Made by a program: the position numbers and the translations under genes | NCBI RefSeq assembly: GCF_003019035.1 | Contig: NZ_CP027447.1 | DNA length: 64,000 bases | Source: Escherichia coli | GTDB lineage: Bacteria > Pseudomonadota > Gammaproteobacteria > Enterobacterales > Enterobacteriaceae | Strand: one strand, 5' to 3' | In this document: positions 1 to 64,000 of the stretch, in pieces | How positions within the stretch are numbered: position 1 is the first letter of the stretch | Layout of the letters: every line of letters starts with the position of its first letter | The notes under the pieces: model-generated | What the model was told of the DNA's origin: nothing | What the model saw: the letters and a program-made list of their open reading frames with translations, nothing else | The model's database searches: none

Positions 1-172
1 GTTTTCGTACTGCCATAAAAAATGCCCTCCAGTAGAGAGCATTTTCACTGTATGTATAACCAGTGTCAATGTATGAAATCCTACGACCATACATCTCACT
101 GAAGCCATAATTAAGTTGGCTATTCTTTTTGCTATGTGAGCATGTAACTTTTGCGGTTAACCTGCGGCTCAT
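1..172 (-). CDS. partial ORF (N-terminal part only, runs off left edge); product unknown
   Basis: Minus-strand ATG at 172-170 opens a frame with no stop through position 1 (57 codons). Absent from the ORF track because it has no stop in the window. No family recognised; weak RBS. Confidence 0.2.
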   Translation of the reverse strand, partial: MSRRLTAKVTCSHSKKNSQLNYGFSEMYGRRISYIDTGYTYSENALYWRAFFMAVRK

Positions 173-204
173 TTTTATTTTAGGCGCAGATATAAAAGCA
201 AAAG

Positions 205-396
205 TTATCGTGAGTTTTTAGTACAGATTTTTTTGGATTTACTAATAGTTCCATCATTGCAAACGAATTTGCCATCTGAGGTACAGTGAGAAACACCTCC
301 CTTTTTCCCTGAACAGGGATAATTTCTAGCATAGGTAGTTAGTGGGTTTAATAACAAAGAACATGAAAAAACCACAAAAAATACCTTACCAAGCAT
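205..396 (-). CDS. small Cys-rich protein with signal-peptide-like N-terminus (63 aa), downstream of cI
   Basis: Strong RBS (GGGAGGA) 6 nt before ATG; hydrophobic N-terminus [16 protein letters not shown]; 5 Cys; starts 15 bp after cI stop on the same strand. Confidence 0.45.
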
Positions 397-411
397 AGTT
401 TCCTCCCGGTA

Positions 412-987
412 CTATTTAACATACTTGACTGTTAAACTTATAATTTTACCAATTATTTCAATGTCTTCTATCTTGCATTCGAACGCTCTGTTTCCACCCT
501 CGACGAAGATTCTTCCACCGGGTAAACGAGTAATGTCACGGATCGTTATTTCACCATCAATACTTATTACCCATTTACCATCACGTATATCATCAAATTC
601 CTTATCACAAATAAATTCAGAATTATTATCTGTGATTACAAAAAGACTCTTGAATGCCGACGGTAGAAATCCCCTATCGAAAATATAAAAACCGTCTTCA
701 CACAAGGCACCATCAGATAATACATATTTAGCAACTTCCATAGTATTTGTATTACCTGAAGTTTGCTTTGAACCATGTCCGGTTGTGAGCCAATTAAGCG
801 AGGTGCCCGTTTCAAGGGCGCATTGGATTACCCATTCTGCTGGGAATGAGTCACGCATGTAGCGTGTGGCGAGTGTACTTTTAGAGATTCCTAAATGATC
901 GCACAACGCCTGTCGAGTTTTGAATCCATAAGCTTCTACCATGCGCTCTATAGCGCCTCGTCCGCCTTTCTCCAAATTCATGGTCAC
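412..987 (-). CDS. cI: CI-type immunity repressor (186-like size, 191 aa)
   Basis: Helix-turn-helix-like segment (TRQALCDHLGISKSTLATRYMRD); divergent from the early operon; position and length as in coliphage 186 cI. Confidence 0.75.
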   Translation of the reverse strand: MTMNLEKGGRGAIERMVEAYGFKTRQALCDHLGISKSTLATRYMRDSFPAEWVIQCALETGTSLNWLTTGHGSKQTSGNTNTMEVAKYVLSDGALCEDGFYIFDRGFLPSAFKSLFVITDNNSEFICDKEFDDIRDGKWVISIDGEITIRDITRLPGGRIFVEGGNRAFECKIEDIEIIGKIISLTVKYVK

Positions 988-1005
988 TCCAAGTGAACTT
1001 TTATC

Positions 1006-1034
1006 TTGACGATTTCACTGTGCGATCGTATGTT
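1006..1034 (+). promoter_or_regulatory. candidate early lytic promoter (TTGACG-N17-TATGTT)
   Basis: -35 TTGACG at 1006-1011 and -10 TATGTT at 1029-1034 in the cI/apl intergenic region, upstream of the rightward early operon. Confidence 0.35.
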
Positions 1035-1106
1035 TATGATGTTCACAAAATACAAACGATCCGTATTCGTCCTGATTAATCATCATTAAACGAGGAATGT
1101 TGCATC

Positions 1107-1328
1107 ATGAGACCTAACATTTCAATCACTCTTACCACGCCTCATGTGACTATTGAACGCTATAGCGAGCTGACAGGGCTGTCCATCGATACCATCAATG
1201 ACATGTTGGCTGACGGACGCCTTATCCGTCACCGTCTGCGCAAAGATAAAAAACGCGAAAAAGTGATGATCAACATAGCAGCCATGACCGTTGATGCGCT
1301 TTCAGAATGCAATCTAAACCTTAATTAG
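1107..1328 (+). CDS. Apl/Cox-like small early regulator (73 aa)
   Basis: First gene of the rightward early operon, opposite cI; small basic protein. Assigned by position, not by a recognised motif. Confidence 0.45.
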
Positions 1329-1354
1329 TTCGATTCTGAAATACATCAGAGGCA

Positions 1355-1870
1355 TTGACCATGTTTGATTACCAAGTTTCCAAACATCCACATTTTGATG
1401 AAGCCTGTCGTGCATTCGCACTGCGCCACAACCTGGTGCAACTGGCAGAACGTGCGGGCATGAATGTGCAGATTCTGCGGAACAAGCTGAACCCTGCTCA
1501 ACCTCATTTATTAACCGCACCAGAAATCTGGCTGCTTACCGATCTGACTGAAGATTCAACGTTGGTAGATGGTTTTCTGGCACAGATTCATTGTCTGCCA
1601 TGTGTACCGATTAATGAGGTGGCAAAAGAGAAACTGCCGCATTACGTCATGAGCGCAACTGCAGAGATCGGGCGTGTTGCAGCAGGTGCGGTATCTGGTG
1701 ATGTAAAAACCAGTGCCGGTCGTCGTGATGCTATCAGCAGCATTAACTCTGTAACACGACTGATGGCGCTGGCTGCTGTTTCATTGCAGGCCCGTTTACA
1801 GGCTAATCCTGCGATGGCGAGTGCAGTTGATACCGTGACTGGCCTCGGTGCTTCATTCGGTTTGCTGTGA
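1355..1870 (+). CDS. cII: CII-like lysogeny establishment regulator (171 aa)
   Basis: Second gene after the apl-like gene; length matches 186 CII (~169 aa). Confidence 0.6.
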
Positions 1871-1877
1871 GGTGCTT

Positions 1878-2174
1878 ATGCTGACGAAAGAACCATCATT
1901 TGCATCGCTGCTGGTAAAACAAAGTCCGGCAATGCACTACGGTCACGGCTGGATCATGGGTGAGGATGGTAAACGCTGGCATCCGTGCCGTTCACAAGAT
2001 GAATTGCTGTCTGAATTGACCACGAGGAAACGGAGAAAGTCCAAATGTATGCGGCAGAAAATGAAGTGGTTTATCACTTTCGTTACAGAGGGGAGAATTA
2101 TTCAGTACCTGAAGATGATTTGCTCTGTTGCTATCCGTCGTTGTCGGGCGATGGTAGCTACTTTTTCACGCTAA
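1878..2174 (+). CDS. hypothetical early protein (C-terminal part may be out-of-frame read-through)
   Basis: ATG at 1878 preceded by GAGGTG RBS, just after cII stop; the last ~40 codons overlap the next ORF and look non-protein-like. Confidence 0.3.
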   Translation: MLTKEPSFASLLVKQSPAMHYGHGWIMGEDGKRWHPCRSQDELLSELTTRKRRKSKCMRQKMKWFITFVTEGRIIQYLKMICSVAIRRCRAMVATFSR

Positions 2175-2269
2175 AGGATGGAACCTTTATACGTGGTGAA
2201 AAAGTACAAGAAGTGATGCGTATAAAGACATCACCTCTTGAACGTTATCGGCGAAATATTTATCGGTAA
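2045..2269 (+). CDS. hypothetical phage early protein (74 aa)
   Basis: ORF with a protein-like composition in the early operon; no recognised motif. Confidence 0.4.
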   Translation: MYAAENEVVYHFRYRGENYSVPEDDLLCCYPSLSGDGSYFFTLKDGTFIRGEKVQEVMRIKTSPLERYRRNIYR

Positions 2270-2508
2270 CGATCTATCAGTGTCTGTATCAGATGAGTGA
2301 ATTCTTGTTGTTTAACCGAACCTAAAGGAAGTTTGTTTAATTCTTCGCGGAGGAGCTCAAAAAATGCTGATTGATTTGCTGAGTCAGTTCGAAATAAGGA
2401 GTGGATCAGACCTGAAACAAGAATTCGTTGAACAGCAACCTCATCGCGAAGACTGGAGATCTCGTTTTCAAGTTGCTCTATACGCTCTCTTTCAACCGGG
2501 TTCAACAT
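2260..2508 (-). CDS. hypothetical coiled-coil protein (82 aa), antisense to the early operon
   Basis: Minus-strand ORF with heptad-like composition (ERERIEQLENEISSLRDEV); the overlapping plus-strand ORF 2364-2627 looks spurious. Confidence 0.35.
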   Translation of the reverse strand: MLNPVERERIEQLENEISSLRDEVAVQRILVSGLIHSLFRTDSANQSAFFELLREELNKLPLGSVKQQEFTHLIQTLIDRYR

Positions 2509-2590
2509 TGATGATTCCTTCTAGCTATCAATATGTTGGTAATGGATCATATCAAAAATTTTTTAGTAGATGTGTTGTGGGGATGCATAA

Positions 2591-2932
2591 ATGGCTATTG
2601 AAAGCGCTGCGGCGACTGTTCCATTAAGCCCCGGCGAACGCCTGAATGGACTTAATCACATAGCGGAATTAAGGGCGAAAGTTTTTGGCCTGAATATTGA
2701 GTCAGAGCTTGAGCGGTTTATTAAAGATATGCGTGATCCACGGGATATCAATAATGAACAAAATAAACGGGCACTGGCTGCTATATTCTTTATGGCAAAA
2801 ATTCCAGCTGAACGTCATAGCATCAGCATTAATGAGCTGACCACTGACGAAAAGCGGGAGCTGATTAAAGCAATGAATCATTTTCGTGCAGTGGTGAGCT
2901 TATTTCCCAGACGGCTAACCATGCCGAATTAA
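2591..2932 (+). CDS. hypothetical phage early protein (113 aa)
   Basis: ORF in the early operon between cII and dam. Confidence 0.5.
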   Translation: MAIESAAATVPLSPGERLNGLNHIAELRAKVFGLNIESELERFIKDMRDPRDINNEQNKRALAAIFFMAKIPAERHSISINELTTDEKRELIKAMNHFRAVVSLFPRRLTMPN

Positions 2933-2993
2933 CCAACTAATGAAATTAATGGCGTAAACCCGCCGGGCATCCCTTTATCTAAATTCAGGAGAA

Positions 2994-3233
2994 TTGATTA
3001 TGCGTAATATTGAAACCCTCTCGACCAAAACCGGACCGGATGACGCAGGGCTTAATATTTTACTGACAGAAGCTCGTCTGGAAGAACGCCGGGCAAGGGC
3101 TGAAGCAATGGCAGCTCGCCTTGATAGCCTGGCGTGTCATATCACATCCCGCCAGCTAACCCACGTCGAAGCGGCAGAACTGCTTCGTGTGACTGCTGAA
3201 GCAATCCAGAACGAAGCGCAGGAGATCCACTAA
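2994..3233 (+). CDS. hypothetical phage early protein (79 aa)
   Basis: ORF in the early operon; end overlaps the next gene start (ATGGCTGA). Confidence 0.5.
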   Translation: MIMRNIETLSTKTGPDDAGLNILLTEARLEERRARAEAMAARLDSLACHITSRQLTHVEAAELLRVTAEAIQNEAQEIH

Positions 3234-3460
3234 TGGCTGATGCAATGGATCTCGTACAGCAGCGCGTTGAAGAAGAACGCCAACGCCATATCCGTGCTGC
3301 CCGTGCCAAAACGCCGGGCGTGTCCCGCGTGCTTTGCATTGAGTGTGAAGCGCCAATTCCGCCAGCACGCCGCCGTGCCATTCCGGGTGTGCAGCTTTGC
3401 ATTACCTGTCAGGAAATCGCAGAGCTGAAAGGCAAACATTACAACGGAGGTGCTGTATGA
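3233..3460 (+). CDS. TraR/DksA-type C4 zinc-finger protein
   Basis: CxxC-N17-CxxC motif (CIECEAPIPPARRRAIPGVQLCITC); typical P2-family early gene. Confidence 0.7.
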   Translation: MADAMDLVQQRVEEERQRHIRAARAKTPGVSRVLCIECEAPIPPARRRAIPGVQLCITCQEIAELKGKHYNGGAV

Positions 3461-4314
3461 GCACCATCCTGAAATGGGCGGGAAATAAAACTGCCATAAT
3501 GTCCGAACTGAAAAAACATCTTCCTGCTGGCCCGCGACTGGTTGAACCTTTCGCGGGTTCCTGTGCTGTGATGATGGAGACGGATTATCCCAGCTATCTG
3601 GTTGCGGATATTAATCCTGATTTAATCAACCTCTATAAAAAGGTTGTCGCTGATTGTGAATCGTTTATATCTCGCGCCAGAGTTTTATTTGAGAACGCAA
3701 ACAGGGAGATGGATTATTACAACATAAGGCAGGAGTTTAATTACTCAACTGAAATTACTGATTTCATGAAAGCGGTATATTTCCTGTATCTCAATCGTCA
3801 CGGTTACCGTGGTTTATGTCGCTATAACAAGAGCGGGCATTTCAACATTCCCTACGGTAATTATAAAAATCCGTATTTCCCTGAAAAAGAAATTCGCGCA
3901 TTTGCAGAGAAAGCCCAGCGGGCAACGTTTATCTGCGCCAGCTTTGATGAAACGCTGGCGATGCTGCAGGTGGGGGATGTGGTGTATTGCGATCCGCCTT
4001 ATGACGGCACGTTTTCCGGTTATCACACTGACGGCTTCACTGAAGATGACCAGTATCATCTGGCATCCGTTCTTGAGCATCGGTCATCAGAAGGACATCC
4101 GGTCATTGTTTCTAACAGTGACACATCCCTGATCCGTTCGCTGTATCGCAATTTTACTCACCACTACATCAAGGCAAAACGCAGCATCGGCGTAGCAGCT
4201 GGTGAGAGTAAATCTGCAACAGAAATCATCGCTGTTTCTGGGGCACGCTGCTGGGTGGGATTTGATCCTTCGCGTGGCGTGGATAGTTCTGCTGTGTACG
4301 AGGTGCGTGTATGA
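3457..4314 (+). CDS. dam: DNA adenine methyltransferase (Dam family)
   Basis: DPPY catalytic motif (VYCDPPYDG) and AdoMet-binding-like EPFAGSCAV; GGAGG RBS; ATGA overlap with upstream gene. The ORF-track start 3397 was rejected as an N-terminal over-extension. Confidence 0.85.
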
Positions 4315-6725
4315 GTCATGACGATATGAGCAACTCTAGCGGCTTTAACGAGGCCGCTGCATCATTTTCATGGAACGGCCCGAAAAAGGCCATTAACCCT
4401 TATCTGGACCCGGCGGAAGTTGCGCCGGAGTCTGCACTTTCAAACCTGATCACTCTGTATGCTGCCGATAACGAGCAGGAACAACTGCGCCGCGAGGCAC
4501 TGAGTGAGCAGGTCTGGGAGCGTTATTTCTTTAATGAATCCCGTGATCCTGTCCAGCGCGAAATGGAGCAGGATAAGCTCATTAGCCGGGCAAAGCTGGC
4601 GCATGAGCAGCAGCGTTTTAATCCAGACATGGTCATTCTGGCTGACGTCAACGCCCAGCCTTCCCATATCAGCAAGCCGCTGATGCAACGTATTGAATAC
4701 TTCAGCAGCCTGGGCAGGCCAAAGGCTTATTCCCGCTATTTGCGTGAGACGATTAAGCCATGTCTGGAACGACTGGAGCATGTACGCGACAGTCAGCTAT
4801 CCACTTCTTTTCGCTTTATGGCAAGCCATGAAGGGCTGGACGGCCTGCTGATCCTGCCTGAAATGAGTCAGGATCAGGTGAAACGCCTGTCTACCCTTGT
4901 CGCTGCGCATATGAGCATGTGTCTTGATGCCGCTTGTGGTGATTTGTACGCCACCGATGATGTTAAGCCAGAAGAAATCCGCAAGACATGGGAAAAGGTG
5001 GCAGCGGAAACCCTACGTTTGGATGTCATCCCGCCTGCGTTTGAGCAACTCCGTCGGAAAAGAAACCGCCGTAAACCAGTGCCCTATGAACTCATTCCGG
5101 GCTCGCTGGCGCGTATGCTGTGCGCCGACTGGTGGTATCGGAAATTGTGGAAGATGCGTTGCGAATGGCGGGAAGAGCAGTTGCGTGCTGTCTGCCTGGT
5201 CAGCAAAAAAGCATCTCCCTATGTCAGCTATGAAGCTGTGATGCATAAACGTGAGCAGCGCCGTAAGTCGCTGGAGTTTTTCCGTTCTCATGAACTGGTG
5301 AACGAAGACGGAGACGCGCTGGATATGGAAGATGTGGTAAACGCCAGCTGCAGCAACCCGGCGCATCGCCGCAATGAGATGATGGCCTGTGTTAAAGGTC
5401 TGGAGCTTATCGCGGAAATGCGCGGTGACTGCGCCGTTTTCTACACCATTACCTGTCCGTCACGTTTCCATTCCACGCTCAATAACGGCAGACCCAACCC
5501 GACCTGGAAAAACGCGACGGTAAGACAAAGCAGCGATTATCTGGTCGGTATGTTTGCTGCATTTCGTAAGGCGATGCACAAAGCCGGGTTGCGCTGGTAT
5601 GGCGTGCGGGTGGCTGAGCCGCATCACGACGGCACAGTTCACTGGCACCTGTTGTGTTTCATGCGCAAAAAAGACCGCCGCGCCATTACTGCATTGTTGC
5701 GTAAGTTTGCTATCCGTGAAGACCGCGAGGAGCTGGGCAATAACACGGGGCCGCGCTTTAAGTCTGAGTTGATTAACCCGCGCAAAGGTACGCCAACAAG
5801 CTACATCGCGAAATACATCAGTAAGAACATTGACGGGCGTGGTCTGGCTGGCGAGATCAGCAAGGAAACGGGGAAATCCCTGCGTGATAATGCTGAATAC
5901 GTTAATGCCTGGGCGTCTCTGCATCGTGTTCAGCAATTCCGCTTCTTTGGCATTCCGGGGCGTCAGGCTTACCGCGAACTGCGATTGCTGGCTGGTCAGG
6001 CGGCAAGGCAACAGGGGGACAAAAAAGCAGGTGCGCCGGTACTGGATAACCCGCGCCTTGATGCAATCCTGGCTGCTGCTGATGCTGGTTGTTTTGCCAC
6101 CTACATCATGAAGCAGGGCGGCGTACTGGTTCCCCGCAAATATCACCTGATCAGAACCGCTTATGAAATCAACGAAGAGCCGACCGCCTATGGCGATCAC
6201 GGCATTCGTATTTATGGCATCTGGTCACCCATTGCAGAGGGCAAGATCTGCACTCATGCAGTGAAGTGGAAAATGGTTCGTAAGGCCGTTGACGTTCAGG
6301 AGGCGGCAGCCGACCAGGGCGCTTGCGCCCCTTGGACTCGTGGCAATAACTGTCCCCTTGCTGAAAATTTGAACCAACAAGGGAAAGACAAATCAGCTGA
6401 TGGGGACTCCAGAACGGATATTACCCGTATGAATGACAAGGAGTTGCACGATTACCTGCACAGTATGAGCAAAAAAGAGCGCCGGGAACTGGCTGCAAGG
6501 TTACGCCAGGTGAAACCGAAACGGCGTAAAGACTACAAACAGCGAATTACAGACCATCAGCGACAGCAGCTCGTCTATGAACTGAAGTCCAGGGGATTTG
6601 ATGGCAGCGAGAAAGAAGTCGATTTGCTCCTTCGCGGCGGCAGTATTCCGTCAGGAGCAGGCCTGCGTATCTTCTATCGGAACCAACGTCTGAAGGAAGA
6701 TGATAAGTGGCGGAACCTGTATTAA
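4311..6725 (+). CDS. replication initiation endonuclease (P2 gpA / 186 A homolog, rolling-circle type)
   Basis: 804-aa protein with HUH-like motif (VHWHLLCF) and downstream tyrosine region (YIAKYISKN); position after dam as in P2-like phages. Confidence 0.85.
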
Positions 6726-6817
6726 TTACGCGGGTTAACAATTCGTGCTCTTAATAATACCAGGCATATCAGGCCGATGAACGTAAAAAAACGTTTTACA
6801 TCAGTAAGATTATTATA

Positions 6818-6837
6818 TACTGTAAATATAAACAGTG
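6818..6837. promoter_or_regulatory. LexA (SOS) box
   Basis: TACTGTAAATATAAACAGTG matches the LexA consensus TACTGTATATATATACAGTA at 17/20 with intact CTGT-N8-ACAG; ~40 bp upstream of the ORF at 6878. Confidence 0.6.
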
Positions 6838-6877
6838 GTTATGTATACAGTATTGTTTTGGTGTCATAGGAGGAAAG

Positions 6878-7066
6878 ATGCAGGACTATTTTTTGGAGTC
6901 TTTGAAGCTCCAGCGCATTGATTTTTTTCTTAAGCTTGTAGCGGCTAGTGAGTGTAGTGATGAAGAGAAGGGGCTGGCTCTGCAGTGGGTTTCTGAATTG
7001 ACTGATGAACTCATGGCAAAAATCAGAAGCCACGAATACAACCGCTCAATGGATGTCATCAGCTGA
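6878..7066 (+). CDS. small SOS-controlled protein (62 aa), possible Tum-like antirepressor N-terminal module
   Basis: Strong RBS AGGAGG before ATG; immediately downstream of the LexA box; followed after 10 bp by the DinI-like ORF. Confidence 0.4.
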   Translation: MQDYFLESLKLQRIDFFLKLVAASECSDEEKGLALQWVSELTDELMAKIRSHEYNRSMDVIS

Positions 7067-7076
7067 GGTGACTTTT

Positions 7077-7310
7077 ATGCGCATTGAAATAATGATCGAT
7101 AAAGAGCAGAAGATTAGCCAGTCTACCCTGGACGCCCTTGAATCCGAGCTTTACCGCAATCTGCGCCCCCTGTATCCCAAAACGGTAATTCGCATTCGCA
7201 AAGGTAGCTCTAACGGTGTGGAACTAACCGGACTGCAACTGGATGAAGAAAGAAAACAAGTGATGAATATTATGCAGAAGGTGTGGGAGGACGACAGCTG
7301 GCTGCATTAA
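7077..7310 (+). CDS. dinI: DinI-family protein (77 aa)
   Basis: MRIEIMIDKEQ...VWEDDSWLH resembles DinI (MRIEVTIAK...WESADDW) in length and at both ends; LexA box upstream. Confidence 0.75.
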   Translation: MRIEIMIDKEQKISQSTLDALESELYRNLRPLYPKTVIRIRKGSSNGVELTGLQLDEERKQVMNIMQKVWEDDSWLH

Positions 7311-7502
7311 GAAACGTTGCCCCCAGGAGGATTCATTCTGATGGGGGCTAGTTTGGGCAATGAGTGAAATAAGGCGTAAGGTGGGCGGTTATTTTGATAA
7401 GTGATCGTCCGCTTTGTGTCAGAAGCAGAAGTGGGAGTGTCTGAGACTCTCTAAAAGTTGATGATTCACTTACAAAACCATTTTCCTGATGGATGCTTAC
7501 AC

Positions 7503-7838
7503 TTACGAATGATCATTCTGTTTAGTCTTCATGAGAAAATCCCGAATCTTTGCCAAGTTTGAATTTTCGGGGATTGAATCCATGTACGGATCACGCTCAA
7601 ACACTAATTGCTCAGATTCAACGAAAGCCTGCCACTCTACTGGGTCTAGCTCAAATCCCATTGCTGTCATATCACTTTCATCTTCCCCCTCGATCCAGTG
7701 GACTAAATAAAACAATTCATCATCAGGAGAATCATCCTCACCATCAACAATATCAACATCGGTTACAGTGATACGTAGGGTGGGATCGATTTTTGAGACA
7801 TAAATTCCTAACTGTGGTATAGGGGGAATATTGTTCAT
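7503..7838 (-). CDS. strongly acidic hypothetical protein (111 aa)
   Basis: 26 Asp/Glu versus 7 Lys/Arg; strong RBS (AAGGAG) on the minus strand; own transcription unit, convergent with dinI and divergent from the KAP NTPase. Confidence 0.55.
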   Translation of the reverse strand: MNNIPPIPQLGIYVSKIDPTLRITVTDVDIVDGEDDSPDDELFYLVHWIEGEDESDMTAMGFELDPVEWQAFVESEQLVFERDPYMDSIPENSNLAKIRDFLMKTKQNDHS

Positions 7839-8217
7839 GGAAACTCCTTTTATTGGTGTTTGCTATTTGAATAAAAATACGCCAAACAGAGTGTTAACTG
7901 TGAATATGGAAAGAATCGTTGTAAGTACCCCGCTTAGGTGTCCCATTCTATTTTAGAGGTTCTCGTGCATATGGATTATGTTATCTGAAAGTTAACTTCC
8001 GCTTCCCGTTCACAGCGAACATTCATCTTTGTAAACCCGTATGATCCGTTTTTCAAGTGGCCATTCAGATACGGATTTTCACTTCCTTGACAGTGCATGA
8101 CTATGCTGCATGAAATCGCATGATCGATTGAGGATCGTCTTTGCTCAGATCCGCCAGAACTGGCGGGCTTTTGCTCATGTCATGCATGTGCATGAAAACC
8201 ACTGCATAAAGCGGGCA

Positions 8218-8236
8218 GGCGTGGCGGGGATACGAG
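8218..8236. other. candidate cos cohesive-end core (P2/186-like)
   Basis: GGCGTGGCGGGGATACGAG then GCGCGCGCT; resembles the P2/186 cohesive-end sequence as I recall it (GGCG[A/T]GGCGGGGAAAGCA..). Recalled from memory, not verified. Confidence 0.3.
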
Positions 8237-8303
8237 CGCGCGCTTATTACTTTGATAGTACTCGGGTTATAATATGGATGACTATCTATCTCGGAGAATG
8301 TGC

Positions 8304-9956
8304 ATGTCATTGGACTATATTAAAGAACAGTTGTCAGACTTTATTTCATCTGCAGAACCTGAGGTAATGGCTATTCAGGGTGAATGGGGGATTGGGAAAA
8401 CCTATACTTGGAATACTTTCTTAAAGGAAAATAAAAATAAGATTGCATTTAATAGATATAGTTACGTCTCTCTTTTTGGTGTTAATTCATTGGACGCATT
8501 AAAATATTCCATCTTTGAAAATACAATTACAAAAGATTTTATTGGAAATAAACCTAATTTAAAAACAGCAACACAAAATACAAAGGGACTTCTTGAATCC
8601 TGCACTAGAAAGACCGCTCGTTTGTTAAAAGAAACACCTGTTGTGAAAAATTTCGCTACGACACTTGAGTCAATGTCATTTATGTCAATTACTAATGTTA
8701 TTGTAGTCATAGATGACTTAGAAAGACGTGGTAAAAATTTAGAAGTGAAAGATGTCTTAGGGTTGGTTTCTTTATTGAAAGAACAAAAAAATTGTAAGGT
8801 GGTTCTTTTACTTAATAATGGGACAAGTGGTATGGATGATTACTCCACTTATAAAGAAAAGGTTATTGATAGAGAGATTACCTATAACCCTACGCCAGAA
8901 GAATGTGCAGCTATAGCATATAAAAATAATTCTGATGTTCATAAATTATTAAGCAAATACTCCATTTCTCTGGGTATTAAAAATATTCGGATACTGAAAA
9001 AAATAGAGCGGTTTTTGCTAGCCTTGTTACCTGCTATTAACGTTAATTTTGATAAAATTGCAAATGAAGTCGCACGCTCCTTAACTTTGTATTGTTGGAG
9101 TCATTACGCATTTACTCCAGATGGAGATGTACCATCATTGGAATATATTAGAAATATGAGAAATATCTATATGCGTGATGAAAAAGAGGATGGAAAAGGA
9201 AAAAAATGGCTTAATACTTTGCTTATATATGGTTATAAAAAAACAAACGAACTTGATGAAGTCCTTATAGACATGGTTAAGCATGGATATATTGATATGA
9301 ACAATTTTCAAAGGCAAGTAAGTCTAAGAAATGATGAACTTATCCGTGATAGTAAGCGAGGTTCACTGTTTGAAGCATGGAAGCTTTTCTATAATTCATT
9401 TGAAGATAACCGAAATCAGGTTGTTGATAATCTATATCAAGCGGTGGTTGGTGGGATAGAGTATGTAACTCCAAGTGACTTGGATAGTGTTGTCGGACTG
9501 TATAGAGATTTAGATGAAAATATTAAAGCAAGTGAATTAATAAGTAAATTTATTAATTACGGCAATGATGCTCTTAAGGAATATGTCCAATCTATTTACA
9601 TGAATGTTCATCCTATAAAAGATGCTGAGTTAAAGTCAAAAATCCAAGATTATTCTATTACTTTAAATCTGGATGGTTCTATAAAGGATGTTCTAATAAA
9701 ATTATCAAGTCAGAATGGTTGGTCTGATAGGCACGAGGAAATATTGGATGCTGCCTCAGAGGATGACTACTATGATTTATTTAAAAAAGTCATTCTTGAA
9801 GGTGGTGATTCAATAATAGCCACTGCTCTTAAGTTTGGTGGGTATAGCAATGGTTCAGATAGAATGAAACGCATCGGAGAAAAAGCGAGAAATGCTTTGA
9901 TAAGAATTGGAAATGAGTCGAAGATTAATAAAATACGTGTTAGACGGTATTTGTAA
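8304..9956 (+). CDS. KAP-family P-loop NTPase (standalone, ~550 aa)
   Basis: Walker A GEWGIGKT (KAP signature GxWGxGK[ST]) and Walker B VIVVIDDLERR; no obvious transmembrane insert; AT-rich; perfect TATAAT at 8268-8273 upstream. ATG 8304 chosen for RBS spacing; the track ORF begins at 8274. Confidence 0.8.
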   Translation: MSLDYIKEQLSDFISSAEPEVMAIQGEWGIGKTYTWNTFLKENKNKIAFNRYSYVSLFGVNSLDALKYSIFENTITKDFIGNKPNLKTATQNTKGLLESCTRKTARLLKETPVVKNFATTLESMSFMSITNVIVVIDDLERRGKNLEVKDVLGLVSLLKEQKNCKVVLLLNNGTSGMDDYSTYKEKVIDREITYNPTPEECAAIAYKNNSDVHKLLSKYSISLGIKNIRILKKIERFLLALLPAINVNFDKIANEVARSLTLYCWSHYAFTPDGDVPSLEYIRNMRNIYMRDEKEDGKGKKWLNTLLIYGYKKTNELDEVLIDMVKHGYIDMNNFQRQVSLRNDELIRDSKRGSLFEAWKLFYNSFEDNRNQVVDNLYQAVVGGIEYVTPSDLDSVVGLYRDLDENIKASELISKFINYGNDALKEYVQSIYMNVHPIKDAELKSKIQDYSITLNLDGSIKDVLIKLSSQNGWSDRHEEILDAASEDDYYDLFKKVILEGGDSIIATALKFGGYSNGSDRMKRIGEKARNALIRIGNESKINKIRVRRYL

Positions 9957-9994
9957 TTTGGGAGGGGGATTTTCATCCCCCCCACACATTTTAT

Positions 9995-11026
9995 CTAATT
10001 CAATGAATAATCTTTGAAGGCTATTATTTTTTTCTTTAGCCAAATATTAACTTCTACAAGTCTTTTTTGTAAAGGAATTAACTCATTTCGCACAAAAACG
10101 CAACCGGCTTTCTCTATATCCCCAAATCCCCCAACATTATTAGGCATTATCCCCATCATTTGTGGCGGTACACGGTGCGCAGCCATCATGTCATCGCGGC
10201 TGACATTTTTGATATTCAGAAACTCATCCTTCGCCGCGACTTCTGACAGAGGAATGATCTGAAGGCCGTCCTTTTTGCCGTTAGGCGAGTACATAAACAG
10301 GTTGCGGAAGTTGCCTGGACCTTTGGCGCTTTTCATCGCGTTGCGGAGATTGTTCACATCCTCCTGATTCTGCGCGGCGTCGGTCATGTACATGATGAAG
10401 CCTGCATGGCTGCCGTTGATGTAATACTTACGGCGGAACAGCGTGGCAGACTCGTTGAGCAGGGCGGATGGAATGGCAGAAAGATAGCCTGGCAGGCCGT
10501 AGATCTCCTGGTTGATGTCCGGTTCCATCAGATGAAAAATGCTGCCTTTCGTGAACTGATACGGCTGGGTTGTCATACCGTATTGCACAAACCAGTAGGT
10601 ATCCAGGTCTAACCCACGTCGGGTGTATTTTGCCAGCGCAGGCTCAAGGGCGATAACTTCACCGAATCGGTTCGTGCGTTTCTCCAGGTAGGCGTTACCA
10701 AATACCAGATAGTCCTGCACAAAACGCGAAAAAGCCTGTTGGCTGAGCAGCGGATGAGGGATATAGGTACTGGTCAGAATGTTGCACTTTACTGCAATCG
10801 GGGAACTGTGATGCACGGCAGCGCGGAAGGTGCGTGCCAGTCCGTCAAAACTTACGGGTGGCTCATACCAGCGATCCGTCTGTACGCATTCCACATAGTC
10901 CAGCAGTTCGCGGCGGTCCAGTACAGGAATGGGATCACCAAAGCTGAAAGCTTCGGCTGAAATTTGATTTTTATGCTGACTCTGTTTCGTCGTCGCAGCG
11001 CGGTTTTTCTTACTCTTTCCCATCAA
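9995..11026 (-). CDS. portal protein (P2 gpQ homolog)
   Basis: 343-aa ORF, leftward, followed by the terminase ATPase gene; P2 Q-P arrangement. Confidence 0.9.
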   Translation of the reverse strand: MMGKSKKNRAATTKQSQHKNQISAEAFSFGDPIPVLDRRELLDYVECVQTDRWYEPPVSFDGLARTFRAAVHHSSPIAVKCNILTSTYIPHPLLSQQAFSRFVQDYLVFGNAYLEKRTNRFGEVIALEPALAKYTRRGLDLDTYWFVQYGMTTQPYQFTKGSIFHLMEPDINQEIYGLPGYLSAIPSALLNESATLFRRKYYINGSHAGFIMYMTDAAQNQEDVNNLRNAMKSAKGPGNFRNLFMYSPNGKKDGLQIIPLSEVAAKDEFLNIKNVSRDDMMAAHRVPPQMMGIMPNNVGGFGDIEKAGCVFVRNELIPLQKRLVEVNIWLKKKIIAFKDYSLN

Positions 11027-12789
11027 AAAATCTCCACAATATTACTTGTATTGGCGGACTCGCCCTGCAGTGGTTCGTTAAACAGTGCGTGCATTGTTGC
11101 CCAGGCCAGATCGGCGTGGCTGGCTTCTTCGCTGCGGCTGGCTTCATAGGTTGGGCGGTTGCCGCTGGCGGTGGTGGCGCGACGGATTGCCATAAATGAT
11201 TGCGCAATGTCGGTGTGCCCGGCGTCAAACTCCAGACGGCGGTGGCTGATAATGTCGTAGGCCTTGAGTACCAGGGCGTTTTTAACGTTGGGGTTGTAAA
11301 CAAACTCCCGGACGGCAGGAAAGAACGCTTTCACGTTCTCATAAACCCCGTGACCTACACCTGTCGAGTCGATGCCGATATAGGTCACGTTGTACTGTTC
11401 GGTCAATTTTTTGATGGCATCCGCCTGGGCGCGGAAGTCCATCCCGCGCCACTGGTGACGCTCAAGAATGCGGAACTTACCGCCCGGCACGGCTGGCGGA
11501 GCCACCACCACGCATCCGGCACTGTCGCCGTTCTGCGTACCTTTCGCCGGGTCATAACCGATCCATACTTCGCGCCAGCCAAACGGGCGCAGGGCCAGTG
11601 CATGAAAGTCGGTCCAGACTTCCCAGCTGTCCACCATGCACGCCTGCAGTTCGCTGAGCGGAAACACGGACGCGAGATCGTCCACGAACTCGCACATCAG
11701 CAGGTTCTGGTATTCATCCGGGCTGTACTCCATGCGCAACTGGTCAAGGTCGAACAGGTTACAGCCGCCGCGCACCGCGTCTTCCACGGTGACTATCTGG
11801 CGGTATTGCCCGTCTGCGCACAGCAGGCCGGGGGCCAGATTGCTGTGGGACAGGTCGATGTCCACCTTGTCGGCTTTGTTGCGTCCACGGTTGAACAGCG
11901 CACCGGACCAGAACGGATAAGCACTGTGGGTCAGGCTGGATGGCGTGGAAAAATAGGTTTGTCGCCATTTCTTGTGAATAGCCATCCCGGAAGCCACTTT
12001 GCGCAGCTCCTGGAATTTCGGTATCCAGAAATATTCATCCAGATACAGGTTGCCGTGATAACTCTGGGCCGTGCGGGCATTGGTGCCGAGGAAGTAAAGC
12101 GTGGCTCCGTTAGGAAGCACCATCGGATCGCCTTTCAGCTCCACCTCCACTTCTTTGGCGAAGTCGATGATGTACTGTTTAAAGACGTGGGCCTGTGCCT
12201 TACTGGCGGAAAGGAAAATCTGGTTACGTCCGGTAAGCAGGGCGTCAATCAGGGCTTCACGGGCAAAGTAAAAGGTCGCGCCGATCTGGCGAGACTTCAG
12301 CAGGTTGCGGATGCGGTTGGTTTTTCCGGCTTCCCACCAGTGGCGCTGGTAGTTGAACATGGAGGAATGGAAGATTTCTTCCAGCTTCTCAATCTGCTCA
12401 TCGGTGAAAACATTCTTTTCCGGCTGACGGCGTGGGCCTTTATTGCGGTTGGCGACGTTAGGGTTTAAGTCGGCTTCGTTGCCGCCATTGTTAAACTTGC
12501 CGATCCGCGCGTGGCGCTCAGACTGGCGCGCCAGCAGGTCAATCTCTTTGAAATCTTTCCCTTCTTTGTGCTCCTTCATAATGAGCTGGCAGTAGCGTGC
12601 GGCGGTGGTGAGCTGCATCTGATCCAGCGGCCCATAGTCACCCCACTTGTCGCGTTTTTTCCAGCTGTGAACGGTTGCAACTTTCTCGCCCAGCATTTCA
12701 GCAATGCGGGCTACGCGGTATCCCTGAAAGTACAGCAACATGGCCTGCCGACGGGGATCGAGATCTGCGGGTGTCAGTGTGGTGTTCAT
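11023..12789 (-). CDS. terminase large (ATPase) subunit (P2 gpP homolog)
   Basis: 588-aa ORF divergent from the O-N-M-L operon; size and position match P2 gpP. Confidence 0.9.
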   Translation of the reverse strand: MNTTLTPADLDPRRQAMLLYFQGYRVARIAEMLGEKVATVHSWKKRDKWGDYGPLDQMQLTTAARYCQLIMKEHKEGKDFKEIDLLARQSERHARIGKFNNGGNEADLNPNVANRNKGPRRQPEKNVFTDEQIEKLEEIFHSSMFNYQRHWWEAGKTNRIRNLLKSRQIGATFYFAREALIDALLTGRNQIFLSASKAQAHVFKQYIIDFAKEVEVELKGDPMVLPNGATLYFLGTNARTAQSYHGNLYLDEYFWIPKFQELRKVASGMAIHKKWRQTYFSTPSSLTHSAYPFWSGALFNRGRNKADKVDIDLSHSNLAPGLLCADGQYRQIVTVEDAVRGGCNLFDLDQLRMEYSPDEYQNLLMCEFVDDLASVFPLSELQACMVDSWEVWTDFHALALRPFGWREVWIGYDPAKGTQNGDSAGCVVVAPPAVPGGKFRILERHQWRGMDFRAQADAIKKLTEQYNVTYIGIDSTGVGHGVYENVKAFFPAVREFVYNPNVKNALVLKAYDIISHRRLEFDAGHTDIAQSFMAIRRATTASGNRPTYEASRSEEASHADLAWATMHALFNEPLQGESANTSNIVEIF

Positions 12790-12835
12790 GGCACAAACCT
12801 ACAGCCTTGAATGAAGGCTTTCCCCGCCTGCGGTT

Positions 12836-12853
12836 TGTGTGGTTGTCGGTACA
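12836..12853. promoter_or_regulatory. candidate Ogr/B-activator site of a late promoter (TGTGT-N9-TACA)
   Basis: TGTGTGGTTGTCGGTACA in the P-O intergenic region fits the P2 late-promoter element TGT-N12-ACA; near-identical elements occur upstream of V and FI. Confidence 0.45.
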
Positions 12854-12931
12854 AATACCGCGCATTGTTTCACTGCCCCCATCACCGCAACCATAAGGCT
12901 CCAGTAAGTTTTTTCTAACGGAGCACGGCTC

Positions 12932-13765
12932 ATGACAGTGAAAGCAAAGCGTTTTCGCATCGGGGTGGAAGGTGCCACCACCGACGGACGCGAAATCCAG
13001 CGTGAATGGCTGGAACAGATGGCAGCCAGCTACAACCCGGCGGTGTATACCGCGCTGATTAACCTTGAGCACATCAAGTCTTATCTGCCGGACAGCACCT
13101 TTAACCGCTACGGCAAGGTGACGGCGCTGTTTGCTGAAGAAATCACGGAAGGTCCGCTGGCAGGCAAGATGGCGCTGTATGCCGACGTTGAGCCAACGGA
13201 GTCCCTGGTGGAACTGGTGAAAAAAGGCCAGAAATTATTCACCTCTATGGAAGTCAGCCCGAAGTTCGCTGATACGGGCAAAGCCTACCTGGTCGGCCTG
13301 GCTGCCACTGATGACCCTGCCAGTCTGGGCACTGAAATGCTGACATTCAGCGCCAGTGCAGCCCATAACCCGCTGGCAAACCGCAAGCAGAATCCCGCCA
13401 ATCTCTTTACCGCCGCAGAGGAAACGGTGATCGAACTGGAAGAAATCCAGGATGACAAACCGTCCCTGTTTGCCCGTGTCACGGCGCTGTTTACCAAAAA
13501 AGAGCAGTCCGATGACGCCCGGTTCTCTGATGTGCATAAGGCCGTGGAGCTGGTCGCCACTGAGCAGCAGAACCTGAGCGCACGCACCGAAAAATCCCTG
13601 TCTGAGCAGGAAGAACGCCTGTCTGAACTGGAGACTGCTCTGCAGGAGCAGCAAACCGCCTTTAACGAACTGGTGAATAAGCTGAGTCATGAAGACAGCC
13701 GCCAGGACTACCGCCAGCGTGCAACAGGCGGTAACGCCCCCGCTGACACTCTGACCAATTGCTGA
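12932..13765 (+). CDS. capsid scaffolding protein (P2 gpO homolog)
   Basis: 277-aa ORF, first gene of the rightward late operon, directly before the major capsid gene. Confidence 0.85.
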   Translation: MTVKAKRFRIGVEGATTDGREIQREWLEQMAASYNPAVYTALINLEHIKSYLPDSTFNRYGKVTALFAEEITEGPLAGKMALYADVEPTESLVELVKKGQKLFTSMEVSPKFADTGKAYLVGLAATDDPASLGTEMLTFSASAAHNPLANRKQNPANLFTAAEETVIELEEIQDDKPSLFARVTALFTKKEQSDDARFSDVHKAVELVATEQQNLSARTEKSLSEQEERLSELETALQEQQTAFNELVNKLSHEDSRQDYRQRATGGNAPADTLTNC

Positions 13766-13781
13766 TGGAGCACAAAACCTG

Positions 13782-14840
13782 ATGAAGAAGAATACCCGCT
13801 TTGCTTTTAACGCTTACCTGCAGCAGCTGGCGCGTCTGAACGGTGTGGCAGTTGAAGAACTGTCCAGCAAGTTCACCGTGGAGCCGTCTGTACAGCAGAC
13901 GCTGGAAGACCAGATCCAGCAGTCCGCCGCTTTCCTGACGCTGATTAACGTCACGCCAGTGACTGAGCAGTCCGGTCAGCTGCTGGGGCTGGGTGTTGGT
14001 AGCACCATTGCCGGAACCACTGACACCACCGCGAAAGAGCGTGAACCTGTCGATCCTACGCTGATGGTCGATGTGGAATACAAATGCGAGCAGACCAACT
14101 TTGACACGGTACTGACCTACGCGAAGCTGGACCTGTGGGCGAAGTTTCAGGATTTCCAGGTGCGTATCCGTGACGCCATCGTGAAACGTCAGGCACTGGA
14201 CCGCATCATGATCGGCTTTAACGGCGTGAAGCGTGCGAAAACCTCCAACCGTAGCGAAAACCCGCTGCTGCAGGATGTGAACAAAGGCTGGCTGCAGAAA
14301 ATCCGTGAGGATGCACCGGATCACGTCATGGGCAGCACCACCACGGGCGGTGAAACCACACCGGGCGCGGTGAAAGTCGGTAAAGGTGGCGAATATGCCA
14401 ACCTGGACGCTGTGGTGATGGATGCCGTCAATGAGCTTATCGACGTGGTCTACCAGGACGATGACGATCTGGTGGTGATTTGCGGTCGTGAACTGCTGTC
14501 TGACAAGTATTTCCCGCTGGTCAACAAAGAGCAGGAAAACAGTGAAAAACTGGCTGCCGATATGATCATCAGTCAGAAACGCATGGGTGGCCTGCAGGCC
14601 GTGCGTGCGCCGTTCTTCCCGCCGAATGCACTGCTGATCACCCGTCTGGATAACCTGTCCATCTACTGGCAGGAAGACACCCGCCGCCGTTCAGTTATCG
14701 ACAACCCGAAACGTGACCGGATTGAAAACTTTGAATCCGTTAACGAAGCCTATGTGGTTGAGGACTACCGCTGCGCTGCACTGGTGGAAAACATCCAGAT
14801 TGGCGATTTTAGCGCCGCCGCAGCAGAAACCGGAGCGTAA
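13782..14840 (+). CDS. major capsid protein (P2 gpN homolog)
   Basis: 352-aa ORF between scaffold and small terminase genes. Confidence 0.9.
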   Translation: MKKNTRFAFNAYLQQLARLNGVAVEELSSKFTVEPSVQQTLEDQIQQSAAFLTLINVTPVTEQSGQLLGLGVGSTIAGTTDTTAKEREPVDPTLMVDVEYKCEQTNFDTVLTYAKLDLWAKFQDFQVRIRDAIVKRQALDRIMIGFNGVKRAKTSNRSENPLLQDVNKGWLQKIREDAPDHVMGSTTTGGETTPGAVKVGKGGEYANLDAVVMDAVNELIDVVYQDDDDLVVICGRELLSDKYFPLVNKEQENSEKLAADMIISQKRMGGLQAVRAPFFPPNALLITRLDNLSIYWQEDTRRRSVIDNPKRDRIENFESVNEAYVVEDYRCAALVENIQIGDFSAAAAETGA

Positions 14841-14843
14841 TTC

Positions 14844-15494
14844 ATGAGCCTGAGTCCCGCACGGCAGCATCGCCTGCGCGTTCAGGCTGAACAGGCCGCC
14901 CGTGAGGGCGGCAGCGTTCGCCACGCGTCGGGCTATGACCTGATGCTGCTGCAACTGGCGGAAGATCGCCGCCGTCTCAAGGGCGTTCAGTCCACGGTCA
15001 AAAAAGCGGAAATCAAGGTGGAGCTGCTGCCGAAATACGCCGCCTGGGCAGAGGGTGTTCTGGCTGCCGGAGGCGCTCAACAGGATGACGTGCTGATGTA
15101 CGTGATGCTGTGGCGCATTGATGCCGGAGATTATGCCGGGGCGCTGGAGATCGGGCGTCATGCCCTGCGTCATGGCTGGGTGATGCCGCTGGGTAACCGC
15201 AATGTGCAAACCGTGCTGGCAGAGGAAATGGCAGACGCGGCACAGAGCGCAATGCTTGCCACTACCGGCTTTGATGTCGATCTGTTGCTGCAGACGCTGG
15301 AGCTGACAGACGGTCTGGACATGCCGGACCAGTCACGGGCGCGTCTGCATAAAGCGATTGGCGCTGTCCTGAGTGAAAGTAATCCGGCTTCCGCCCTTAA
15401 TCATCTCAACCATGCGTTACAGCTCGATCCCCGCTGTGGCGTGAAAAAAGACAAACAGCAGCTGGAGCGCAGACTGCGCAATGACAGCCGCTGA
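14844..15494 (+). CDS. terminase small (endonuclease) subunit (P2 gpM homolog)
   Basis: 216-aa ORF after the capsid gene. Confidence 0.85.
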   Translation: MSLSPARQHRLRVQAEQAAREGGSVRHASGYDLMLLQLAEDRRRLKGVQSTVKKAEIKVELLPKYAAWAEGVLAAGGAQQDDVLMYVMLWRIDAGDYAGALEIGRHALRHGWVMPLGNRNVQTVLAEEMADAAQSAMLATTGFDVDLLLQTLELTDGLDMPDQSRARLHKAIGAVLSESNPASALNHLNHALQLDPRCGVKKDKQQLERRLRNDSR

Positions 15495-15589
15495 CAGAAC
15501 GTGCCCCCGCGCACGGGCGGCACGGGGTGGCGAAAGGCACTGCCACATCAAAACCCCGTCCACCGCCCTCTATCTCAGGAGAAAGCAGC

Positions 15590-16054
15590 ATGAAGTTTGT
15601 GGCGCCAGAACAGGCACCGGAACAGGCGGAAATCATCAGGAATACGCCGTTCTGGCCTGATGTGGATCTGTCGGAGTTCCGCAGTGTGATGCGCACTGAC
15701 GGTACGGTGACGCAGCCGCGTTTAAAGCAGGTTGCGCTGTCGGCAATTTCGGAGGTCAACGCAGAGCTGTATGAGTTTCGCAGATGCCAGCAGATGCTGG
15801 GGTATGCCTCGCTGGCAGAGGTTCCGGCGGAACAGCTGGACGGCAAAAGTGAGCGCGTTCAGCACTATTTCAACGCGGTTTACTGCTGGGCACGCGCCAT
15901 GCTCAACGAACGTTACCAGGACTATGACGCCACGGCATCCGGTGCGAAGCGGGGCGAGGAACTGGCGGAAGCAAGCGGTGATTTATGGCGTGACGCCCGC
16001 TGGGCCATCAGCCGGGTGCAGGATGCGCCGCACTGCACAGTGGAGCTTATCTGA
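15590..16054 (+). CDS. head completion/stabilisation protein (P2 gpL homolog)
   Basis: IRNTPFWPDVD resembles the gpL N-terminal region; ATG 15590 has a GGAGAAAG RBS; alternative GTG start at 15527. Confidence 0.75.
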   Translation: MKFVAPEQAPEQAEIIRNTPFWPDVDLSEFRSVMRTDGTVTQPRLKQVALSAISEVNAELYEFRRCQQMLGYASLAEVPAEQLDGKSERVQHYFNAVYCWARAMLNERYQDYDATASGAKRGEELAEASGDLWRDARWAISRVQDAPHCTVELI

Positions 16055-16257
16055 TGAAAGTGCGTGCGCATCAGTATGACACGGTGGACGCACTTTGCTG
16101 GCGTCATTACGGGCGCACGCAGGGTGTCACGGAGCAGGTACTGAAGGCAAATCCGGGGCTTGCCGAATACGGCCCCTTTTTACCTCACGGGCTGCAGGTG
16201 GAGCTGCCGGACATTCCGACCACCACCACCGTGCAGACCGTCCAGCTATGGGACTGA
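16054..16257 (+). CDS. tail protein X (P2 gpX homolog)
   Basis: 67-aa ORF between L and the lysis cassette. Confidence 0.7.
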   Translation: MKVRAHQYDTVDALCWRHYGRTQGVTEQVLKANPGLAEYGPFLPHGLQVELPDIPTTTTVQTVQLWD

Positions 16258-16260
16258 ATT

Positions 16261-16476
16261 ATGACGCTTGAGCGAATCAGCGCCTTTATCACGTATTGCA
16301 TCGCCGTCGTGCTGGCCTGGCTGGGCGATTTGTCCATCAAGGATGCCTCAACGCTGGGCGGCCTGATGATTGGTGTGCTGATGATGGCTATCAACTGGTA
16401 CTACAAACACAAAGCCTACCAGCTTCTGCGCGACGGGCAGATCTCGCGGGAGGACTATGAATCCATCAATCGTTAA
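16261..16476 (+). CDS. holin (small two-TMD, pinholin-like)
   Basis: 71 aa with two hydrophobic segments and a charged C-terminus; immediately precedes the endolysin. Confidence 0.7.
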   Translation: MTLERISAFITYCIAVVLAWLGDLSIKDASTLGGLMIGVLMMAINWYYKHKAYQLLRDGQISREDYESINR

Positions 16477-16972
16477 ACGCTGCCTTGTCGGGGCCGTGCT
16501 GGCTATTGCTGCCACGCTGCCGGGTTTTCAGCAGCTTCACACCTCCGTGGAGGGGCTGAAACTGATTGCCGATTACGAAGGCTGTCGTCTGCAGCCGTAT
16601 CAGTGCAGCGCGGGTGTCTGGACCGACGGCATTGGTAATACATCTGGCGTCATTCCAGGCAAAACCATTACGGAACGACAGGCAGCGGAAGGGCTGATCT
16701 CCAACGTGCTGCGTGTGGAGCGGGCGCTGGAAAGATGTGTGAAGCAACAGCCGCCACAAAAGGTGTATGACTCGGTGGTGTCGTTTGCCTTCAACGTGGG
16801 GACAGGCAATGCCTGCAGCTCCACGCTGGTGAAATTGCTCAATCAGCGGCACTGGGCGGATGCGTGCCGACAGTTGCCGCGCTGGGTTTATGTGAAAGGT
16901 GTGTTTAATCAGGGGCTGGATAACCGCCGTGCGCGGGAGATGGCCTGGTGCCTTAAAGGAGCTGGACTATGA
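16457..16972 (+). CDS. SAR endolysin (T4-type lysozyme, GH24-like)
   Basis: N-terminal hydrophobic SAR-like segment (CLVGAVLAIAATLPGF) followed by a lysozyme E...D...T catalytic region (EGLKLIADYEGCRLQPYQCSAGVWTDGIGNT). Confidence 0.85.
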   Translation: MNPSIVKRCLVGAVLAIAATLPGFQQLHTSVEGLKLIADYEGCRLQPYQCSAGVWTDGIGNTSGVIPGKTITERQAAEGLISNVLRVERALERCVKQQPPQKVYDSVVSFAFNVGTGNACSSTLVKLLNQRHWADACRQLPRWVYVKGVFNQGLDNRRAREMAWCLKGAGL

Positions 16973-17397
16973 CGCGTGCGCTGGCAGTAGTGGTGGCGCT
17001 GGCACTCGTTACGCTGGGCTGGCAGTCGTGGCGGCTTAACAGCGCCAGCCACACCATCGAAACGCAGCGCGCGGCGCTGAAAAGTAAAGCGCAAGAACTG
17101 ACGAAGAAAAACAGCCAGCTGATCGGTCTGTCCATTCTGGCTGAAACCAACAACCGGGAGCAGGCGCGGCTCTACGCTGAAGCAGAACAGACCAGCGCAC
17201 TGCTGAGACAACGACAACGCCGGATCGAGGAACTGAAACGTGAGAACGAGGATTTACGCCGCTGGGCTGATACTCCTTTGCCTGCTGACATTATCCGGCT
17301 GCGGGAACGTCCGGCACTCACCGGAGGTGCAGCTTACCGTCAGTGGTTGTCCGCGAGTGACGCCGTGTCGGCTGGAGCAGGCAGCGCCGCGCACTAA
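16969..17397 (+). CDS. LysB (Rz-like inner-membrane spanin)
   Basis: 142 aa; N-terminal TM segment then coiled-coil-like region; follows the endolysin. Confidence 0.7.
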   Translation: MTRALAVVVALALVTLGWQSWRLNSASHTIETQRAALKSKAQELTKKNSQLIGLSILAETNNREQARLYAEAEQTSALLRQRQRRIEELKRENEDLRRWADTPLPADIIRLRERPALTGGAAYRQWLSASDAVSAGAGSAAH

Positions 17398-17530
17398 CGG
17401 TGATCTGAACGCATTGCTGGATGAAACGGAGGCCGCCTGGGCGGTCTGTGCAGACAAAGTGGACATGATTATTGCGTGTCAGGAGCGAAACAGTGAACAA
17501 ACCACAATCCCTGCGCCACGCCCTCAATAA
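17240..17530 (+). CDS. LysC (Rz1-like outer-membrane lipoprotein spanin), overlapping LysB in another frame
   Basis: Lipobox LTLSGC after a signal-like segment; GTG start; embedded in/overlapping lysB as in P2. Confidence 0.6.
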   Translation: MRTRIYAAGLILLCLLTLSGCGNVRHSPEVQLTVSGCPRVTPCRLEQAAPRTNGDLNALLDETEAAWAVCADKVDMIIACQERNSEQTTIPAPRPQ

Positions 17531-17924
17531 AGCGGTGCCTTATGTCCGTCATAACCCGGACAAACTGCACCTGTTTGTGGATAACGGTTCGCTGGTTGCC
17601 ACCGGGGCCAGCTCCATGTCATGGGAGTACCGTTACACCCTGAACGTGGTGATTGAGGATTTCAGCGGCGACCAGAATCTGTTGATGGCCCCGGTTTTGC
17701 TGTGGCTGCGGGATAACCAGCCCGATGCCATCAATAACCCGGCGTTACGGGAAAAGCTATTCACCTTTGAGGTGGATATTTTGCGCAACGATGTCTGTGA
17801 TATCAGCCTGAACCTGCAACTGACGGAGCGTGTGCTGGTCAGCACTGACGGCAGCGTGTCGAACGTTGAAGCGGTAGCGGAACCTGATGAACCTGAAGAA
17901 ATGTGGACGGTGAAACGTGGCTGA
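17472..17924 (+). CDS. tail completion protein (P2 gpR homolog)
   Basis: 150-aa ORF after the lysis genes; size and position match gpR. Confidence 0.75.
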   Translation: MRVRSETVNKPQSLRHALNKAVPYVRHNPDKLHLFVDNGSLVATGASSMSWEYRYTLNVVIEDFSGDQNLLMAPVLLWLRDNQPDAINNPALREKLFTFEVDILRNDVCDISLNLQLTERVLVSTDGSVSNVEAVAEPDEPEEMWTVKRG

Positions 17925-18375
17925 ACTGCAGAAAGTTGACGACTGGCTGAGTGCCTTGCTGGCGAATCTGGAGCCAGCCGCAAGAAGCCGCATGGTGCGT
18001 CAGCTGGCGCAGGAGCTGCGCCGGACACAGCAGCAGAATATCAGGATGCAACGCAACCCTGACGGCAGCAGTTATGAACCGCGCAAGGTCACAGCGCGCA
18101 GTAAAAAAGGCCGCATCAAACGTCAGATGTTTGCAAAGCTGCGCACCACAAAATACCTGAAAACCGCCGCCAGCGCCGACTCTGCCAACGTACAGTTTGA
18201 AGGCAAGGTGCAGCGCATTGCCCGCGTTCACCATTACGGCCTACGTGATCGCGTCAGCCGCAAAGGACCTGAGATCCGTTACGCAGAGAGAAAATTGCTT
18301 GGATTAAATGGATGTGAAAAATTAATTCGAAAAATATTCATTATGAATTTATTTTCTGGGGATTGGCTGGCATAA
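17917..18375 (+). CDS. tail completion / virion morphogenesis protein (P2 gpS homolog)
   Basis: 152-aa ORF; last gene before the AT-rich cargo; stop codon lies inside a terminator hairpin. Confidence 0.75.
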   Translation: MAELQKVDDWLSALLANLEPAARSRMVRQLAQELRRTQQQNIRMQRNPDGSSYEPRKVTARSKKGRIKRQMFAKLRTTKYLKTAASADSANVQFEGKVQRIARVHHYGLRDRVSRKGPEIRYAERKLLGLNGCEKLIRKIFIMNLFSGDWLA

Positions 18376-18397
18376 AAGCCAGCCTTTATTTTTTTAT
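18365..18397 (+). terminator. rho-independent terminator after S
   Basis: GGCTGGC-ATAAAA-GCCAGCC hairpin followed by TTTATTTTTTT. Confidence 0.55.
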
Positions 18398-19251
18398 GTG
18401 ATGGCCCCTATCTTTTGATTGTAATAACTATAATCAGCATGTTCTTCTGTATAAAAAATCTCAAATGCAGACAAGATGTTTGCGTAAAAACTATCCTTGG
18501 ATATAGAGGTTTTTTTATTGATGGATGCCAAAAAGTTTGTTATAAATCTTAATGATGCTGAGAAAAGAAAGTGCCCTTTCACCCAATGATTTATAGATGT
18601 ATTTTCTGGGAATTGAATGTTGTTTTTTTCTGCCAAACCATTAGTAGTAAACGATTCAGGTAGTCTATTGATATATTCATCTATTTTTTTCTTGCATATA
18701 TTGTATGAATTTCTTGATTGCATAAAACGATCACAGGAATCACCAATTACGGAGCATCCTAATTTATTTAAATGATTGTGAATATCTAGTATTATTAAGT
18801 TCTCAATGTTGCTATAGAAGTTAGAAAGCCAATTTCCTACATCTATTTCCTGCATTTTTTTTGTGCAAAAACGGCCTGTGTTTTTGAGTATGTGTGATAT
18901 GATTTTTTCATCAATGATTGTGTTTTCTATTGAATATCCCTTTGTGTAAATAATATTTGTATGCTTTACTATGTTGTCAGAAAAATGGTTTAGATCCGAA
19001 TCTCTGGCAACTATGGCGTTTATTTCTCCTGAGGTTATTTTTTCGATATATGGTTGTAAAGCTTCACATCCACCAACATCTTGAACTTCTACATTAAAAC
19101 GACCATTTTTTTTAAAAATTATTTCCCAAAAAGCAATGTCATCTTCACCTTCAACATAGACCATAATATCAGCATCATAAAATAAACTGATCACATTTTC
19201 CGCTTCATTAGACCAAGAAAAGTTTTCTGCATTAGAATCATTGATTAGCAT
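18394..19251 (-). CDS. Toprim/DUF4435-like protein (AriB-like), 285 aa
   Basis: Toprim-like acidic motifs VYVEGEDD (conserved Glu) and IVARDSD (DxD); overlaps the upstream ATPase gene by 14 bp; very AT-rich. Confidence 0.65.
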   Translation of the reverse strand: MLINDSNAENFSWSNEAENVISLFYDADIMVYVEGEDDIAFWEIIFKKNGRFNVEVQDVGGCEALQPYIEKITSGEINAIVARDSDLNHFSDNIVKHTNIIYTKGYSIENTIIDEKIISHILKNTGRFCTKKMQEIDVGNWLSNFYSNIENLIILDIHNHLNKLGCSVIGDSCDRFMQSRNSYNICKKKIDEYINRLPESFTTNGLAEKNNIQFPENTSINHWVKGHFLFSASLRFITNFLASINKKTSISKDSFYANILSAFEIFYTEEHADYSYYNQKIGAIT

Positions 19252-20494
19252 TGACTAATCTCTCCATATTGAAAATGGCGTTTTTATATTTAGATGCAAC
19301 TTCAGGAGAATGGGTTGCAGCAATAATTTGTGCATTAGGATTTAATTTTTTTATGGCAGGGATAATATTTCTTTGCCATTGAATATGTAAGGAAAGCTCA
19401 GGCTCATCAGTTAGGAAAATATATTGTTGCCCTCTTTGTAAGAGGGTCTCAATGAATAAAATTAGCAGTTGTTTTTCACCAGAAGATAAACTTTCTAAAA
19501 CTATTGGCCCATAGGTGTTATTTATGACTAACAATCCCGATTGAAAATGAAATTCTTTATCGGTGATAAAATTTCTTAGTATGCTTAAGAATTGTTCTAT
19601 TGGAGAAAATATTTTTGATGTTTTCTCTTTTGAAGTTAATGACATTTTGATTATTTTTTGTGTTTTTCTCAATGCTTCGATCGAACGAATATCAAAGCCT
19701 CTTTCACTTTTATTCTTTAATTCTGAAATGGTATTATTAATTGTTTCAACATGAAAGCTGATTTTTTTACGAATGTTTTGATCAATAGCATTTAACTGTG
19801 TGTATGCATTAAGGAGGTTTTGTTTTTCTTCCTCTTTGTTAAAGTTAATGTTGTAAGCAGGATTCTCCATATCTTCCTTGCTATAAAGTATTGATGCCAG
19901 AACCTCTTTTTGAAGTTCTAATGCGATATCTCTGGCTTTCTGGGATAGTTCAAGTTGATATTTTGTAAGTTCCTGTATTAATTCTGATAACTTATAGTCA
20001 ACAGGGTTGATAAAACGAGAGCCATATTTATCTTTAACTTCAAAATCATCACTATTTCTTAATCTGTAAACAGATAAAGAAGAAAGCGAGACTAGTTTTG
20101 CTAGTTCTGTTCTTAGTTCTTCTGTTTCATCATGCACTCTACGTCTATAACTAAGAGATATTCTTCTATCATCAGTGTTAAATAAACGAATTGTGTGTTT
20201 TTTAGATGAAAGCTGATATTCTATTTTGGAAAATGGAGATGTATCGCTTTCAAGTTTTTTGACTTTGATTGTTTTTGTCTTTTTTTTATCTTTAAGTTTT
20301 ATTTCGGCACTATTGAAATCAGCATTGTTAATACTGTCCAAATCAAGGGATAATATTGAGTGCAGAAGGTTCATAAAGGTTGTTTTACCCGTGCCATTTC
20401 GGCCTATAATAATGTTTACATCATCATTAAATGAGCAGGAACAGTTTAATCGCTGCCAAAAGCCATTAATTGTGACGCTTTGAATTTTATACAT
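19238..20494 (-). CDS. ABC/SMC-like ATPase (AAA_15/AAA_21-type, AriA-like), 418 aa
   Basis: Walker A GRNGTGKTT, ABC-signature-like LSSGEKQ, Walker B YIFLTDEPELSLH, H-loop IIAATHSPEV, with a charged coiled-coil-like insert between them. Confidence 0.75.
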   Translation of the reverse strand: MYKIQSVTINGFWQRLNCSCSFNDDVNIIIGRNGTGKTTFMNLLHSILSLDLDSINNADFNSAEIKLKDKKKTKTIKVKKLESDTSPFSKIEYQLSSKKHTIRLFNTDDRRISLSYRRRVHDETEELRTELAKLVSLSSLSVYRLRNSDDFEVKDKYGSRFINPVDYKLSELIQELTKYQLELSQKARDIALELQKEVLASILYSKEDMENPAYNINFNKEEEKQNLLNAYTQLNAIDQNIRKKISFHVETINNTISELKNKSERGFDIRSIEALRKTQKIIKMSLTSKEKTSKIFSPIEQFLSILRNFITDKEFHFQSGLLVINNTYGPIVLESLSSGEKQLLILFIETLLQRGQQYIFLTDEPELSLHIQWQRNIIPAIKKLNPNAQIIAATHSPEVASKYKNAIFNMERLVNANQ

Positions 20495-20541
20495 CTATGT
20501 ATCCTTTATTATTAGTTGAACTACTTAAATTTATAATCATT

Positions 20542-20559
20542 TGTGTCATTCTCAGTACA
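20542..20559. promoter_or_regulatory. candidate late-promoter activator site upstream of V (TGTGT-N9-TACA)
   Basis: TGTGTCATTCTCAGTACA; same pattern as the sites upstream of O and FI. Confidence 0.4.
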
Positions 20560-20606
20560 ATTATGCCGTTTGGAAGATATTATTTCAAATGTTTAATATA
20601 TACGGT

Positions 20607-21185
20607 ATGAACGCACAATTAACCGAAATCATGCGCCTTATCACCAATCTGATCCGCACTGGGGTAGTCACCGAAGTGGACCGGGAGAATTGGCTTTGCC
20701 GGGTGAAAACGGGCGACCTTGAAACTAACTGGATCAGTTGGCTGACGCTGCGTGCCGGGAATGCCCGCACATGGTGGCGACCATCGGAAGGTGAGCAGGT
20801 GGTGCTGCTGAGTCTTGGCGGCAATCTGGAGACTGCCTTTGCGCTGCCCGCTGTCTATTCGAATCAGTTCGCACCACCGTCGACGTCGGCGGACGCCTGC
20901 GTGACAGAACATCCTGACGGTGGCTGGTTTGAATACGAACCCGCCACCGGGCGCTGGTATGTCAAGGGCATCAAATCAATGGTCATTGAGGCCGCTGACA
21001 ACATCACCATGAAAACCAGTGAGTTTGTACTGGAGGCTGACCGCACGCGCATTAACAGCGAAGTGGTGATCAATGGTGGCGTTACCCAGGGCGGCGGAGC
21101 GATGAGTTCTAACGGGATCGTGGTTGATGTGCATCAGCATACTGGCGTCCTGAAAGGCGGCGATACAACCGGAGGCCCGGTATGA
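20607..21185 (+). CDS. baseplate spike/assembly protein (P2 gpV homolog)
   Basis: 192-aa ORF from ATG 20607 (MNAQLTEIMRL...); first gene of the V-W-J-I-H-G operon. Confidence 0.85.
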   Translation: MNAQLTEIMRLITNLIRTGVVTEVDRENWLCRVKTGDLETNWISWLTLRAGNARTWWRPSEGEQVVLLSLGGNLETAFALPAVYSNQFAPPSTSADACVTEHPDGGWFEYEPATGRWYVKGIKSMVIEAADNITMKTSEFVLEADRTRINSEVVINGGVTQGGGAMSSNGIVVDVHQHTGVLKGGDTTGGPV

Positions 21186-21541
21186 CGCTTTATAGCGGGA
21201 TGAACAATACCAGCGGCAAAGTCATTACTGATATTGACCATCTGCGCCAGTCGGTGCGGGACATTCTGCTGACACCGCAGGGTAGCCGTATTGCCCGTCG
21301 GGAATATGGTTCTCTGCTGTCGGCACTGATAGACCAGCCACAAAATCCGGCGTTACGCCTGCAGATTATGTCGGCAGTGTATGTGGCGCTGAGTCGCTGG
21401 GAGCCTCGGATGACGCTGGAATCCATCACAATCAACAGCAATTTTGACGGTTCTATGGTGGTGGAGCTGACCGGGCGGCGGAATAACGGTGTGCCTGTGT
21501 CCCTTTCCGTATCAACAGGAGCAGAGAATGGCAGTGATTGA
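21182..21541 (+). CDS. baseplate wedge protein (P2 gpW homolog)
   Basis: 119 aa; overlaps V stop; gpW size. Confidence 0.85.
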   Translation: MTLYSGMNNTSGKVITDIDHLRQSVRDILLTPQGSRIARREYGSLLSALIDQPQNPALRLQIMSAVYVALSRWEPRMTLESITINSNFDGSMVVELTGRRNNGVPVSLSVSTGAENGSD

Positions 21542-22436
21542 CCTTTCGCAGTTGCCAGCACCGCAGATTGTGGATGTGCCGGACTTTGAGACGCTGCTTG
21601 CCGAACGCAAGGCAGAATTTGTGGCGCTTCATCCGAAAGATGAGCAGGAAGCAGTGATCCGCACGCTGGAACTGGAATCTGAACCCGTCACCAAATTGTT
21701 GCAGGAGAACGCTTACCGTGAGTTGCTTCTGCGCCAGCGTATTAACGAAGCCGCGCAGGCGGTGATGGTGGCTTACGCAATGGGCGGAGATCTTGACCAG
21801 CTCGCCGCTAATTACAATGTGAAACGCCTGACGGTGACACCTGCTGATTATGACGCTGTGCCGCCCGTTGCGGCTGTGATGGAAAGCGATGAAGCGTTAC
21901 GCCTGCGTGTGCCTGCGGCTTTTGAAGGGCTTTCGGTTGCGGGGCCAACTGCAGCTTATGAATTTCATGCCCGAAGCGCCGACGGTCGGGTGGCGGATGC
22001 CAGTGCAACCAGTCCGGCACCTGCAGAGGTGGTGCTGACTGTCCTGAGCCGCGAAGGCGATGGAACAGCAGAAAAAGACCTGCTGGACGTGGTGGAAAAA
22101 GCTCTGAACAGTGAGAACGTCCGCCCGGTGGCTGACCGTCTGACGGTTCGCAGCGCAGAAATCATCCCGTACCGCGTGGAAGCTACCATTTTTCTCTATC
22201 CGGGGCCGGAAGCAGAGCCGGTAATGGCAGCGGCAAAAGCCAGTCTGCAGAAGTACATCGCCAGTCAGACGCGGCTTGGTCGGGATATTCGCCGTAGCGC
22301 CATCTTTGCCGCCCTGCATGTTGAGGGAGTGCAGCGTGTGGAGCTGGCTTCACCACTGGCGGATGTGGTCTTGAACAAAACACAGGCCGCATCATGTACG
22401 CAGTGGAGCGTAACCAACGGAGGAACGGATGAATAG
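21528..22436 (+). CDS. baseplate protein (P2 gpJ homolog)
   Basis: 302 aa from ATG 21528 (MAVIDLSQLPAP...), matching the gpJ N-terminus and length. Confidence 0.9.
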   Translation: MAVIDLSQLPAPQIVDVPDFETLLAERKAEFVALHPKDEQEAVIRTLELESEPVTKLLQENAYRELLLRQRINEAAQAVMVAYAMGGDLDQLAANYNVKRLTVTPADYDAVPPVAAVMESDEALRLRVPAAFEGLSVAGPTAAYEFHARSADGRVADASATSPAPAEVVLTVLSREGDGTAEKDLLDVVEKALNSENVRPVADRLTVRSAEIIPYRVEATIFLYPGPEAEPVMAAAKASLQKYIASQTRLGRDIRRSAIFAALHVEGVQRVELASPLADVVLNKTQAASCTQWSVTNGGTDE

Positions 22437-23034
22437 TCTGCTGCCACCGGGTTCAACTTCACTGGAGCGCCGACTGGCGCAGACCTGTAGCGGGATTTCT
22501 GATCTGCAGGTGCCGCTGCGTGACTTGTGGAATCCGGCAACCTGTCCGGTCAGTTTCCTGCCTTATCTCGCCTGGGCGTTCTCTGTGGATCGCTGGGACG
22601 AGGTCTGGACAGAAAGCGTCAAGCGCCAGGTGGTGAAGGATGCTTTTTATATTCATCAGCATAAAGGGACCACCAGTGCCGTGCGGCGGGTGGTGGAGCC
22701 GTTCGGCTTTCTGATTCGCATTATTGAGTGGTGGCAGACCGGAGAGACACCGGGCACGTTTCGTCTGGATATCGGCGTGCAGGACCAGGGCATCACTGAA
22801 GATACCTATCTGGAACTTGAGCGACTGATAAGCGATGCCAAACCATGTAGCCGTCACATGATCGGCATGTCCATCAACCTGCAGACCAGCGGCCCGCATT
22901 GGGTGGGAGTCGCCAGCTATCTTGGCGAAGAAATCACGATTTATCCGTATATCAACGAAACGATTATTTCCGGCGGCACCGCGCATGAAGGCGGGGCGGT
23001 CCATGTTATTGACACAATGAGAGTGAATCCATGA
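22429..23034 (+). CDS. baseplate/tail protein (P2 gpI homolog)
   Basis: 201-aa ORF between J and the tail fibre gene. Confidence 0.85.
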   Translation: MNSLLPPGSTSLERRLAQTCSGISDLQVPLRDLWNPATCPVSFLPYLAWAFSVDRWDEVWTESVKRQVVKDAFYIHQHKGTTSAVRRVVEPFGFLIRIIEWWQTGETPGTFRLDIGVQDQGITEDTYLELERLISDAKPCSRHMIGMSINLQTSGPHWVGVASYLGEEITIYPYINETIISGGTAHEGGAVHVIDTMRVNP

Positions 23035-24407
23035 GCACAAAATTTTATACCCTGCTGACGGATATTGGCGCGGCGAAACTTGCCAGCGCCGCCGCGCTCG
23101 GTGTGCCGCTAAAAATTACCCATATGGCGGTGGGCGATGGCGGTGGAGCATTGCCGACGCCGGACGCAAAGCAGACTGCACTGGTAAATGAGAAACGCCG
23201 GGCTGCGCTGAATATGCTCTATATCGACCCGCAGAACAGTAGCCAGATTATTGCTGAACAGGTGATCCCTGAAAACGAGGGCGGTTGGTGGATACGTGAA
23301 GTGGGCCTGTTTGATGAGTCAGGGGCATTGATTGCCGTGGGAAACTGCCCGGAAAGCTATAAGCCGCAACTGGCTGAAGGCAGCGGGCGCACCCAGACTG
23401 TGCGCATGGTGCTGATTACCAGCAGCACGGACAATATCACCCTGAAAATCGACCCTGCCGTCGTGCTGGCAACCCGCAAGTATGTGGATGATAAGGTACT
23501 GGAGCTGAAGGTGTACGTGGATGATCAGATGGCAAAACATCTTGCCGCACCGGACCCACATTCACAGTACGCACCCAAAGAAAGCCCGATATTTACCGGA
23601 ACACCCAAAGCGCCAACGCCAGCGGCTGGGAATAATACCACGCAGCTTGCGACCACCGCGTTTGTTCAGGCGGCACTGACGACACTGATTAATGGTGCGC
23701 CAGCCACGCTGGACACGCTGAAAGAAATAGCCACAGCCATTAACAATGATCCGAAATTCAGTACCACTATCAACAATGCGCTGGCACTGAAAGCGCCGTT
23801 GTCGAGTCCGGCACTCACCGGAACGCCAACAGCACCTACTGCGGCACAGTCGGTCAACAATACACAGATTGCCACCACGGCTTTTGTGAAATCGGCGATT
23901 GCGGCAATGGTGGGTTCTGCCCCTGCGGCACTGGATACACTGAACGAACTGGCGGCGGCACTGGGGAATGACCCGAATTTTGCCACGACAATGCTTAATG
24001 CGCTGTCAGGTAAACAACCGCTGGACAATACGCTGACTAATTTGAGTGGAAAGGATGTTGCTGGTCTTCTCGCATTCCTGGGTTTGAAAACCGCCGCACA
24101 ACGCGACGTTGGGACTGGCACAAATCAAATTCCTGACATGAACGCTTTTAGCTCTGGCTCTGGCTGGCAGAAATTACCTGGAGGCAGGATTCTGCAGTGG
24201 CGGGGAATAGCCAATGGCCCTGGGGATATTACAAGCCCGCTACCCATTCCATTTCCAAATCGCGCAATAGGATGGGCAATTACGTCCGATTATGTACCAG
24301 GGTCAGGCGGAGTTGGCACAATAGCGGGGACGTGTACTGCAACGAATATCATTTCACGAAATACAAATGTGAGCACTGGTGGTAGCGCTATCGTAGTGGG
24401 GGAATAG
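23031..24407 (+). CDS. tail fibre protein (P2 gpH homolog)
   Basis: 458 aa; conserved gpH-type N-terminus (MSTKFYTLLTDIGAAKLA...); repetitive Ala/Thr-rich shaft; divergent C-terminus. Confidence 0.85.
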   Translation: MSTKFYTLLTDIGAAKLASAAALGVPLKITHMAVGDGGGALPTPDAKQTALVNEKRRAALNMLYIDPQNSSQIIAEQVIPENEGGWWIREVGLFDESGALIAVGNCPESYKPQLAEGSGRTQTVRMVLITSSTDNITLKIDPAVVLATRKYVDDKVLELKVYVDDQMAKHLAAPDPHSQYAPKESPIFTGTPKAPTPAAGNNTTQLATTAFVQAALTTLINGAPATLDTLKEIATAINNDPKFSTTINNALALKAPLSSPALTGTPTAPTAAQSVNNTQIATTAFVKSAIAAMVGSAPAALDTLNELAAALGNDPNFATTMLNALSGKQPLDNTLTNLSGKDVAGLLAFLGLKTAAQRDVGTGTNQIPDMNAFSSGSGWQKLPGGRILQWRGIANGPGDITSPLPIPFPNRAIGWAITSDYVPGSGGVGTIAGTCTATNIISRNTNVSTGGSAIVVGE

Positions 24408-24409
24408 GT

Positions 24410-24832
24410 ATGAGAACGTATCGCTATGACGCAATAACAAACGCATTTTATCCGTATGAGCTACAGAATGAGTATGAACAAGCAGGGATGTGGCCGGAGT
24501 CGGGCCATGATGTGAATGAAGATATTTTTCAGCAATTCATCAACCCTCCCGCAGGTAAGGTGCGTGTTGCCGGGAATGACGGAATGCCAGCATGGGGGGA
24601 TATTCCGCCACCGGCTCATGATGAACTCGTTGCGGTAGCAGATGTGAAAAAAGCAGCACTATTGGCAGAAGCGTCAGTCGTTATCGCCCCGCTGGCTGAT
24701 GCACAGGCGGGCGGTTATATCGATGACGCTGACGTGCCGCGACTGGCAGCATGGCAGAAATATCGCTATGCACTGACGAAAGTGGATACATCAACTGCGC
24801 CGGATATCACCTGGCCGCTGCAACCAGTGTAG
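24410..24832 (+). CDS. tail fibre assembly protein (P2 gpG / Tfa homolog)
   Basis: 140-aa ORF directly after H. Confidence 0.8.
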   Translation: MRTYRYDAITNAFYPYELQNEYEQAGMWPESGHDVNEDIFQQFINPPAGKVRVAGNDGMPAWGDIPPPAHDELVAVADVKKAALLAEASVVIAPLADAQAGGYIDDADVPRLAAWQKYRYALTKVDTSTAPDITWPLQPV

Positions 24833-25016
24833 AAATCTTTAGTGTAAATCGTCAAAGATGCTGGCGACTTGATGATTGATGACGGTATCAGTGATGATAA
24901 TTTACAGGTTGTACGGGAATAATACATAACAATTTGAATGGGGTATAATAGATAAATAATACATCATCATACCCCATTTTAGCCATTATCTATTGGCAAA
25001 AATATTCTTAATACCT

Positions 25017-26054
25017 TTATATTTGCCTACCTCCTAATAAAATGTGTGAGGTGTATTTGTTGGTTTTCAATAACCTTGCTACAATTATACAGGTGGTTAC
25101 AATAAGGAAAACAAATGAAGGGGTTATGATGAGGTTATATATGAGTGGATTTTCGCATAGGTTATTAATGTTCACGTATGCCTCTATTCTGTGAAAAATA
25201 AACGACGAGATTATATAGATGGGAAAGGTGTAAGTACCGACAAAGGATGTGGCTCGTATAAATAAATTATTTTTCGTTGATAAAAATGTATAAGCATATA
25301 TAAGCGATATGCTTCCGGCGAAGCCAATGAAGTAGCGAAATATAATAATGAATGATTGATGCCAGAAATCAACATTCTCATATGTCATTTTAGATATGTA
25401 AATATAATACTCTCTATTCCATAGGAGAAGCATACCAATCCATGTTAATACGGCTAACACACCAATTTTGTGCCTATTTCTAGAGGCAAAATCTAAAATG
25501 CGATGGGCGGATATACCAGCGATAAAATAAGGGGCCATAAATTTAATTTTGTCCATATTCCAATCATCTCCATATGCAAGGGATATACTAAATATCAGTA
25601 AATAAAGCACCACAGAATATTGTTTGCTTATTGAGTGACAAATAGTATAAACAATAGATACTGCAAAGAGTGCAGAAAGGAACCAGAAGGCGTAGATGGC
25701 TCCATATCTAATATTTATTAAATTTATATCTCTTCCCACAAAAATGGATTCAGCAATGAACCATGCAATGGATGGGATTATTAACTGCATGAATTTTCTT
25801 TTGATAATTGATGATGGTTTTCTCTTGAGAGAAAAATAGAAAAGATAGCCGCTAAGCAGCATAAAAAATGGCATGTGGAAGCTGTAAATGGTAATAAATA
25901 ATGGGTTGTCAAAAAAATTGAAACTATCTTTTTTTACAAACTGAATTGAATGGCCCCACACGACAAAAATTATAGCTAATCCTTTCATTGAGTCTATAAT
26001 GGAATTTCGAGTGCTGGGTGTCTCTGTTATAATAAGATGTGGTTCGTTTTTCAT
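25017..26054 (-). CDS. acyltransferase family 3 integral membrane protein (O-antigen/LPS O-acetyltransferase-like)
   Basis: 345 aa, highly hydrophobic multi-TM; N-terminal region GLAIIFVVWGHSIQF typical of acyltransferase-3; very AT-rich; opposite strand to tail genes. Confidence 0.75.
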   Translation of the reverse strand: MKNEPHLIITETPSTRNSIIDSMKGLAIIFVVWGHSIQFVKKDSFNFFDNPLFITIYSFHMPFFMLLSGYLFYFSLKRKPSSIIKRKFMQLIIPSIAWFIAESIFVGRDINLINIRYGAIYAFWFLSALFAVSIVYTICHSISKQYSVVLYLLIFSISLAYGDDWNMDKIKFMAPYFIAGISAHRILDFASRNRHKIGVLAVLTWIGMLLLWNREYYIYISKMTYENVDFWHQSFIIIFRYFIGFAGSISLIYAYTFLSTKNNLFIRATSFVGTYTFPIYIISSFIFHRIEAYVNINNLCENPLIYNLIITPSFVFLIVTTCIIVARLLKTNKYTSHILLGGRQI

Positions 26055-26386
26055 TTAATTTGTCAACTTTAGATTGAGTGGTATAAGAATTGCAACTAAA
26101 CACTCGTGAGCTAATATTTACATATATTATCAATGATCATTAATTCAATCAATTAGGAATTGCTTTATTGTATGTAACAGATTCTCATTTTGGGGTAGAT
26201 GCTACTATTGCTGTCATCACACCATAAATTAAGTCCATTCATATTAGATATCTTGGGTCGTTCCGGGAAGTACACGGCCACTATCAGTAAATGTGTGGTA
26301 AGAGCTTCACCAGTCGAACGTTTTTGAAAATACAGAGATAATGGCTAACAGGCATCATCCCCGGTTTTTATTTAGGGGGATGCTCA

Positions 26387-26706
26387 TGCTTATTGGCTAT
26401 GTACGTGTATCAACAAATGACCAGAACACTGATTTGTAATGCAATGCGCTGAACTGCGCGGGATGTGCGCGGATTTTTGAGGATAAAATCAGTGGCACTA
26501 AGTCCGACAGGCCGGGACTGGCTGCAGCTCGCGCCAAAGGCAGAGTAGGTGGACGCCGTCCTAAGTTGACCACCGAACAGTGGGCACAGATTGGACGTTT
26601 ACTCGAGGCCGGAGAATCAAGACAGCGTATTGCACTGATTTTTGATGTAGGCGTTTCTACCATTTATCGAAAATTTCCGGCAAATAAGAGCAATGAATCT
26701 CCCTGA
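26387..26706 (+). pseudogene. DNA invertase (Hin/Gin/Pin/Cin serine recombinase) pseudogene
   Basis: N-terminus MLIGYVRVSTNDQNTDL then in-frame TAA (26438-26440) where Hin has Gln; RPGL joins directly to AAARAKGR (catalytic core of ~100 codons missing); C-terminal HTH GGRRPKLTTEQWAQIGRLL...STIYRKF is in a different frame (1-nt shift near 26640). Confidence 0.8.
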
Positions 26707-26754
26707 ATCAGCTTTATTTTGATTATCCCTGAAAGCAGACAAATACCGTCATTT

Positions 26755-26772
26755 TGTGTGAATAACGGTACA
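26755..26772. promoter_or_regulatory. candidate late-promoter activator site upstream of FI (TGTGT-N9-TACA)
   Basis: TGTGTGAATAACGGTACA, centred ~85 bp upstream of the FI start codon. Confidence 0.45.
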
Positions 26773-26848
26773 ACTGCGCTTAGCTGTTTGTCAGGCACAA
26801 TAACTTCAACATAGGGCGAAGCCTAATCCAATCAGGAGGTTCGCCACT

Positions 26849-28021
26849 ATGGCTCAGGATTACCACCACGGGGTGCGCGTAGTTGAAGTCAACGAAGGCA
26901 CCCGATCCATTACCACGGTGAGCACCGCCATCGTGGGTATGGTCTGCACGGGCGATGATGCCGATGCAAAAATGTTTCCTCTTAATAAACCCGTGCTGAT
27001 CACTGATGTGCTGACTGCCAGCGGTAAAGCGGGTGAGTCCGGTACGCTGGCCCGTTCGCTGGATGCCATCGCTGACCAGGCAAAACCCGTGACCGTTGTT
27101 GTGCGTGTGCCGCAGGGTGAAACGGAAGAAGAAACCACGACCAATATCATCGGAGCAGTGACCGCTGAAGGTAAAAAAACAGGCATGAAAGCCCTGTTAT
27201 CTGCCCAGTCACAGCTCGGCGTTAAACCGCGCATTCTCGGCGTGCCAGGTCACGACACGAAGGCGGTAGCTACTGAGTTGCTGAGCGTGGCGCAAAGCCT
27301 GCGTGGGTTTGCTTACCTGTCAGCGTATGGTTGCAAGACGGTGCAGGAAGCAATCACTTACCGTGAAAACTTCAGTCAGCGTGAAGGAATGCTGATCTGG
27401 CCCGACTTTACTGGCTGGGACACGGTGCTGAATGCCGAAGCAACGGCTTATGCCACCGCCCGTGCGCTTGGTCTGCGCGCTAAAATTGACGAGCAGACCG
27501 GATGGCACAAAAGCCTGTCCAACGTGGGCGTGAACGGTGTCACCGGAATTTCTGCTGATGTGTTCTGGGATCTGCAGGACCCGGCAACCGATGCAGGTCT
27601 GCTGAACCAGAACGACGTCACCACGCTTGTGCGTAAAGACGGTTTCCGCTTCTGGGGTTCCCGCAGCCTGAGTGATGACCCGCTCTTTGCCTTCGAAAAC
27701 TACACCCGCACGGCGCAGGTGTTGATGGACACGATGGCAGAAGCACACATGTGGGCGGTGGATAAACCGCTTAACCCGTCGCTGGCCCGCGACATTATCG
27801 AAGGTATCCGCGCCAAAATGCGCAGCCTGGTCAGTCAGGGCTATCTCATTGGTGGTGATTGCTGGCTGGATGAGTCGGTGAACGACAAAGACACGCTGAA
27901 AACCGGAAAACTCACCATCGACTATGACTACACGCCAGTGCCGCCACTTGAAAATCTGATGCTGCGCCAGCGCATCACCGATCAGTACCTGGTGAATTTC
28001 GCCAGCCAGGTCAGCGCGTAA
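26849..28021 (+). CDS. tail sheath protein (P2 gpFI homolog)
   Basis: 390-aa ORF followed by the tail tube gene. Confidence 0.9.
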
Positions 28022-28030
28022 GGGGACAAC

Positions 28031-28546
28031 ATGGCTTTACCACGCAAATTAAAACATCTGAACTTGTTTAACGACGGGAACAACTGGCAGGGGATCGTTG
28101 AGTCGCTGACGCTGCCGAAATTCACCCGCAAATATGAGAAGTATCGCGGCGGCGGTATGCCGGGGGCGGTGGATGTGGATCTGGGACTGGATGACAGTGC
28201 ACTGGATACAGAATTTTCCATTGGTGGTACTGAACTGCTGCTGTTTAAGCAGATGGGCAAATCCACGGTGGATGGCATCCAGCTGCGCTTTACCGGCTCT
28301 ATCCAGCGTGACGATACCGGGGAAGTGCAGGCCGTGGAGCTTGTCGTGCGTGGACGTCACAAAGAAGTGGATTCCGGCGAGTGGAAGACGGGCGAAAGCA
28401 ACACCACCAAAGTGACCAATACCAACAGCTACGCGAAGCTGACCATCAATGGTGAGGTGCTCTATGAAGTGGACCTTATCAACATGGTGGAAATTGTGGA
28501 CGGTGTGGACCTGATGGAAGCGCACCGCAACGCCCTCGGCCTCTGA
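28031..28546 (+). CDS. tail tube protein (P2 gpFII homolog)
   Basis: 171-aa ORF after the sheath gene. Confidence 0.9.
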   Translation: MALPRKLKHLNLFNDGNNWQGIVESLTLPKFTRKYEKYRGGGMPGAVDVDLGLDDSALDTEFSIGGTELLLFKQMGKSTVDGIQLRFTGSIQRDDTGEVQAVELVVRGRHKEVDSGEWKTGESNTTKVTNTNSYAKLTINGEVLYEVDLINMVEIVDGVDLMEAHRNALGL

Positions 28547-28600
28547 TGTATCTGAACGGCGCGGAATACCGCGCCAGAACCCAATTGACAGGACAGCAAA

Positions 28601-28903
28601 ATGAGCGATAAGCAGACTGAAAAGACCATTCAACTGGATACCCCCATCAAGCGCGGTAAAACAGAAATCACCGAAATTGTGCTGCGTAAACCGCAGTCCG
28701 GTGCGCTGCGCGGTACACGCCTGCAGGCCATTATGGATATGGATGTAAACGCGATGATGACCGTGATCCCCCGCATCTCCAGTCCGGCACTGACTGCACA
28801 GGAAATTGCAGAGATGGACCCGGCAGATCTCACTGCCATGTCGGTTGAGGTTGTCACTTTTTTGTTGAAGAAGTCGGTGCTTGCCGTTTTACCGACAGCC
28901 TGA
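28601..28903 (+). CDS. tail assembly chaperone (P2 gpE homolog)
   Basis: 100-aa ORF upstream of the tape measure gene; contains a T6G slippery site near its 3' end. Confidence 0.8.
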   Translation: MSDKQTEKTIQLDTPIKRGKTEITEIVLRKPQSGALRGTRLQAIMDMDVNAMMTVIPRISSPALTAQEIAEMDPADLTAMSVEVVTFLLKKSVLAVLPTA

Positions 28904-29037
28904 CGGTTGACGATCTGGTGGCAGATATCGCCACCATTTTTCACTGGCCGCCATCCGTTACTGACGTTATGCCGCTGACCGAAGTGCTGGAATGGCGGTA
29001 TAAAGCGATTCAGAGAAGCGGGGCCAACGATGAGTGA
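28601..29037 (+). CDS. tail assembly chaperone frameshift product (gpE+E' equivalent, -1 frameshift at 28858-28864)
   Basis: Slippery TTTTTTG at 28858-28864; the -1 frame continues open (FFVEEVGACRFTDSLTVDDLVADIATIFHWPP...RSGANDE) to TGA at 29035-29037, overlapping the T start. Confidence 0.65.
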
Positions 29038-32000
29038 TAACAACCTGCGTCTGCAGGTCATTCTTAATGCGGTTGACAAGCTCACCCGCCCATTTCGATC
29101 TGCGCAGGCCAGTTCAAGAGAACTGGCTGCTGCTGTCAAAAAATCCCGCGATGCAATAAAGCAGCTTGATCAGGCCGGGAGCAGTCTGGACAGCTTCCGA
29201 AAGCTGCAGGCAGAAAATCAGAAATTAGGCGACAGGCTGAACTATGCCCGCCAGCGTGCAAATTTGCTCAGTCAGGAACTGGGAGCGATGGGGCCGCCTT
29301 CGCAACGTCAGGTTGTTGCTCTGGGCCGTCAACGGCTGGCTGTTCAGCGCCTGGAAGAACGCCAGAAAAAGCTGCAGCAGCAGACGGCGCTTGTGCGTGC
29401 TGAACTGTACCGGGCGGGAATTTCTGCGAAAGACGATGCGGGAGCAACTGCCCGTTTAGCCCGTGAAACATCACGTTATAACCAGGAACTTTCGAAACAG
29501 GAGGCGCGGCTGAAGCGACTGGGGGAAGCTCAGCGCAGGATGAATGCAGCGCGTGCCAGTTATGCCCGTTCGCTGGAGGTGCGTGATCGTATTGCAGGTG
29601 CCGGAGCCACCACCACGGCTGCAGGGCTGGCAATGGGTGCGCCAGTGATGGCGGCAGTAAAAAGCTATACCAGCATGGAAGATGCCATGAAAGGTGTGGC
29701 AAAGCAGGTCAATGGTCTGCGTGACGATAATGGCAACCGCACTGCACGTTTTTATGAAATGCAGGATGCCATCAAGGCTGCCAGCGAACAGTTGCCGATG
29801 GAAAACGGTGCGGTGGACTTCGCTGCACTGGTTGAAGGTGGTGCGCGCATGAACGTCGCAAACCCTGACGACAGCTGGGAAGATCAGAAACGTGACCTGC
29901 TGGCCTTCGCCAGTACGGCAGCAAAGGCGGCAACAGCCTTTGAGCTGCCAGCGGATGAACTGTCAGAAAGTCTGGGGAAAATCGCCCAGCTCTACAAAAT
30001 CCCCACCCGCAATATTGAACAGCTCGGTGATGCGCTGAACTATCTGGATGATAACGCCATGTCGAAAGGGGCAGACATCATTGATGTGATGCAACGTCTG
30101 GGCGGTGTGGCTGACCGTCTGGATTATCGTAAAGCGGCGGCGCTGGGTTCCACCTTCCTGACACTGGGCGCTGCGCCAGAGGTTGCAGCCAGTGCAGCAA
30201 ACGCGATGGTGCGTGAATTGTCCATTGCCACCATGCAAAGCAAGAGTTTCTTTGAAGGGATGAATCTGCTGAAACTCAATCCTGAAGTGATTGAAAAGCA
30301 GATGACGAAGGATGCGATGGGAACCATCCAGCGCGTGCTGGAGAAGGTAAACGCGCTGCCGCAGGACAAGCGCCTGTCTGCCATGACTATGTTGTTTGGT
30401 AAAGAGTTTGGCGATGACGCGGCGAAACTGGCAAACAACCTGCCGGAACTGCAGCGTCAGTTAAAACTGACAGCGGGCAATGATGCGCTTGGCTCCATGC
30501 AGAAAGAATCCGACATTAACAAGGATTCACTTTCTGCGCAGTGGTTGCTGGTCAAAACCGGAGCGCAGAACACCTTCAGCAGCCTGGGCGAAACGCTGCG
30601 CCAGCCGCTGATGGATATTCTGTACACGGTGAAAAGCGTCACGGGGGCGTTGCGTCGCTGGGTGGAAGCTAACCCGGAACTGACAGGCACACTGATGAAA
30701 GCATCGGCTGTTGTGGCTGCGGTTACCGTCGGCCTCGGCACCTTAGCGGTGGCGCTGGCTGCAGTGCTGGGGCCGCTGGCAGTGATCCGTCTGGGATTCT
30801 CTGTGTTGGGTATCAAAACGTTATCTTCCGTTACGGCAGCAGTAACCCGAACCAGCAGCGCGTTGTCCTGGCTGGCTGGCGCACCACTGGCACTGCTGCG
30901 ACGCGGGCTTGCTTCATCGGGCAACGCCGCAGGTTTACTTACTGCGCCGTTGTCGTCTTTGCGCCGCACGGCATCACTGACGGGAAATGTCCTGAAAACT
31001 GTAGCAGGTGCGCCGGTTGCATTTTTGCGGTCTGGATTATCCGGTTTACGTGCTGTTGCTGTGATGTTTATGAATCCTCTGGCGGTACTGCGCGGTGGAC
31101 TGGCCGCCGCAGGCACGGTGCTGCGAGTACTGGCATCTGGTCCACTGGCGATGCTGCGCGTTGCCCTGTATGTCATATCTGGTCTGTTAGGTGCTCTGCT
31201 CAGTCCGATAGGTCTTGTGGTTACTGCACTGGCGGGCGTGGCGCTGGTTGTCTGGAAATACTGGCAACCCATCACCGCATTTCTCGGTGGCGTGGTGGAA
31301 GGATTCAAAGCGGCGGCAGGTCCCATCAGTGCAGCGTTCGAACCGCTTAAGCCCGTGTTCCAGTGGATTGGCGACAAAGTGCAGGCGCTGTGGGGCTGGT
31401 TTACTGATCTGCTGACGCCCGTTAAGTCGACCTCTGCCGAACTGCAGAGCGCAGCGGCAATGGGGCGGCGATTCGGGGAGGCACTGGCGGAAGGGCTGAA
31501 TATGGTCATGCATCCGCTGGACTCCCTGAAATCCGGCGTTTCCTGGTTGCTGGAGAAGCTCGGCATTGTCAGTAAAGAGGCCGCAAAGGCAAAACTGCCG
31601 GAAAGCGTGACGCGTCAGCAACCTGCGACGGTGAATGCAGACGGTAAAGTGATGATGCCATCGGGTGGTTTTCCATCATGGGGATATGGCTTTGCGGGGA
31701 TGTATGACAGCGGCGGGTATATCCCGCGCGGGCAGTTTGGCATCGTCGGTGAAAACGGGCCGGAAATTGTTAACGGCCCGGCAAATGTGACCAGCCGGAG
31801 AAATACAGCTGCACTGGCTGCCGTTGTTGCCGGAATGATGGGCGTTGCTGCCGCGCCAGCAGAGCTTCCACCGTTGCACCCCTTGGCACTTCCCGCGAAA
31901 GGTGGAGAAGCAATTGTGAGTCGCGCAGCCACTGTGCCGCTCGTTCAACGGATTGAGGCACCGACGCAGATCATCATTCAGACGCAGCCAGGACAAAGTG

Positions 32001-32107
32001 CGCAGGATATTGCGCGGGAGGTGGCACGCCAGCTTGATGAACGTGAACGCAGGCTGAAGGCAAAAGCCAGGAGTAACTACAGCGATCAGGGGGGATACGA
32101 CGCATGA
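29030..32107 (+). CDS. tail tape measure protein (P2 gpT homolog)
   Basis: 1025-aa ORF, coiled-coil N-terminal region and Ala/Gly-rich repeats; position after E/E'. Confidence 0.9.
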   Translation: MSDNNLRLQVILNAVDKLTRPFRSAQASSRELAAAVKKSRDAIKQLDQAGSSLDSFRKLQAENQKLGDRLNYARQRANLLSQELGAMGPPSQRQVVALGRQRLAVQRLEERQKKLQQQTALVRAELYRAGISAKDDAGATARLARETSRYNQELSKQEARLKRLGEAQRRMNAARASYARSLEVRDRIAGAGATTTAAGLAMGAPVMAAVKSYTSMEDAMKGVAKQVNGLRDDNGNRTARFYEMQDAIKAASEQLPMENGAVDFAALVEGGARMNVANPDDSWEDQKRDLLAFASTAAKAATAFELPADELSESLGKIAQLYKIPTRNIEQLGDALNYLDDNAMSKGADIIDVMQRLGGVADRLDYRKAAALGSTFLTLGAAPEVAASAANAMVRELSIATMQSKSFFEGMNLLKLNPEVIEKQMTKDAMGTIQRVLEKVNALPQDKRLSAMTMLFGKEFGDDAAKLANNLPELQRQLKLTAGNDALGSMQKESDINKDSLSAQWLLVKTGAQNTFSSLGETLRQPLMDILYTVKSVTGALRRWVEANPELTGTLMKASAVVAAVTVGLGTLAVALAAVLGPLAVIRLGFSVLGIKTLSSVTAAVTRTSSALSWLAGAPLALLRRGLASSGNAAGLLTAPLSSLRRTASLTGNVLKTVAGAPVAFLRSGLSGLRAVAVMFMNPLAVLRGGLAAAGTVLRVLASGPLAMLRVALYVISGLLGALLSPIGLVVTALAGVALVVWKYWQPITAFLGGVVEGFKAAAGPISAAFEPLKPVFQWIGDKVQALWGWFTDLLTPVKSTSAELQSAAAMGRRFGEALAEGLNMVMHPLDSLKSGVSWLLEKLGIVSKEAAKAKLPESVTRQQPATVNADGKVMMPSGGFPSWGYGFAGMYDSGGYIPRGQFGIVGENGPEIVNGPANVTSRRNTAALAAVVAGMMGVAAAPAELPPLHPLALPAKGGEAIVSRAATVPLVQRIEAPTQIIIQTQPGQSAQDIAREVARQLDERERRLKAKARSNYSDQGGYDA

Positions 32108-32589
32108 TGATGGTGCTGGGATTGTACGTGTTTATGCTGCGCACCGTTCCGTATCAGGAACTGCAGTATCAACGCAGCTGGCGACATGCGGCAAACAGTC
32201 GGGTAAACCGACGTCCGTCCACGCAGTTTCTGGGACCGGAAAACGACATGCTGACGCTTTCCGGTGTTCTTATGCCGGAAATAACAGGCGGCAGGCTGTC
32301 GTTGCTGGCACTGGAGCAGATGGCAGAACAGGGGAAAGCATGGCCCCTGATTGAAGGCAGCGGCACGATTTACGGCATGTATGTGATTGAGGGACTGAAT
32401 CAGACTAAAACGGAGTTTTTCCGCGACGGTATGCCGCGCCGGATTGAGTTCACCCTGTCGCTCAAACGAGTGGATGAATCCCTGTCCGATATGTTCGGTG
32501 ATCTCAGTGCGCAACTGAATAATCTGCAGGACACGGCAACGTCTGCCTTAAGCGATATCAGTAAAACGGTGGGAGGGCTGCTGTCGTGA
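32104..32589 (+). CDS. tail protein (P2 gpU homolog)
   Basis: 161 aa; ATGA overlap with T stop. Confidence 0.85.
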   Translation: MMMVLGLYVFMLRTVPYQELQYQRSWRHAANSRVNRRPSTQFLGPENDMLTLSGVLMPEITGGRLSLLALEQMAEQGKAWPLIEGSGTIYGMYVIEGLNQTKTEFFRDGMPRRIEFTLSLKRVDESLSDMFGDLSAQLNNLQDTATSALSDISKTVGGLLS

Positions 32590-33686
32590 ATTTCAGCTCT
32601 GAACTGCTTAACAAAGGCAACAAAACTCCCGCATTCAGCATCAGTATTGAGGGCAGGGATATCACCACTGTGCTGGATAACCGCCTGATGAGTTTGACGC
32701 TGACGGATAACCGGGGCTTTGAAGCGGACCAGCTTGATCTGGAGCTGGATGACGCTGACGGAAAAATCGTGCTGCCGCGCCGTGGTGCGGTTATTACGCT
32801 GGCGCTGGGCTGGAAGGGGCAGCCGCTTTTCCCGAAAGGGGCATTCACAGTGGACGAGATTGAACACACTGGCGCACCGGACCGCCTGACTATCCGGGCG
32901 CGAAGTGCTGATTTTCGGGAAACGCTGAATACCCGCCGTGAAAAATCGTGGCATAAGACCACCGTCGGGGAAGTGGTGAAGGAAATAGCCGCGCGGCACA
33001 AGCTGAAGATGGCACTGGGTAAAGACCTGTCGGATAAGCCCGTGGAGCATATAGACCAGACTAATGAGAGTGACGGCAGTTTTCTGATGCGGCTGGCGCG
33101 ACAGTACGGTGCCATCGCGTCGGTGAAAAATGGCAATCTGTTATTCATCCGGCAGGGGCAGGGCAAAAGCGCCACTGGTAAACCTCTGCCAGTGATCACT
33201 ATCACACGCAAGGACGGCGACAGTCACCGATTTACCCTGGCAGATCGCGGAGCCTACACGGGCGTAATTGCCAGCTGGTTGCATACCCGCGAACCTGCGA
33301 AGAAAGAAAGCACCACGGTGAAGCGTAAGCGCAGAACTAAGAAGCAGAAGAAAGAGCCGGAAGCGAAGCAGGGCGATTACCTGGTGGGTACGGATGAAAA
33401 CGTGCTGGTACTTAATCGCACTTATGCCAACCGGAGCAACGCTGAACGGGCAGCGAAAATGCAGTGGGAACGCCTGCAACGCGGCGTTGCGTCATTCTCG
33501 CTACAACTGGCGGAAGGTCGGGCAGATCTCTACACGGAAATGCCTGTGAAGGTCAGCGGCTTTAAACAGCCGATAGATGATGCGGAATGGACCATTACGA
33601 CTCTGACACATACCGTCAGCCCGGATAACGGTTTTACGACCAGTCTGGAGCTTGAAGTGAGGATTGATGATTTCGAAATGGAATGA
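32586..33686 (+). CDS. late control/tail protein D (P2 gpD homolog)
   Basis: 366 aa; last structural gene before ogr. Confidence 0.85.
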   Translation: MNFSSELLNKGNKTPAFSISIEGRDITTVLDNRLMSLTLTDNRGFEADQLDLELDDADGKIVLPRRGAVITLALGWKGQPLFPKGAFTVDEIEHTGAPDRLTIRARSADFRETLNTRREKSWHKTTVGEVVKEIAARHKLKMALGKDLSDKPVEHIDQTNESDGSFLMRLARQYGAIASVKNGNLLFIRQGQGKSATGKPLPVITITRKDGDSHRFTLADRGAYTGVIASWLHTREPAKKESTTVKRKRRTKKQKKEPEAKQGDYLVGTDENVLVLNRTYANRSNAERAAKMQWERLQRGVASFSLQLAEGRADLYTEMPVKVSGFKQPIDDAEWTITTLTHTVSPDNGFTTSLELEVRIDDFEME

Positions 33687-33776
33687 TTCTTCGCAATGGA
33701 GAACTTTTAAGTTTGCAAAATGGAATAATGCGGTATCATTATTGTGAATTTAGCAAAAATGGGGAGAACTCGAAAA

Positions 33777-33995
33777 ATGATGATTTGCCCACTGTGTGGA
33801 AGTGCCGCCCATACTCGCAGCAGTTTTCAGGTATCTTCATTGACCAAAGAGCGTTACAACCAGTGCCAGAACATTAACTGCAGCCATACTTTTGTTACCC
33901 ATGAAACTTTTGTTCGTTCGATTGCAACGCCAAAAGAGTCAAATCCGGTTCAGCCGCATCCAATGAAATCAGGACAGGTGGCGCTCTCTCTTTGA
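33777..33995 (+). CDS. ogr: Ogr/Delta-family zinc-finger late transcription activator
   Basis: MMICPLCGSAAHTRSS...CQNINCSHTF matches the Ogr C-x2-C...C-x4-C zinc finger; last phage gene before the host junction. Confidence 0.85.
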   Translation: MMICPLCGSAAHTRSSFQVSSLTKERYNQCQNINCSHTFVTHETFVRSIATPKESNPVQPHPMKSGQVALSL

Positions 33996-34230
33996 CGCTG
34001 CCGCCATTATGTCGCCATCGTTAAAAAACAGTGCTTCTAATATCATGATTTTAAAAGGCATAAATTTTAGGCAACAAAAAACCCACCAACCTTGAACCGA
34101 AATGGCGGGGTTGATGGGCTCCACAAAATGGGGACATCAAAGAAAAGCAGTGGCACTAATTAAGACTGATGCCCTGCGGAAAAGTTCTGCGGTTGTGCAA
34201 AAAAATTTCATTTTCAGGGCAACTTCAGTT

Positions 34231-35916
34231 TTATCCTAATCCTGGCCATACCATGACGATGATTGTCCCTGCCAGCGTCAGCAGGACGTTGGCGATTGCA
34301 TAGGTGCCCGCATAGCCCAGCGCCGGGATGTTACTGCGAGCTGTATCACTGATGATCTCCATTGCCGGCGCGCAGGTGCGTGCGCCCATCATTGCGCCGA
34401 ACAACAGTGCGCGGTTCATTCGCAATACATAAGCACCGAACAAGAAGCAGATAACCACTGGCACCAGACTGACAATCAATCCGGCAATCAACATTTGACC
34501 GCCAATCGCGCCCAGGCCGTTATTAATACCGCTACCGGCGCTCAGACCAACGCCTGCCATAAACACCATCAAGCCGAACTCTTTCACCATGCTTAATGCA
34601 CCTTGCGGAATGTAACCGAAGGTCGGGTGGTTAGCACGCATAAAGCCCAGCATAATTCCGGCGAATAACAACCCGGCAGCGTTCCCCATGCCGAAACTGA
34701 ATGTGCTGAACTGGAAGGTGATCATCCCGATCATCAGCCCAATAACAAAGAAGGCGCAGAATGCCAGCAAGTCAGTGACCTGGCTGTGAATCGAGATAAA
34801 GCCGATGCGATCGGCGATGGTTTTTACCCGGCGGGCATCGCCGCTGACTTGTAAAACGTCACCTTTGTTAAGCACGACGTTGTCATCAATCGGCATCTCA
34901 ATCTGGCTACGTATGACGCGGTTAAGGAAGCAACCGTGATCGGTCAACTTCAGTTGTGCCAGGCGTTTGCCAACAGCGTTATGGTTTTTAACGACCACTT
35001 CTTCAGTGACGATTCGCATGTCGAGAAGGTCACGATCGAAAACTTCTTTGCCATTACGGAAACTGGGATCGAGTCGGGCGTGGGCGTCGGGATAGCCTAC
35101 CAACGCTATTTCATCGCCCATTTGTAGTACGGCATCACCGTCTGGATTTGCCAGAATCCCGTTACGCCGAATACGTTCAATGTAACAGCCAGTTTGTCGA
35201 TAAATACCCAGTTCACGCAGATTTTTGCCGTCGGTCCAGGCCACCAGCTCCGGGCCGACGCGGTAGGCGCGGATCACCGGCAAATAAACCTTACGGTTGG
35301 CATCTGTGTCCAGGCCACGTTCGCGGGCGATTTGCTGGGCGCTGGTCTGTAAGTCCTGATGCTGCAATTTCGGCAAGTAACGCGCACCAACAATCAAACT
35401 CACCAGACCGATTAAATAGGTTAAGGCATACCCGAGGCTCAGATTATCCAGTGCCAGTGAGAGCTGCCTGCTTTCCATGCCGGAATGACGCAGTGTATCG
35501 CCAGCACCGACCAAAACCGGTGTTGACGTCATAGAGCCTGCTAACATACCGGCCGTCAGGCCAATATCCCAGCCAAACAGCTTACCTAACCCTAAGGCGA
35601 TGACCAGCGCACTGCCAACCATCACCAGTGCTAACATTAGGTAATTTTTCCCATCGCGAAAAAAAATGGAAAAAAAGTTCGGTCCGGCTTCGACCCCGAC
35701 GCAGAAAATAAACAGCATAAAGCCAAGATTAAGCGCGTCGGTGTTAATGCTGAAATGTTGTTGGCCTAATAACAGCGATACGACTAAAACGCCAATGGAA
35801 TTACCCAGTTGGATCGAACCAAGTCGTAATTTCCCGAGACATAGCCCAAGCGCGAGGACCACAAATAATAACAGAATGTAATTCCCATTTAACAATTCGG
35901 CGACGTTTATATTCAC
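34231..35916 (-). CDS. ybjL: putative transporter YbjL (AAE antiporter family)
   Basis: 561-aa membrane protein with two TrkA-C-like soluble domains; position and length as in E. coli K-12. Confidence 0.85.
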
Positions 35917-36185
35917 GGAGGCTAACTTCTTGTTTACTAGTAAGCTGTTGAAAGAAATGGTAATTTACGATAATGTTTTTTACCAGAATTCAGGGCGCAG
36001 ATTCATTCAGCGCACCTAAACGATAGTAAAGTAACAATATATTTTACTAGTGTAATCACATTAGGTATCAACGGCTATATGAATTGCGTTGGCCTATATT
36101 AGCATGGAATGCGAAGCGGCTTTATCTTACTGAACGCCACACTGGCGAAAAATGTGTTCGATAGACGCAGTGTCAGGAGGAACGA

Positions 36186-36563
36186 GTGAAACATAAACAA
36201 CGTTGGGCGGGGGCAATCTGCTGTTTTGTCCTCTTCATTGTGGTGTGCCTTTTTCTGGCGACGCACATGAAAGGCGCTTTTCGGGCTGCCGGGCATCCTG
36301 AAATCGGCTTGCTGTTTTTCATTCTTCCTGGAGCAGTTGCCAGCTTCTTTTCACAGCGTAGAGAAGTCCTGAAACCTCTGTTTGGCGCAATGCTGGCGGC
36401 ACCCTGTTCAATGCTTATTATGCGGCTGTTTTTTTCACCGACGCGCTCATTCTGGCAAGAGCTGGCATGGTTATTAAGTGCGGTGTTCTGGTGTGCGCTG
36501 GGGGCACTGTGTTTCTTATTTATCAGTAGTTTGTTTAAACCACAGCACAGAAAAAATCAATAA
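36186..36563 (+). CDS. ybjM: inner membrane protein YbjM
   Basis: 125-aa hydrophobic protein; K-12 position between ybjL and grxA. Confidence 0.8.
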   Translation: MKHKQRWAGAICCFVLFIVVCLFLATHMKGAFRAAGHPEIGLLFFILPGAVASFFSQRREVLKPLFGAMLAAPCSMLIMRLFFSPTRSFWQELAWLLSAVFWCALGALCFLFISSLFKPQHRKNQ

Positions 36564-36582
36564 AGCCCTCAACGCGAGGGCT
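36564..36582. terminator. bidirectional terminator between ybjM and grxA
   Basis: GCCCTC-AACGC-GAGGGC hairpin with flanking A/T runs between convergent genes. Confidence 0.5.
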
Positions 36583-36592
36583 TGTCAGACGA

Positions 36593-36850
36593 TCAGGCGT
36601 CCAGATTCTCTTTCACCCATGCAGCAAAATCGGTATAGCCGCCGATATGTTGCTGATCGACAAAAATCTGCGGCACGGTTTCTACGGGTTTACCTGCCTT
36701 TTGTTGTAGATCTTCTTTAGTGATCCCTTCCGCACGAATATCTACATACTGATACTGAAAATCATCGCGTTCATTGCTCAATTTCTCAGCCAGATCTTTT
36801 GCACGCACACAGTAAGGGCAACCCGGACGACCAAAAATAACGGTTTGCAT
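36593..36850 (-). CDS. grxA: glutaredoxin 1
   Basis: 85 aa from MQTVIFGRPGCPYC; CPYC active site. Confidence 0.9.
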   Translation of the reverse strand: MQTVIFGRPGCPYCVRAKDLAEKLSNERDDFQYQYVDIRAEGITKEDLQQKAGKPVETVPQIFVDQQHIGGYTDFAAWVKENLDA

Positions 36851-37009
36851 TATTTCTCTCCTCATAGATTTATGCCTGTAATGATCACGCTAAAATGTAT
36901 TCGCTGAAAGTAGGTTTAACCTGTTGCATTAATTGCTAAAAGCTATAACTGTTAAACACAATACAGTGAAAAGTTTTAGACTGAAGGCTCACTTTGCAGA
37001 GGGAAGCGT

Positions 37010-37297
37010 ATGCGCGCGATCGGTAAATTGCCTAAAAGCGTGTTGATACTGGAATTTATCGGAATGATGTTGCTGGCGGTGGCGCTGCTGTCGGTAAGCG
37101 ACTCCCTGTCGCTACCTGAGCCATTTTCTCGGCCAGAAGTGCAGATTCTGATGATTTTTCTCGGTGTTTTGCTCATGCTTCCCGCTGCGGTGGTGGTTAT
37201 TCTTCAGGTGGCAAAACGTCTTGCCCCACAGCTGATGAACCATCCACCGCAATATTCACGTTCAGAAAGAGAAAAAGATAATGACGCCAACCATTGA
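37010..37297 (+). CDS. ybjC: membrane protein YbjC
   Basis: 95-aa hydrophobic ORF immediately upstream of and overlapping nfsA, as in K-12. Confidence 0.8.
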   Translation: MRAIGKLPKSVLILEFIGMMLLAVALLSVSDSLSLPEPFSRPEVQILMIFLGVLLMLPAAVVVILQVAKRLAPQLMNHPPQYSRSEREKDNDANH

Positions 37298-38003
37298 ACT
37301 TATTTGTGGCCATCGCTCCATTCGCCATTTCACTGATGAACCCATTTCCGAAGCGCAGCGTGAGGCGATTATTAACAGCGCCCGTGCGACGTCCAGTTCC
37401 AGTTTTTTGCAGTGCAGTAGCATTATTCGCATTACCGACAAAGCGTTACGTGATGAACTGGTGACGCTGACCGGCGGGCAAAAACACGTAGCGCAAGCGG
37501 CGGAGTTCTGGGTGTTCTGTGCCGACTTTAACCGCCATTTACAGATCTGTCCGGATGCACAACTTGGCCTGGCGGAACAACTGTTGCTCGGTGTCGTTGA
37601 TACGGCAATGATGGCGCAGAATGCATTAACCGCAGCGGAATCGCTGGGATTGGGTGGGGTATATATCGGCGGCCTGCGCAATAATATTGAAGCGGTGACG
37701 AAACTGCTGAAATTACCGCAGCATGTTCTGCCGCTGTTTGGGCTGTGCCTTGGCTGGCCTGCGGATAATCCGGATCTCAAGCCGCGTTTACCGGCCTCCA
37801 TTTTGGTGCATGAAAACAGCTATCAACCGCTGGATAAAGACGCACTGGCGCAGTATGACGAACAATTGGCGGAATATTACCTCACCCGTGGCAGCAATAA
37901 TCGCCGGGATACCTGGAGCGATCATATCCGCCGAACAATCATTAAAGAAAGCCGCCCATTTATTCTGGATTATTTGCACAAACAGGGTTGGGCGACGCGC
38001 TAA
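37281..38003 (+). CDS. nfsA: oxygen-insensitive NADPH nitroreductase A
   Basis: 240 aa; N-terminus MTPTIELICGHRSIRHFTDEPI typical of NfsA. Confidence 0.9.
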   Translation: MTPTIELICGHRSIRHFTDEPISEAQREAIINSARATSSSSFLQCSSIIRITDKALRDELVTLTGGQKHVAQAAEFWVFCADFNRHLQICPDAQLGLAEQLLLGVVDTAMMAQNALTAAESLGLGGVYIGGLRNNIEAVTKLLKLPQHVLPLFGLCLGWPADNPDLKPRLPASILVHENSYQPLDKDALAQYDEQLAEYYLTRGSNNRRDTWSDHIRRTIIKESRPFILDYLHKQGWATR

Positions 38004-38063
38004 AACCGCCACGTCGATGTATGATACGCGGGCTTTTGACCAGGTCTGAAAGAGAGGTGCAGG

Positions 38064-38966
38064 GTGAAAATTGCCATATTGTCCCGGGATGGAACGCTCT
38101 ATTCGTGTAAGCGGCTGCGTGAAGCCGCTATACAGCGCGGTCACCTGGTTGAAATTCTTGATCCGCTTTCTTGCTACATGAACATAAATCCTGCGGCGTC
38201 TTCTATTCACTACAAAGGCCGCAAGTTACCCCATTTTGACGCAGTGATCCCGCGTATTGGCACCGCCATTACCTTTTATGGGACGGCGGCACTGCGCCAG
38301 TTCGAGATGCTGGGGAGCTATCCGCTCAATGAGTCGGTCGCCATTGCCCGGGCGCGTGACAAATTGCGTTCCATGCAACTGCTGGCGCGTCAGGGCATCG
38401 ACCTGCCTGTCACGGGCATTGCGCATTCGCCGGATGATACCAGCGATTTAATCGACATGGTCGGTGGTGCGCCGCTGGTGGTCAAGTTGGTTGAAGGCAC
38501 GCAGGGAATTGGCGTCGTGCTGGCGGAGACGCGTCAGGCGGCCGAAAGCGTGATTGACGCTTTCCGCGGTCTGAACGCGCATATTCTGGTGCAGGAATAT
38601 ATCAAAGAGGCGCAAGGGTGCGATATCCGCTGTCTGGTTGTTGGCGATGAAGTGGTCGCTGCGATTGAACGGCGGGCGAAAGAGGGCGATTTTCGTTCCA
38701 ATTTGCATCGTGGCGGCGCGGCAAGCGTCGCCAGTATCACACCACAGGAGCGTGAAATCGCGATAAAAGCCGCGCGAACGATGGCGCTGGACGTTGCTGG
38801 TGTGGATATTCTGCGTGCTAATCGCGGGCCGTTGGTGATGGAGGTGAATGCGTCGCCAGGGCTGGAAGGAATAGAAAAAACCACCGGTATCGACATCGCG
38901 GGTAAAATGATCCGCTGGATCGAACGCCACGCTACGACGGAATATTGCCTGAAAACGGGTGGTTAG
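38064..38966 (+). CDS. rimK: ribosomal protein S6 modification protein (ATP-grasp ligase)
   Basis: 300 aa; ATP-grasp fold sequence; K-12 synteny. Confidence 0.9.
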
Positions 38967-39053
38967 TCGCAATCACATTACTGATCATGGTTTTGCCTGC
39001 GCTTTTTGCGTAAGCTGTGCCGGTCTTTTTATCGAAAGAGGTTGTACAAAATT

Positions 39054-39530
39054 ATGACATCGCTGGTCGTTCCTGGTCTGGATACGCTGCGTCAATGGCT
39101 CGATGACCTGGGGATGAGTTTTTTTGAATGTGATAACTGTCAGGCTCTGCATCTGCCCCATATGCAGAATTTCGACGGTGTCTTTGATGCCAAAATCGAT
39201 CTGATCGATAACACGATCCTGTTTTCTGCCATGGCGGAAGTCCGACCTTCAGCCGTATTGCCGCTGGCGGCGGATTTATCTGCCATCAATGCCAGTTCGC
39301 TGACCGTGAAAGCATTTCTTGATATGCAGGATGATAATCTGCCAAAGCTGGTGGTTTGCCAGTCTTTATCCGTTATGCAGGGCGTAACCTATGAGCAGTT
39401 TGCATGGTTCGTGCGTCAGAGCGAAGAGCAGATTTCGATGGTCATTCTTGAAGCTAATGCCCATCAACTGCTGTTACCGACTGACGATGAAGGGCAAAAC
39501 AACGTTACTGAAAACTATTTCCTCCACTGA
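39054..39530 (+). CDS. ybjN: YbjN (putative sensory transduction regulator family)
   Basis: 158 aa from MTSLVVPGLDTLRQW; the track ORF start 39006 is probably an over-extension. Confidence 0.85.
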   Translation: MTSLVVPGLDTLRQWLDDLGMSFFECDNCQALHLPHMQNFDGVFDAKIDLIDNTILFSAMAEVRPSAVLPLAADLSAINASSLTVKAFLDMQDDNLPKLVVCQSLSVMQGVTYEQFAWFVRQSEEQISMVILEANAHQLLLPTDDEGQNNVTENYFLH

Positions 39531-39880
39531 TAACTCCTTTCGAGCACGCAGTCGCTGGTGCAGTGACTGCGCGCTGCAAAATTATCTGCTGTTTTTAACC
39601 TTTTCTTAAAGATTGTTTCACTTCTCTTGTGTCGATTTGGCTTTATCACATAGAGCAAATACGCATAAAAATTTGTTAAATACCGTTTTTTAATCCGAGC
39701 TATAGTCTCAAACCCTGGCTAAAGTTATTCTTGCGATGCTTTTATATAGCGAGCAGTGCTGGCCGGGAGAGAGTTCTCTTTTCTTACACCGCGCCGATAA
39801 AAAATATGCACGTTTATTGCATATCTTTCAGTGTGACAACTTTTGTTCGTTTGTTAACGAACTTTCAGAAGGAAAGAGAT

Positions 39881-40993
39881 ATGACCGCCTTAAATAAAAA
39901 ATGGCTATCGGGTCTGGTTGCGGGTGCTCTGATGGCCGTCTCTGTCGGCACGCTCGCGGCTGAACAAAAAATACTCCACATTTATAACTGGTCTGATTAT
40001 ATCGCCCCGGACACGGTGGCCAATTTTGAAAAAGAAACCGGTATTAAAGTCGTCTACGATGTTTTCGACTCTAACGAAGTACTGGAAGGCAAATTAATGG
40101 CGGGTAGCACCGGCTTTGACCTGGTGGTGCCGTCAGCAAGCTTTCTTGAACGCCAGTTGACTGCGGGAGTTTTCCAGCCGCTGGATAAAAGCAAATTGCC
40201 GGAGTGGAAGAATCTCGACCCGGAACTGCTGAAGCTGGTTGCCAAACACGACCCGGATAATAAATTTGCTATGCCCTATATGTGGGCGACAACCGGGATT
40301 GGCTATAACGTTGATAAAGTCAAAGCGGTGCTGGGCGAAAACGCGCCCGTCGATAGCTGGGACTTGATCCTCAAACCTGAAAATCTGGAAAAACTGAAAA
40401 GCTGCGGCGTCTCTTTCCTTGATGCACCGGAAGAAGTGTTTGCTACCGTGCTGAATTATCTCGGTAAAGATCCCAACAGCACTAAAGCAGATGATTACAC
40501 CGGACCGGCAACCGATCTGCTGTTAAAGCTGCGCCCGAACATTCGTTATTTCCATTCATCTCAATACATTAACGACCTGGCAAACGGCGATATCTGCGTC
40601 GCTATTGGCTGGGCGGGCGATGTCTGGCAGGCGTCAAACCGCGCGAAGGAAGCGAAGAATGGCGTTAATGTCTCGTTCTCGATTCCGAAAGAAGGGGCGA
40701 TGGCGTTCTTTGATGTCTTCGCCATGCCTGCGGATGCCAAAAATAAAGACGAAGCCTATCAGTTCCTGAATTACCTGCTGCGCCCGGATGTGGTGGCGCA
40801 TATTTCCGACCATGTGTTCTATGCCAACGCGAACAAAGAAGCTACGCCGCTGGTAAGCGCGGAAGTGCGTGATAATCCAGGGATTTATCCTCCGGCGGAC
40901 GTTCGTGCGAAGTTGTTCACTCTGAAAGTGCAGGATCCAAAAATAGACCGTGTGCGCACCCGCGCGTGGACCAAAGTGAAGAGCGGAAAATAA
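39881..40993 (+). CDS. potF: putrescine ABC transporter periplasmic binding protein
   Basis: 370 aa with signal peptide (MTALNKKWLSGLVAGALMAVSVGTLAA); followed by potGHI. Confidence 0.9.
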   Translation: MTALNKKWLSGLVAGALMAVSVGTLAAEQKILHIYNWSDYIAPDTVANFEKETGIKVVYDVFDSNEVLEGKLMAGSTGFDLVVPSASFLERQLTAGVFQPLDKSKLPEWKNLDPELLKLVAKHDPDNKFAMPYMWATTGIGYNVDKVKAVLGENAPVDSWDLILKPENLEKLKSCGVSFLDAPEEVFATVLNYLGKDPNSTKADDYTGPATDLLLKLRPNIRYFHSSQYINDLANGDICVAIGWAGDVWQASNRAKEAKNGVNVSFSIPKEGAMAFFDVFAMPADAKNKDEAYQFLNYLLRPDVVAHISDHVFYANANKEATPLVSAEVRDNPGIYPPADVRAKLFTLKVQDPKIDRVRTRAWTKVKSGK

Positions 40994-41087
40994 TCCGCAG
41001 TCGTAGATGCCGGACGGGCGCACCACACCCGCCGGCAATTCGCACCATTATGGTGCGCTTGCACACATTCAATGCCGGAGAGCAGCC

Positions 41088-42221
41088 GTGAATGACGCTA
41101 TCCCTCGCCCGCAGGCGAAAACCCGTAAGGCGCTGACGCCGCTATTAGAAATCCGCAACCTCACCAAATCCTACGATGGTCAACATGCGGTGGATGATGT
41201 CAGCCTGACCATCTACAAAGGTGAAATCTTCGCGCTGCTGGGCGCATCCGGCTGTGGCAAGTCCACGCTGCTGCGTATGCTGGCAGGTTTTGAACAACCT
41301 TCTGCCGGGCAGATAATGCTCGATGGCGTCGATTTGTCACAGGTGCCGCCTTACCTGCGCCCCATCAATATGATGTTTCAGTCTTATGCGCTGTTTCCGC
41401 ATATGACCGTGGAACAGAACATCGCTTTTGGCCTGAAACAGGACAAACTACCGAAAGCGGAAATTGCCAGCCGGGTCAATGAGATGCTCGGCCTGGTGCA
41501 TATGCAGGAGTTCGCCAAACGCAAACCGCATCAGCTTTCCGGTGGTCAGCGTCAGCGTGTGGCCCTGGCCAGAAGCCTTGCCAAGCGCCCGAAACTATTA
41601 CTGCTCGATGAGCCGATGGGCGCGCTGGATAAAAAGCTGCGTGACCGGATGCAGCTTGAAGTGGTGGATATTCTGGAGCGCGTCGGTGTGACCTGCGTAA
41701 TGGTTACTCACGATCAGGAAGAGGCGATGACCATGGCGGGTCGCATCGCCATTATGAATCGTGGGAAATTTGTCCAGATTGGCGAGCCGGAAGAGATCTA
41801 CGAGCATCCGACCACCCGCTACAGCGCTGAATTTATCGGTTCGGTTAATGTCTTTGAAGGTGTACTCAAAGAGCGTCAGGAAGATGGTCTGGTGCTTTAT
41901 TCGCCGGGGCTGGTGCATCCACTGAAAGTCGATGTAGATGCTTCGGTGGTCGATAACGTGCCGGTGCATGTGGCGCTTCGCCCGGAAAAAATCATGCTTT
42001 GCGATCAACCGCCTGCTGACGGCTACAATTTTGCGGTGGGGGAGGTGATACACATTGCCTATCTCGGCGATCTTTCGGTGTATCACGTTCGTCTGAAAAG
42101 TGGGCAAATGATTAGCGCCCAGCTACAAAACGCCCATCGTCATCGTAAAGGGTTACCGACCTGGGGCGATGAAGTGCGTTTGTGCTGGGAAGTGGACAGC
42201 TGTGTGGTGCTGACGGTTTAA
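41088..42221 (+). CDS. potG: putrescine ABC transporter ATP-binding protein
   Basis: Walker A GASGCGKST, signature LSGGQRQR, Walker B LLLLDEP; GTG start gives 377 aa. Confidence 0.9.
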   Translation: MNDAIPRPQAKTRKALTPLLEIRNLTKSYDGQHAVDDVSLTIYKGEIFALLGASGCGKSTLLRMLAGFEQPSAGQIMLDGVDLSQVPPYLRPINMMFQSYALFPHMTVEQNIAFGLKQDKLPKAEIASRVNEMLGLVHMQEFAKRKPHQLSGGQRQRVALARSLAKRPKLLLLDEPMGALDKKLRDRMQLEVVDILERVGVTCVMVTHDQEEAMTMAGRIAIMNRGKFVQIGEPEEIYEHPTTRYSAEFIGSVNVFEGVLKERQEDGLVLYSPGLVHPLKVDVDASVVDNVPVHVALRPEKIMLCDQPPADGYNFAVGEVIHIAYLGDLSVYHVRLKSGQMISAQLQNAHRHRKGLPTWGDEVRLCWEVDSCVVLTV

Positions 42222-42230
42222 GGAGCAAAA

Positions 42231-43184
42231 ATGAGTACACTTGAACCTGCTGCCCAGTCGAAACCGCCGGGCGGATTTAAGCTGTGGTTGTCGCAGCTGC
42301 AAATGAAGCATGGGCGCAAACTGGTGATTGCGCTGCCGTATATCTGGCTAATCCTGCTGTTTCTGCTGCCATTTCTGATTGTCTTTAAAATAAGCCTGGC
42401 GGAGATGGCGCGCGCTATTCCACCTTATACCGAACTGATGGAGTGGGCTGACGGGCAACTTTCCATCACTCTTAATCTCGGTAATTTTCTGCAACTGACT
42501 GACGATCCGCTCTATTTCGATGCTTATCTCCAGTCGTTACAGGTGGCGGCGATTTCGACTATTTGCTGTTTACTGATCGGCTATCCGCTGGCGTGGGCGG
42601 TGGCGCACAGTAAGCCTTCGACCCGTAATATCTTATTACTACTGGTGATCCTGCCGTCGTGGACCTCGTTTCTGATTCGTGTCTACGCCTGGATGGGAAT
42701 ATTAAAAAATAACGGCGTACTGAATAATTTTCTGCTGTGGCTGGGGGTTATCGACCAGCCGCTGACCATTCTGCATACCAATCTGGCCGTTTATATCGGC
42801 ATTGTTTATGCCTACGTGCCGTTTATGGTACTGCCGATTTATACCGCGTTGATTCGTATTGATTATTCGCTGGTGGAAGCGGCACTGGATCTCGGTGCAC
42901 GACCGCTGAAAACGTTCTTTACTGTGATCGTGCCGCTGACCAAAGGCGGGATTATTGCCGGATCGATGCTGGTGTTTATCCCGGCTGTGGGCGAGTTTGT
43001 GATCCCTGAACTGCTCGGTGGCCCGGACAGCATCATGATCGGGCGCGTGCTGTGGCAGGAGTTCTTTAACAACCGCGACTGGCCGGTGGCCTCAGCGGTA
43101 GCGATCATCATGTTGCTGCTGCTAATTGTGCCGATAATGTGGTTCCACAAGCATCAGCAAAAAAGCGTGGGAGAACACGGATGA
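42231..43184 (+). CDS. potH: putrescine ABC transporter permease
   Basis: 317-aa multi-TM permease with ABC permease EAA-like loop. Confidence 0.9.
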   Translation: MSTLEPAAQSKPPGGFKLWLSQLQMKHGRKLVIALPYIWLILLFLLPFLIVFKISLAEMARAIPPYTELMEWADGQLSITLNLGNFLQLTDDPLYFDAYLQSLQVAAISTICCLLIGYPLAWAVAHSKPSTRNILLLLVILPSWTSFLIRVYAWMGILKNNGVLNNFLLWLGVIDQPLTILHTNLAVYIGIVYAYVPFMVLPIYTALIRIDYSLVEAALDLGARPLKTFFTVIVPLTKGGIIAGSMLVFIPAVGEFVIPELLGGPDSIMIGRVLWQEFFNNRDWPVASAVAIIMLLLLIVPIMWFHKHQQKSVGEHG

Positions 43185-44026
43185 ATAATTTACCGGTAGT
43201 TCGTTCGCCCTGGCGGATTGTGATTTTGCTGCTGGGCTTCACCTTTCTCTACGCGCCAATGCTGATGCTGGTGATCTATTCATTCAACAGCTCGAAGCTG
43301 GTGACGGTGTGGGCCGGCTGGTCAACGCGCTGGTATGGCGAATTATTGCGCGATGACGCGATGATGAGTGCGGTTGGTTTAAGCCTGACAATTGCGGCCT
43401 GTGCGGCGACGGCGGCGGCGATCCTCGGGACGATTGCGGCGGTCGTGCTGGTGCGCTTTGGCAGGTTTCGCGGATCAAATGGTTTTGCCTTTATGATCAC
43501 CGCGCCGCTGGTGATGCCAGATGTCATCACGGGCTTGTCGCTATTGTTGCTATTCGTCGCGCTTGCTCATGCCATTGGCTGGCCTGCGGACCGCGGTATG
43601 CTCACCATCTGGTTGGCGCATGTCACTTTCTGTACGGCTTATGTGGCGGTCGTTATTTCTTCAAGATTGCGGGAGCTGGACCGTTCCATTGAAGAAGCCG
43701 CGATGGATCTTGGTGCGACGCCACTGAAAGTGTTTTTCGTCATTACGCTACCGATGATCATGCCCGCGATCATTTCTGGCTGGTTACTGGCTTTTACTTT
43801 GTCGCTTGATGATCTGGTGATCGCCAGCTTTGTTTCCGGGCCGGGAGCCACCACGTTACCGATGCTGGTCTTTTCTAGCGTGCGGATGGGGGTGAATCCG
43901 GAAATCAACGCCCTGGCAACATTGATCCTCGGTGCGGTCGGAATTGTCGGATTTATCGCCTGGTATCTGATGGCGCGCGCAGAAAAACAGCGGATACGCG
44001 ATATCCAGCGTGCAAGACGTGGCTGA
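43181..44026 (+). CDS. potI: putrescine ABC transporter permease
   Basis: 281 aa from MNNLPVVRSPW; overlaps potH stop. Confidence 0.9.
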   Translation: MNNLPVVRSPWRIVILLLGFTFLYAPMLMLVIYSFNSSKLVTVWAGWSTRWYGELLRDDAMMSAVGLSLTIAACAATAAAILGTIAAVVLVRFGRFRGSNGFAFMITAPLVMPDVITGLSLLLLFVALAHAIGWPADRGMLTIWLAHVTFCTAYVAVVISSRLRELDRSIEEAAMDLGATPLKVFFVITLPMIMPAIISGWLLAFTLSLDDLVIASFVSGPGATTLPMLVFSSVRMGVNPEINALATLILGAVGIVGFIAWYLMARAEKQRIRDIQRARRG

Positions 44027-44059
44027 AGACACTAAAATTTGCCAACCTGGCTACATAAT

Positions 44060-44084
44060 GCCGCGCATGTCGCGGCATTGTTTT
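44060..44084 (+). terminator. rho-independent terminator after potI
   Basis: GCCGCG-CATGT-CGCGGC hairpin followed by ATTGTTTT. Confidence 0.55.
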
Positions 44085-44085
44085 C

Positions 44086-44574
44086 ATGGAAGACGAAACG
44101 TTGGGATTTTTTAAGAAAACATCTTCATCTCATGCTCGCCTGAATGTGCCTGCGCTGGTGCAGGTAGCGGCGCTCGCCATTATTATGATCCGTGGCCTCG
44201 ACGTGCTGATGATTTTCAATACGCTGGGCGTGCGCGGTATTGGCGAGTTCATTCATCGCAGCGTACAAACCTGGAGTTTAACGCTGGTCTTTTTAAGCAG
44301 TCTGGTGCTGGTTTTCATTGAGATCTGGTGTGCGTTTTCACTGGTGAAAGGGCGTCGCTGGGCGCGCTGGCTGTATCTGTTGACACAAATCACGGCCGCA
44401 AGTTACTTGTGGGCGGCTTCGCTGGGGTATGGTTATCCGGAGCTGTTCAGCATTCCCGGTGAATCAAAACGTGAAATCTTCCATAGCCTGATGCTGCAGA
44501 AGCTGCCGGATATGCTCATCCTGATGCTGCTGTTCGTTCCCTCGACCAGTCGGCGGTTCTTCCAGTTGCAATAA
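44086..44574 (+). CDS. ybjO: inner membrane protein YbjO
   Basis: 162 aa with hydrophobic segments; K-12 position. Confidence 0.8.
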   Translation: MEDETLGFFKKTSSSHARLNVPALVQVAALAIIMIRGLDVLMIFNTLGVRGIGEFIHRSVQTWSLTLVFLSSLVLVFIEIWCAFSLVKGRRWARWLYLLTQITAASYLWAASLGYGYPELFSIPGESKREIFHSLMLQKLPDMLILMLLFVPSTSRRFFQLQ

Positions 44575-44614
44575 TGTGTATAATCGTCGCCCCTGATGAT
44601 GTGAAGGTCAATGT

Positions 44615-45742
44615 ATGCAGTGCGCACTTTACGACGCGGGTCGCTGTCGTTCCTGTCAGTGGATAACGCAGCCGATTCCAGAGCAACTCTCCGCTAAAAC
44701 CGCCGATCTTAAAAATCTGCTCGCCGATTTTCCGGTTGAGGAATGGTGTGCGCCGGTGTCAGGCCCGGAACAAGGGTTTCGTAATAAAGCCAAAATGGTG
44801 GTGAGTGGTAGCGTTGAAAAACCACTGCTCGGTATGCTGCATCGAGATGGTACACCGGAAGACCTTTGTGACTGCCCGCTTTATCCAGCCTCATTTGCGC
44901 CCGTTTTTGCGGCGCTAAAACCCTTCATCGCCCGTGCGGGTTTAACACCTTACAACGTGGCGCGTAAACGTGGTGAACTGAAATACATTCTGCTGACTGA
45001 AAGCCAGAGCGATGGCGGCATGATGCTGCGCTTTGTACTGCGTTCTGATACCAAACTGGCGCAACTGCGTAAGGCGCTGCCGTGGTTACAGGAACAATTA
45101 CCGCAGCTGAAAGTTATTACCGTCAATATTCAGCCGGTACATATGGCGATTATGGAAGGGGAGACGGAGATCTACCTGACCGAACAACAGGCGCTGGCGG
45201 AGCGTTTTAACGATGTGCCGCTGTGGATCCGTCCGCAAAGTTTCTTCCAGACCAATCCGGCGGTCGCCAGCCAGCTTTACGCTACCGCGCGCGACTGGGT
45301 GCGGCAACTACCGGTAAACCATATGTGGGATCTCTTCTGCGGCGTGGGGGGCTTTGGTTTACACTGCGCGACGCCTGACATTCAGTTAACCGGGATCGAA
45401 ATTGCACCAGAGGCCATTGCCTGTGCGAAGCAGTCAGCCGCTGAACTGGGCTTAACGCGTTTGCAATTTCAGGCGCTGGACTCTACGCAGTTTGCCACCG
45501 CCCAGGGGGAAGTGCCGGAGCTGGTGCTGGTTAACCCGCCGCGCCGCGGCATCGGTAAACCGCTGTGTGATTATCTCTCAACGATGGCACCGCGTTTTAT
45601 TATCTACTCCAGCTGTAACGCCCAAACTATGGCGAAAGATATCCGCGAACTGCCTGGTTATCGCATCGAACGGGTACAGCTTTTTGATATGTTCCCGCAC
45701 ACCGCGCACTATGAAGTGCTGACGCTGCTGGTGAAGCAATAA
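44615..45742 (+). CDS. rlmC: 23S rRNA (uracil747-C5)-methyltransferase
   Basis: 375 aa; N-terminal Cys cluster ([16 protein letters not shown]) and AdoMet methyltransferase motifs; K-12 synteny. Confidence 0.9.
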
Positions 45743-45746
45743 AAAA

Positions 45747-45763
45747 GCCGCAGGTGCGGCTTT
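45747..45763. terminator. bidirectional terminator between rlmC and artJ
   Basis: AAAAAA-GCCGC-AGGT-GCGGC-TTTCTG between convergent genes. Confidence 0.6.
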
Positions 45764-45770
45764 CTGAATC

Positions 45771-46502
45771 TTACTGTGGGAACCACTGGTCATTGATTTT
45801 CTGATATGTACCGTCAGCTTTAATTGCTGCCAGCGCATTATTCAGTTTTTCCAGCAGAGCTTTGTTATCCGGACGTACAGCGATACCCAGGCCGGTGCCG
45901 AAGTATTGCGGATCGGTCACTTTTTCAGTCGCAACGCCCAGTTGCGGATTGGTTTTCAGCCATTCGTTTACCACTGCGGTGTCACCAAATACGCCATCAA
46001 TACGGCCATTTTTCAGATCGATAAAGGCATTCTGATAACTGTCATAGGAGACAGTTTTCACTTCCGGGTGCTGATCCTGAATATATTTCTGGTGCGTGGT
46101 GCCGTTTTCCATCCCAATACGTTTGCCTTTCAGATCGGCAAACGTTTTGTAGGTATCTTTTTTGGCAATCACGACGGCTGAGTTTTCATAGTAGGGCGTG
46201 GTAAACGATACCTGTTTGCTACGCTCCGGGGTGATATCCATACCGGAGATTACGGCGTCATATTTTCTGAATTTCAGTGACGGGATCAGGCTGTCGAACG
46301 CGTGATTCGTAAAAGTACATTCTGCCTGCATTTGTTTGCACAAGGCTTTTGCCAGATCGATATCAAAGCCGACAATCTCATTATTAGCACCTATAGATTC
46401 AAAGGGTGGATAGGTGGCTGAAACGCCAAAATTGATTTTCTCTGCGGCAGAAGCGCCGAATGCACAGGATGAAAGTAAAGCGGCAAGAACTAACTTTTTC
46501 AT
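45771..46502 (-). CDS. artJ: arginine ABC transporter periplasmic binding protein
   Basis: 243 aa from MKKLVLAALLSS (signal peptide); paralog of artI further along. Confidence 0.9.
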   Translation of the reverse strand: MKKLVLAALLSSCAFGASAAEKINFGVSATYPPFESIGANNEIVGFDIDLAKALCKQMQAECTFTNHAFDSLIPSLKFRKYDAVISGMDITPERSKQVSFTTPYYENSAVVIAKKDTYKTFADLKGKRIGMENGTTHQKYIQDQHPEVKTVSYDSYQNAFIDLKNGRIDGVFGDTAVVNEWLKTNPQLGVATEKVTDPQYFGTGLGIAVRPDNKALLEKLNNALAAIKADGTYQKINDQWFPQ

Positions 46503-46615
46503 GATGGAACTCCCGTCTGTCAATCTTATGATTTTTGGCCGTGTCTGCGGCATGGGATAACAATGCCATCAAGTGAATTTATATGCAATAAATATGATTA
46601 AATAATTTAAATGAA

Positions 46616-46652
46616 ATAAAAAAAGACGGACAGCTTAGTGAGTTGCCCGTCT
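46616..46652 (-). terminator. candidate terminator downstream of artM
   Basis: 7-bp stem (AAGACGG/CCGTCTT) followed on the minus strand by a U-run; loop is long (17 nt). Confidence 0.4.
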
Positions 46653-46670
46653 TCATTATAAGAATTTATG

Positions 46671-46700
46671 CACTATGTAGGCCGGATAAGGCGTCCACGC
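46671..46700. repeat. REP (repetitive extragenic palindromic) element
   Basis: GCCGGATAAGGCGTCCACGCCGCATCCGGC, canonical E. coli REP palindrome, in the artJ-artM intergenic region. Confidence 0.85.
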
Positions 46701-46727
46701 CGCATCCGGCATCAGCACGCAGCCAAA

Positions 46728-47396
46728 TTAATTCCTTCGCTCAAACGCCAGTGCTTTACGCTCGATCAGACGCATCATCAGCGTCAGCAGACCGTTAACA
46801 ATCAGGTAAATAATCCCTGCCGCACCGAACACCATGACATCGTAGGTGCGTCCGTACAACAACTGGCTGTATCCCATCACTTCCATCAGCGTAATGGTGT
46901 AAGCCAGAGAAGTACTTTTGAACACCAGCACCACTTCGTTGGAATAAGAAGAGAGCGAGCGTTTAAAGGCATACGGCAGCAGGATCGCCAGCGTATCTTT
47001 TTTGCTCATTCCCAGGGCGCTACAGGACTGCCACTGACCTTCCGGGATCGCGCGAATGGCACCGTAAAACAGCTGCGTGGTATACGCTGCACTGTTCAGC
47101 GACAACGCAATCAGCGCACATAACCACGGTTCTGACAACAGATGCCACAGTGCCGGATACTCCTGCAACGTCGGGAACTGACCCGGTCCGTAATAAATCA
47201 GGAAGATCTGCACCAGCAGCGGCGTACCGGTAAACAGCGTGATATAGCCCCGCACCAGCCACACCAGCACCGGCGTTTTCAGCGTCAGGATGATGGTAAA
47301 AATCAATGCCAGAATCAGTGCCACAATCAGCGAGGCAACGGTTAGCGTCAGGCTGGTGTGCAGCCCTTTCATCAGTTCGGGTAAATACTCAAACAT
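46728..47396 (-). CDS. artM: arginine ABC transporter permease
   Basis: 222-aa multi-TM permease; art operon order. Confidence 0.9.
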   Translation of the reverse strand: MFEYLPELMKGLHTSLTLTVASLIVALILALIFTIILTLKTPVLVWLVRGYITLFTGTPLLVQIFLIYYGPGQFPTLQEYPALWHLLSEPWLCALIALSLNSAAYTTQLFYGAIRAIPEGQWQSCSALGMSKKDTLAILLPYAFKRSLSSYSNEVVLVFKSTSLAYTITLMEVMGYSQLLYGRTYDVMVFGAAGIIYLIVNGLLTLMMRLIERKALAFERRN

Positions 47397-48112
47397 TAGC
47401 TGGGCCTCCGCTCAAAACGTGTCGCGCGCAGGTCAATGCGTTTGAGAATGTACTGACTGAGCAGGGTGATCACCAGGTAAATCGCCGCCGCCACAATGTA
47501 CCAGGTAAACGGTTCCTGGGTACGGGTAGCGATGCTTTTGGTTTGTAGCATTAAATCATTCACGCTTATCAAACTGACCAGCGCGGTATCTTTCAGCAGC
47601 ACCAGCCACTGGTTACCGAGACCAGGCAGCGCATGACGCCACATCTGCGGCATCACCAGACGGAAAAAGATAGCCGATTTCGACAGCCCCAGCGCCTGTC
47701 CGGATTCCCACTGGCCCACCGGCACCGCTTTCAACGCGCCGCGCAGCGTTTGCGAGGCATAGGCGGCATACAGCAGCGACAGAGCGATGACACCACAAAG
47801 GAACGGGCTAACGTCGAAGTTCTCAATGTCCATCTGCACCGGGATCTGCACGAACCCAAGATTGATAGTGAAGCCATCCGAAAGCGTCAGCAGCAGCTGC
47901 GAGGAGCCAAAATAGATAAACAGCACCACCAGAATTTCTGGCAGGCCACGCAGAATGGTTACCAGCGCTGAACCTGCCCACGCGACAGGACGCCATTTTG
48001 CCGACTCCCATACCGCAAAGAACATCGCCAGCGCCAGCCCGACAATCAATGCACAAACGGCAAGGCCGACGGTCATCCCGGCGGCGCTTGCTAAAGGAAA
48101 AAATTCATTCAT
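47396..48112 (-). CDS. artQ: arginine ABC transporter permease
   Basis: 238-aa multi-TM permease; art operon order. Confidence 0.9.
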
Positions 48113-48118
48113 CAGGAA

Positions 48119-64000: not shown

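Follow-up and report, generated by a model that had tools for sequence, protein, structure and literature searches.

A predicted lysis module with a P1 Lyz-type SAR endolysin, a two-transmembrane holin and overlapped spanin genes in a P2-family prophage of Escherichia coli

Introduction

How would a prophage with P2-type structural genes lyse its host if its lysis genes are other than the canonical P2 pair of holin Y and endolysin K? This question is raised by positions 16261-17530 of a 64,000-nucleotide stretch of Escherichia coli DNA (hereafter the window). For this region, a reading made from the sequence alone had proposed a signal-arrest-release (SAR) endolysin together with a pinholin, followed by lysC embedded in lysB. 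Export by Sec in the absence of signal-peptidase cleavage, as well as release upon depolarization or by a pinholin, has been shown for the SAR endolysins P1 Lyz, R21 and Mu gp22 and in part for HP1 Lys (PMC7312051, PMC9239132). Here we examine the four genes of the cassette, compare them with known lysis systems and propose how they would act together.

Results

Genomic context and occurrence of the cassette

Four late-gene ORFs, all of them intact and with coupled or overlapping starts, occupy 16261-17530, and every element that the sequence-only reading had described was found at the positions it had given. The cassette sits within the late operon O-N-M-L-X-...-R-S, between tail gene X and tail-completion gene R, and a full P2-type structural gene set flanks it. 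In our view the region is very probably the lysis module of a P2-family (Peduoviridae, Elveevirus/Fels-2-like) prophage that acts by the mechanism proposed below. The canonical P2 Y/K pair was considered for the first two genes and rejected, the match to K having an E value of 0.014 over 24 aa only and the match to Y being weak and local.

A terminator-like hairpin of the intrinsic type, with a T-run, is located on the + strand 3' of gene S (18365..18384), outside of the cassette. Both + strand terminator hits fall on this one hairpin, its position matches that of the annotated P2 O-operon terminator, and the late operon with the lysis genes likely ends here. An attenuator/terminator is annotated inside lysC in P2, and no convincing + strand candidate for it was found in 16261-17530. 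A search for repeats within the cassette gave short matches at chance level only. An Rfam scan of the whole window returned RybB (34073-34151) as its sole match and nothing inside the cassette. When the first 9 kb were searched for an attL copy of the rybB-proximal sequence, no copy of 14 nt or more was obtained, and the left boundary of the prophage is possibly beyond the window.

Judged by PGAP annotation, 1037 of 5426 complete E. coli genomes (about 19%) carry the cassette. Escherichia phage Cartapus, for which a complete 33-kb genome record exists, has a cassette with 97% nucleotide identity that likewise lacks lysA, and the cassette of Klebsiella phage KP12 is about 95% identical. For KP12, a resemblance of the endolysin to P1 Lyz, its SAR domain and the overlapped spanins have already been described (PMC9902359). 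Fels-2, Cartapus and KP12, all of them Peduoviridae, agree with the window cassette in gene order and protein families, and the Fels-2 record already contains the notes '2 transmembrane domains; putative holin', 'similarity to Lyz [P1]', 'P2 LysB-like' and 'P2 LysC-like'. The four-gene module is already known, having been annotated in Fels-2 and by PGAP and described for KP12. In the literature on Peduoviridae pinholins or Fels-2 lysis genes, we found no functional study of exactly this cassette, of its holin or of its endolysin.

A two-transmembrane holin of the HP1 family

The first gene (16261..16476, + strand, ATG start) encodes a class II holin of 71 aa, recognized by hydropathy, Pfam and PHROG. 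Hydropathy places its two transmembrane domains (TMDs) at aa 6-22 and about 29-48; the C-terminal tail is basic, and an N-in/C-in topology is predicted. There is a single ATG, and because an in-frame TGA is found two codons upstream of it, the gene has no dual start. The protein passes the Pfam model PF16080 of the HP1 holin family (36.8 bits as compared to a gathering threshold of 28.8), and it agrees with that family in its two TMDs, in its size (about 70-80 aa in the family) and in the position of its gene directly upstream of the endolysin gene, with which it overlaps by 20 nt. Furthermore, it matches PHROG 20 (holin; E 5e-26), it is 79% identical to the 'putative holin' STM2716 of Fels-2, and PGAP names its orthologue 'HP1 family phage holin'; NCBIfam contains no model for it. 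The small two-TMD holin that had been described in front of the endolysin is therefore present, and it differs from the P2 Y type as had been claimed, Y being a three-TMD protein of PF04550. In pairwise comparison, holin and HP1 Hol are 21% identical with a non-significant E value of 0.2, so that the link between them is one of profile similarity.

Does this holin make small or large holes? Experiments on the P2-like phage HP1 led to the report that HP1 Hol is a pinholin and HP1 Lys a SAR endolysin, and HP1 Hol caused no release of beta-galactosidase (PMC7312051). The hol-lys genes of HP1 also resemble the window cassette in several ways: a two-TMD holin without dual start, of the same Pfam family, overlaps a P1-Lyz-like SAR endolysin with an EGC...C motif and an anchor Cys, and a LysB-like gene comes next. 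However, in HP1 the cassette follows the tail tube gene, whereas in the window it lies between X and R, and the holins differ in their first TMD, that of the window protein being much more hydrophobic.

The same endolysin and spanins could also be served by a canonical large-hole class II holin, with depolarization alone releasing the SAR endolysin. Several observations speak for such a holin. TMD1 is strongly hydrophobic, with a mean Kyte-Doolittle value of 2.12 over 17 aa; HP1 Hol has 1.44, and the phage 434 pinholin of S21 type stays below 0.8 (the S21 and R21 proteins of phage 21 were represented by phage 434 homologues in our comparisons). The score for the phage 21 S family (PF04971, 24.0 bits) is below its gathering threshold of 26, the similarity to HP1 Hol lacks pairwise significance, and the protein weakly resembles P2 Y, a canonical holin, over the last two TMDs of the latter (E 2e-4). 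In addition, SAR endolysins work with canonical holins as well, an example being P1 LydA (PMC9025707). In contrast, the Pfam threshold of the HP1 holin family is passed, the family member HP1 Hol released no beta-galactosidase, 71 aa and two TMDs resemble known pinholins, and pinholins have been reported in most phages with SAR endolysins (PMC9239132). We consider a large-hole holin a serious possibility, although a somewhat doubtful one.

The claim of a pinholin was not supported in the form in which it had been made: the protein belongs to PF16080, but it has a strongly hydrophobic TMD1 and stays below the P21 S threshold. Nor does the presence of a SAR endolysin imply a pinholin, as P1 Lyz, a SAR endolysin, functions with a canonical holin and with a pinholin (PMC9025707). 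By three features, namely family membership, a weakly hydrophobic TMD1 and a dual-start motif, the window holin is set apart from S21-type pinholins. Since its TMD1 is strongly hydrophobic, unlike the SAR-like TMD1 of S21, the activation mechanism of S21 probably does not apply to it. Going by homology, the most likely role of the holin is that of an HP1-family trigger that makes small, pinholin-like holes, and this is the weakest step of our explanation.

An endolysin of the P1 Lyz type

The second gene (16457..16972, + strand, ATG start), which shares 20 nt with the end of the holin gene and ATGA with the start of lysB, encodes an endolysin of 171 aa with GH24/T4-lysozyme fold. Its lysozyme domain (PF00959, 134.6 bits) covers aa 39-161, and all NCBIfam hits were below threshold. 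Alignment with P1 Lyz, which the sequence-only reading had suggested as a check, was carried out, and P1 Lyz proved to be the top sequence match in the PDB (1XJT, E 3e-26; 1XJU, E 8e-25). An AF2 model of the endolysin (pLDDT 93) has full-length 1XJT as its top fold match, with a TM score of 0.85 over 174 aligned columns, and the next-best fold matches are the SAR endolysins of DLP12 and phage 21.

From the alignment with 1XJT, the catalytic motif is E41-x8-C50-x5-T56 with C43 at position E+2 (EGCRLQPYQCSAGVWT; 16577..16624, + strand), near-identical to the motif of P1 Lyz (EGCRRDPYMCPAGVWT). Among the aligned homologues, E41 and T56 never vary, and conservation is at least 90% for C43 and for C50. 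Upstream of the lysozyme domain, K7-R8 are followed by the uncharged segment C9-F24 (CLVGAVLAIAATLPGF; 16481..16528, + strand), delimited by hydropathy and by the conservation of Cys9, in which 7 of 16 residues are Gly, Ala or Thr. In sequence and hydropathy, this corresponds to the published picture of a SAR segment, in which basic residues precede a TMD that is weakly hydrophobic and has many Gly, Ala, Ser and Thr residues (PMC9239132).

The SAR-segment Cys is present in 17 of 19 P1-type homologues, HP1 Lys and Fels-2 included, and absent from the R21-type enzyme of phage 434. Similarly, an N-terminal Cys was encountered in 26 of 28 cluster representatives that combine a hydrophobic N-terminus with the C/C motif, and in none of the four (0/4) that have Asp in the motif. 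The window endolysin possesses the three cysteines that mark the P1 Lyz class, namely a SAR Cys (C9), the Cys at E+2 (C43) and the triad Cys (C50). As C43 and C50 also occur in soluble homologues that have no N-terminal anchor, this pair by itself is not diagnostic of P1-type regulation.

Like P1 Lyz, the window endolysin combines the E-8-C-5-T motif and the Cys at E+2 with a Cys in the N-terminal SAR segment. However, the two enzymes are only about 34-36% identical, Cys13 of P1 Lyz aligns with L15 whereas the SAR Cys of the window enzyme is C9, and about 11 residues are inserted in P1 Lyz behind the NVG motif. Also, the lysis genes of P1 are scattered and include several holins (PMC9025707). 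HP1 Lys is 34% identical to the window endolysin (E 2e-27). With phage 21, the cassette has in common the order holin, SAR endolysin, spanins, the two-TMD holin and an anchored endolysin of GH24 fold. In contrast, the R21-type triad contains Asp instead of Cys and comes without regulatory cysteines, the S21-type holin has a weakly hydrophobic TMD1 and a dual-start gene, and the spanins are embedded (Rz/Rz1).

The N-terminus might instead be a cleavable Sec signal peptide, making the endolysin a secreted enzyme like Lys44 of phage fOg44. Its hydrophobic core is short, and A16-I17-A18 resembles an AXA cleavage site; predictors, for their part, often call SAR domains signal peptides, as they do for HP1 Lys (PMC7312051). 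However, Cys9 is conserved among homologues down to 35-40% identity, which would be expected only if the segment stays in the mature enzyme and therefore argues against cleavage. Moreover, P1 Lyz, the closest solved relative, keeps its N-terminal domain, packed on the catalytic body (1XJT), and it is this full-length structure that the AF2 model fits. Cleavage is, in our opinion, very unlikely. Sequence, fold model, motif and conserved cysteine together support the assignment of the protein as a putative P1-Lyz-type SAR endolysin. The N-terminal hydrophobic segment in front of a lysozyme region, which had been the ground for proposing a SAR endolysin, was confirmed by hydropathy, by PF00959 and by the match with 1XJT; the view that the enzyme differs from the canonical P2 K also holds.

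Overlapped genes of the putative LysB and LysC spanins

The third gene (16969..17397, + strand, ATG start) encodes LysB, a putative inner-membrane (i-) spanin of 142 aa. Its TMD is N-terminal (aa about 4-21), and its periplasmic domain is helical and charged. LysB matches NCBIfam TIGR03495 phage_LysB (175.1 bits as compared to a cut-off of 92.75) and PHROG 89 (E 5e-47), and is 36% identical to P2 LysB over 76 aa.

LysC, the putative outer-membrane lipoprotein (o-) spanin of 96 aa, is encoded in the +1 frame of lysB (17240..17530, + strand) and starts with GTG. Its signal peptide MRTRIYAAGLILLCLLTLSGC, which includes LLCLLTLSGC, carries the lipobox L18-S19-G20-C21 with Cys21 at 17300-17302. The +2 residue is G22 and not Asp, as befits a putatively lipidated o-spanin. 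Just upstream, the lysC frame is closed by a TGA at 17234-17236, so that no start other than GTG 17240 gives a product with the signal peptide, and GAGG at 17227-17230 may plausibly serve as ribosome-binding site. LysC matches NCBIfam NF038368 P2_Rz1 (124.7 bits as compared to 27) and Pfam LysC (PF23793), and it is 42% identical to P2 LysC in an alignment that begins at residue 1. The signal peptide and the lipobox Cys are kept in Fels-2, Yersinia, Klebsiella, Pseudomonas, PSP3, EtG and P2.

The sequence-only reading had let its spanin claim depend on whether relatives keep the lipoprotein frame, and this frame is conserved in 276 phage records. This conservation, together with the P2_Rz1 and Pfam LysC matches, rules out a chance ORF, and the out-of-frame lipoprotein with GTG start that had been noticed is a genuine, conserved LysC. 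Over 158 nt (17240..17397, + strand), the DNA codes for LysB in frame 0 and for LysC in frame +1. When the window was compared with Fels-2, a Klebsiella phage and Yersinia MLG42, the substitution rate at third positions of lysB fell from 0.22-0.42 in the part that is lysB only to 0.135-0.19 in the overlap.

Clearly, lysC is not embedded in lysB, as had been stated, but overlapped with it: it starts inside lysB and runs on for 133 nt past the lysB stop (17397), up to its own stop at 17530. It reaches 38 nt into tail gene R if R starts at 17493, a position mapped from PGAP annotation. With a type II i-spanin of the LysB family, a lipoprotein o-spanin and this geometry, the pair is of the overlapped kind according to the published definitions of embedded and overlapped spanins (PMC6139136). 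Of the proposed Rz/Rz1-like arrangement, the out-of-frame overlapping lipoprotein is retained, but the architecture is that of P2. As in lambda Rz/Rz1, there are two components, a type II inner-membrane protein and an outer-membrane lipoprotein in the +1 frame; however, Rz1 lies wholly inside Rz. In P2, where the order is Y-K-lysA-lysB-lysC, the cassette also lies between X and R, LysB and LysC are homologous to those of the window, and lysC has a length of 291 nt, begins about 270-280 nt after the lysB start and shares 38 nt with R. The remaining P2 genes differ, K being unrelated to the window endolysin and lysA having no counterpart in the window.

Absence of lysA

Most relatives of the cassette carry a lysA gene, the absence of which from the window had been missed by the sequence-only reading. 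Between endolysin gene and lysB, Fels-2, KP12, 500465-1 and the majority of E. coli copies have a lysA-like gene for a membrane protein, which is 378 nt long in 500465-1; this gene occurs in 780 E. coli genomes as compared to 1037 with the cassette. A simple deletion of lysA was rejected, as the divergent stretch begins at the 3' end of the endolysin gene and reaches into the first (5') third of lysB. This pattern points to a recombinational module swap, not a clean deletion, as the probable origin of the lysA-less form. Since the cassette has neither lysA nor a dual-start holin, it is without a recognizable antiholin. That it might be a decaying, non-functional remnant of a cryptic prophage, with the loss of lysA as a deletion scar, would fit the frequency of lysA-like genes elsewhere in E. 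coli but is hardly credible given four intact ORFs with coupled or overlapping starts, the complete P2-type structural genes around them, phage Cartapus with the same lysA-less layout at 97% identity, PSP3, which also passes directly from endolysin gene to lysB, and the annotation of P2 lysA as non-essential.

Discussion

Proposed course of lysis

By homology with P1 Lyz, the endolysin would be exported by Sec and tethered to the inner membrane in an inactive form by its weakly hydrophobic N-terminal SAR segment, with K7-R8 on the cytoplasmic side and C9-F24 within the bilayer. Meanwhile, the two-TMD holin of 71 aa would build up in the inner membrane until it triggers at a set time and the membrane potential collapses. 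After depolarization, the SAR segment would exit the bilayer and, as in P1 Lyz, the thiol of C9 would reshuffle a disulfide that involves C43 and the catalytic C50. Such an isomerization would free the E41/C50/T56 active site, and the endolysin would then cut the cell wall. LysB, anchored in the inner membrane, and LysC, as outer-membrane lipoprotein, may form a periplasm-spanning complex which, by analogy with related spanins, would disrupt the outer membrane after loss of the wall.

One may speculate that holins of the Fels-2/Elveevirus type trigger SAR endolysins in a way unlike that of the phage 21 pinholin, their TMD1 being too hydrophobic for an exit from the bilayer, and that the single-start holin of the lysA-less cassette sets the timing of lysis without an antiholin. 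We regard this idea as unlikely; if it were true, the triggering of two-TMD holins could be studied in this prophage as a minimal natural system.

Start sites in public records

Beyond correct annotation, the importance of the cassette is small; the module is common. The P1-type cysteine pattern and the lysA-less variant might be of interest for endolysin engineering and lysis timing, and neither is a new type of system. Two of the starts are frequently wrong in public records. In the Fels-2 RefSeq record and in vB_EcoM-813R9, the start of the endolysin gene is mis-called such that the anchor segment is cut off. Similarly, PGAP (with a CTG start) and several phage records mis-call the start of LysC and cut off its signal peptide. 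These mis-called starts mask the very features that define the lysis mechanism.

Organization and distribution of the lysis cassette

Four close-packed genes on the + strand make up the lysis cassette at window positions 16261-17530. The holin gene (16261-16476; ATG start, 71 aa) is separated by 3 nt from the stop of the preceding tail gene X (16054-16257; PF05489) and overlaps by 20 nt with the endolysin gene (16457-16972; ATG start, 171 aa), whose stop in turn shares an ATGA overlap with the ATG start of lysB (16969-17397; 142 aa). The fourth gene, lysC (17240-17530; GTG start, 96 aa), is read in the +1 frame of lysB. The cassette is surrounded by P2 late genes (Q, P, O, N, M, L, X, R, S, V and further), and the operon probably ends 3' of gene S at a hairpin followed by a T-run (18365-18384), the place where the O-operon terminator of P2 is annotated. 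An Ogr-like zinc-finger ORF is encountered near 33.8 kb.

A region of 1.6 kb displays 97% identity to Escherichia phage Cartapus (Peduoviridae, Elveevirus) and 95-96% identity to phages 500465-1 and KP12 and to many Klebsiella P2-like prophages. The cassette was found in 1037 of 5426 complete E. coli genomes, and all four genes are named by PGAP in E. coli genomes. The system is not new: the entry for Fels-2 lists a holin with two transmembrane segments (TMDs), a P1-Lyz-like endolysin, LysB and LysC, and for KP12, whose cassette is about 95% identical to that of the window at the nucleotide level, a signal-anchor-release (SAR) endolysin and overlapped spanins were described (PMC9902359). For a P2-like phage, experimental precedent comes from HP1 (PMC7312051).

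The endolysin resembles P1 Lyz

The endolysin is a GH24 lysozyme (PF00959, 134.6 bits) and hydropathy analysis revealed an N-terminal hydrophobic segment, C9-F24, which follows K7-R8 and in which Gly, Ala or Thr account for 7 of 16 residues. The closest solved structures by sequence are those of P1 Lyz, 1XJT (E 3e-26) and 1XJU (E 8e-25), and the catalytic stretch EGCRLQPYQCSAGVWTDGIGNT is nearly identical to EGCRRDPYMCPAGVWTDGIGNT of P1 Lyz. The motif E41-x8-C50-x5-T56, with C43 at E+2, matches the P1 pattern and differs from the Asp-containing pattern of R21. An AlphaFold2 model (pLDDT 93, pTM 0.88) was nearest to full-length P1 Lyz 1XJT (TM 0.85 over 174 columns), followed by the SAR endolysins of DLP12 and phage 21, and the fit to the truncated 1XJU form was much poorer (TM 0.58). 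A relationship to P2 K was rejected, the enzyme being unrelated to K.

We also examined whether the anchor segment is kept in the mature endolysin. Among representatives of 50%-identity clusters, a Cys in the N-terminal segment was present in 26 of 28 sequences with a hydrophobic N-terminus and the C/C motif and in 0 of 4 with the triad Asp. When 20 sequences were aligned, 17 of 19 P1-type members, HP1 Lys and Fels-2 among them, had Cys at the position of Cys9, whereas the R21-type enzyme of phage 434 has Ala, and this conservation reaches down to homologues of 35-40% identity. This conservation of the N-terminal Cys favours a SAR domain that stays on the mature enzyme and has P1-type thiol chemistry over a signal peptide that is cleaved off, although C43 and C50 are present also in soluble homologues without an anchor. 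The mechanism of P1 Lyz was reportedly described by Xu et al. in 2005 (Science 307:113; cited in PMC9025707).

The holin and the pinholin assignment

Two hydrophobic segments (aa 6-22 and about 29-48) were recognized in the holin by hydropathy, and an in-frame TGA is located two codons upstream of its ATG; there is therefore no dual start. The holin clears the threshold of the Pfam HP1 holin family (36.8 bits vs 28.8) and stays just under that of the phage 21 S family (24.0 vs 26). It shows 79% identity to the "putative holin" of Fels-2 and is present in 83 phage records, beside an annotated lysozyme/endolysin gene in those sampled. HP1 Hol reportedly kills cells without beta-galactosidase release and is needed for HP1 lysis and was thus called a pinholin, and HP1 Lys is reported as a SAR endolysin (PMC7312051). 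Family-level support from HP1 for a pinholin in the window is weak, because the two holins are 21% identical and their pairwise comparison was not significant.

The sequence-only reading had derived a SAR endolysin and a pinholin from the hydrophobic N-terminus of the endolysin and the small two-TMD holin. A SAR endolysin alone does not imply a pinholin; P1 Lyz functions with the canonical holin LydA as well as with the pinholin LydD (PMC9025707), and Mu uses a releasin (PMC9239132). The passed HP1 family threshold speaks for the assignment, whereas the missing pairwise significance and a strongly hydrophobic TMD1 (mean Kyte-Doolittle 2.12 over 17 aa, compared to 1.44 in HP1 Hol and <0.8 in the SAR-like TMD1 of the S21-type pinholin of phage 434) speak against it. 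On balance, we lean slightly towards a pinholin, whose mechanism would then be of another type than that of S21.

LysB and LysC as a putative overlapped spanin pair

LysB has one N-terminal hydrophobic segment by hydropathy and passes the equivalog model TIGR03495 (175.1 bits vs 92.75). LysC carries a classical lipoprotein signal peptide, MRTRIYAAGLILLCLLTLSGC, followed by Gly, and passes NF038368 P2_Rz1 (124.7 vs 27), its residues 5-88 corresponding to profile positions 2-85. With P2 LysC it shares 42% identity in an alignment starting at residue 1 (MRTRIYAAG vs MRTKIFAAG), and the LysB proteins are 36% identical over their C-terminal halves. The ORFs and hydrophobic segments of the sequence-only reading were right, except that lysC had been called embedded in lysB: it extends past the lysB stop by 133 nt and into tail-completion gene R by 38 nt (PF06891; start at 17493, mapped from the PGAP annotation). 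P2 has the same geometry (lysC of 291 nt, starting about 270-280 nt into lysB, with a 38-nt overlap with R) and is the type example of the overlapped class in the definitions of Kongari et al. (PMC6139136).

The lipoprotein frame proposed by that reading proved to be conserved. By tblastn, the lysC frame was detected in 276 phage records, in 236 of them with at least 80% query coverage, with hosts including Escherichia, Klebsiella, Salmonella, Yersinia, Erwinia, Pseudomonas and Burkholderia, and the eight relatives inspected all have an open frame with conserved signal peptide and lipobox Cys. In the window, a TGA closes the frame three bases upstream of GTG 17240, and ACG stands where Fels-2 has an ATG, two codons into lysC; GTG 17240 is therefore the sole start giving the signal peptide. 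When the window was compared with Fels-2, a Klebsiella phage and Yersinia MLG42, the third-position substitution rate of lysB was lower within the overlap (0.135-0.19) than outside it (0.22-0.42), albeit with small numbers. These comparisons show dual constraint on the lysB-lysC overlap.

Window LysB contains zero cysteines, whereas P2 LysB has two near the C-terminus (aligned segment ACTDASDCPQ), and LysC has four periplasmic cysteines. A spanin complex linked by disulfides must therefore be built otherwise than in the lambda Rz/Rz1 model.

Start calls in public records strip functional N-termini of endolysin and LysC. In the Fels-2 RefSeq (L013 2197-2706) and 813R9 (L003 1997-2470) records, the endolysin starts 11-13 codons late and the SAR segment is thereby lost. 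A PGAP-annotated LysC (L004 5283-5531) has a CTG start 14 codons inside the signal peptide, and in several phage records LysC is annotated at just 38-57 aa or unannotated.

Proposed course of lysis

Gene structure, family membership, motif conservation, fold and dual-frame conservation are direct results, and the functional steps are all taken over from homologues. Lysis would most likely proceed in four steps. After late, presumably Ogr-dependent, transcription, the inactive endolysin would be exported via Sec and tethered to the membrane. Triggering of the holin would depolarise the membrane, freeing the SAR segment for thiol-disulfide activation as in P1 Lyz, and once the wall is degraded LysB-LysC would disrupt the outer membrane.

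Absence of lysA and mosaic structure of lysB

In most relatives (500465-1, 813R9, KP12, Fels-2, Yersinia MLG42 and Klebsiella phages), a lysA-like gene lies between the endolysin gene and lysB; that of 500465-1 (378 nt) encodes a 125-aa product with several hydrophobic stretches. Its absence from the window and from Cartapus had been missed in the earlier reading. Among E. coli genomes, the lysA-like gene occurs in 780 and the cassette in 1037, and roughly a quarter of cassettes therefore lack this lysA. P2 lysA is annotated as non-essential, affecting timing, and PSP3 lacks the gene too. With neither lysA nor a dual-start holin, the cassette has no recognisable antiholin.

A clean lysA deletion was ruled out, since the divergent stretch starts at the end of the endolysin gene and reaches into the first third of lysB. 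lysB (16969-17397) is a mosaic relative to 500465-1 (L002 2846-3274), with 2/155 nt differing in the lysB-lysC overlap and 2/136 nt in lysC, whereas the 5' two-thirds of lysB differ at 17-28% of positions. This pattern indicates a recombination breakpoint inside lysB, tied to lysA presence or absence.

Many public E. coli sequences (P0014 and P0032, proteins from related records, and many others) contain a 296-aa ORF that joins endolysin residues 1-163 to the multi-TMD LysA-like protein of 125 aa. At the junction (equivalent to L002 about 2455-2475), the sequence is consistent with the loss of one G in ...GCCTGGTG..., and P0014 is found on 30 contigs, complete genomes among them. This endolysin-LysA ORF may reflect a genuine frameshift of clonal origin, an artefact of sequencing or a regulated fusion.

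Possible integration site and other prophage cargo

Just past the Ogr-like gene lie the RybB sRNA gene (34073-34151, - strand; Rfam 104 bits) and a host Asp-Al_Ex/TrkA_C permease gene (34231-35916, - strand); the right end of the prophage therefore abuts the rybB 3' end, which suggests integration at rybB. In the first 9 kb of the window, no matching attL repeat of at least 14 nt was found.

A 560-aa KAP-family P-loop NTPase (8274-9956, + strand; PF07693; PADLOC candidate defence model PDC-S49, 4e-25) adjoins portal gene Q on the border of the early/accessory region. A PARIS-like defence pair (18394-20494, - strand) comprises an AriA-like AAA_15/AAA_21 ATPase (19238-20494; PADLOC AriA 2e-38) and an AriB-like DUF4435 protein (18394-19251; PADLOC AriB 2e-21), and its GC content is about 30% versus about 58% for flanking phage genes. 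The pair occupies the place of P2 orf30, flanked by tail genes S and V, where relatives carry different cargo. At the place of P2 Z/fun, with tail-fibre genes on one side and the sheath gene on the other, an Acyl_transf_3 acyltransferase gene (25017-26054, - strand; PF01757, 5e-27) is probably an O-antigen-modifying lysogenic-conversion gene.

Follow-up and report, generated by a model that had tools for sequence, protein, structure and literature searches.

PARIS (phage anti-restriction-induced system) is a known kind of defence in which an ATPase, AriA, is paired with a DUF4435 protein, AriB, and it is defined by an AriA6:AriB3 complex that sequesters AriB. The best-described allele is PARIS-2 of E. 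coli B185, located in a P4 satellite hotspot, for which both AriA and AriB are represented in solved structures (PDB 8ux9 and 8v45-8v49; Rousset 2022, Burman 2024, Deep 2024, Belukhina 2025). In B185 AriB, the Toprim acidic residues are E26, D30, D88, E90 and E122, while R28 and R31 form bridges to AriA (PMC11464382). Two lysines, K60 and K64, have been proposed to hold the anticodon loop of tRNA-Lys (PMC12409363). A second homologue is PARIS-1 of E. coli O42, which did not defend when driven by its native promoter (PMC9122126). OLD-family nucleases (P2 Old, Class 1/2 OLD) and GajA of Gabija are distant structural relatives; like PARIS, they pair an ABC-type ATPase with a Toprim domain (PMC9122126).

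P2-like phages carry such cargo at hotspots, and the literature describes the cos-adjacent old/tin locus, the Z/fun locus and the tail-cI locus. In the P2-hotspot literature that we searched, non-exhaustively and with no claim of priority, the position between the late genes S and V appears only as the variable orf30 site. Orf30 of P2 is a nonessential moron encoding a single 261-aa protein, apparently hydrophobic and with no similarity to AriA or AriB. It occupies the same slot in the same antisense orientation as the locus described here, between the terminator of the O operon and the Ogr site of PV.

We analysed an AT-rich insert in 64,000 nucleotides of E. coli DNA (contig NZ_CP027447.1 of assembly GCF_003019035.1; hereafter the window). 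The insert is very probably a complete ariA-ariB PARIS operon. It forms part of the cargo of a prophage and occupies the orf30 slot, with the O-operon terminator on one side and the Ogr-dependent PV on the other, and its genes run antisense to the late genes. The locus is a divergent allele whose defence function is predicted from sequence. The system call itself is ordinary, as PADLOC models and the published PARIS rule both match the locus. Part of its modest value lies in being a natural, intact PARIS allele with an effector about 13% identical to the only AriB studied both structurally and biochemically.

Gene layout and junctions of the insert

P2-family prophages of many E. coli genomes align to the first 24 kb of the window at about 95% identity, and the P2/186-like prophage adjoins ybjL in an E. 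coli-type chromosome. The prophage is 57% GC and the insert about 30%; GC content is 0.29-0.32 over 18400-20600 and 0.55-0.60 in the flanks. On the left is the tail completion gene S (17917..18375, plus strand, 152 aa; phrog_26, 1e-45). On the right is the baseplate assembly gene V, the first gene of the V late operon (20607..21185, plus strand), placed by the RefSeq start in the EC596 locus and by a PHROG baseplate match at 9e-29. The six-frame ORF list gives two minus-strand ORFs between them, which Pfam and PADLOC identify as ariA (19238..20494), encoding an ATPase of ABC/SMC type, 418 aa long and predicted to act as sensor and scaffold, and ariB (18394..19251), encoding a 285-aa DUF4435/Toprim nuclease, the predicted effector. 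By their coordinates, the stop of ariA and the start of ariB overlap by 14 bp on the minus strand (aATGCTAATCAATGA, 19238..19251). The overlap is arranged in the same way in the E22, CUVET, Serratia and Cronobacter alleles, and it suggests a single operon with translational coupling. A first, sequence-only reading of the window had described an AT-rich antisense insert between S and V, with an ATPase gene overlapping by 14 bp the gene of a 285-aa protein bearing the Toprim motifs VEGEDD and ARDSD. Base composition, strand, coordinates and motifs all bear this out, and the replaced segment in addition reaches into S.

Homology to the empty-slot prophage L008 ends at 18288, within S, and homology to the empty-slot prophage is back at 20606, one base ahead of the V ATG. 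The S protein is 87% identical to that of L008 with a divergent tail. Its C-terminus is chimeric, the last 29 codons (from 18289) being AT-rich and replaced relative to empty-slot relatives. The foreign segment thus slightly exceeds the S-V gap. Such junctions fit an exchange by recombination within the neighbouring genes and not a site-specific insertion.

Strain EC596 carries an S-ariB-ariA-V locus 99.5% identical to that of the window, where RefSeq names the two products only as 'DUF4435 domain-containing protein' and 'AAA family ATPase'. These generic names arise because NCBIfam has no AriB model and gives the ATPase only sub-threshold PtuA and ABC matches. ARAGORN detected zero tRNA genes over the window, so the prophage carries no tRNA. 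An Rfam scan of 17800-21200 returned a single chance-level match, and no RNA component was found.

Family and fold assignment

The sequence-only reading had listed four ATPase motifs, and all are present: Walker A GRNGTGKTT at residues 31-39 (K37), signature LSSGEKQ at 336-342, FLTDEPELSLH at 360-370 containing Walker B (360-366; D363 and E364), and the H-loop ATHSP at 393-397. None of the four motifs varies among 32 homologues, K37 of Walker A and D363 and E364 of Walker B included. PADLOC assigns the ATPase best to AriA (PDLC04164, 2.2e-38), with the PtuA, MADS and GajA models scoring lower. A sequence search of the PDB ranks AriA chains at the top (1e-20, PtuA 1e-8), and a profile of 32 ATPase sequences gives the same order (AriA 1.9e-26, PtuA 1.3e-14). 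The structure model, which is moderately confident (pLDDT 79.8), has the ABC ATPase head together with the helical insertions from which the AriA scaffold is built.

In the 285-aa protein, VEGEDD lies at residues 33-38 and ARDSD at 82-86. Among 32 family members, E34, D37, D38, D84, D86, E109, N110 and G226-H227-F228 are invariant, and position 225 is K or R. Pfam DUF4435 covers residues 28-248 (93.9 bits, 1.7e-26) and the best PADLOC model is AriB (PDLC02983, 2e-21). Neither phmmer with the single sequence nor hmmsearch with a 32-sequence profile (E of at most 1 and at most 10) found any chain in the PDB, AriB included. The window protein is linked to the solved AriB by fold comparison only, at 13-16% identity; it joins a Toprim nuclease fold to the C-terminal helical domain that is specific to AriB.

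PARIS has a published MacSyFinder rule, which asks for AAA_15 at 32 bits or more, or AAA_21 at 27 bits or more, next to DUF4435 at 27 bits or more (PMC9122126). The ATPase scores 78.7 bits against AAA_15 and 66.0 against AAA_21, as well as 36.3 against SMC_N, and with the adjacent DUF4435 score the pair is called as PARIS. The assignment to AriA plus a DUF4435 AriB, which had been offered from short motifs, is therefore upheld by both the rule and PADLOC, and the Pfam search that the sequence-only reading had proposed matched all three domains. Gene structure, family and fold membership and intact catalytic motifs are established for both proteins.

Alternative readings of the locus

Because the ATPase-Toprim pairing is shared with OLD and GajA, we considered whether the two proteins might instead form a split OLD-family or Gabija-like module, acting jointly as an ATP-dependent nuclease on phage or host DNA with no trigger-released tRNase. 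Some source databases do name homologues 'predicted ATP-dependent endonuclease of OLD family'. Pfam gives a weak OLD-like_TOPRIM match (0.038), in structural comparison the window AriB comes closest, after solved AriB, to OLD C-terminal regions, and the PADLOC GajA model matches the ATPase at 2.8e-13. However, OLD and GajA hold ATPase and Toprim in one polypeptide, whereas the window encodes two separate ORFs. Gabija also needs the GajB helicase, and the cassette contains no helicase gene. The structural and HMM scores for OLD and GajA are much weaker than those for AriA and AriB, and we regard this reading, which had been raised as the alternative from sequence, as improbable. A Septu-like or retron-type PtuA system, in which the ATPase would work with a different nuclease partner, is the least probable of the readings considered and in our judgement hardly credible. 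Many PADLOC PtuA models match the ATPase (1e-23 to 1e-13), PtuA chains are its secondary PDB matches, and NCBIfam PtuA reaches 1.8e-18, yet at 66.8 bits against a 500-bit cutoff. AriA ranks above PtuA at every search level, neither Pfam nor PADLOC detects an HNH (PtuB) match, and reverse transcriptase and msr/msd RNA are absent, in line with the Rfam scan. The sequence-only reading had named a non-Toprim fold such as HNH in the second protein as evidence against PARIS. We looked for one; the partner is DUF4435/Toprim, which favours PARIS. Partner-domain and structural scores thus led us to reject the Septu, Gabija and split-OLD readings.

The genes could also be a decaying or silent remnant of PARIS, no longer expressed or active in the window prophage. 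The copy in strain S56 has lost 54 bp and its annotation splits the genes, the EC596 prophage with the matching cassette is degraded (integrase pseudogene, truncated gpA), and the O42 system is inactive from its native promoter (PMC9122126). In the window, however, neither ORF is truncated and no catalytic or family-invariant residue is missing, dN/dS between alleles is well under 1, and a Shine-Dalgarno sequence and a candidate promoter matching at 10 of 12 positions are in place. Decay is very unlikely on this evidence, and an intact PARIS operon remains our preferred reading.

Comparison with the B185 and O42 alleles

Compared with B185, identity is about 22% for AriA and about 13% for AriB. 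The window proteins are shorter, AriA at 418 aa against 464 (46 fewer) and AriB at 285 against 308. Their gene location also differs: the window genes lie in the S-V slot of a P2-like prophage, those of B185 in a P4 satellite hotspot. B185 and O42 AriB sequences were taken from Table S2A of Rousset et al., and the published residue numbers fit the B185 sequence. Aligning the window AriB family profile to B185 AriB with hhalign gave a weak result (prob 3%, E 0.014), as did the alignment to O42 AriB, and both were used solely for motif mapping.

In this weak alignment, the B185 Toprim residues E26, D30, D88, E90 and E122 correspond to E34, D38, D84, D86 and E109 of the window AriB. B185 R236-G-H, whose arginine contacts U17 of the tRNA D-loop in an AF3 model, corresponds to K225-G226-H227. 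The same alignment places the salt-bridging R28 and R31 of B185 at E36 and I39, and the anticodon-holding K60 and K64 at A64 and an 8-residue gap. At this low alignment confidence, the AriA-contact arginines and tRNA-holding lysines of B185 are not conserved in the window AriB. R28, R31, K60 and K64 are specific to the B185 allele and not family-defining. The interface and substrate contacts of the window AriB may differ from those of B185, which we take as a lead and not as proof. Because these contact residues are not conserved, trigger and target may differ from B185 as well. An AriB that lacks the residues implicated in tRNA-Lys recognition offers a comparison case for the evolution of trigger and tRNA specificity.

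The window locus shares its domain pair, detection rule and prophage or satellite setting with PARIS-1 of O42 and with PARIS of the cos-adjacent P2 hotspot (Rousset 2022, Tables S2 and S5). Its AriB aligns in the N-terminal Toprim half with O42 AriB (prob 27%, E 7e-4) and with the P2-hotspot AriB (prob 90%, E 1.5e-6). Only the first ~100 residues align, however, and the C-terminal halves are unrelated in sequence. The window therefore represents a different AriB subfamily in a different insertion slot.

By analogy with B185 PARIS (PMC11464382, PMC9122126, PMC12409363), from which we infer how the complex assembles, what triggers it, which tRNAs are its targets and that infection aborts, a multimeric AriA scaffold would keep AriB monomers inactive in the lysogen. 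A superinfecting phage would produce an Ocr-like anti-restriction protein that mimics DNA, and ATP-dependent binding of this mimic by AriA would set AriB free. The freed AriB would dimerise and, using its two-metal Toprim site, would nick certain host tRNAs in their anticodon stem-loop. With translation stopped, the infection would abort, protecting the lysogen population and the resident prophage. The trigger range and the tRNA set of the window allele may differ from those of B185.

Transcription and translation signals

The late O operon ends in an intrinsic terminator at 18365..18394 on the plus strand, where the terminator scan and the sequence itself show a GGCTGGC/GCCAGCC hairpin followed by a T-run. 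Its hairpin (18365-18384) overlaps the stop codon of S, and the terminator abuts the ariB stop codon. On the other side of the cassette, alignment revealed a TTGT-N12-ACAA dyad at 20541..20560, some 47 nt ahead of the V ATG, which is the Ogr/Delta-type activator site of the late promoter PV. We aligned seven S-V regions, from three PARIS alleles, Cronobacter, P2, one unrelated cargo and an empty slot. The TTGT and AA columns are invariant in all seven, and so is the C of ACAA. The P2 annotation has its O-operon terminator and its activator binding site at equivalent relative places. The positions and conservation of terminator and dyad indicate that the cargo sits at an operon boundary and leaves the late transcription signals undisturbed.

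A Shine-Dalgarno-like AAGGA (20502..20506, minus strand, read from the sequence) is found 7 nt upstream of the ariA ATG, and the corresponding TCCTT is kept in most cassettes of the S-V alignment. A candidate sigma-70 promoter for ariAB, TTGAAA-17-CATAAT on the minus strand (20560..20588), matches the consensus at 10 of 12 positions and directly abuts the Ogr site. It comes from a promoter scan by consensus match only, and the scan of the region gave 12 matches where shuffles would give 11.2, so that the assignment is tentative and no better than shuffles. Since the O42 homologue does not defend from its native promoter, native expression of the window ariAB is not assured.

Selection and distribution

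Five alleles were compared: those of the window, E22, CUVET, Cronobacter and Serratia. Between them, dN/dS is 0.017-0.06 for ariA and 0.06-0.25 for ariB, with dN far under a saturated dS, for which reason the ratios serve only as an upper-bound style of indicator of purifying selection. In most allele pairs AriB has about twice the amino-acid changes of AriA. Pfam, PADLOC and PHROG E-values at the locus span 1e-21 to 1e-185, and together with a dN/dS well under 1 they argue that the locus is not a chance find. Both genes are under purifying selection. All five alleles have a GC content of 31-35% regardless of host.

DNA-level relatives of the cassette occur in 30 of 5,426 complete E. coli genomes; two have the window allele, nine a 77%-identical allele and about 19 an allele of about 66% identity. 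Sampled copies of the three E. coli alleles (EC596 and S56, E22, CUVET24-IPD24) are all in the S-V slot. At the protein level, the subfamily is common across Gammaproteobacteria and beyond. A megablast search of the phage collection matched only the first ~45 bases of V, and the cassette is therefore absent from deposited phage genomes at 85% identity or more. An AriA/AriB pair with the overlap is also present in a Cronobacter P2-like prophage, between S and V, and in a Serratia marcescens P2-like prophage, between the portal and gpA genes. The latter site is the cos-adjacent hotspot of Rousset et al. and Vassallo et al. From these two placements, S-V in Cronobacter and cos-adjacent in Serratia, we conclude that the cassette moves between P2-like phage hotspots.

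Cargo of the S-V slot

To survey the slot, we searched with a 7.8-kb query around it and took an evenly spaced sample, comprising 52 full-length matches, of the approximately 1,080 E. coli records. Half of the sample (26/52) had an empty slot with a 68-bp S-V spacer. Hypothetical proteins filled it in eight of the 52, DUF6216 in five, and DUF2971 and other AAA ATPases in three each. A GmrSD-domain nuclease and PARIS were each found twice, and a TIR-domain protein, PcfJ and a Sll1717-type P-loop ATPase once each. The slot is thus empty in about half of the related E. coli prophages (~1,000) and otherwise holds varied defence-like cargo. With GmrSD, TIR, PARIS and several proteins of uncharacterised function among its contents, the S-V (orf30) slot could be mined for new systems.

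A broader proposal, which we advance tentatively and rate at somewhat below an even chance, joins these observations to the divergence of the effector. The ~280-aa AriB subfamily, which keeps the Toprim site and lacks the tRNA-Lys- and AriA-contact residues of B185, would respond to other phage triggers, cut other tRNAs or RNAs, or both. The S-V slot would be a further, unmined defence hotspot of P2-like phages, where new systems could be found among the other cargo, namely DUF6216, DUF2971, PcfJ, FRG, Sll1717-type ATPases and many hypotheticals. Partial matches outside the 52-record sample added three DUF6216 proteins, one PcfJ and one FRG-domain protein, and AZ147 and E2348/69 have further antisense hypothetical genes in the slot.

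Junctions of the cassette in the S-V slot

The PARIS cassette lies between tail gene S and baseplate gene V. The final 29 codons of S (18289-18375) are swapped for AT-rich sequence brought in with the cassette, so that the C-terminus of S in the window is chimeric, ending in …LLGLNGCEKLIRKIFIMNLFSGDWLA rather than the usual …LLGVNDDVEAMTRDMILQWLAG. On the V side, a TTGT-N12-ACAA dyad (20541-20560) is kept in all of the aligned S-V regions, whatever cargo they hold (the window, L002, L003, L004, L006, L008, and L012, which together include three PARIS alleles, Cronobacter, P2, unrelated cargo, and an empty slot). The distance from the dyad to the ATG of V is constant across these regions, and the stretch between them is not conserved. 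The dyad is the Ogr/Delta activator site of PV, the late promoter of gene V. The -10 element of the candidate ariAB promoter adjoins the dyad, and therefore, speculatively, binding of the late activator there could interfere with transcription of ariAB.

PARIS and other cargo across P2-like prophages

The same PARIS subfamily is found in a Serratia marcescens P2-like prophage (L011, 2758-4858), where it sits in the cos-adjacent hotspot between the portal gene and gpA, and in Cronobacter (L012, 2749-4840), where it fills the S-V slot. The PARIS cassette therefore moves among different hotspots of P2-like phages. In E. coli S56 (NZ_CP010242.1; database matches H22, H49, and H110), the copy of the window allele lacks 54 bp of length, and RefSeq annotates it with a pair of AAA ATPase features and a pair of DUF4435 features, which suggests that this copy is disrupted. 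About half of the related E. coli prophages among the sampled slots carry non-PARIS cargo between S and V (for example, H51, H59, H60, H72, H89, and H104). Proteins encoded in these E. coli slots include DUF6216, DUF2971, PcfJ, FRG, GmrSD-domain, and TIR-domain proteins, as well as a Sll1717-type ATPase, further ATPases of the AAA type, and a number of hypothetical proteins.

Other genes of the window prophage and its flank

In the window, the classical P2 hotspot next to cos, which is flanked by gpA and the portal gene, likewise holds cargo (6726-9994). It encodes a 560-aa KAP-family P-loop NTPase on the plus strand (8274-9956; Pfam, 2.3e-08), matched by PADLOC to the candidate system PDC-S49 (3.7e-25). 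This hotspot also contains small, AT-rich ORFs at 7005-7310 and 7503-7838. A third AT-rich cargo patch, with a GC content of about 33%, fills the Z/fun slot 3' of the tail-fibre genes (24400-26800). Here an antisense ORF on the minus strand (25017-26054) encodes an acyltransferase of 345 aa that resembles fucose/O-antigen acetyltransferases of the NolL type (NCBIfam, 7e-19, under cutoff); it may be a lysogenic-conversion gene.

On its plus strand, the prophage early region encodes an orphan DNA adenine methyltransferase that is Dam-like (3397-4314; PADLOC oMTase, 3.6e-111), of a kind common among 186-like phages. The "DNZ54_00345 family" gene, which lies between lysozyme and lysB in most relatives, is missing from the window prophage (16457-17397, compared with L006 and the empty-slot prophage L008, 1445-1822), as it is from strain JX21CE8 (L007).

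Outside the prophage, 3' of ybjL, lies an AT-rich islet (50000-53000; 34% GC). Its plus-strand ORF at 50965-52746 encodes a 593-aa product with pentapeptide repeats (Pfam, 3.4e-4) and a weak local match, far under cutoff, to the Hailong effector HalA (1.3e-5).

Follow-up and report, generated by a model that had tools for sequence, protein, structure and literature searches.

What is a gene for a membrane-bound acyltransferase doing among the tail genes of a P2-like prophage, and what did it displace when it arrived there? The gene lies in a 64,000-nt stretch of the Escherichia coli contig NZ_CP027447.1 (assembly GCF_003019035.1), hereafter the window, where the chromosomal flank of the prophage (ybjL-grxA) was 99.5-100% identical to E. 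coli chromosomes and the phage backbone was 95-98% identical to Peduoviridae, e.g., Escherichia phage 500465-1 (Wadgaonvirus), and likewise to a group of P2-like phages of Klebsiella. An initial annotation, made from the letters of the window, had described a 345-aa polytopic membrane protein of the acyltransferase-3 (AT3) type, encoded on the opposite strand in very AT-rich DNA between the tail-fibre assembly gene G and the sheath gene FI, and each element of this description was borne out: the open reading frame gave a full-length match to the Pfam model that the annotation had named, PHROGs confirmed both neighbours, and the GC content was 0.31-0.35 over positions ~24800-26300 compared to 0.52-0.59 in the adjoining phage genes. 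The span under study starts at the first base past the stop codon of G (24833) and ends at the first ATG base of an invertase remnant (26386), and the AT-rich cassette within it measures ~1.5 kb with ~33% GC. The AT3 gene itself has 33% GC and a GC3 of 0.35, relative to 0.54, 0.47 and 0.64 in H, G and FI, respectively, and it is convergent with the receptor-binding genes H and G. The coordinates of all features are collected in Table 1.

Table 1. Features of the locus, in coordinates of the window
Feature	Position	Strand	Basis and remarks
Tail-fibre gene H	23031..24407	+	PHROGs tail fibre; tip from ~24093
Left hix/gix-like crossover site	24067..24092	+	TTCTCGCATTCCTGGGTTTGAAAACC; inside H, at the constant/variable junction; matches the L001 3568-3594 arm
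Tail-fibre assembly gene G	24410..24832	+	PHROGs
AT-rich foreign cassette	24833..26316	none	Composition and homology break; AT3 gene as sole gene, plus flanks
Hairpin between convergent G and AT3 genes	24936..24979	both	Inverted repeat I1 and RNA fold
AT3-only acyltransferase gene	25017..26054	-	ORF with ATG start, 345 aa; Pfam PF01757
AT-rich 5' region of the AT3 gene, 262 bp	26055..26316	-	Presumed site of its own promoter
Right crossover site	26305..26330	+	Alignment with L001 5398-5424
Hin/Gin-type DNA invertase pseudogene	26386..26706	+	Alignment with the intact 188-aa invertase of 500465-1 and with L003/L004
Tail sheath gene FI	26849..28021		PHROGs

The AT3 protein is intact, with a full-length reading frame, every residue that is invariant in its subfamily and a confidently modelled fold. 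Acyl_transf_3 (PF01757) was its single domain, spanning residues 19-325 (model positions 3-324 of 326, E = 2.1e-26). The AlphaFold (AF2) model was all-helical and polytopic (pLDDT 93.2, pTM 0.91) and stopped after the last transmembrane helices, leaving no SGNH domain in a 345-aa protein with one Pfam domain; the transmembrane helices were judged from this model, and a simple hydropathy scan under-called them. Its neighbours in AFDB were AT3 proteins (TM 0.80-0.93), many of them labelled 'fucose 4-O-acetylase' or NolL. Among PDB fold matches, none of which was an AT3 protein, human HGSNAT ranked first (probability 1.0, TM 0.46), and a sequence search of the PDB returned no match; a best match to HGSNAT fits the proposed common TmAT fold, in which HGSNAT and AT3 proteins are placed together (PMC12423673). 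The AT3 identity of the protein thus follows from the full-length Pfam match and the confident model with AT3 neighbours in AFDB.

The motifs of the family were readily located as R16, D21, K24-X10-H35, an SFHMP segment with H60, SG at 68-69, K87-x-x-Q90 and P94. In an alignment with the 11 closest relatives, R16, D21, K24, G25, H35, S58-F-H60-M-P62 and S68-G69 were invariant in the N-terminal part, as were L91, P94, W124-F125, D163, K171, Y217-I-Y219, R240, G273 and Y280 in the remainder, with Q90 conserved in at least 90% of the alignment. H35, M61, P62, G69, G273 and Y280 stayed invariant across 54 sequences, down to ~24% identity, and K24 was invariant in the 12 closest sequences. K24-X10-H35 corresponds to the R/K-X10-H motif of TMH1 (Arg14/His25 in OafB), which was reported to be essential in OafA and OafB (PMC9558356; PMC9833829). 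The RXXR motif at the cytoplasmic face of TMH3, termed 'highly conserved' and reported essential in Oac, OafA and OafB (PMC9833829), was absent from the AT3 protein, which has K87-F-M-Q90 at the aligned position. The Q of this KxxQ was near-invariant in the subfamily, including a member within a wzx/wzy cluster, and RxxR occurred in one relative only (P0011), so that by alignment KxxQ is a subfamily variant of RXXR, a motif that is conserved but not absolute.

The initial annotation had assigned the locus to the P2 Z/fun hotspot. The position fits, since in a P2-like phage a non-structural gene occupies the interval from G to FI, a slot in which swapped fibres are reported alongside invertases and other cargo (bioRxiv 10.1101/2024.10.15.618418), and the literature searched yielded no report of an AT3 gene there. 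Comparison with the closest phages led to a more specific assignment that had been missed, namely the second half of an invertible tail-fibre segment. In those phages, the space between G and FI holds a second chaperone gene and a second fibre-tip gene, both on the opposite strand, together with a 188-aa Hin/Gin-type invertase, and a 27-nt inverted repeat in phage 500465-1 marks the crossover sites (L001 3568-3594 and 5398-5424), one arm lying inside H at the constant/variable junction and the other just upstream of the invertase. These arms resemble hix/gix/cix sites. In the window, homology to phage 500465-1 ended at 24086, within the left site, and restarted at 26317, in the middle of the right site, which has kept its outer half (26317-26330, GAACGTTTTTGAAAA) but has a degenerate or replaced inner half. 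The interval between the two sites contained another fibre tip and another G, followed by the AT-rich cassette (24833 to ~26316). When the two non-coding flanks of the cassette were compared by tblastx and blastn with all loci, no remnants of the alternative fibre genes were detected, a search for target-site duplications or flanking direct repeats of the cassette returned only chance short matches within the window, and Rfam gave no match on the cassette and its flanks. The alignments indicate that the half of the invertible tail-fibre segment which carried the alternative tip and chaperone has given way to the AT3 cassette, with the exchange at the right crossover site.

The invertase has decayed as well. 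Its remnant retained a PHROG DNA invertase match on the C-terminal HTH and carried an in-frame 246-bp deletion (~codons 46-127, junction near 26515) that was common to the window and to two independent metagenomic copies (L003 and L004), and the window copy additionally had a CAA>TAA stop at codon 18 (26437-26439). With the right site half-kept, no alternative fibre genes present and the invertase both deleted and stopped, the locus is not a functional Hin/Gin-type invertible segment, and the replacement of one half together with the loss of the invertase means that host-range switching has been lost. We also considered whether the AT3 gene could be phase-variable by inversion; this is unlikely, given a right site with a degenerate inner half and an invertase that proved dead in every copy examined, and an inversion would moreover join H to a 14-codon junk tail. 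Invertible tail-fibre segments, as in Mu G/Gin, P1 C/Cin and e14 Pin, are among the closest known systems; relatives of the present phage keep such a segment in full with an intact invertase, whereas here a membrane-enzyme gene unrelated to fibres has taken over one half, the right site lacks its inner half and the invertase is no longer functional. The prophage also has PARIS (AriA/AriB) and a PDC-S49-like candidate, located in its other hotspots.

The exact AT3 protein was recorded from E. coli and from cryptic Escherichia clades and was present in at least 138 blocks of the assembly collection, and the arrangement of the gene was identical in all 24 contigs that were read from these 138 blocks. 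A search for near-identical DNA found the cassette in none of 5,426 complete RefSeq E. coli genomes and in none of 50,697 phage records, nor was the adjacent fibre-tip/G allele present in either set, so that no 'empty site' or ancestral version with that tip allele was recoverable there. A tblastn search of phages with the AT3 protein gave two weak Gram-positive phage matches only, with no Kapi1-like record among them. Close AT3 alleles differed by 4 non-synonymous changes and 1 synonymous change, a number insufficient to demonstrate purifying selection.

Relatives of the AT3 protein at 45-64% identity recurred beside tail-fibre chaperone genes in several prophage types. The gene was convergent with a Caudo_TAP chaperone gene in a Citrobacter cronae prophage of a different myovirus type (49% identity to the AT3 protein) and in a metagenomic myovirus prophage of that same type (50%), and with the remnant of a chaperone gene in a Kosakonia prophage remnant (50%); more distant AT3 genes on IMG/VR contigs (L022-L028) had a convergent chaperone gene within ~1 kb. 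A second P2-like prophage from IMG/VR (L016) held a homologue (53%) in the same H-to-FI slot, without an invertase, with two truncated chaperone fragments and with the cassette flanked by a 24-bp direct repeat, and these different junctions point to an independent acquisition at the same hotspot. Three further settings were tied to glycan modification or seroconversion loci. A Cronobacter homologue (49%) lay directly upstream of genes for a GtrB-like GT2, a small flippase-like protein and a 608-aa membrane protein, with an integrase fragment alongside; an E. coli homologue (39%), found in 844 collection blocks, occupied the integrase-tailspike interval of P22-like prophages, which is the position of oac in Sf6; and another homologue (33%) sat within a wzx/wzy polysaccharide cluster. 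These comparisons indicate that homologous cassettes, with different alleles and junctions, were acquired independently at like sites in several prophages, and that the AT3 protein belongs to an uncharacterised NolL-like AT3 subfamily, with KxxQ in place of RXXR, which is repeatedly tied to receptor-binding genes of enterobacterial prophages and is missing from PHROGs.

We consider it probable that the AT3 protein is a moron of this P2-like (Wadgaonvirus-like) prophage which acylates an envelope glycan as a lysogenic-conversion function, its cassette having replaced the alternative fibre half. By analogy with AT3 proteins already studied, it would form a 10-helix pore that presents cytoplasmic acyl-CoA, most likely acetyl-CoA, to H35 (paired with K24) near the periplasmic face, and the acyl group would pass to a sugar hydroxyl of an envelope glycan, the likeliest acceptor being the O-antigen repeat unit (Und-PP-linked or mature) or another LPS-linked sugar. 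Expressed in the lysogen from its own promoter, the enzyme would alter the surface structure bound by tail fibres. The serotype would change as a result, and the same phage or related ones would adsorb less readily. As to its history, the alternative tip/chaperone half would have been swapped out at the right crossover site when the cassette entered, and decay of the invertase would have followed, with the loss of host-range switching. Whereas the analysis shows the domain, motifs and fold of the protein, its intactness, the anatomy of the locus and the recurrent context, we infer the acyl donor, the acceptor and the phenotype, and likewise expression, from knowledge of the family and from genomic context. 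A role in acylating surface glycans is supported chiefly by the recurrent linkage of the relatives to receptor-binding genes and glycan-modification loci, a context that strengthens the idea of lysogenic conversion put forward in the initial annotation. Several findings count against this explanation, namely the low identity to NolL (~25%) as the nearest characterised relative, the lack of similarity to Oac, the absence of a PHROG match, the KxxQ in place of RXXR, the weak promoter and Shine-Dalgarno signals, the frequent silencing of AT-rich foreign DNA, the scarcity of substitutions from which purifying selection could be shown, the over-expression result with Kapi1 and the range of other glycans that AT3 enzymes acylate, which includes ECA, capsules, periplasmic glucans and secreted glycolipids (PMC9558356).

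The kinship with Oac and OafA that the initial annotation had suggested holds at the level of the AT3 family but not more closely. Sf6 Oac (OacA) and OacB/C/D are likewise prophage-borne AT3-only proteins of ~333-345 aa, and the Sf6 gene, equipped with a promoter and a terminator of its own, converges on the gene for the receptor-binding protein just as the AT3 gene here is convergent to the fibre gene. Oac acetylates the O-antigen and blocks superinfection (PMC9558356), and by analogy the role that we propose for the AT3 protein is that of Oac. Nevertheless, the two belong to different AT3 clades, Oac having RXXR where the AT3 protein has KxxQ, the carrier here is a P2-like myovirus with the gene in a former invertible segment whereas Sf6 oac lies between tailspike and int, and BLASTP against Sf6 Oac gave no similarity (E = 3.6). 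No PHROG family matched the AT3 protein at E ≤ 0.01, and PHROGs can detect such enzymes, as the neighbouring AT3 of the L009 locus matched phrog_3333 O-acetyltransferase. The nearest characterised relative was NolL, the rhizobial Nod-factor fucose 4-O-acetyltransferase (COG3594-type), which aligned along its full length with 24-26% identity; the NolL equivalog NF042426 (NCBIfam) aligned over positions 4-340 of 347 with 68.3 bits, far below its cut-off of 425. NolL shares the AT3-only architecture and fold, but it is encoded on a symbiosis plasmid and acts on a secreted lipo-chitooligosaccharide, whereas the AT3 gene here is prophage cargo. OafA and OafB (GtrC family II, Salmonella), whose O-antigen acetylation affects phage sensitivity (PMC9558356; PMC9833829), share the AT3 domain with R/K-X10-H but are AT3-SGNH fusions of ~600 aa, and the 345-aa protein lacks the C-terminal SGNH domain. 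The AT3 genes in the int-tailspike interval of P22-like E. coli prophages (Kapi1-type locus) are 39% identical, abundant in E. coli and in the classical seroconversion position, but they belong to a different phage type with two AT3 genes and a third gene, compared to the single AT3 gene here. Kapi1 lysogeny alters the O-antigen, the responsible gene not having been identified, and a candidate prophage acyltransferase over-expressed alone failed to reproduce the LPS change (bioRxiv 10.1101/2021.04.09.439263).

Upstream signals for expression of the AT3 gene were faint. A consensus scan upstream of its ATG found no promoter at ≥9 of 12 positions, and neither a clear Shine-Dalgarno sequence nor a convincing sigma-70 promoter was seen there; the best candidate, picked by eye, was TTGATT (26152-26147) and TAATAT (26129-26124) separated by 17 nt, with 8 of 12 positions matching. 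The gene presumably has its own promoter in the AT-rich 5' region, from which it would be expressed. AT-rich foreign DNA is often silenced. Between the convergent G and AT3 genes, the predicted hairpin folded with -20.8 kcal/mol (z = -4.5) on the plus strand and with -25.3 kcal/mol (z = -4.2) on the minus strand, a stability reached by 0 of 200 shuffles, which makes it a plausible candidate for a bidirectional terminator; a simple terminator scan did not list it owing to its long loop.

The acyl group might be destined for a glycan other than the O-antigen, such as ECA, group 1/4 capsule, colanic acid, LPS core or periplasmic glucans, with a benefit in barrier function, immune evasion or the exclusion of capsule- or core-dependent phages rather than in a change of O-serotype. 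Classical P2 binds the LPS core, NolL as the closest characterised relative acts on a fucosylated lipo-oligosaccharide, and the 'fucose 4-O-acetylase' annotations in AFDB point in the same direction. AT3-only proteins also include WecH (ECA), IcaC and Lag-1 in addition to NolL (PMC9558356). However, the contexts that indicate a substrate are the Gtr-like cluster and the wzx/wzy repeat-unit cluster. A further pointer to Und-PP-linked repeat-unit polysaccharides, for which the O-antigen is the usual E. coli case, is that the 39% homologue occupies a position like that of oac in Sf6, and we regard a different glycan target as rather doubtful.

A silent or decaying passenger, which arrived by illegitimate or invertase-mediated recombination in a decaying region and confers no benefit on the lysogen, would account for the lack of a clear promoter or ribosome-binding site, a composition typical of xenogeneically silenced DNA, the adjoining pseudogene and lost alternative fibre, the excess of non-synonymous changes (4:1) among near-identical alleles and the absence from the complete RefSeq E. 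coli genomes (5,426). Such a passenger would hardly be expected to keep a full-length reading frame with all subfamily-invariant residues and a fold modelled at pLDDT 93, to show the same arrangement in every contig read (24, from 138 blocks) or to have homologous cassettes gained independently at like sites in several prophages, which makes this explanation unlikely. Least probable of all, and by our judgement very improbable, is anti-phage defence or another function apart from glycan acylation, for instance as a membrane effector: PARIS and the PDC-S49-like candidate reside in other hotspots of the same prophage, and the Z/fun slot is known to host defence genes (bioRxiv 10.1101/2024.10.15.618418), but the protein matched none of the families in the PADLOC defence models, and the locus consists of one gene whose AT3 catalytic signature is complete.

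A prophage-borne glycan O-acyltransferase beside receptor-binding genes is a well-known kind of gene, to which the AT3 gene adds a member, and the general understanding of lysogenic conversion is unchanged by this testable candidate. What the locus adds is its exact anatomy, with the alternative invertible half replaced and the invertase decayed, and the uncharacterised NolL-like AT3 subfamily. On the favoured reading of surface-glycan acylation, it would be a clean natural example of a temperate phage swapping tail-fibre phase switching for a receptor-modifying gene. If the O-antigen is modified, the surface chemistry of carriers would not be predicted from their O-antigen gene cluster, and molecular serotyping, vaccine epitopes and the choice of therapeutic phages would be affected.

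The tip, the chaperone and the AT3 gene may even form a mobile 'recognise-and-mask' module, moving jointly between unrelated prophages, in which the enzyme masks the receptor of the adjacent tip; we put this forward tentatively, as a possibility to which we give limited weight. Transfer would then be mediated by recombination, either at chaperone genes or at the crossover sites of invertases, and an alternative host-range cassette would have been traded for self-exclusion. The comparisons that suggest such a module come from a small sample, with which joint movement is compatible. Between the P2-like prophage and the non-P2 Citrobacter prophage, all three components were homologous (tip 47%, chaperone 36% and AT3 49% identity), and in the Kosakonia/metagenome pair the chaperone (63%) and AT3 (64%) were co-diverging. 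Relative to the metagenomic copy L003, whose identical H and G genes matched Pfam Phage_tail_fib, Gp53-like_C and Caudo_TAP, the H-to-FI block of the window was 99-100% identical, whereas the remaining tail region was 94-97% identical.

Over positions 23031-29000 of the window, the block formed by the tail-fibre gene H, its assembly (chaperone) gene G, the acyltransferase-3 (AT3) gene and the sheath gene FI was 99-100% identical to L003, a metagenomic copy of the prophage region, whereas the neighbouring tail genes T, U, D and V-I reached only 94-97% identity in the same comparison, which suggests that the H-G-AT3-FI block was recently exchanged by recombination among related prophages. A near match to the fibre tip and chaperone allele (24093-24832) was absent from 5,426 complete E. 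coli genomes and from phage records, and the tip itself (Gp53-like_C) shared 47% identity with a fibre encoded by a Citrobacter prophage that is not of the P2 type. That Citrobacter fibre is adjoined by an AT3 homologue.

In L016, a second P2-like prophage with an AT3 homologue in the H-to-FI slot, a direct repeat of 24 bp, AATATCCGCCAGTACCGGCTCACC, bounded the cassette on both sides, its two copies lying at about 7020-7050 and about 8345-8375. Since both repeat copies are situated within truncated tail-fibre chaperone fragments, the chaperone gene of L016 seems, as judged from this arrangement, to have been disrupted by the cassette.

AT3 homologues also occurred in other gene neighbourhoods. 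P22-like E. coli prophages (L009-L012, 5916-8870) carried two AT3 genes, one on each side of a gene for a 334-aa protein, with all three sited between the integrase and the tailspike; one AT3 of the pair matched the phrog_3333 O-acetyltransferase. Prophages of this type were very common (844 collection blocks), and the trio looks like a candidate seroconversion locus in which the role of the 334-aa protein is unclear. Beside the Cronobacter homologue (L007) lay three genes that may constitute a three-component system for glycosylation in the periplasm, one that includes a novel GtrC-type transferase; the polytopic protein among their products had neither a Pfam nor a PHROG match.

Coordinates of genes accompanying AT3 in L007 and of defence-related genes in the window
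Feature	Location	Strand	Match
GT2 (GtrB-like), 114-aa EamA-like and 608-aa polytopic proteins	L007 1680-4812		
560-aa ORF	window 8274-9956	plus	PDC-S49 (candidate defence family in PADLOC), E 4e-25
AriB-like protein	window 18394-19251	minus	PARIS, E 2e-21
AriA-like ATPase	window 19238-20494	minus	PARIS, E 2e-38

The PDC-S49-like ORF occupies the P2 old/tin hotspot position, with replication gene A on one side and the portal gene on the other. A second AT-rich island of the window (GC about 0.29-0.31 at 20000-20600) contains the PARIS genes and is flanked by tail-completion genes and baseplate gene V. The same PARIS pair was also present in two other carriers of the AT3 cassette (L066 and L067).

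Follow-up and report, generated by a model that had tools for sequence, protein, structure and literature searches.

Does the reading frame that lies between the tail fibre genes and the tail sheath gene of this prophage belong to a working DNA inversion switch and, if not, how was the switch lost? The window analysed here, a stretch of 64,000 nucleotides of Escherichia coli DNA, carries a P2-type tail module in the order I-H-G-[cargo]-FI-FII-E-E'-T, with the cargo placed between the chaperone and sheath genes. The right-hand backbone neighbour, the tail sheath gene FI (26849..28021, + strand, identified as an ORF and by annotation in relatives), is 99-100% identical to its relatives and together with G delimits the place, called Z/fun, where P2-like phages carry cargo. 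For P2-like prophages of E. coli, invertible fibre segments, 26-bp crossover sites and truncated invertases have been described (PMC4272514; PMC4134206), and the G-FI (Z/fun) hotspot carries invertases along with other cargo (bioRxiv 10.1101/2024.10.15.618418). Very probably, the locus is what is left of a tail-fibre inversion switch of the Gin/Pin type, no longer functional, in a P2-like E. coli prophage (Peduoviridae) resembling phage Cartapus.

The gene itself (26386..26706, + strand, 106 codons) was assigned to the Gin family by Pfam, PHROG and alignment to relatives. Its product matches the Pfam domains Resolvase (3.5e-12, residues 3-71) and HTH_7 (8.5e-16, residues 56-99) and the PHROG family DNA invertase (2.4e-41), and the intact homologue of Cartapus aligns gap-free with residues 1-184 of Mu Gin (E 8e-93). 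This bears out the recognisable Hin/Gin-family frame of the original prediction, in which three lesions had also been proposed. The first, an in-frame TAA at codon 18, is indeed found at 26437-26439, where 50 of 50 aligned relatives have a C at the first position, giving CAA; the window copy is therefore not an uninterrupted reading frame. The second, loss of the catalytic core, holds in part. Relative to the 567-bp Cartapus gene an in-frame deletion of 246 bp (82 codons) fuses RPGL directly to AAARAKGR. Following residue numbers taken from a gap-free alignment to the Gin structures 3UJ3/4M6F, residue 45 is joined to residue 128, and residues 46-127, including D64, R65, R68 and most of helix E, are missing, but the nucleophile Ser9, Arg7, Asp33 and Arg42 are still encoded. 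What remains of the resolvase domain is thus residues 1-45 only, encoded by the first 135 bp of the gene and starting with MLIGYVRVST, which retains Ser9; GRVGGRRPKL, with the GRRP minor-groove linker, is kept ahead of the C-terminal HTH_7. The D-R-x-x-R pocket (Gin D64/R65/R68) and helix E, which serves dimer/tetramer formation, are incomplete. The third proposed lesion, a 1-nt frameshift before the HTH, is absent: three-frame translation gives a single frame from 26386 to 26706, and a sister lineage (L087) has an open 106-aa ORF, which also speaks against it. The gene reads as a pseudogene of a Gin-type serine DNA invertase, not as a working member of the family.

The two lesions can be placed in order. 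The deletion junction lies inside GGACTG at 26515-20, and in relatives the deleted stretch is bordered by direct repeats, GGGCTG or GGGGCTG, 246 bp apart. The sister lineage (L087/L088) carries the same deletion, and the same foreign block described below, but has CAA at codon 18. Comparison of the two sequences thus places the deletion before the stop codon.

The remnant is made of two unequally conserved parts. The retained 3′ part (26521..26706, + strand), with the end of helix E, the GRRP linker and HTH_7, is the common E. coli P2-like allele, with up to 98.4% identity among the fetched relatives and, over 26521-26848, up to 98.8% in complete E. coli genomes. Upstream of it lies a diverged patch (26324..26520, + strand) comprising the outer half-site, the leader and invertase codons 1-45. 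Among the fetched relatives the closest over 26319-26520 is 92.9% identical, no genome in a set of 5,426 from E. coli attains 95% over 26301-26520, and nine of the ten window-unique bases fall in 26324-26468. The variants of the patch are 26324T, 26332A, 26350A, 26373T, 26406T, 26430T and 26468C. Pseudogene decay was considered as the source of this divergence and ruled out, since the whole remnant shows 15 synonymous to 3 non-synonymous differences from Cartapus and since the sister lineage, too, has 7 of 9 window-unique bases. The patch appears to be an invertase allele found nowhere else among the sampled relatives. Its divergence of about 7%, next to a 3′ part at 98-99%, points to additional recombination at or near the deletion junction, beyond the simple course of events proposed below.

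What the ancestor had looked like can be seen in the relatives. Cartapus and about 45 other close relatives have H, a chaperone, an inverted chaperone′, an inverted fibre tip′ and an intact invertase, with paired sites, and confirm the predicted invertible tail-fibre switch for the ancestor type. In that type the invertase gene stands after the fibre genes and before the sheath gene, and its product flips a segment of 1.1-3.7 kb bounded by two 26-bp sites, thereby exchanging two sets of fibre tip and chaperone. In the roughly 45 relatives with both sites the cores are TT/TT, and the inner halves match as inverted repeats at 10-12 of 12 positions, with one at 8/12. The outer half CGTTTATGAAAA is present in 66/66 of the relatives' sites and the canonical site in 58/66.

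In the window the place of this segment is taken by a foreign block (24054..26323) made of a fibre tip, a chaperone, an acyltransferase and AT-rich spacers, and delimited by its identity to a non-P2 myovirus prophage of Escherichia sp. E10V10 (97.0% over 2,270 bp). The matching block stands at the end of that unrelated prophage; searches of 5,426 complete E. coli genomes and 50,697 phage records found no match. If the block and the diverged patch are left aside, identity to relatives stays at 94-100% in each 150-bp stretch across 22000-29098. The left boundary falls inside the tail fibre gene H (23031..24407, + strand, an ORF of 458 aa), which has 93% identity over residues 1-393 by tblastn: P2-like backbone makes up its constant part as far as about 24078, and its tip, from about 24081, belongs to the block. 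The first 1,050 nt or so are close to H of Cartapus and p13P477T, and the similarity collapses past the crossover site. Next in the block is the tail fibre assembly chaperone, equivalent to G/U (24410..24832, + strand; PHROG 188, 3.4e-44), which shares 99% identity with its E10V10 counterpart; the closest others reach at most 68%, and those with a name are mostly from Citrobacter. The convergent acyltransferase gene follows, and upstream of it an AT-rich spacer (26055..26304, 33% GC) common to E10V10.

The ends of this block coincide with two crossover sites. A scan of the window with the whole crossover-site consensus, allowing up to 3 mismatches, gave no match, and both sites were located only by alignment with relatives. 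The left site (24067..24092, + strand), placed inside H by a three-way alignment, reads TTCTCGCATTCC TG GGTTTGAAAACC; its counterparts are TTCTCGCATACC TT GGTTTGGGAGAA in Cartapus and TTCTCCAATACC TT GGTTTGAAAACC in E10V10. It is a hybrid, with a P2-type outer half, a donor-type inner half and the core TG instead of TT, and 13 bases spanning the core are identical in both parents. The right site (26305..26330, + strand), CTTCACCAGTCG AA CGTTTTTGAAAA, has its core AA at 26317-26318 and as counterparts ATTCACCAATCG AA CCTTTGATGGAG in E10V10 and TTCTCCCAAACC AA CGTTTATGAAAA in Cartapus. It too is a hybrid, of a donor-type inner half, the core AA and a P2-type outer half. The switch point is narrowed here to the 3 bp AAC at 26317-26319, core included, the parents sharing only AAC, then TTT. 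The outer half, CGTTTTTGAAAA, agrees at 11/12 positions with the relatives' CGTTTATGAAAA, far above chance: the hix/gix-like half-site foreseen upstream of the gene does exist, but at 26319-26330 and not at 26322-26335. Decay in place of the right inner half was ruled out, the same sequence being present in E10V10.

Since the block ends at crossover sites and is shared at 97% with an unrelated prophage, the invertible segment was replaced in its entirety and not in its second half alone. The original prediction had tentatively linked the loss of the switch to the gain of the acyltransferase. The cargo does sit at the place of the alternative genes, but the acyltransferase did not come alone: it is part of the 2.27-kb block with the active fibre tip and chaperone.

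The replaced segment should no longer invert. When the two window sites are compared directly, their inner halves match at only 4/12 positions and their cores are unequal, TG at the left against AA (reverse complement TT) at the right, so that the window lacks two inverted 26-bp sites with identical central dinucleotides. It has one set of fibre tip and chaperone, the acyltransferase occupying the position of the other. As the sites are hybrids and a second fibre tip is lacking, inverting the segment as it stands would cut H short at 360 aa. A single orientation was found in all contexts read (24 contigs; L018 and L019 are identical over 23000-27100). A rival idea is that the remnant still has a function, either as a small site-binding protein (the 45 N-terminal residues plus HTH, or the 46-aa HTH ORF at 26566-26706) or in a segment inverted in trans by the invertase of another prophage. 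The deletion is in frame, the open frame of the sister lineage retains both Pfam domains, and inversion in trans was inferred for a truncated-invertase prophage of E. coli EC958 (PMC4134206). Against it stand the stop at codon 18 in the window, the 8 non-synonymous and 2 synonymous changes that separate the two sub-lineages, some of them in the HTH part, the mismatched cores and inner halves just described, and the truncation of the fibre protein upon inversion. We consider such a function highly improbable.

We also looked for traces of the lost half of the segment, the inverted alternative fibre C-terminus. By blastn, 26056-26316 had no match in complete E. coli genomes (E up to 10), nor had 24833-26316 in phages. 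Local alignment against the 54 distinct inner flanks of relatives remained at shuffle level (22 vs null 19.8 ± 2.4). A core-anchored alignment was borderline for the last 14-20 nt only, 4/500 shuffles scoring as well. Apart from some 20 nt adjoining the site, no significant remnant was thus found; these last nucleotides of the spacer may go back to the beginning of an inverted fibre tip. Other searches added little: promoter-like sites in 24800-26900 did not exceed shuffle expectation, terminator-like matches in the same interval fall at uninformative places, and an Rfam scan of 24000-27000 gave no match.

The possible 20-nt relic matters for the origin of the block. The cassette might have been built within a P2-like invertible segment, the acyltransferase replacing only the inverted chaperone′ and fibre tip′ and leaving about 20 nt; the block would later have been exported to an E10V10-type prophage, with the window lineage as donor. 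This account is the nearest to the original prediction. It fits the right end of the block, TTCACCA[A/G]TCG AA, which resembles a degraded inner half-site plus core, and the 20 nt left of the core, which resemble the start of the inverted fibre tip in SCU-172 at the 4/500 level given above. A Citrobacter prophage without the acyltransferase (L083) has backbone AACCTTTGATGGA directly after the chaperone stop codon, so that in the E10V10 family, too, the acyltransferase part looks inserted, and the same chaperone family is represented, at 65% identity, in a P2-like phage (L086). However, none of the 5,426 complete E. coli genomes has the fibre tip and chaperone, and the nearest named relatives of the chaperone are mostly Citrobacter proteins. 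The three-gene order is also found in an E10V10-type Citrobacter prophage (L022) at about 50% protein identity (fibre tip 53%, chaperone 43%, acyltransferase 49%), which makes the arrangement old in the E10V10-type family, and L022 has no site-like relic. As the half-site resemblance is itself statistically borderline, we regard this origin as possible and rather unlikely.

The cargo gene encodes a membrane protein of the acyltransferase-3 family (25017..26054, − strand, 345 aa, 33% GC) and is convergent with the chaperone gene. Residues 19-325 of 345 match Pfam PF01757 (Acyl_transf_3, 2.1e-26); the NCBIfam NolL model gives 68 bits for a cut-off of 425, and no PHROG family was matched. In contigs representing one genome per species only distant matches (23-42%) were found, none in phage context. 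An approximately 49% identical homologue in Cronobacter adjoins gtrA/gtrB-like genes and an integrase, and another homologue comes after fibre and chaperone genes in a Citrobacter prophage. Judged only from its family membership and the gene neighbours of distant homologues, the enzyme probably modifies surface polysaccharide for lysogenic conversion. A second cargo island, PARIS-like AriA/AriB, is present elsewhere in the window's prophage.

How did the block enter? The make-up of outer half, core and inner half at both ends is exactly what exchange at the cores predicts. Ordinary homologous or illegitimate recombination could nevertheless have acted without an invertase, the sites being merely short conserved islands at the boundary between the constant and variable parts of the fibre gene. 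The left junction lies inside the 13 bases identical in both parents, which homologous recombination explains equally well; TTCTCCAATACCTTGG marks the constant/variable boundary in L022 and in the E10V10 prophage (L082), both without invertase, tblastn having revealed no remnants of one in the E10V10 and Citrobacter prophages; and swapping of fibre tips at this locus is reported to be common (bioRxiv 10.1101/2024.10.15.618418). The hybrid structure of both sites does not favour this account, nor does the right junction, where the parents share so little and yet switch on 3 bp that contain the core, making a random illegitimate junction unlikely. We give recombination of this kind somewhat less than an even chance. 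A more radical proposal is that an invertase moved the block between unrelated phage families by catalysing a double exchange at the 2-bp cores. This would be recombinase-mediated cassette exchange in nature, with a receptor-binding tip and a receptor-modifying enzyme travelling as a unit and selection then killing the dangerous invertase. Wild-type Gin-family invertases strongly disfavour intermolecular recombination, which counts against such an exchange. We hold this proposal to be decidedly unlikely.

Our preferred reading, a relic switch, accommodates either route. Everything between the site cores would have been swapped, by the invertase or by recombination in the short conserved site sequences, for a fixed cassette of fibre tip, chaperone and convergent low-GC acyltransferase-3, presumably transferred into the P2-like lineage from an E10V10-type donor. 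The replacement would have left two hybrid sites in place of an inverted pair, and no second fibre tip. The invertase, by then useless or harmful, would have decayed, first by the in-frame 246-bp deletion between GGGCTG repeats that took away D64/R65/R68 and helix E, and later, in the window sub-lineage, by the change of CAA to TAA at codon 18. No intermediate with the cassette and a full-length invertase was found, so that arrival of the cassette ahead of the decay is inferred.

Judged from its sequence, the locus is a dead inversion switch and a neat instance of a form of phage decay already known. It illustrates how a phage host-range switch is lost as an invertible segment gives way to fixed cargo, in a series that would run from block replacement through microhomology deletion to nonsense mutation, the first place in the series being our interpretation. 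Crossover sites were reportedly proposed as exchange points for fibre modules by Sandmeier in 1994 (cited in PMC4134206), and the hybrid sites supply real sequences for this older idea. The linkage of a probable surface-modifying acyltransferase to a fibre tip and chaperone bears on the co-inheritance of receptor recognition and receptor modification. Should cassette exchange by the enzyme have occurred after all, tail-fibre invertases would not only switch phases but also serve the horizontal transfer of host range and the acquisition of cargo. In annotation, the locus should be given as the pseudogene of an invertase, accompanied by two crossover sites that are dead.

Among known systems, the Gin/G segment of Mu, the Cin/C segment of P1 and the Pin/P segment of e14 are governed by the same enzyme family, the intact relative being collinear with Gin. 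There, as here, the invertase lies just outside the segment with its 5′ end next to one site, the 26-bp sites are built as 12 + 2 + 12, and the left site falls at the constant/variable boundary of the fibre gene. Switches of this type also have a Fis-dependent recombinational enhancer in the 5′ part of the invertase gene; of that gene the window keeps the first 135 bp. In contrast to Mu, P1 and e14, the window has a pseudogene for an enzyme, hybrid sites with unequal cores, and one fibre tip and chaperone set with the acyltransferase at the place of the alternative set.

Closer still are EC958 Phi2, the P2-like prophage of EPEC E2348/69 and Cartapus, which share the backbone and the H/G-FI position with the window; relatives of this type are nearly identical to it in the outer half-site and the 3′ half of the invertase. 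The site sequences agree as well: the 3′ site of EC958 Phi2, ...ATAAACG TT GGTTTGGGGGAA (PMC4134206), corresponds to the right site of the relatives read on the opposite strand. These systems invert, as sequencing has shown (PMC4134206; PMC4272514), whereas the window copy, to judge from its enzyme, sites and gene content, should be unable to do so. Decay in place beside fibre genes is likewise seen in the truncated invertase of EC958 Phi4, in the frameshift of p13P477T-2, and in L039, L049, L058 and L086; in L086 it again goes with foreign cargo, in this case a DNA methyltransferase located between the chaperone and sheath genes. EC958 Phi4 has kept paired sites and still inverts, probably in trans (PMC4134206), in contrast to the window, where the sites are disabled too and the whole segment has been replaced.

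As to the cargo, Oac of Shigella phage Sf6 is a phage-borne O-antigen acetyltransferase with an AT3 domain only. Like the window protein, it is a single-domain Acyl_transf_3 membrane protein of about 340 aa from a temperate phage; the window gene differs in lying in the tail-fibre region and not beside int/att, and in its lack of a PHROG match and its low NolL score. The Z/fun hotspot of P2, from G to FI, has the same position and the same kind of low-GC cargo (bioRxiv 10.1101/2024.10.15.618418). Unlike that cargo, the one described here is physically linked to a fibre tip and chaperone and travels with them between unrelated phage families, bordered by crossover-site sequences.

The window holds a P2-like prophage in the E. 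coli chromosome, with flanking DNA (50900-54900) 100% identical to E. coli SCU-301. The closest characterised relative of the prophage is Escherichia phage Cartapus (Peduoviridae, Elveevirus), which has an intact invertase and invertible segment. The tail region starts with I, followed by the fibre gene H (23031-24407) and the fibre assembly chaperone gene G (24410-24832). A 33%-GC gene (25017-26054), on the strand opposite to the tail genes, separates G from the invertase remnant (26386-26706), after which come the sheath gene FI (26849-28021), FII, E, E' and T. Its product is an Acyl_transf_3 membrane protein, likely to acylate O-antigen or another surface glycan.

The right crossover site of relatives, which immediately precedes the invertase gene, reads TTCTCCCAAACC AA CGTTTATGAAAA in 58 of 66, its outer half being invariant (n = 66), and the left site, within H, reads TTCTC[G/A]CATACC TT GGTTTGGGAGAA. 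They match the sites listed in PMC4134206 for Phi2, a P2-like prophage of E. coli EC958. In the ~45 relatives with both sites readable, the core is TT on the left and AA (reverse complement TT) on the right without exception, the inner halves pair as inverted repeats at 10-12 of 12 positions (one exception, 8/12) and the invertible segment measures 1.1-3.7 kb. Five IMG/VR contigs (L061, L067, L072, L073 and L080) have the outer half-site and invertase 5′ region twice, in inverted orientation ~1.9 kb apart, in several cases with a full invertase ORF after each copy. The likely source is a fold-back artefact or the joint assembly of both orientations of the segment; that two invertases are truly present seems less likely.

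The window right site (26305-26330) is CTTCACCAGTCG AA CGTTTTTGAAAA and the left site (24067-24092) TTCTCGCATTCC TG GGTTTGAAAACC. Since the former aligns with the relatives' sites, the half-site predicted upstream of the invertase is real and corresponds to the right site's outer half, 3 bases further left than proposed. The two sites are no longer paired, with unequal cores and inner halves matching at 4/12 positions, and they carry three window-specific substitutions: A to T at both 24076 and 26324, and T to G at 24080, within the left core.

Cartapus-type homology ends at the left site and returns at the right-site core. The interval between the sites had no match in 5,426 complete E. coli genomes, nor in 50,697 phage records. 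A search with chaperone G retrieved a 99% identical protein in Escherichia sp. E10V10, encoded at the end of a myovirus prophage (L082) that is not of P2 type and adjoins thrS. Window 24054-26323 matches this prophage at 97.0% identity over 2,270 bp, taking in the fibre tip, chaperone, acyltransferase and AT-rich spacers. In E10V10 the acyltransferase (L082:7608-8644) is called as two ORFs of 257 and 83 aa and is therefore probably disrupted there, while intact in the window. Citrobacter cronae has a prophage of this type (L022) with matching order of the three genes, whose tip, chaperone and acyltransferase proteins are respectively 53%, 43% and 49% identical to those of the window, so the arrangement is old in this prophage family. 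In another Citrobacter prophage (L083), the backbone sequence AACCTTTGATGGA directly follows the chaperone stop codon; the acyltransferase part thus looks inserted in that family as well. Other acyltransferase homologues, ~50% identical, have gtrA/gtrB-like genes and an integrase as neighbours in Cronobacter and a chaperone fragment in Kosakonia. An identical acyltransferase protein is recorded in 138 blocks of the assembly collection. Among 24 contigs covered, L018 and L019 are 100% identical to the window over 23000-27100 and the remaining 22 are classed as similar, which points to one clonal lineage.

At the left junction the sequence is of P2 type through TTCTCGCA and of E10V10 type from GGTTTGAAAACC onward, both parents being identical over the 13 intervening bases, core included. 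At the right junction it is of E10V10 type through CACCA[G]TCG, and P2 type resumes with GTTT[T]TGAAAA; the parents have only AAC in common, which confines the switch point to 26317-26319, holding the core AA. Both sites thus consist of backbone outer half, core and donor inner half, the make-up that exchange at the cores should give. In the right site, the odd inner half is donor sequence; local decay is ruled out as its source, E10V10 having that same sequence. The precision of the right junction favours an exchange catalysed by the invertase, but wild-type invertases are reluctant to recombine between molecules. This reluctance, together with the 13 bases identical in both parents at the left junction, favours instead recombination within the short conserved site islands. 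Transfer of the block may have run in either direction. Its right end looks like an inner half-site that has degraded, together with ~20 nt of inverted fibre-tip start (borderline, 4/500 shuffles).

Translation of 26386-26706 in three frames gave the invertase in a single frame only, as MLIGYVRVSTNDQNTDL, a stop and CNALNCAGCARIFEDKISGTKSDRPGLAAARAKGRVGGRRPKLTTEQWAQIGRLLEAGESRQRIALIFDVGVSTIYRKFPANKSNESP, with matches to Pfam Resolvase (3.5e-12), HTH_7 (8.5e-16) and the PHROG DNA invertase (2.4e-41). The Cartapus invertase (188 aa) aligns gap-free with Mu Gin (3UJ3, 4M6F) over residues 1-184 (E 8e-93), so Gin numbering is directly applicable. DNA alignment with Cartapus and the plasmid-prophage p13P477T-2 bore out the predicted stop at codon 18 (CAA to TAA, 26437-26439). 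The predicted loss of the catalytic core was partial: a 246-bp in-frame deletion joins residue 45 to 128, removing D64, R65, R68 and most of helix E, but Ser9, Arg7, Asp33 and Arg42 are still encoded. The frameshift proposed before the HTH is absent; the stretch is one invertase frame with two lesions only. At the deletion endpoints, relatives carry direct repeats (GGGCTG or GGGGCTG) spaced by 246 bp, the signature of a microhomology deletion.

A sister lineage (L087/L088), 97.5% identical to the window in its backbone, has the same block and deletion with CAA at codon 18, leaving an open 106-aa ORF. As it has the deletion without the stop, the deletion came first and the stop codon later. Window and sister remnants differ by 8 non-synonymous and 2 synonymous changes, HTH included, and neither lineage has the product under selection. 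The remnant is also a local divergence hotspot between the sisters (26250-26749), with 11 differences in 321 bp versus ~0.2-0.3% in the flanking 5 kb, and several sister variants are alleles found in other relatives' invertase genes; these observations suggest patchy recombination with other invertase copies.

The 5′ part (26324-26520) reaches at best 92.9% identity among the fetched relatives and was found at ≥95% identity in 0 of 5,426 complete E. coli genomes, while 26521-29098 is 98-100% identical to relatives; 9 of the 10 window-unique bases in 26319-26972 fall within 26324-26468. Divergence by decay is contradicted by the differences to Cartapus (15 synonymous, 3 non-synonymous) and by the sharing of 7 of the 9 unique patch bases with the sister lineage, which make the patch an invertase allele of an unsampled lineage, evolved under constraint. 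Identity to relatives rises from ~93% to 98-100% precisely where the 246-bp deletion is joined. This junction may therefore double as a recombination joint between two phages, and the 'deletion' may be an out-of-register joint between two invertase alleles instead of simple slippage.

Judged from sequence, the switch appears dead in four independent ways: broken enzyme, unequal cores, non-symmetrical inner halves and no alternative tip. A hypothetical core-to-core inversion would fuse H to a sequence ending in LRLVKLLPHIY and a stop, truncating it at 360 of 458 aa. With the cassette in place, inversion would yield fibre-defective virions, so invertase loss may have been favoured, not just tolerated.

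Other cargo was observed in the window. A low-GC (~30%) two-gene segment resembling a PARIS defence system (18394-20494, minus strand), with an AriA-like ATPase (19238-20494; PADLOC AriA 2.2e-38) and an AriB-like gene (18394-19251; 2e-21), lies between tail-completion genes and baseplate gene V. A 560-aa ORF (8274-9956, plus strand) matches the candidate defence family PDC-S49 (3.7e-25) and, judging by its position, probably occupies the cargo hotspot that P2-like phages have at the replication-gene/portal boundary; upstream of it is a Dam-like orphan DNA methyltransferase gene (3397-4314, plus strand; PADLOC oMTase 3.6e-111). In 33700-35916, the prophage right end appears to fall shortly past gene D (32586-33686), its neighbour being a gene of the ybjL-type aspartate:alanine antiporter family (34231-35916; NCBIfam PRK04972, 1178 bits).

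Decayed invertases recur among relatives: p13P477T-2 has a frameshift, L039, L049 and L058 have short ORFs, and a P2-like prophage from Logan SRR14117216 (L086:7398-8773) keeps a C-terminal fragment (residues 105-182, 85% identity). In the latter, the fragment has an N6/N4 DNA methyltransferase gene next to it, and both sit between the chaperone and sheath genes, the same position as the window cargo; here invertase decay has independently gone along with cargo. Sequencing has shown fibre segments of P2-like E. coli prophages to be invertible (PMC4272514, PMC4134206), EC958 has a truncated invertase in a prophage that still inverts (PMC4134206), and G-FI (Z/fun) is established as a hotspot whose cargo includes fibre modules and invertases (bioRxiv 10.1101/2024.10.15.618418). 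The window locus therefore belongs to a known kind, to which it makes a modest addition: resolved hybrid junctions, and an acyltransferase linked to a tip/chaperone module common to different phage families.

Follow-up and report, generated by a model that had tools for sequence, protein, structure and literature searches.

An E/E' frameshift cassette of the P2 type in the tail gene cluster of a common Escherichia coli prophage

The closest described counterpart of the locus considered here is the tail assembly chaperone pair of phage P2, in which ribosomes shift frame at a TTTTTTG heptamer to give a 91-residue E protein alongside a 142-residue E+E' product (Christie et al. 2002, as cited in PMC3091744 and PMC3931495). 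In these secondary accounts of the same work, E' is described as having no ribosome binding site and as being made in the form of E+E', and the slip site as having no downstream hairpin. Production of two proteins with a common N-terminus, both of them needed for tail assembly, is reported for P2 alone (secondary citations in PMC3091744 and PMC3931495). A second point of reference is the G/GT pair of phage lambda, whose products are tail assembly chaperones (Levin 1993; Xu, Hendrix and Duda 2004, 2013, 2014, cited via PMC5009743); in the literature, amino-acid similarity to lambda gpG/gpT is described as absent. A third is the E. coli dnaX gene, for which, as for many IS elements, a review of frameshifting presents Shine-Dalgarno-like 5' stimulators as established.

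Here we describe a site of this kind in a stretch of 64,000 nucleotides from E. coli (NCBI RefSeq assembly GCF_003019035.1, contig NZ_CP027447.1), the whole of which was analysed and is referred to below as the window. The features discussed are collected in Table 1. We consider it very probable that the heptamer is where ribosomes undergo a programmed -1 frameshift in the E/E' chaperone pair of a P2-like (Peduoviridae) prophage lying between rcdA and ybjL. The finding is not new: the P2-type E/E+E' recoding signal is established knowledge, and the E. coli prophage family that bears it is very common. As a textbook recoding signal it has small discovery value, and its practical value lies in annotation.

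Table 1. Features of the E/E' cassette and of the surrounding tail gene cluster, with positions in the window.
Feature	Positions	Strand	Remarks
Tail sheath gene FI	26849-28021	+	First gene of the FI-FII-E-T-U-D cluster; PF04984, PF17482, PF22671
Tail tube gene FII	28031-28546	+	Upstream neighbour of E; PF04985 Phage_tube, 3.1e-59
Gene E, tail assembly chaperone	28601-28903	+	Zero-frame product, 100 aa; stop TGA 28901-28903
E+E', full fusion	28601-28864 joined to 28864-29037	+	145 aa
Shine-Dalgarno-like GAGGT	28847-28851	+	Candidate 5' stimulator, 6-7 nt 5' of the heptamer
Slippery heptamer T_TTT_TTG	28858-28864	+	Proposed site of the -1 shift; sequence and register confirmed
E' segment	28864-29037	+	-1 frame, 57 codons plus TGA 29035-29037; would be read only after slippage
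GTG used by annotation pipelines as start of the 39-aa 'GpE family' ORF	28918-28920	+	Cartapus CARTA_27 and PGAP WP_000763311.1 begin at the equivalent position
Tape measure gene T	29030-32107	+	Downstream neighbour of E/E'; 1025 aa; PF10145 PhageMin_Tail, 2e-18
gpU	32104-32589	+	PF06995, 2.8e-44
gpD	32586-33686	+	End of the tail cluster; PF05954, 2.5e-27
ogr-like gene	33744-33995		Follows gpD; NF007241, 3.6e-28; 97.8 bits, below the model's 116-bit cutoff

The cassette sits between the tube gene and the tape measure gene, and its geometry is that of a canonical slip site. The zero-frame reading at the heptamer is ACT TTT TTG, with base 28858 at codon position 3 of ACT, and the register in E is the X_XXY_YYZ register of tandem slippage. 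The TTT is codon 87 of E and the stop is codon 101—14 codons apart, the distance that the sequence-only reading had given. The -1 frame is shut upstream by a TGA at 28846-28848 and is open from 28849; the resulting ORF has 62 codons, starts just 3 codons ahead of the heptamer, and closes with a TGA that overlaps the ATG of the tape measure gene. Joined at the heptamer, 88 residues from E and 57 from the -1 frame make up the fusion; both its predicted length of about 145 residues and the open -1 frame running to a stop over the tape measure start were borne out. Gene E has an AGGA 7 nt 5' of its ATG.

If the site works as the P2 site is described to work, most ribosomes translating E would read past U_UUU_UUG and terminate at the zero-frame TGA, giving gpE. 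A minority would slip back one base with tRNA-Phe (on UUU) in the P site and tRNA-Leu (on UUG) in the A site; both tRNAs would re-pair with UUU_UUU, and the slipped ribosome would read the -1-frame codons of E' to their own TGA, giving gpE+E'—a protein with the N-terminus of gpE and a C-terminal Phage_P2_GpE domain. Slippage in this prophage, its efficiency, and the residue at the junction are matters of inference. The proposed function of E/E' in tail assembly is taken by analogy from lambda G/GT: the common E part would bind or coat the tape measure protein, while recruitment of the tube protein would fall to E', allowing the tail to polymerise to the right length. Neither gpE nor gpE+E' would end up in the virion.

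Profile searches place both parts of the fusion in described families. E matches PF10109 Phage_TAC_7 (1.1e-18, 67.5 bits against a cutoff of 25), a family described as 'tail assembly chaperone proteins E, or 41 or 14', and also phrog_103 (9.6e-44). Fusion residues 107-143 match PF06528 Phage_P2_GpE (2.9e-18, 65.5 bits against a cutoff of 23), and a phrog_1756 match (2.3e-22) spans residues 85-145, that is, from the junction onward. Given these last two matches, the -1 segment encodes a recognised, conserved protein domain. No NCBIfam model matched the fusion in a profile search, and a sequence search of solved structures gave no match with the single sequence and just a non-significant match to HslU with a profile. 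AlphaFold gives a confident model of the fusion, with a pLDDT of 88.8 and a pTM of 0.80, in which a single helix (residues 74-92) crosses the junction.

The alignment with P2 E/E' that the sequence-only reading had proposed gives 48.9% identity between P2 E+E' and the fusion over residues 7-145 (96% of the length, E = 5e-30), with the match lying in two frames. The P2 RefSeq record carries E and a joined E+E' coding sequence, and labels the T6G homologous to the present one 'site of -1 translational frameshift'; together with the two family matches, this upholds the assignment to the P2 gpE/gpE+E' arrangement. Equivalent -1 frameshifts are annotated in the records of KS5, FLC5, Smp131, and 186. 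A tblastn search with the fusion matched 419 phage records and, among the matches listed, those covering both halves align as two pieces in two frames.

For conservation of the site itself we compared 97 loci: 80 near-identical IMG/VR contigs, Cartapus, P2, 14 other divergent phages, and the window. A scan of viral contigs with E returned only loci 99-100% identical, which inform on population variation rather than on divergence; the divergent loci were drawn from a phage collection instead. The two observations that the sequence-only reading had named as counting against it—stop codons in the -1 frame of close relatives, and homologs lacking a slippery heptamer—were not encountered. The -1 frame contains no stops in 82 close relatives, which show no indels either. 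At all 97 loci E' lies in the -1 frame relative to E, and at all 97 an in-register X_XXY_YYZ heptamer lies inside the short E/E' overlap, out to phages of Burkholderia, Pseudomonas, and Vibrio. The heptamer is T6G at 90 of these loci and T7, T6C, T6A, CCCTTTC, GGGAAAG, or AAATTTT at the rest; of the 82 close relatives, 81 carry T6G and one carries T6A. This last locus (IMGVR_UViG_2778261510_000014) carries TTTTTTA, with the change at the homologue of window position 28864; the change is silent in E (Leu), replaces Val with Ile in E', and leaves the X_XXY_YYZ pattern in place.

The identity of the heptamers also bears on a second way in which E' could be brought into frame, namely transcriptional slippage, in which RNA polymerase would add an extra U while copying the T6 run, and ordinary translation of the lengthened mRNA would then yield E+E'. 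Most lineages have a homopolymer of T6 to T7 at the site, one inserted U would suffice to bring E' into frame, and transcriptional slippage serves comparable purposes in some bacteria according to a review. The same source describes bacterial transcriptional slippage on runs of nine A or T, however, against which six is short. In three distant lineages the equivalent place is held by CCCTTTC, GGGAAAG, and AAATTTT, which are non-homopolymeric and fit slippage by the ribosome rather than by the polymerase, and every run observed sits in the X_XXY_YYZ register. We regard transcriptional slippage as improbable, and ribosomal frameshifting remains our preferred reading of the heptamer.

Variation among the close relatives is partitioned by frame. 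Ahead of the heptamer, all 31 of 31 variable sites among the 82 close relatives are synonymous in the E frame; beyond it, the common variants (at 28887, 28923, 28938, and 28980) are synonymous in the -1 frame. The variant at 28887 lies in the zone where the two frames overlap, and it alters the tail of E while being silent in E': the window has T where 80 of the 82 close relatives have G, which makes the residue in the E tail Val here and Gly in the relatives. Within E', 14 of 22 substitutions relative to RE2010 and 16 of 25 relative to ST11-VIM1phi8.4 fall on third positions of the -1 frame. At the heptamer, purifying selection passes from the E frame to the -1 frame, which is what a frameshift product predicts. 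In an alignment of 16 lineages, conservation of -1-frame residues starts right at the slip site with the motif FLVAEVGA (F-L-V-A/E-E-V/L-G-A) and runs on into the invariant motifs A-D-I-x-x-x-F and W-R-x-x-A-x-x-R. The conservation of the register is partly enforced by the conserved x-F-L residues, and it is therefore not fully independent evidence for the ribosomal route.

How E' begins is the point on which the deposited annotation differs from the frameshift reading. In PGAP annotation and in most deposited phage records, E' figures as a 39-aa 'GpE family' protein of its own (28918-29037 in the window) rather than as part of a joined E+E', and if these entries are taken at face value E' would be an independent gene initiated at GTG 28918, with no frameshift at all. 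Separate 'GpE family phage tail protein' coding sequences are present in E. coli RefSeq, Cartapus, RE2010, ST11-VIM1phi8.4, and phiCTX, and the codon equivalent to this GTG is ATG or GTG in 12 of the 16 lineages. In the other four it is a non-start codon (A, W, I, or Y), yet the heptamer and the -1 relation persist there. GTG 28918 is the only candidate start early in E', and no Shine-Dalgarno motif was found in the 20 nt upstream of it, which accords with the description of P2 E' given above; protein conservation and the PHROG 1756 match reach 18 codons 5' of it, to the slip site, and the variant at 28887, silent in the -1 frame, also lies 5' of it. Given the missing Shine-Dalgarno motif, the non-start codons, and the conservation back to the slip site, we rejected separate initiation of E', a reading that we hold to be quite improbable; from the sequence, GTG 28918 is probably not a real start. 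The stand-alone E' entries in RefSeq E. coli and in many phage records constitute a systematic annotation problem.

We also looked for elements that might stimulate the proposed frameshift. Downstream, the search for a stimulatory RNA structure was negative: the 126 nt following the heptamer (28865-28990) fold no better than shuffled sequences (z = -0.53), which is consistent with the reported lack of a downstream hairpin in P2. Upstream, no stretch of the E gene shows better anti-Shine-Dalgarno pairing than the GAGGT listed in Table 1 (-6.3 kcal/mol, within the top 1.2% of windows), and in 9 of 16 lineages—which are related to one another—the best or near-best such pairing of the E gene (top ~1%) lies 4-11 nt 5' of the slip site. 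This signal is confounded by its overlap with conserved (E/K)-V codons and by shared ancestry, and we accordingly treat it as a possibility and not as a finding. It is doubtful, if conceivable, that the purine-rich GAGGT/AAGGTG at 4-11 nt 5' of the heptamer is a conserved Shine-Dalgarno-like stimulator that would act by pairing with 16S rRNA, as in dnaX, and would set the ratio of E to E+E'. If this were the case, it would provide a stimulator for P2-like phages, in which none is otherwise recognised.

The heptamer by itself carries little information. TTTTTTG occurs 29 times in the window (+ strand, 13; - strand, 16) and is not rarer than expected by chance; it is context and conservation that carry the argument. 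We applied a geometric filter under which the zero frame had to be open for 60 codons or more ahead of the heptamer and to reach a stop no further than 25 codons on, with the -1 frame open over 45 codons or more; 6 of the 534 X_XXY_YYZ heptamers on both strands of the window pass it. For three of the other five (5205, 32089, and 11412 on the - strand) the -1 frame is, by coordinates, that of a neighbouring or overlapping large ORF; among the filter-passing sites examined, a -1 ORF that lacks a start and matches a curated protein family is found only at 28858. The G_GGG_GGA at 32089-32095, which lies 5 codons ahead of the tape measure stop, has gpU in its -1 frame. This heptamer is probably coincidental, since an ATG at 32104, overlapping the T stop as ATGA, serves gpU as a start of its own.

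The abundance of TTTTTTG is one reason to ask whether this copy is a chance heptamer in a decaying prophage, with E' a relic that is no longer expressed; another is that the prophage bears foreign insertions and a truncated invertase. Against this, E/E' has neither -1-frame stops nor indels, and its silent variation is frame-specific across the 82 relatives. All tail and baseplate ORFs examined are of full length, FI, FII, E, T, U, D, and ogr included, and in its DNA the tail module shares 98% identity with sequenced phages, Cartapus and KP12 among them. The silent-site pattern, the lack of -1 stops, and the full-length tail ORFs led us to reject a chance or relic origin, the probability of which we put close to nil. 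As for the ogr-like gene, a relative has a homologous coding sequence that bears the annotation of an ogr/Delta-like zinc finger family protein.

An intact frameshift cassette is among the signs required of a tail module that could still work. The sequence-only reading had gone further, taking the site as support both for a functional tail assembly module and for an intact prophage. The first part fits the intact cassette and the full-length tail ORFs; the second overreaches, as the invertase is a remnant and the integrase lies outside the window. The cassette is consistent with a working tail module and by itself is no proof of an intact prophage. In a relative, whose prophage is inserted between rcdA and ybjL, the integrase sits immediately left of the window start, and here it would fall just outside the left edge; with the integrase beyond the window, a claim of intactness exceeds what this site can support. 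On the other side, the flank from ybjL to nfsA matches E. coli at 99%.

Upstream of FI, a Gin-like invertase is reduced to a 46-aa helix-turn-helix (HTH_7) remnant at 26566-26706, where relatives have a complete invertase of 189 aa along with tail-fibre segments that can be inverted. Here, it appears, tail-fibre switching has given way to cargo. Adjoining the remnant is a foreign Acyl_transf_3 acyltransferase gene (25017-26054, - strand, 33% GC), possibly encoding a surface-polysaccharide-modifying enzyme.

Several other features of the prophage (1-34100 in the window) may be recorded here. Its control region is 186-like, with a CI repressor (412-987, - strand), a CII-like gene (1355-1870), and a DNA adenine methylase (3397-4314). 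An island of 33-36% GC holds a KAP-family P-loop NTPase gene (8274-9956, + strand; Pfam 2.7e-9; padloc candidate system PDC-S49, 3.7e-25) and forms a second cargo hotspot, between a replication gene (4311-6725) and an ORF that is by position the putative portal gene (9995-11026, - strand). A PARIS-like defence pair at 18394-20494 (- strand) consists of AriB/DUF4435 (18394-19251, padloc 2e-21) and an AriA AAA ATPase (19238-20494, padloc 2e-38); it has a GC content of 31-38%, lies between ORFs at 17472-18375 that by position are putative tail completion genes and the baseplate gene V (20541-21185), and has the look of anti-phage cargo carried by the prophage. The window's exact 17.5-27 kb segment is not covered to 80% or more by any complete E. 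coli genome in the collection. The tail module is found at 95% identity or more in 1,333 of 5,426 complete E. coli genomes, or about a quarter.

The described systems with which we opened can now be set beside the locus. With dnaX, the likeness lies in the logic of a tandem-slippage heptamer and, as a candidate, in a possible Shine-Dalgarno-like element a few nucleotides 5' of it. The dnaX signal is a different heptamer (A_AAA_AAG, with a 5' Shine-Dalgarno-like element and a 3' hairpin), its Shine-Dalgarno-like spacing is longer than that seen here, and no 3' hairpin was found at the present site; the outcome there is early termination, whereas here it would be a C-terminal extension.

The lambda G/GT pair resembles E/E' in being a gene pair coupled by a -1 frameshift and flanked by the genes for the major tail (tube) protein and the tape measure, and the sequence-only reading's comparison with lambda is supported by this synteny and frame relation as one between positional and putative functional analogues. 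No similarity to lambda gpG/gpT was detected, and a Pfam scan at E <= 0.01 gave only PF10109 and PF06528; in the absence of sequence similarity, E/E' is an analogue of the lambda pair or at most a very remote homologue. The two settings differ in that P2 is a contractile-tailed myovirus, and in the partners of the chaperones, which are V and H in lambda and here would be the tube protein FII and the tape measure protein T, with roles assigned by analogy.

Among sequenced phages, close counterparts are Cartapus (Elveevirus; CARTA_26/27), Escherichia phage 500465-1, and Klebsiella phage KP12, with ~98% nucleotide identity over FII-E-E'. In Cartapus both protein parts are matched at 100%, the heptamer is the same, and the tape measure protein is also 1025 aa by coordinates; unlike the window with its truncated copy, it has a full-length Gin-like invertase upstream of FI. 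The records of all three phages carry E' as a separate 39-aa coding sequence and not as a joined frameshift product.

P2 itself is the system in which the arrangement has been described, and it differs from the present locus chiefly in dimensions and surroundings. The zero-frame tail past the slip site is 6 codons in P2 and 12 here, giving an E of 91 aa as against 100 aa; the tape measure protein is ~815 aa as against 1025 aa, by coordinates; and P2 has a C/Cox control region where this prophage has a 186-like CI/CII region. In the cassette proper the two agree: the gene order runs from FII through E/E' to T, both parts of the fusion belong to the same Pfam families, the fusions have 142 and 145 residues, respectively, and an identical TTTTTTG stands in the same register, with the E' stop overlapping the start of T.

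Follow-up and report, generated by a model that had tools for sequence, protein, structure and literature searches.

The right end of a P2/186-like prophage of Escherichia coli is very probably an attR site in the 3' end of the small RNA gene rybB

The DNA analyzed here is a stretch of 64,000 nucleotides from E. coli, referred to below as the window. The segment from 33996 to 34230 very probably represents an attR site (P-O-B'), formed where a P2/186-like temperate phage (Peduoviridae) has inserted into the sRNA gene rybB at its 3' end. The prophage part within the window runs from nucleotide 16 of the integrase gene int to the attR core (1..34086), as judged from its collinearity with the prophages of strains CH10508 and CFT073. 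The last phage gene before the junction is that of the late-gene activator ogr (33777..33995, plus strand; Pfam PF04606 Ogr_Delta, E 5e-22), which is annotated as ogr/Delta-like in both of these strains. The first host protein gene to the right is ybjL, encoding the aspartate:alanine antiporter (34231..35916, minus strand); its 561-residue open reading frame has the length of the annotated K-12 ybjL, and the gene carries the same name in many other genomes. Further right, on this E. coli chromosome, ybjM, grxA, ybjC and nfsA follow in the K-12 order. A first-pass annotation of the letters alone had placed attR between ogr and ybjL, with phage DNA ending shortly after ogr and ybjL on the host side. 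Both statements hold, and the breakpoint corresponds to 34060..34086. The prophage boundary is thus placed to the base; the earlier localization was correct, and the attachment site is one already known.

The attachment core, of which the window holds the attR copy, comprises 27 bp (ATAAATTTTAGGCAACAAAAAACCCAC) and was delimited by comparison with empty-site genomes, a phage attP and related lysogens. An alignment with the prophage-free rcdA-ybjL region, which had been proposed earlier as a check, bore out the junction. In the K-12 alignment, the match of prophage-free E. coli to the window starts only at 34060, 4 nt past the rcdA stop codon, and extends rightward from there. Klebsiella phage KP12, whose attP has the order ogr-core-int (ogr 2578..2796, core 2861..2887 and int 2962..4014 on the minus strand, in the coordinates of locus L002), aligns from the other side up to 34085/6 and then departs into int-proximal DNA. 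Since empty sites align from 34060 and the KP12 attP aligns to 34086, the core is 34060..34086. The direct repeat was checked in the related lysogens CH10508 and CFT073 (97-99% identity), the attL of the prophage under study lying outside the window. In these lysogens the core is identical at 27 of 27 positions between attL and attR, and the flanks diverge from the first base on both sides. Conversely, among the matches listed for a K-12 empty-site query, those to occupied genomes stop at core position 27. Direct reading of eight empty-site strains showed one copy of the core at the uninterrupted attB. The core allele of the window combines C at position 27 with T at position 9 (34068), where the attL and attR cores of CH10508 and CFT073 have C. 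Within the core lie the final 11 nt of rybB (34076..34086), and its other 16 nt lie beyond the gene. The attachment target is the rybB 3' end, and not a generic rcdA-ybjL spacer.

The gene rybB itself, which encodes the 79-nt RybB, known as a σE-dependent, Hfq-binding sRNA that represses omp mRNAs, is intact on the minus strand from 34154 to 34076, as defined by Rfam family RF00110 and by the known 5' end of the RNA, GCCACUGC. The Rfam RybB model matches 34073..34151 (minus strand) over its full length (positions 1-79 of 79), scoring 104.1 bits (E 3.9e-22) where the gathering score is 40. To the right of the core, 75 nt agree with K-12 throughout; the 5' seed and the U-tail of RybB are likewise identical, and the only difference from the K-12 gene is at 34086, inside the core. 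The location of the gene is also conserved, with ybjL immediately to the right on the same strand and, in empty-site genomes, rcdA (ybjK) immediately to the left. Upstream of the 5' end, a promoter of σE type is predicted by motif match at 34161..34187 (minus strand), with a -35 element GAACTT (34187..34182), a 16-nt spacer, a -10 element TCTTA (34165..34161) and 6 nt before the +1 G at 34154; these elements fit the σE consensus. In a genomic SELEX study, rybB, which adjoins ybjL, gave the strongest peak for the RpoE holoenzyme (PMC5493296). The earlier reading of this segment, with its possible ybjL terminator, had thus overlooked a complete, independent gene with its predicted promoter. In the RefSeq feature tables examined for loci around rybB, including those of CFT073 (L008) and of a further locus (L007), no rybB ncRNA is listed between ybjL and ogr or rcdA, while the sequence is present.

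An inverted repeat within this segment is the Rho-independent terminator of RybB. The first-pass annotation had recognized the repeat but placed it at about 34078-34115, some 3 to 4 nt too far left; its arms are CCCACCAACC (34082..34091) and GGTTGATGGG (34109..34118), with 9 Watson-Crick pairs and one C/A position that forms a G.U pair in the minus-strand RNA. The stem extends to 12-13 pairs, so that the terminator spans 34080..34120 (minus strand) with a 5' arm at 34109..34120, a 17-nt loop, a 3' arm at 34080..34091 and a U-run to 34076. The U-run reported earlier after the repeat is indeed there, as U6 on the minus strand (A6 on the plus strand, 34076..34081). The minimum-free-energy fold of the terminator is -22.4 kcal/mol (z = -3.4 versus shuffled sequences, more than expected by chance), and its 12-bp stem also appears in the consensus structure of Rfam. 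The K-12 allele folds at -23.0 kcal/mol, so the allele of the window costs 0.6 kcal/mol. The C at 34086, which replaces a U-A by a U.G pair, was considered as phage-derived damage to RybB and ruled out, since the same allele occurs in the empty sites of STLIN_13, KK19-02, APEC E956 and WL297 and the fold energy is barely altered. This imperfection of the stem is a polymorphism of the host population and not damage from integration.

The phage possesses a terminator of its own just downstream of int. The attP/attL hairpin pairs over 9 bp around a 4-nt loop, is followed by the same U-run (-9.0 and -9.4 kcal/mol) and uses the same GGGUUUUUU as its 3' half. The loop and the 5' arm of the RybB hairpin are host DNA only. 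These features suggest how integration would proceed. The tyrosine integrase encoded at the other end of the prophage would exchange strands within the 27 bp that attP and attB have in common. In attB, this block extends from 4 nt past the rcdA stop codon into the RybB terminator, where it takes in the U-tail along with 7 nt at the base of the 3' stem arm; in attP, it supplies the U-tail and the stem base of the 9-bp int terminator. Recombination would thus swap the sequences downstream of two terminators that agree in their 3' halves. Core DNA that is phage-derived or identical would complete the RybB hairpin at attR, and host-derived core DNA would complete the int hairpin at attL. Because the phage and host terminators have this 3' half in common, exchange inside the block would leave both whole, and because the phage copy of the core is near-identical to that of the host, rybB would survive intact, as is the case with integrases that target tRNA genes.

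Putative integrase binding sites were recognized on both arms. The P arm in the window carries predicted arm-type sites at 33999..34018 (plus strand), the tandem repeats TGCCGCCAT (33999) and TGTCGCCAT (34010) spaced 11 bp apart. No second tandem pair of this motif occurs in the window, and the pair lies directly after ogr. The motif count over the whole window is not significant alone, with 7 found against 3.3 expected. An equivalent tandem pair (TGYCGCCAY) occurs in the same orientation on the P' arm of attL or attP, about 96 nt rightward of the core, in CH10508 (L004 1985 and 1996), CFT073 (L008 1480 and 1491) and KP12 (L002 2983 and 2994). It is the tandem 11-bp phasing, together with conservation on both arms in four elements, that points to arm-type Int sites, and the repeats fit the 186-type arm consensus tgccGCCActt described for P2-like phages (PMC3448106). 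A speculative IHF-like match (TATCATGATTTTA, 34041..34053, plus strand; one mismatch to WATCARNNNNTTR) is located in the A/T-rich spacer between the arm sites and the core, and this assignment is non-specific, the window containing 140 matches to the IHF consensus with at most one mismatch. In the P' arm of attL, outside the window, two AAAACAATAAGTTA-like and two GTGGTGGTTA-like direct repeats were observed between the core and the arm repeats (L004 1890..1985). They are conserved in CH10508, CFT073 and KP12 and are candidate sites for Apl/Cox or for an accessory factor.

By comparison with CH10508, the whole prophage measures about 35.2 kb. As stated in the first-pass annotation, the integrase gene and the left junction fall outside the window: only the first 16 nt of int are present (1..16, minus strand, with the ATG at 14..16). 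Base 1 of the window corresponds to base 3001 of locus L004, in which the CH10508 int occupies 1961..3016 (minus strand), and attL is expected about 1.11-1.14 kb to the left of base 1. The Int of CH10508, the closest relative, is a tyrosine recombinase and has the Pfam domains Int_N and Phage_integrase. The lysis-lysogeny switch region (412..1328) comprises a 186-type CI repressor gene (412..987, minus strand; Pfam Phage_CI_repr and Phage_CI_C) and, in the Apl/Cox position, a gene of 73 codons (1107..1328, plus strand) that is annotated as Cox at the same position in ON470620. Its product, for which no Pfam match was obtained, is presumed from its position to be the excision directionality factor. 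A CII gene is also present, followed by the replication gene A. A perfect LexA box (CTGTAAATATAAACAG, 6820..6835, plus strand) precedes a 62-codon open reading frame and a DinI-family, Tum-like gene (7077..7310, plus strand; PF06183 DinI, E 1e-22), an arrangement that we take to be comparable to the tum operon of phage 186, which encodes an antirepressor and is under LexA control. The LexA box, the DinI/Tum-like gene and the CI of 186 type suggest a plausible SOS inducibility of the 186 type.

The backbone is collinear with the CH10508 and CFT073 prophages at 92-98% DNA identity, except for three non-homologous cargo slots. The open reading frames A, Q, P, O, N, M, L, the lysis genes, R, S, V, W, J, I, H, G, FI, FII, E, T, U, D and ogr are all full length, so the earlier remark that every module appears intact holds for each prophage gene visible in the window. 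One slot, a variable position of P2-like phages between the tail genes gpS (17917..18375) and gpV (20541..21185), contains a defense pair of PARIS type (18394..20494, minus strand), made up of a 418-residue AAA_15/AAA_21 ATPase (PADLOC AriA, E 2e-38) and a 285-residue DUF4435 protein (AriB, E 2e-21); this pair is absent from the CH10508 and CFT073 prophages. Another, between gpA/DinI and the portal gene in the position of P2 old/tin, contains a 560-residue KAP-family P-loop NTPase (8274..9956, plus strand; Pfam E 2.7e-9; PADLOC candidate PDC-S49, E 3.7e-25), near which a 111-codon open reading frame (7503..7838, minus strand) gave no family match. Finally, the tail-fiber assembly gene and the sheath gene flank a gene for an Acyl_transf_3 acyltransferase of 345 residues (25017..26054, minus strand). 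This gene may serve lysogenic conversion by modifying the O-antigen, and the CFT073 prophage has an acyltransferase at the same position.

Other explanations of the junction were weighed against this one. The hairpin could primarily be the terminator of ybjL, with no independent gene between ybjL and the junction; this was the first option of the first-pass annotation, which rightly recognized a minus-strand intrinsic terminator. Past the ybjL stop codon, the hairpin is indeed the only strong terminator on the minus strand. A simple scan of 33700..34400 gave no other canonical one between that stop codon and rybB, and its loop limit of 3-8 nt lets the 17-nt RybB loop escape, so that an empty result is not evidence against a terminator. 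By extrapolation from this, read-through from ybjL probably ends at the RybB hairpin too. The full-length RybB match of 104 bits, the correctly spaced σE-type promoter upstream of the RybB 5' end and the established status of rybB as an RpoE-dependent transcription unit beside ybjL (PMC5493296) nevertheless make a terminator without its own gene very unlikely. We give next to no credence to a second proposal, in which the inverted repeat is itself a dyad-symmetric core-type integrase recognition element and the whole hairpin is the att site. The core does overlap the base of the 3' arm, and tyrosine recombinases do bind inverted core-type sites, but the identity between attP and attB reaches only 7 nt into the 3' arm, ending at 34086, and attP lacks the loop and the 5' arm and has a different, shorter hairpin instead. 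Moreover, 17 nt separate the two arms of the repeat, more than the 6-8 bp that are usual for the overlap region. The earlier suggestion that the hairpin is part of the att core is accordingly right for the U-tail and 7 nt of the 3' arm and wrong for the rest, which is host DNA. Terminator and att core, which had been offered as alternatives, do not exclude each other, for the 27-bp core overlaps the RybB terminator in part.

A third explanation accepts attR at rybB and regards it as the scar of a fossil, a prophage that is defective, for instance through damage to int or attL, and that cannot excise. Int and attL do lie outside the window, a deleted remnant exists at the same site (ON470620, in which the region from gpH to attR is gone), and P2-like prophages are often not readily inducible. 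Against these points stand full-length phage genes collinear with prophages that are annotated without pseudogenes, intact arm repeats and core, and the perfect LexA box upstream of the DinI/Tum-like gene next to a 186-type CI. We consider a fossil unlikely, and the prophage integrated at the rybB 3' end is presumably competent for excision.

We searched 5,426 complete E. coli genomes with positions 33700..34700 of the window. The whole query, including the junction between ogr and rybB (ogr-ybjL), was matched in 1114 genomes, and the remaining matches listed all start at query base 361, which is base 34060 of the window. In the reciprocal search with the K-12 empty site, the query was uninterrupted in 4227 of the 5422 matching complete E. 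coli genomes. The site is occupied in about one in five complete E. coli genomes. Two database entries that seemed to represent a free form of such an element were rejected. ON470620.1 ("Escherichia phage vB_EcoM-813R9"), considered as an E. coli attP, is a chromosomal fragment with a deleted prophage remnant and flanking host genes; the remnant retains attL only, since attR and rybB are lost, together with about 20 host genes, in the deletion from gpH into the host gene ybjT. The attL core of this remnant is K-12-like, a hint, though no proof, that the crossover fell to the right of position 13. NZ_CP148327.1 ("plasmid pZ1323HEC0475-2", 42 kb, circular), considered as an excised element, is a chromosomal stretch that starts at the prophage invertase. 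It contains the right part of the prophage, from the invertase to ogr, then attR and rybB, and after these some 34 kb of chromosome from ybjL to cspD, and is most likely an assembly artifact broken at the invertible tail-fiber segment.

The use of rybB as the attachment site of P2-like (Felsduovirus) prophages has already been described, and the junction holds no new biology in this respect. According to the E. coli W genome paper, strains W, B and Crooks have P2-like prophages (Rybb*W, Rybb*B and Rybb*Cr) inserted at the "rybB ncRNA", and the prophage of strain B carries retron Ec86 (PMC3032704). In a pan-genome study of defense islands, the only occupants of hotspot #29, present in 109 genomes, were Felsduovirus prophages integrated within rybB (PMC10121019). 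The prophages of HS, ATCC 8739 and CFT073 (PhiECO1/2/3) were reported by Nilsson et al. to have one common integration site (PMC3448106), and the Klebsiella island Kpn38RybB lies "precisely within" rybB (PMC4048246). The prophage described here resembles the E. coli rybB-site prophages (Felsduovirus/Peduoviridae) in its rcdA-rybB-ybjL locus, its terminal gene order (...D-ogr-attR), its 186-type switch and its arm repeats, and shares with the CFT073 prophage the same 27-bp core apart from the polymorphic positions. It differs from them only in cargo (the PARIS-like AriA/AriB pair, the KAP NTPase and the acyltransferase) and in the T9/C27 allele of the core. The Klebsiella elements 4LV2017 (Elveevirus), KP12 and Kpn38RybB target the same rybB 3' end in a host of a different genus whose rybB is almost identical to that of E. 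coli. They are 97-98% identical to the window from ogr through the P arm to the core, and their int region is about 90% identical to that of CH10508, the counterpart of the prophage part outside the window. For 4LV2017, the authors annotated 19 nt as att (core positions 9-27), compared with the 27 bp obtained from E. coli comparisons.

More distant systems follow a similar design. The att core reported for P2 is 27 bp, the same size as the core found here. P2 (integrating at locI and locH) and 186 (at tRNA-Ile) likewise have a tyrosine integrase, an attP between convergent ogr and int, and two direct arm repeats on each side. They differ in the sequence of the core, and the target here is the terminator of an sRNA, unlike a tRNA gene or the P2 loc sites. 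The core of 186, like that of other integrators into RNA genes, re-creates the 3' end of the target gene (PMC3448106). The elements at ssrA (Fels-2, SopEPhi and CP4-57), at cyaR (Wphi2, the P2 locus) and at the Salmonella sdsR/ryeA locus also target conserved RNA genes at their 3' end or terminator, and the gene is restored by the phage copy, but the RNA genes are others, as are the integrase specificities (PMC3032704 Table 2; PMC3333887). A literature search found no experimental study of the core-binding specificity of this Int.

Variation of the core among empty sites provides the sole mildly novel lead of this analysis. The eight prophage-free strains have six core alleles, with positions 5, 9, 12, 13 and 27 variable, whereas the adjoining 75 nt, which span rybB, are invariant save one change in the loop. 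Position 27, the U-A or U.G pair of the RybB terminator stem, is combined with positions 5 and 13 in all four possible ways, and several of the alleles from empty sites equal attL or attR cores of prophages. These patterns tentatively raise the possibility, which we hold to be less probable than not, that the 27-bp core is a micro-hotspot of allelic mosaicism generated by repeated integration and excision of rybB-targeting phages. The polymorphisms may be scars of excision, or they may simply mark the only unconstrained bases between rcdA and rybB.

The main value of these results is the correct annotation of the prophage boundary and of rybB. This intact stress-response sRNA gene, located in what looks like spacer, should not be assigned to the prophage or dropped from the annotation; since its ncRNA is unlisted in the RefSeq tables mentioned above, a reader relying on annotation would likewise see an empty spacer. 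The site is a useful marker locus for P2-like prophages and their defense cargo. The case also illustrates the general rule that the host gene survives when an integrase targets an RNA gene or a terminator, since a copy of the 3' end is brought along. If core mosaicism is indeed the product of integration and excision, the strand-exchange region would lie between core positions 14 and 27, and phage traffic, not only point mutation, would shape the sequence within the RybB terminator and directly downstream of it.
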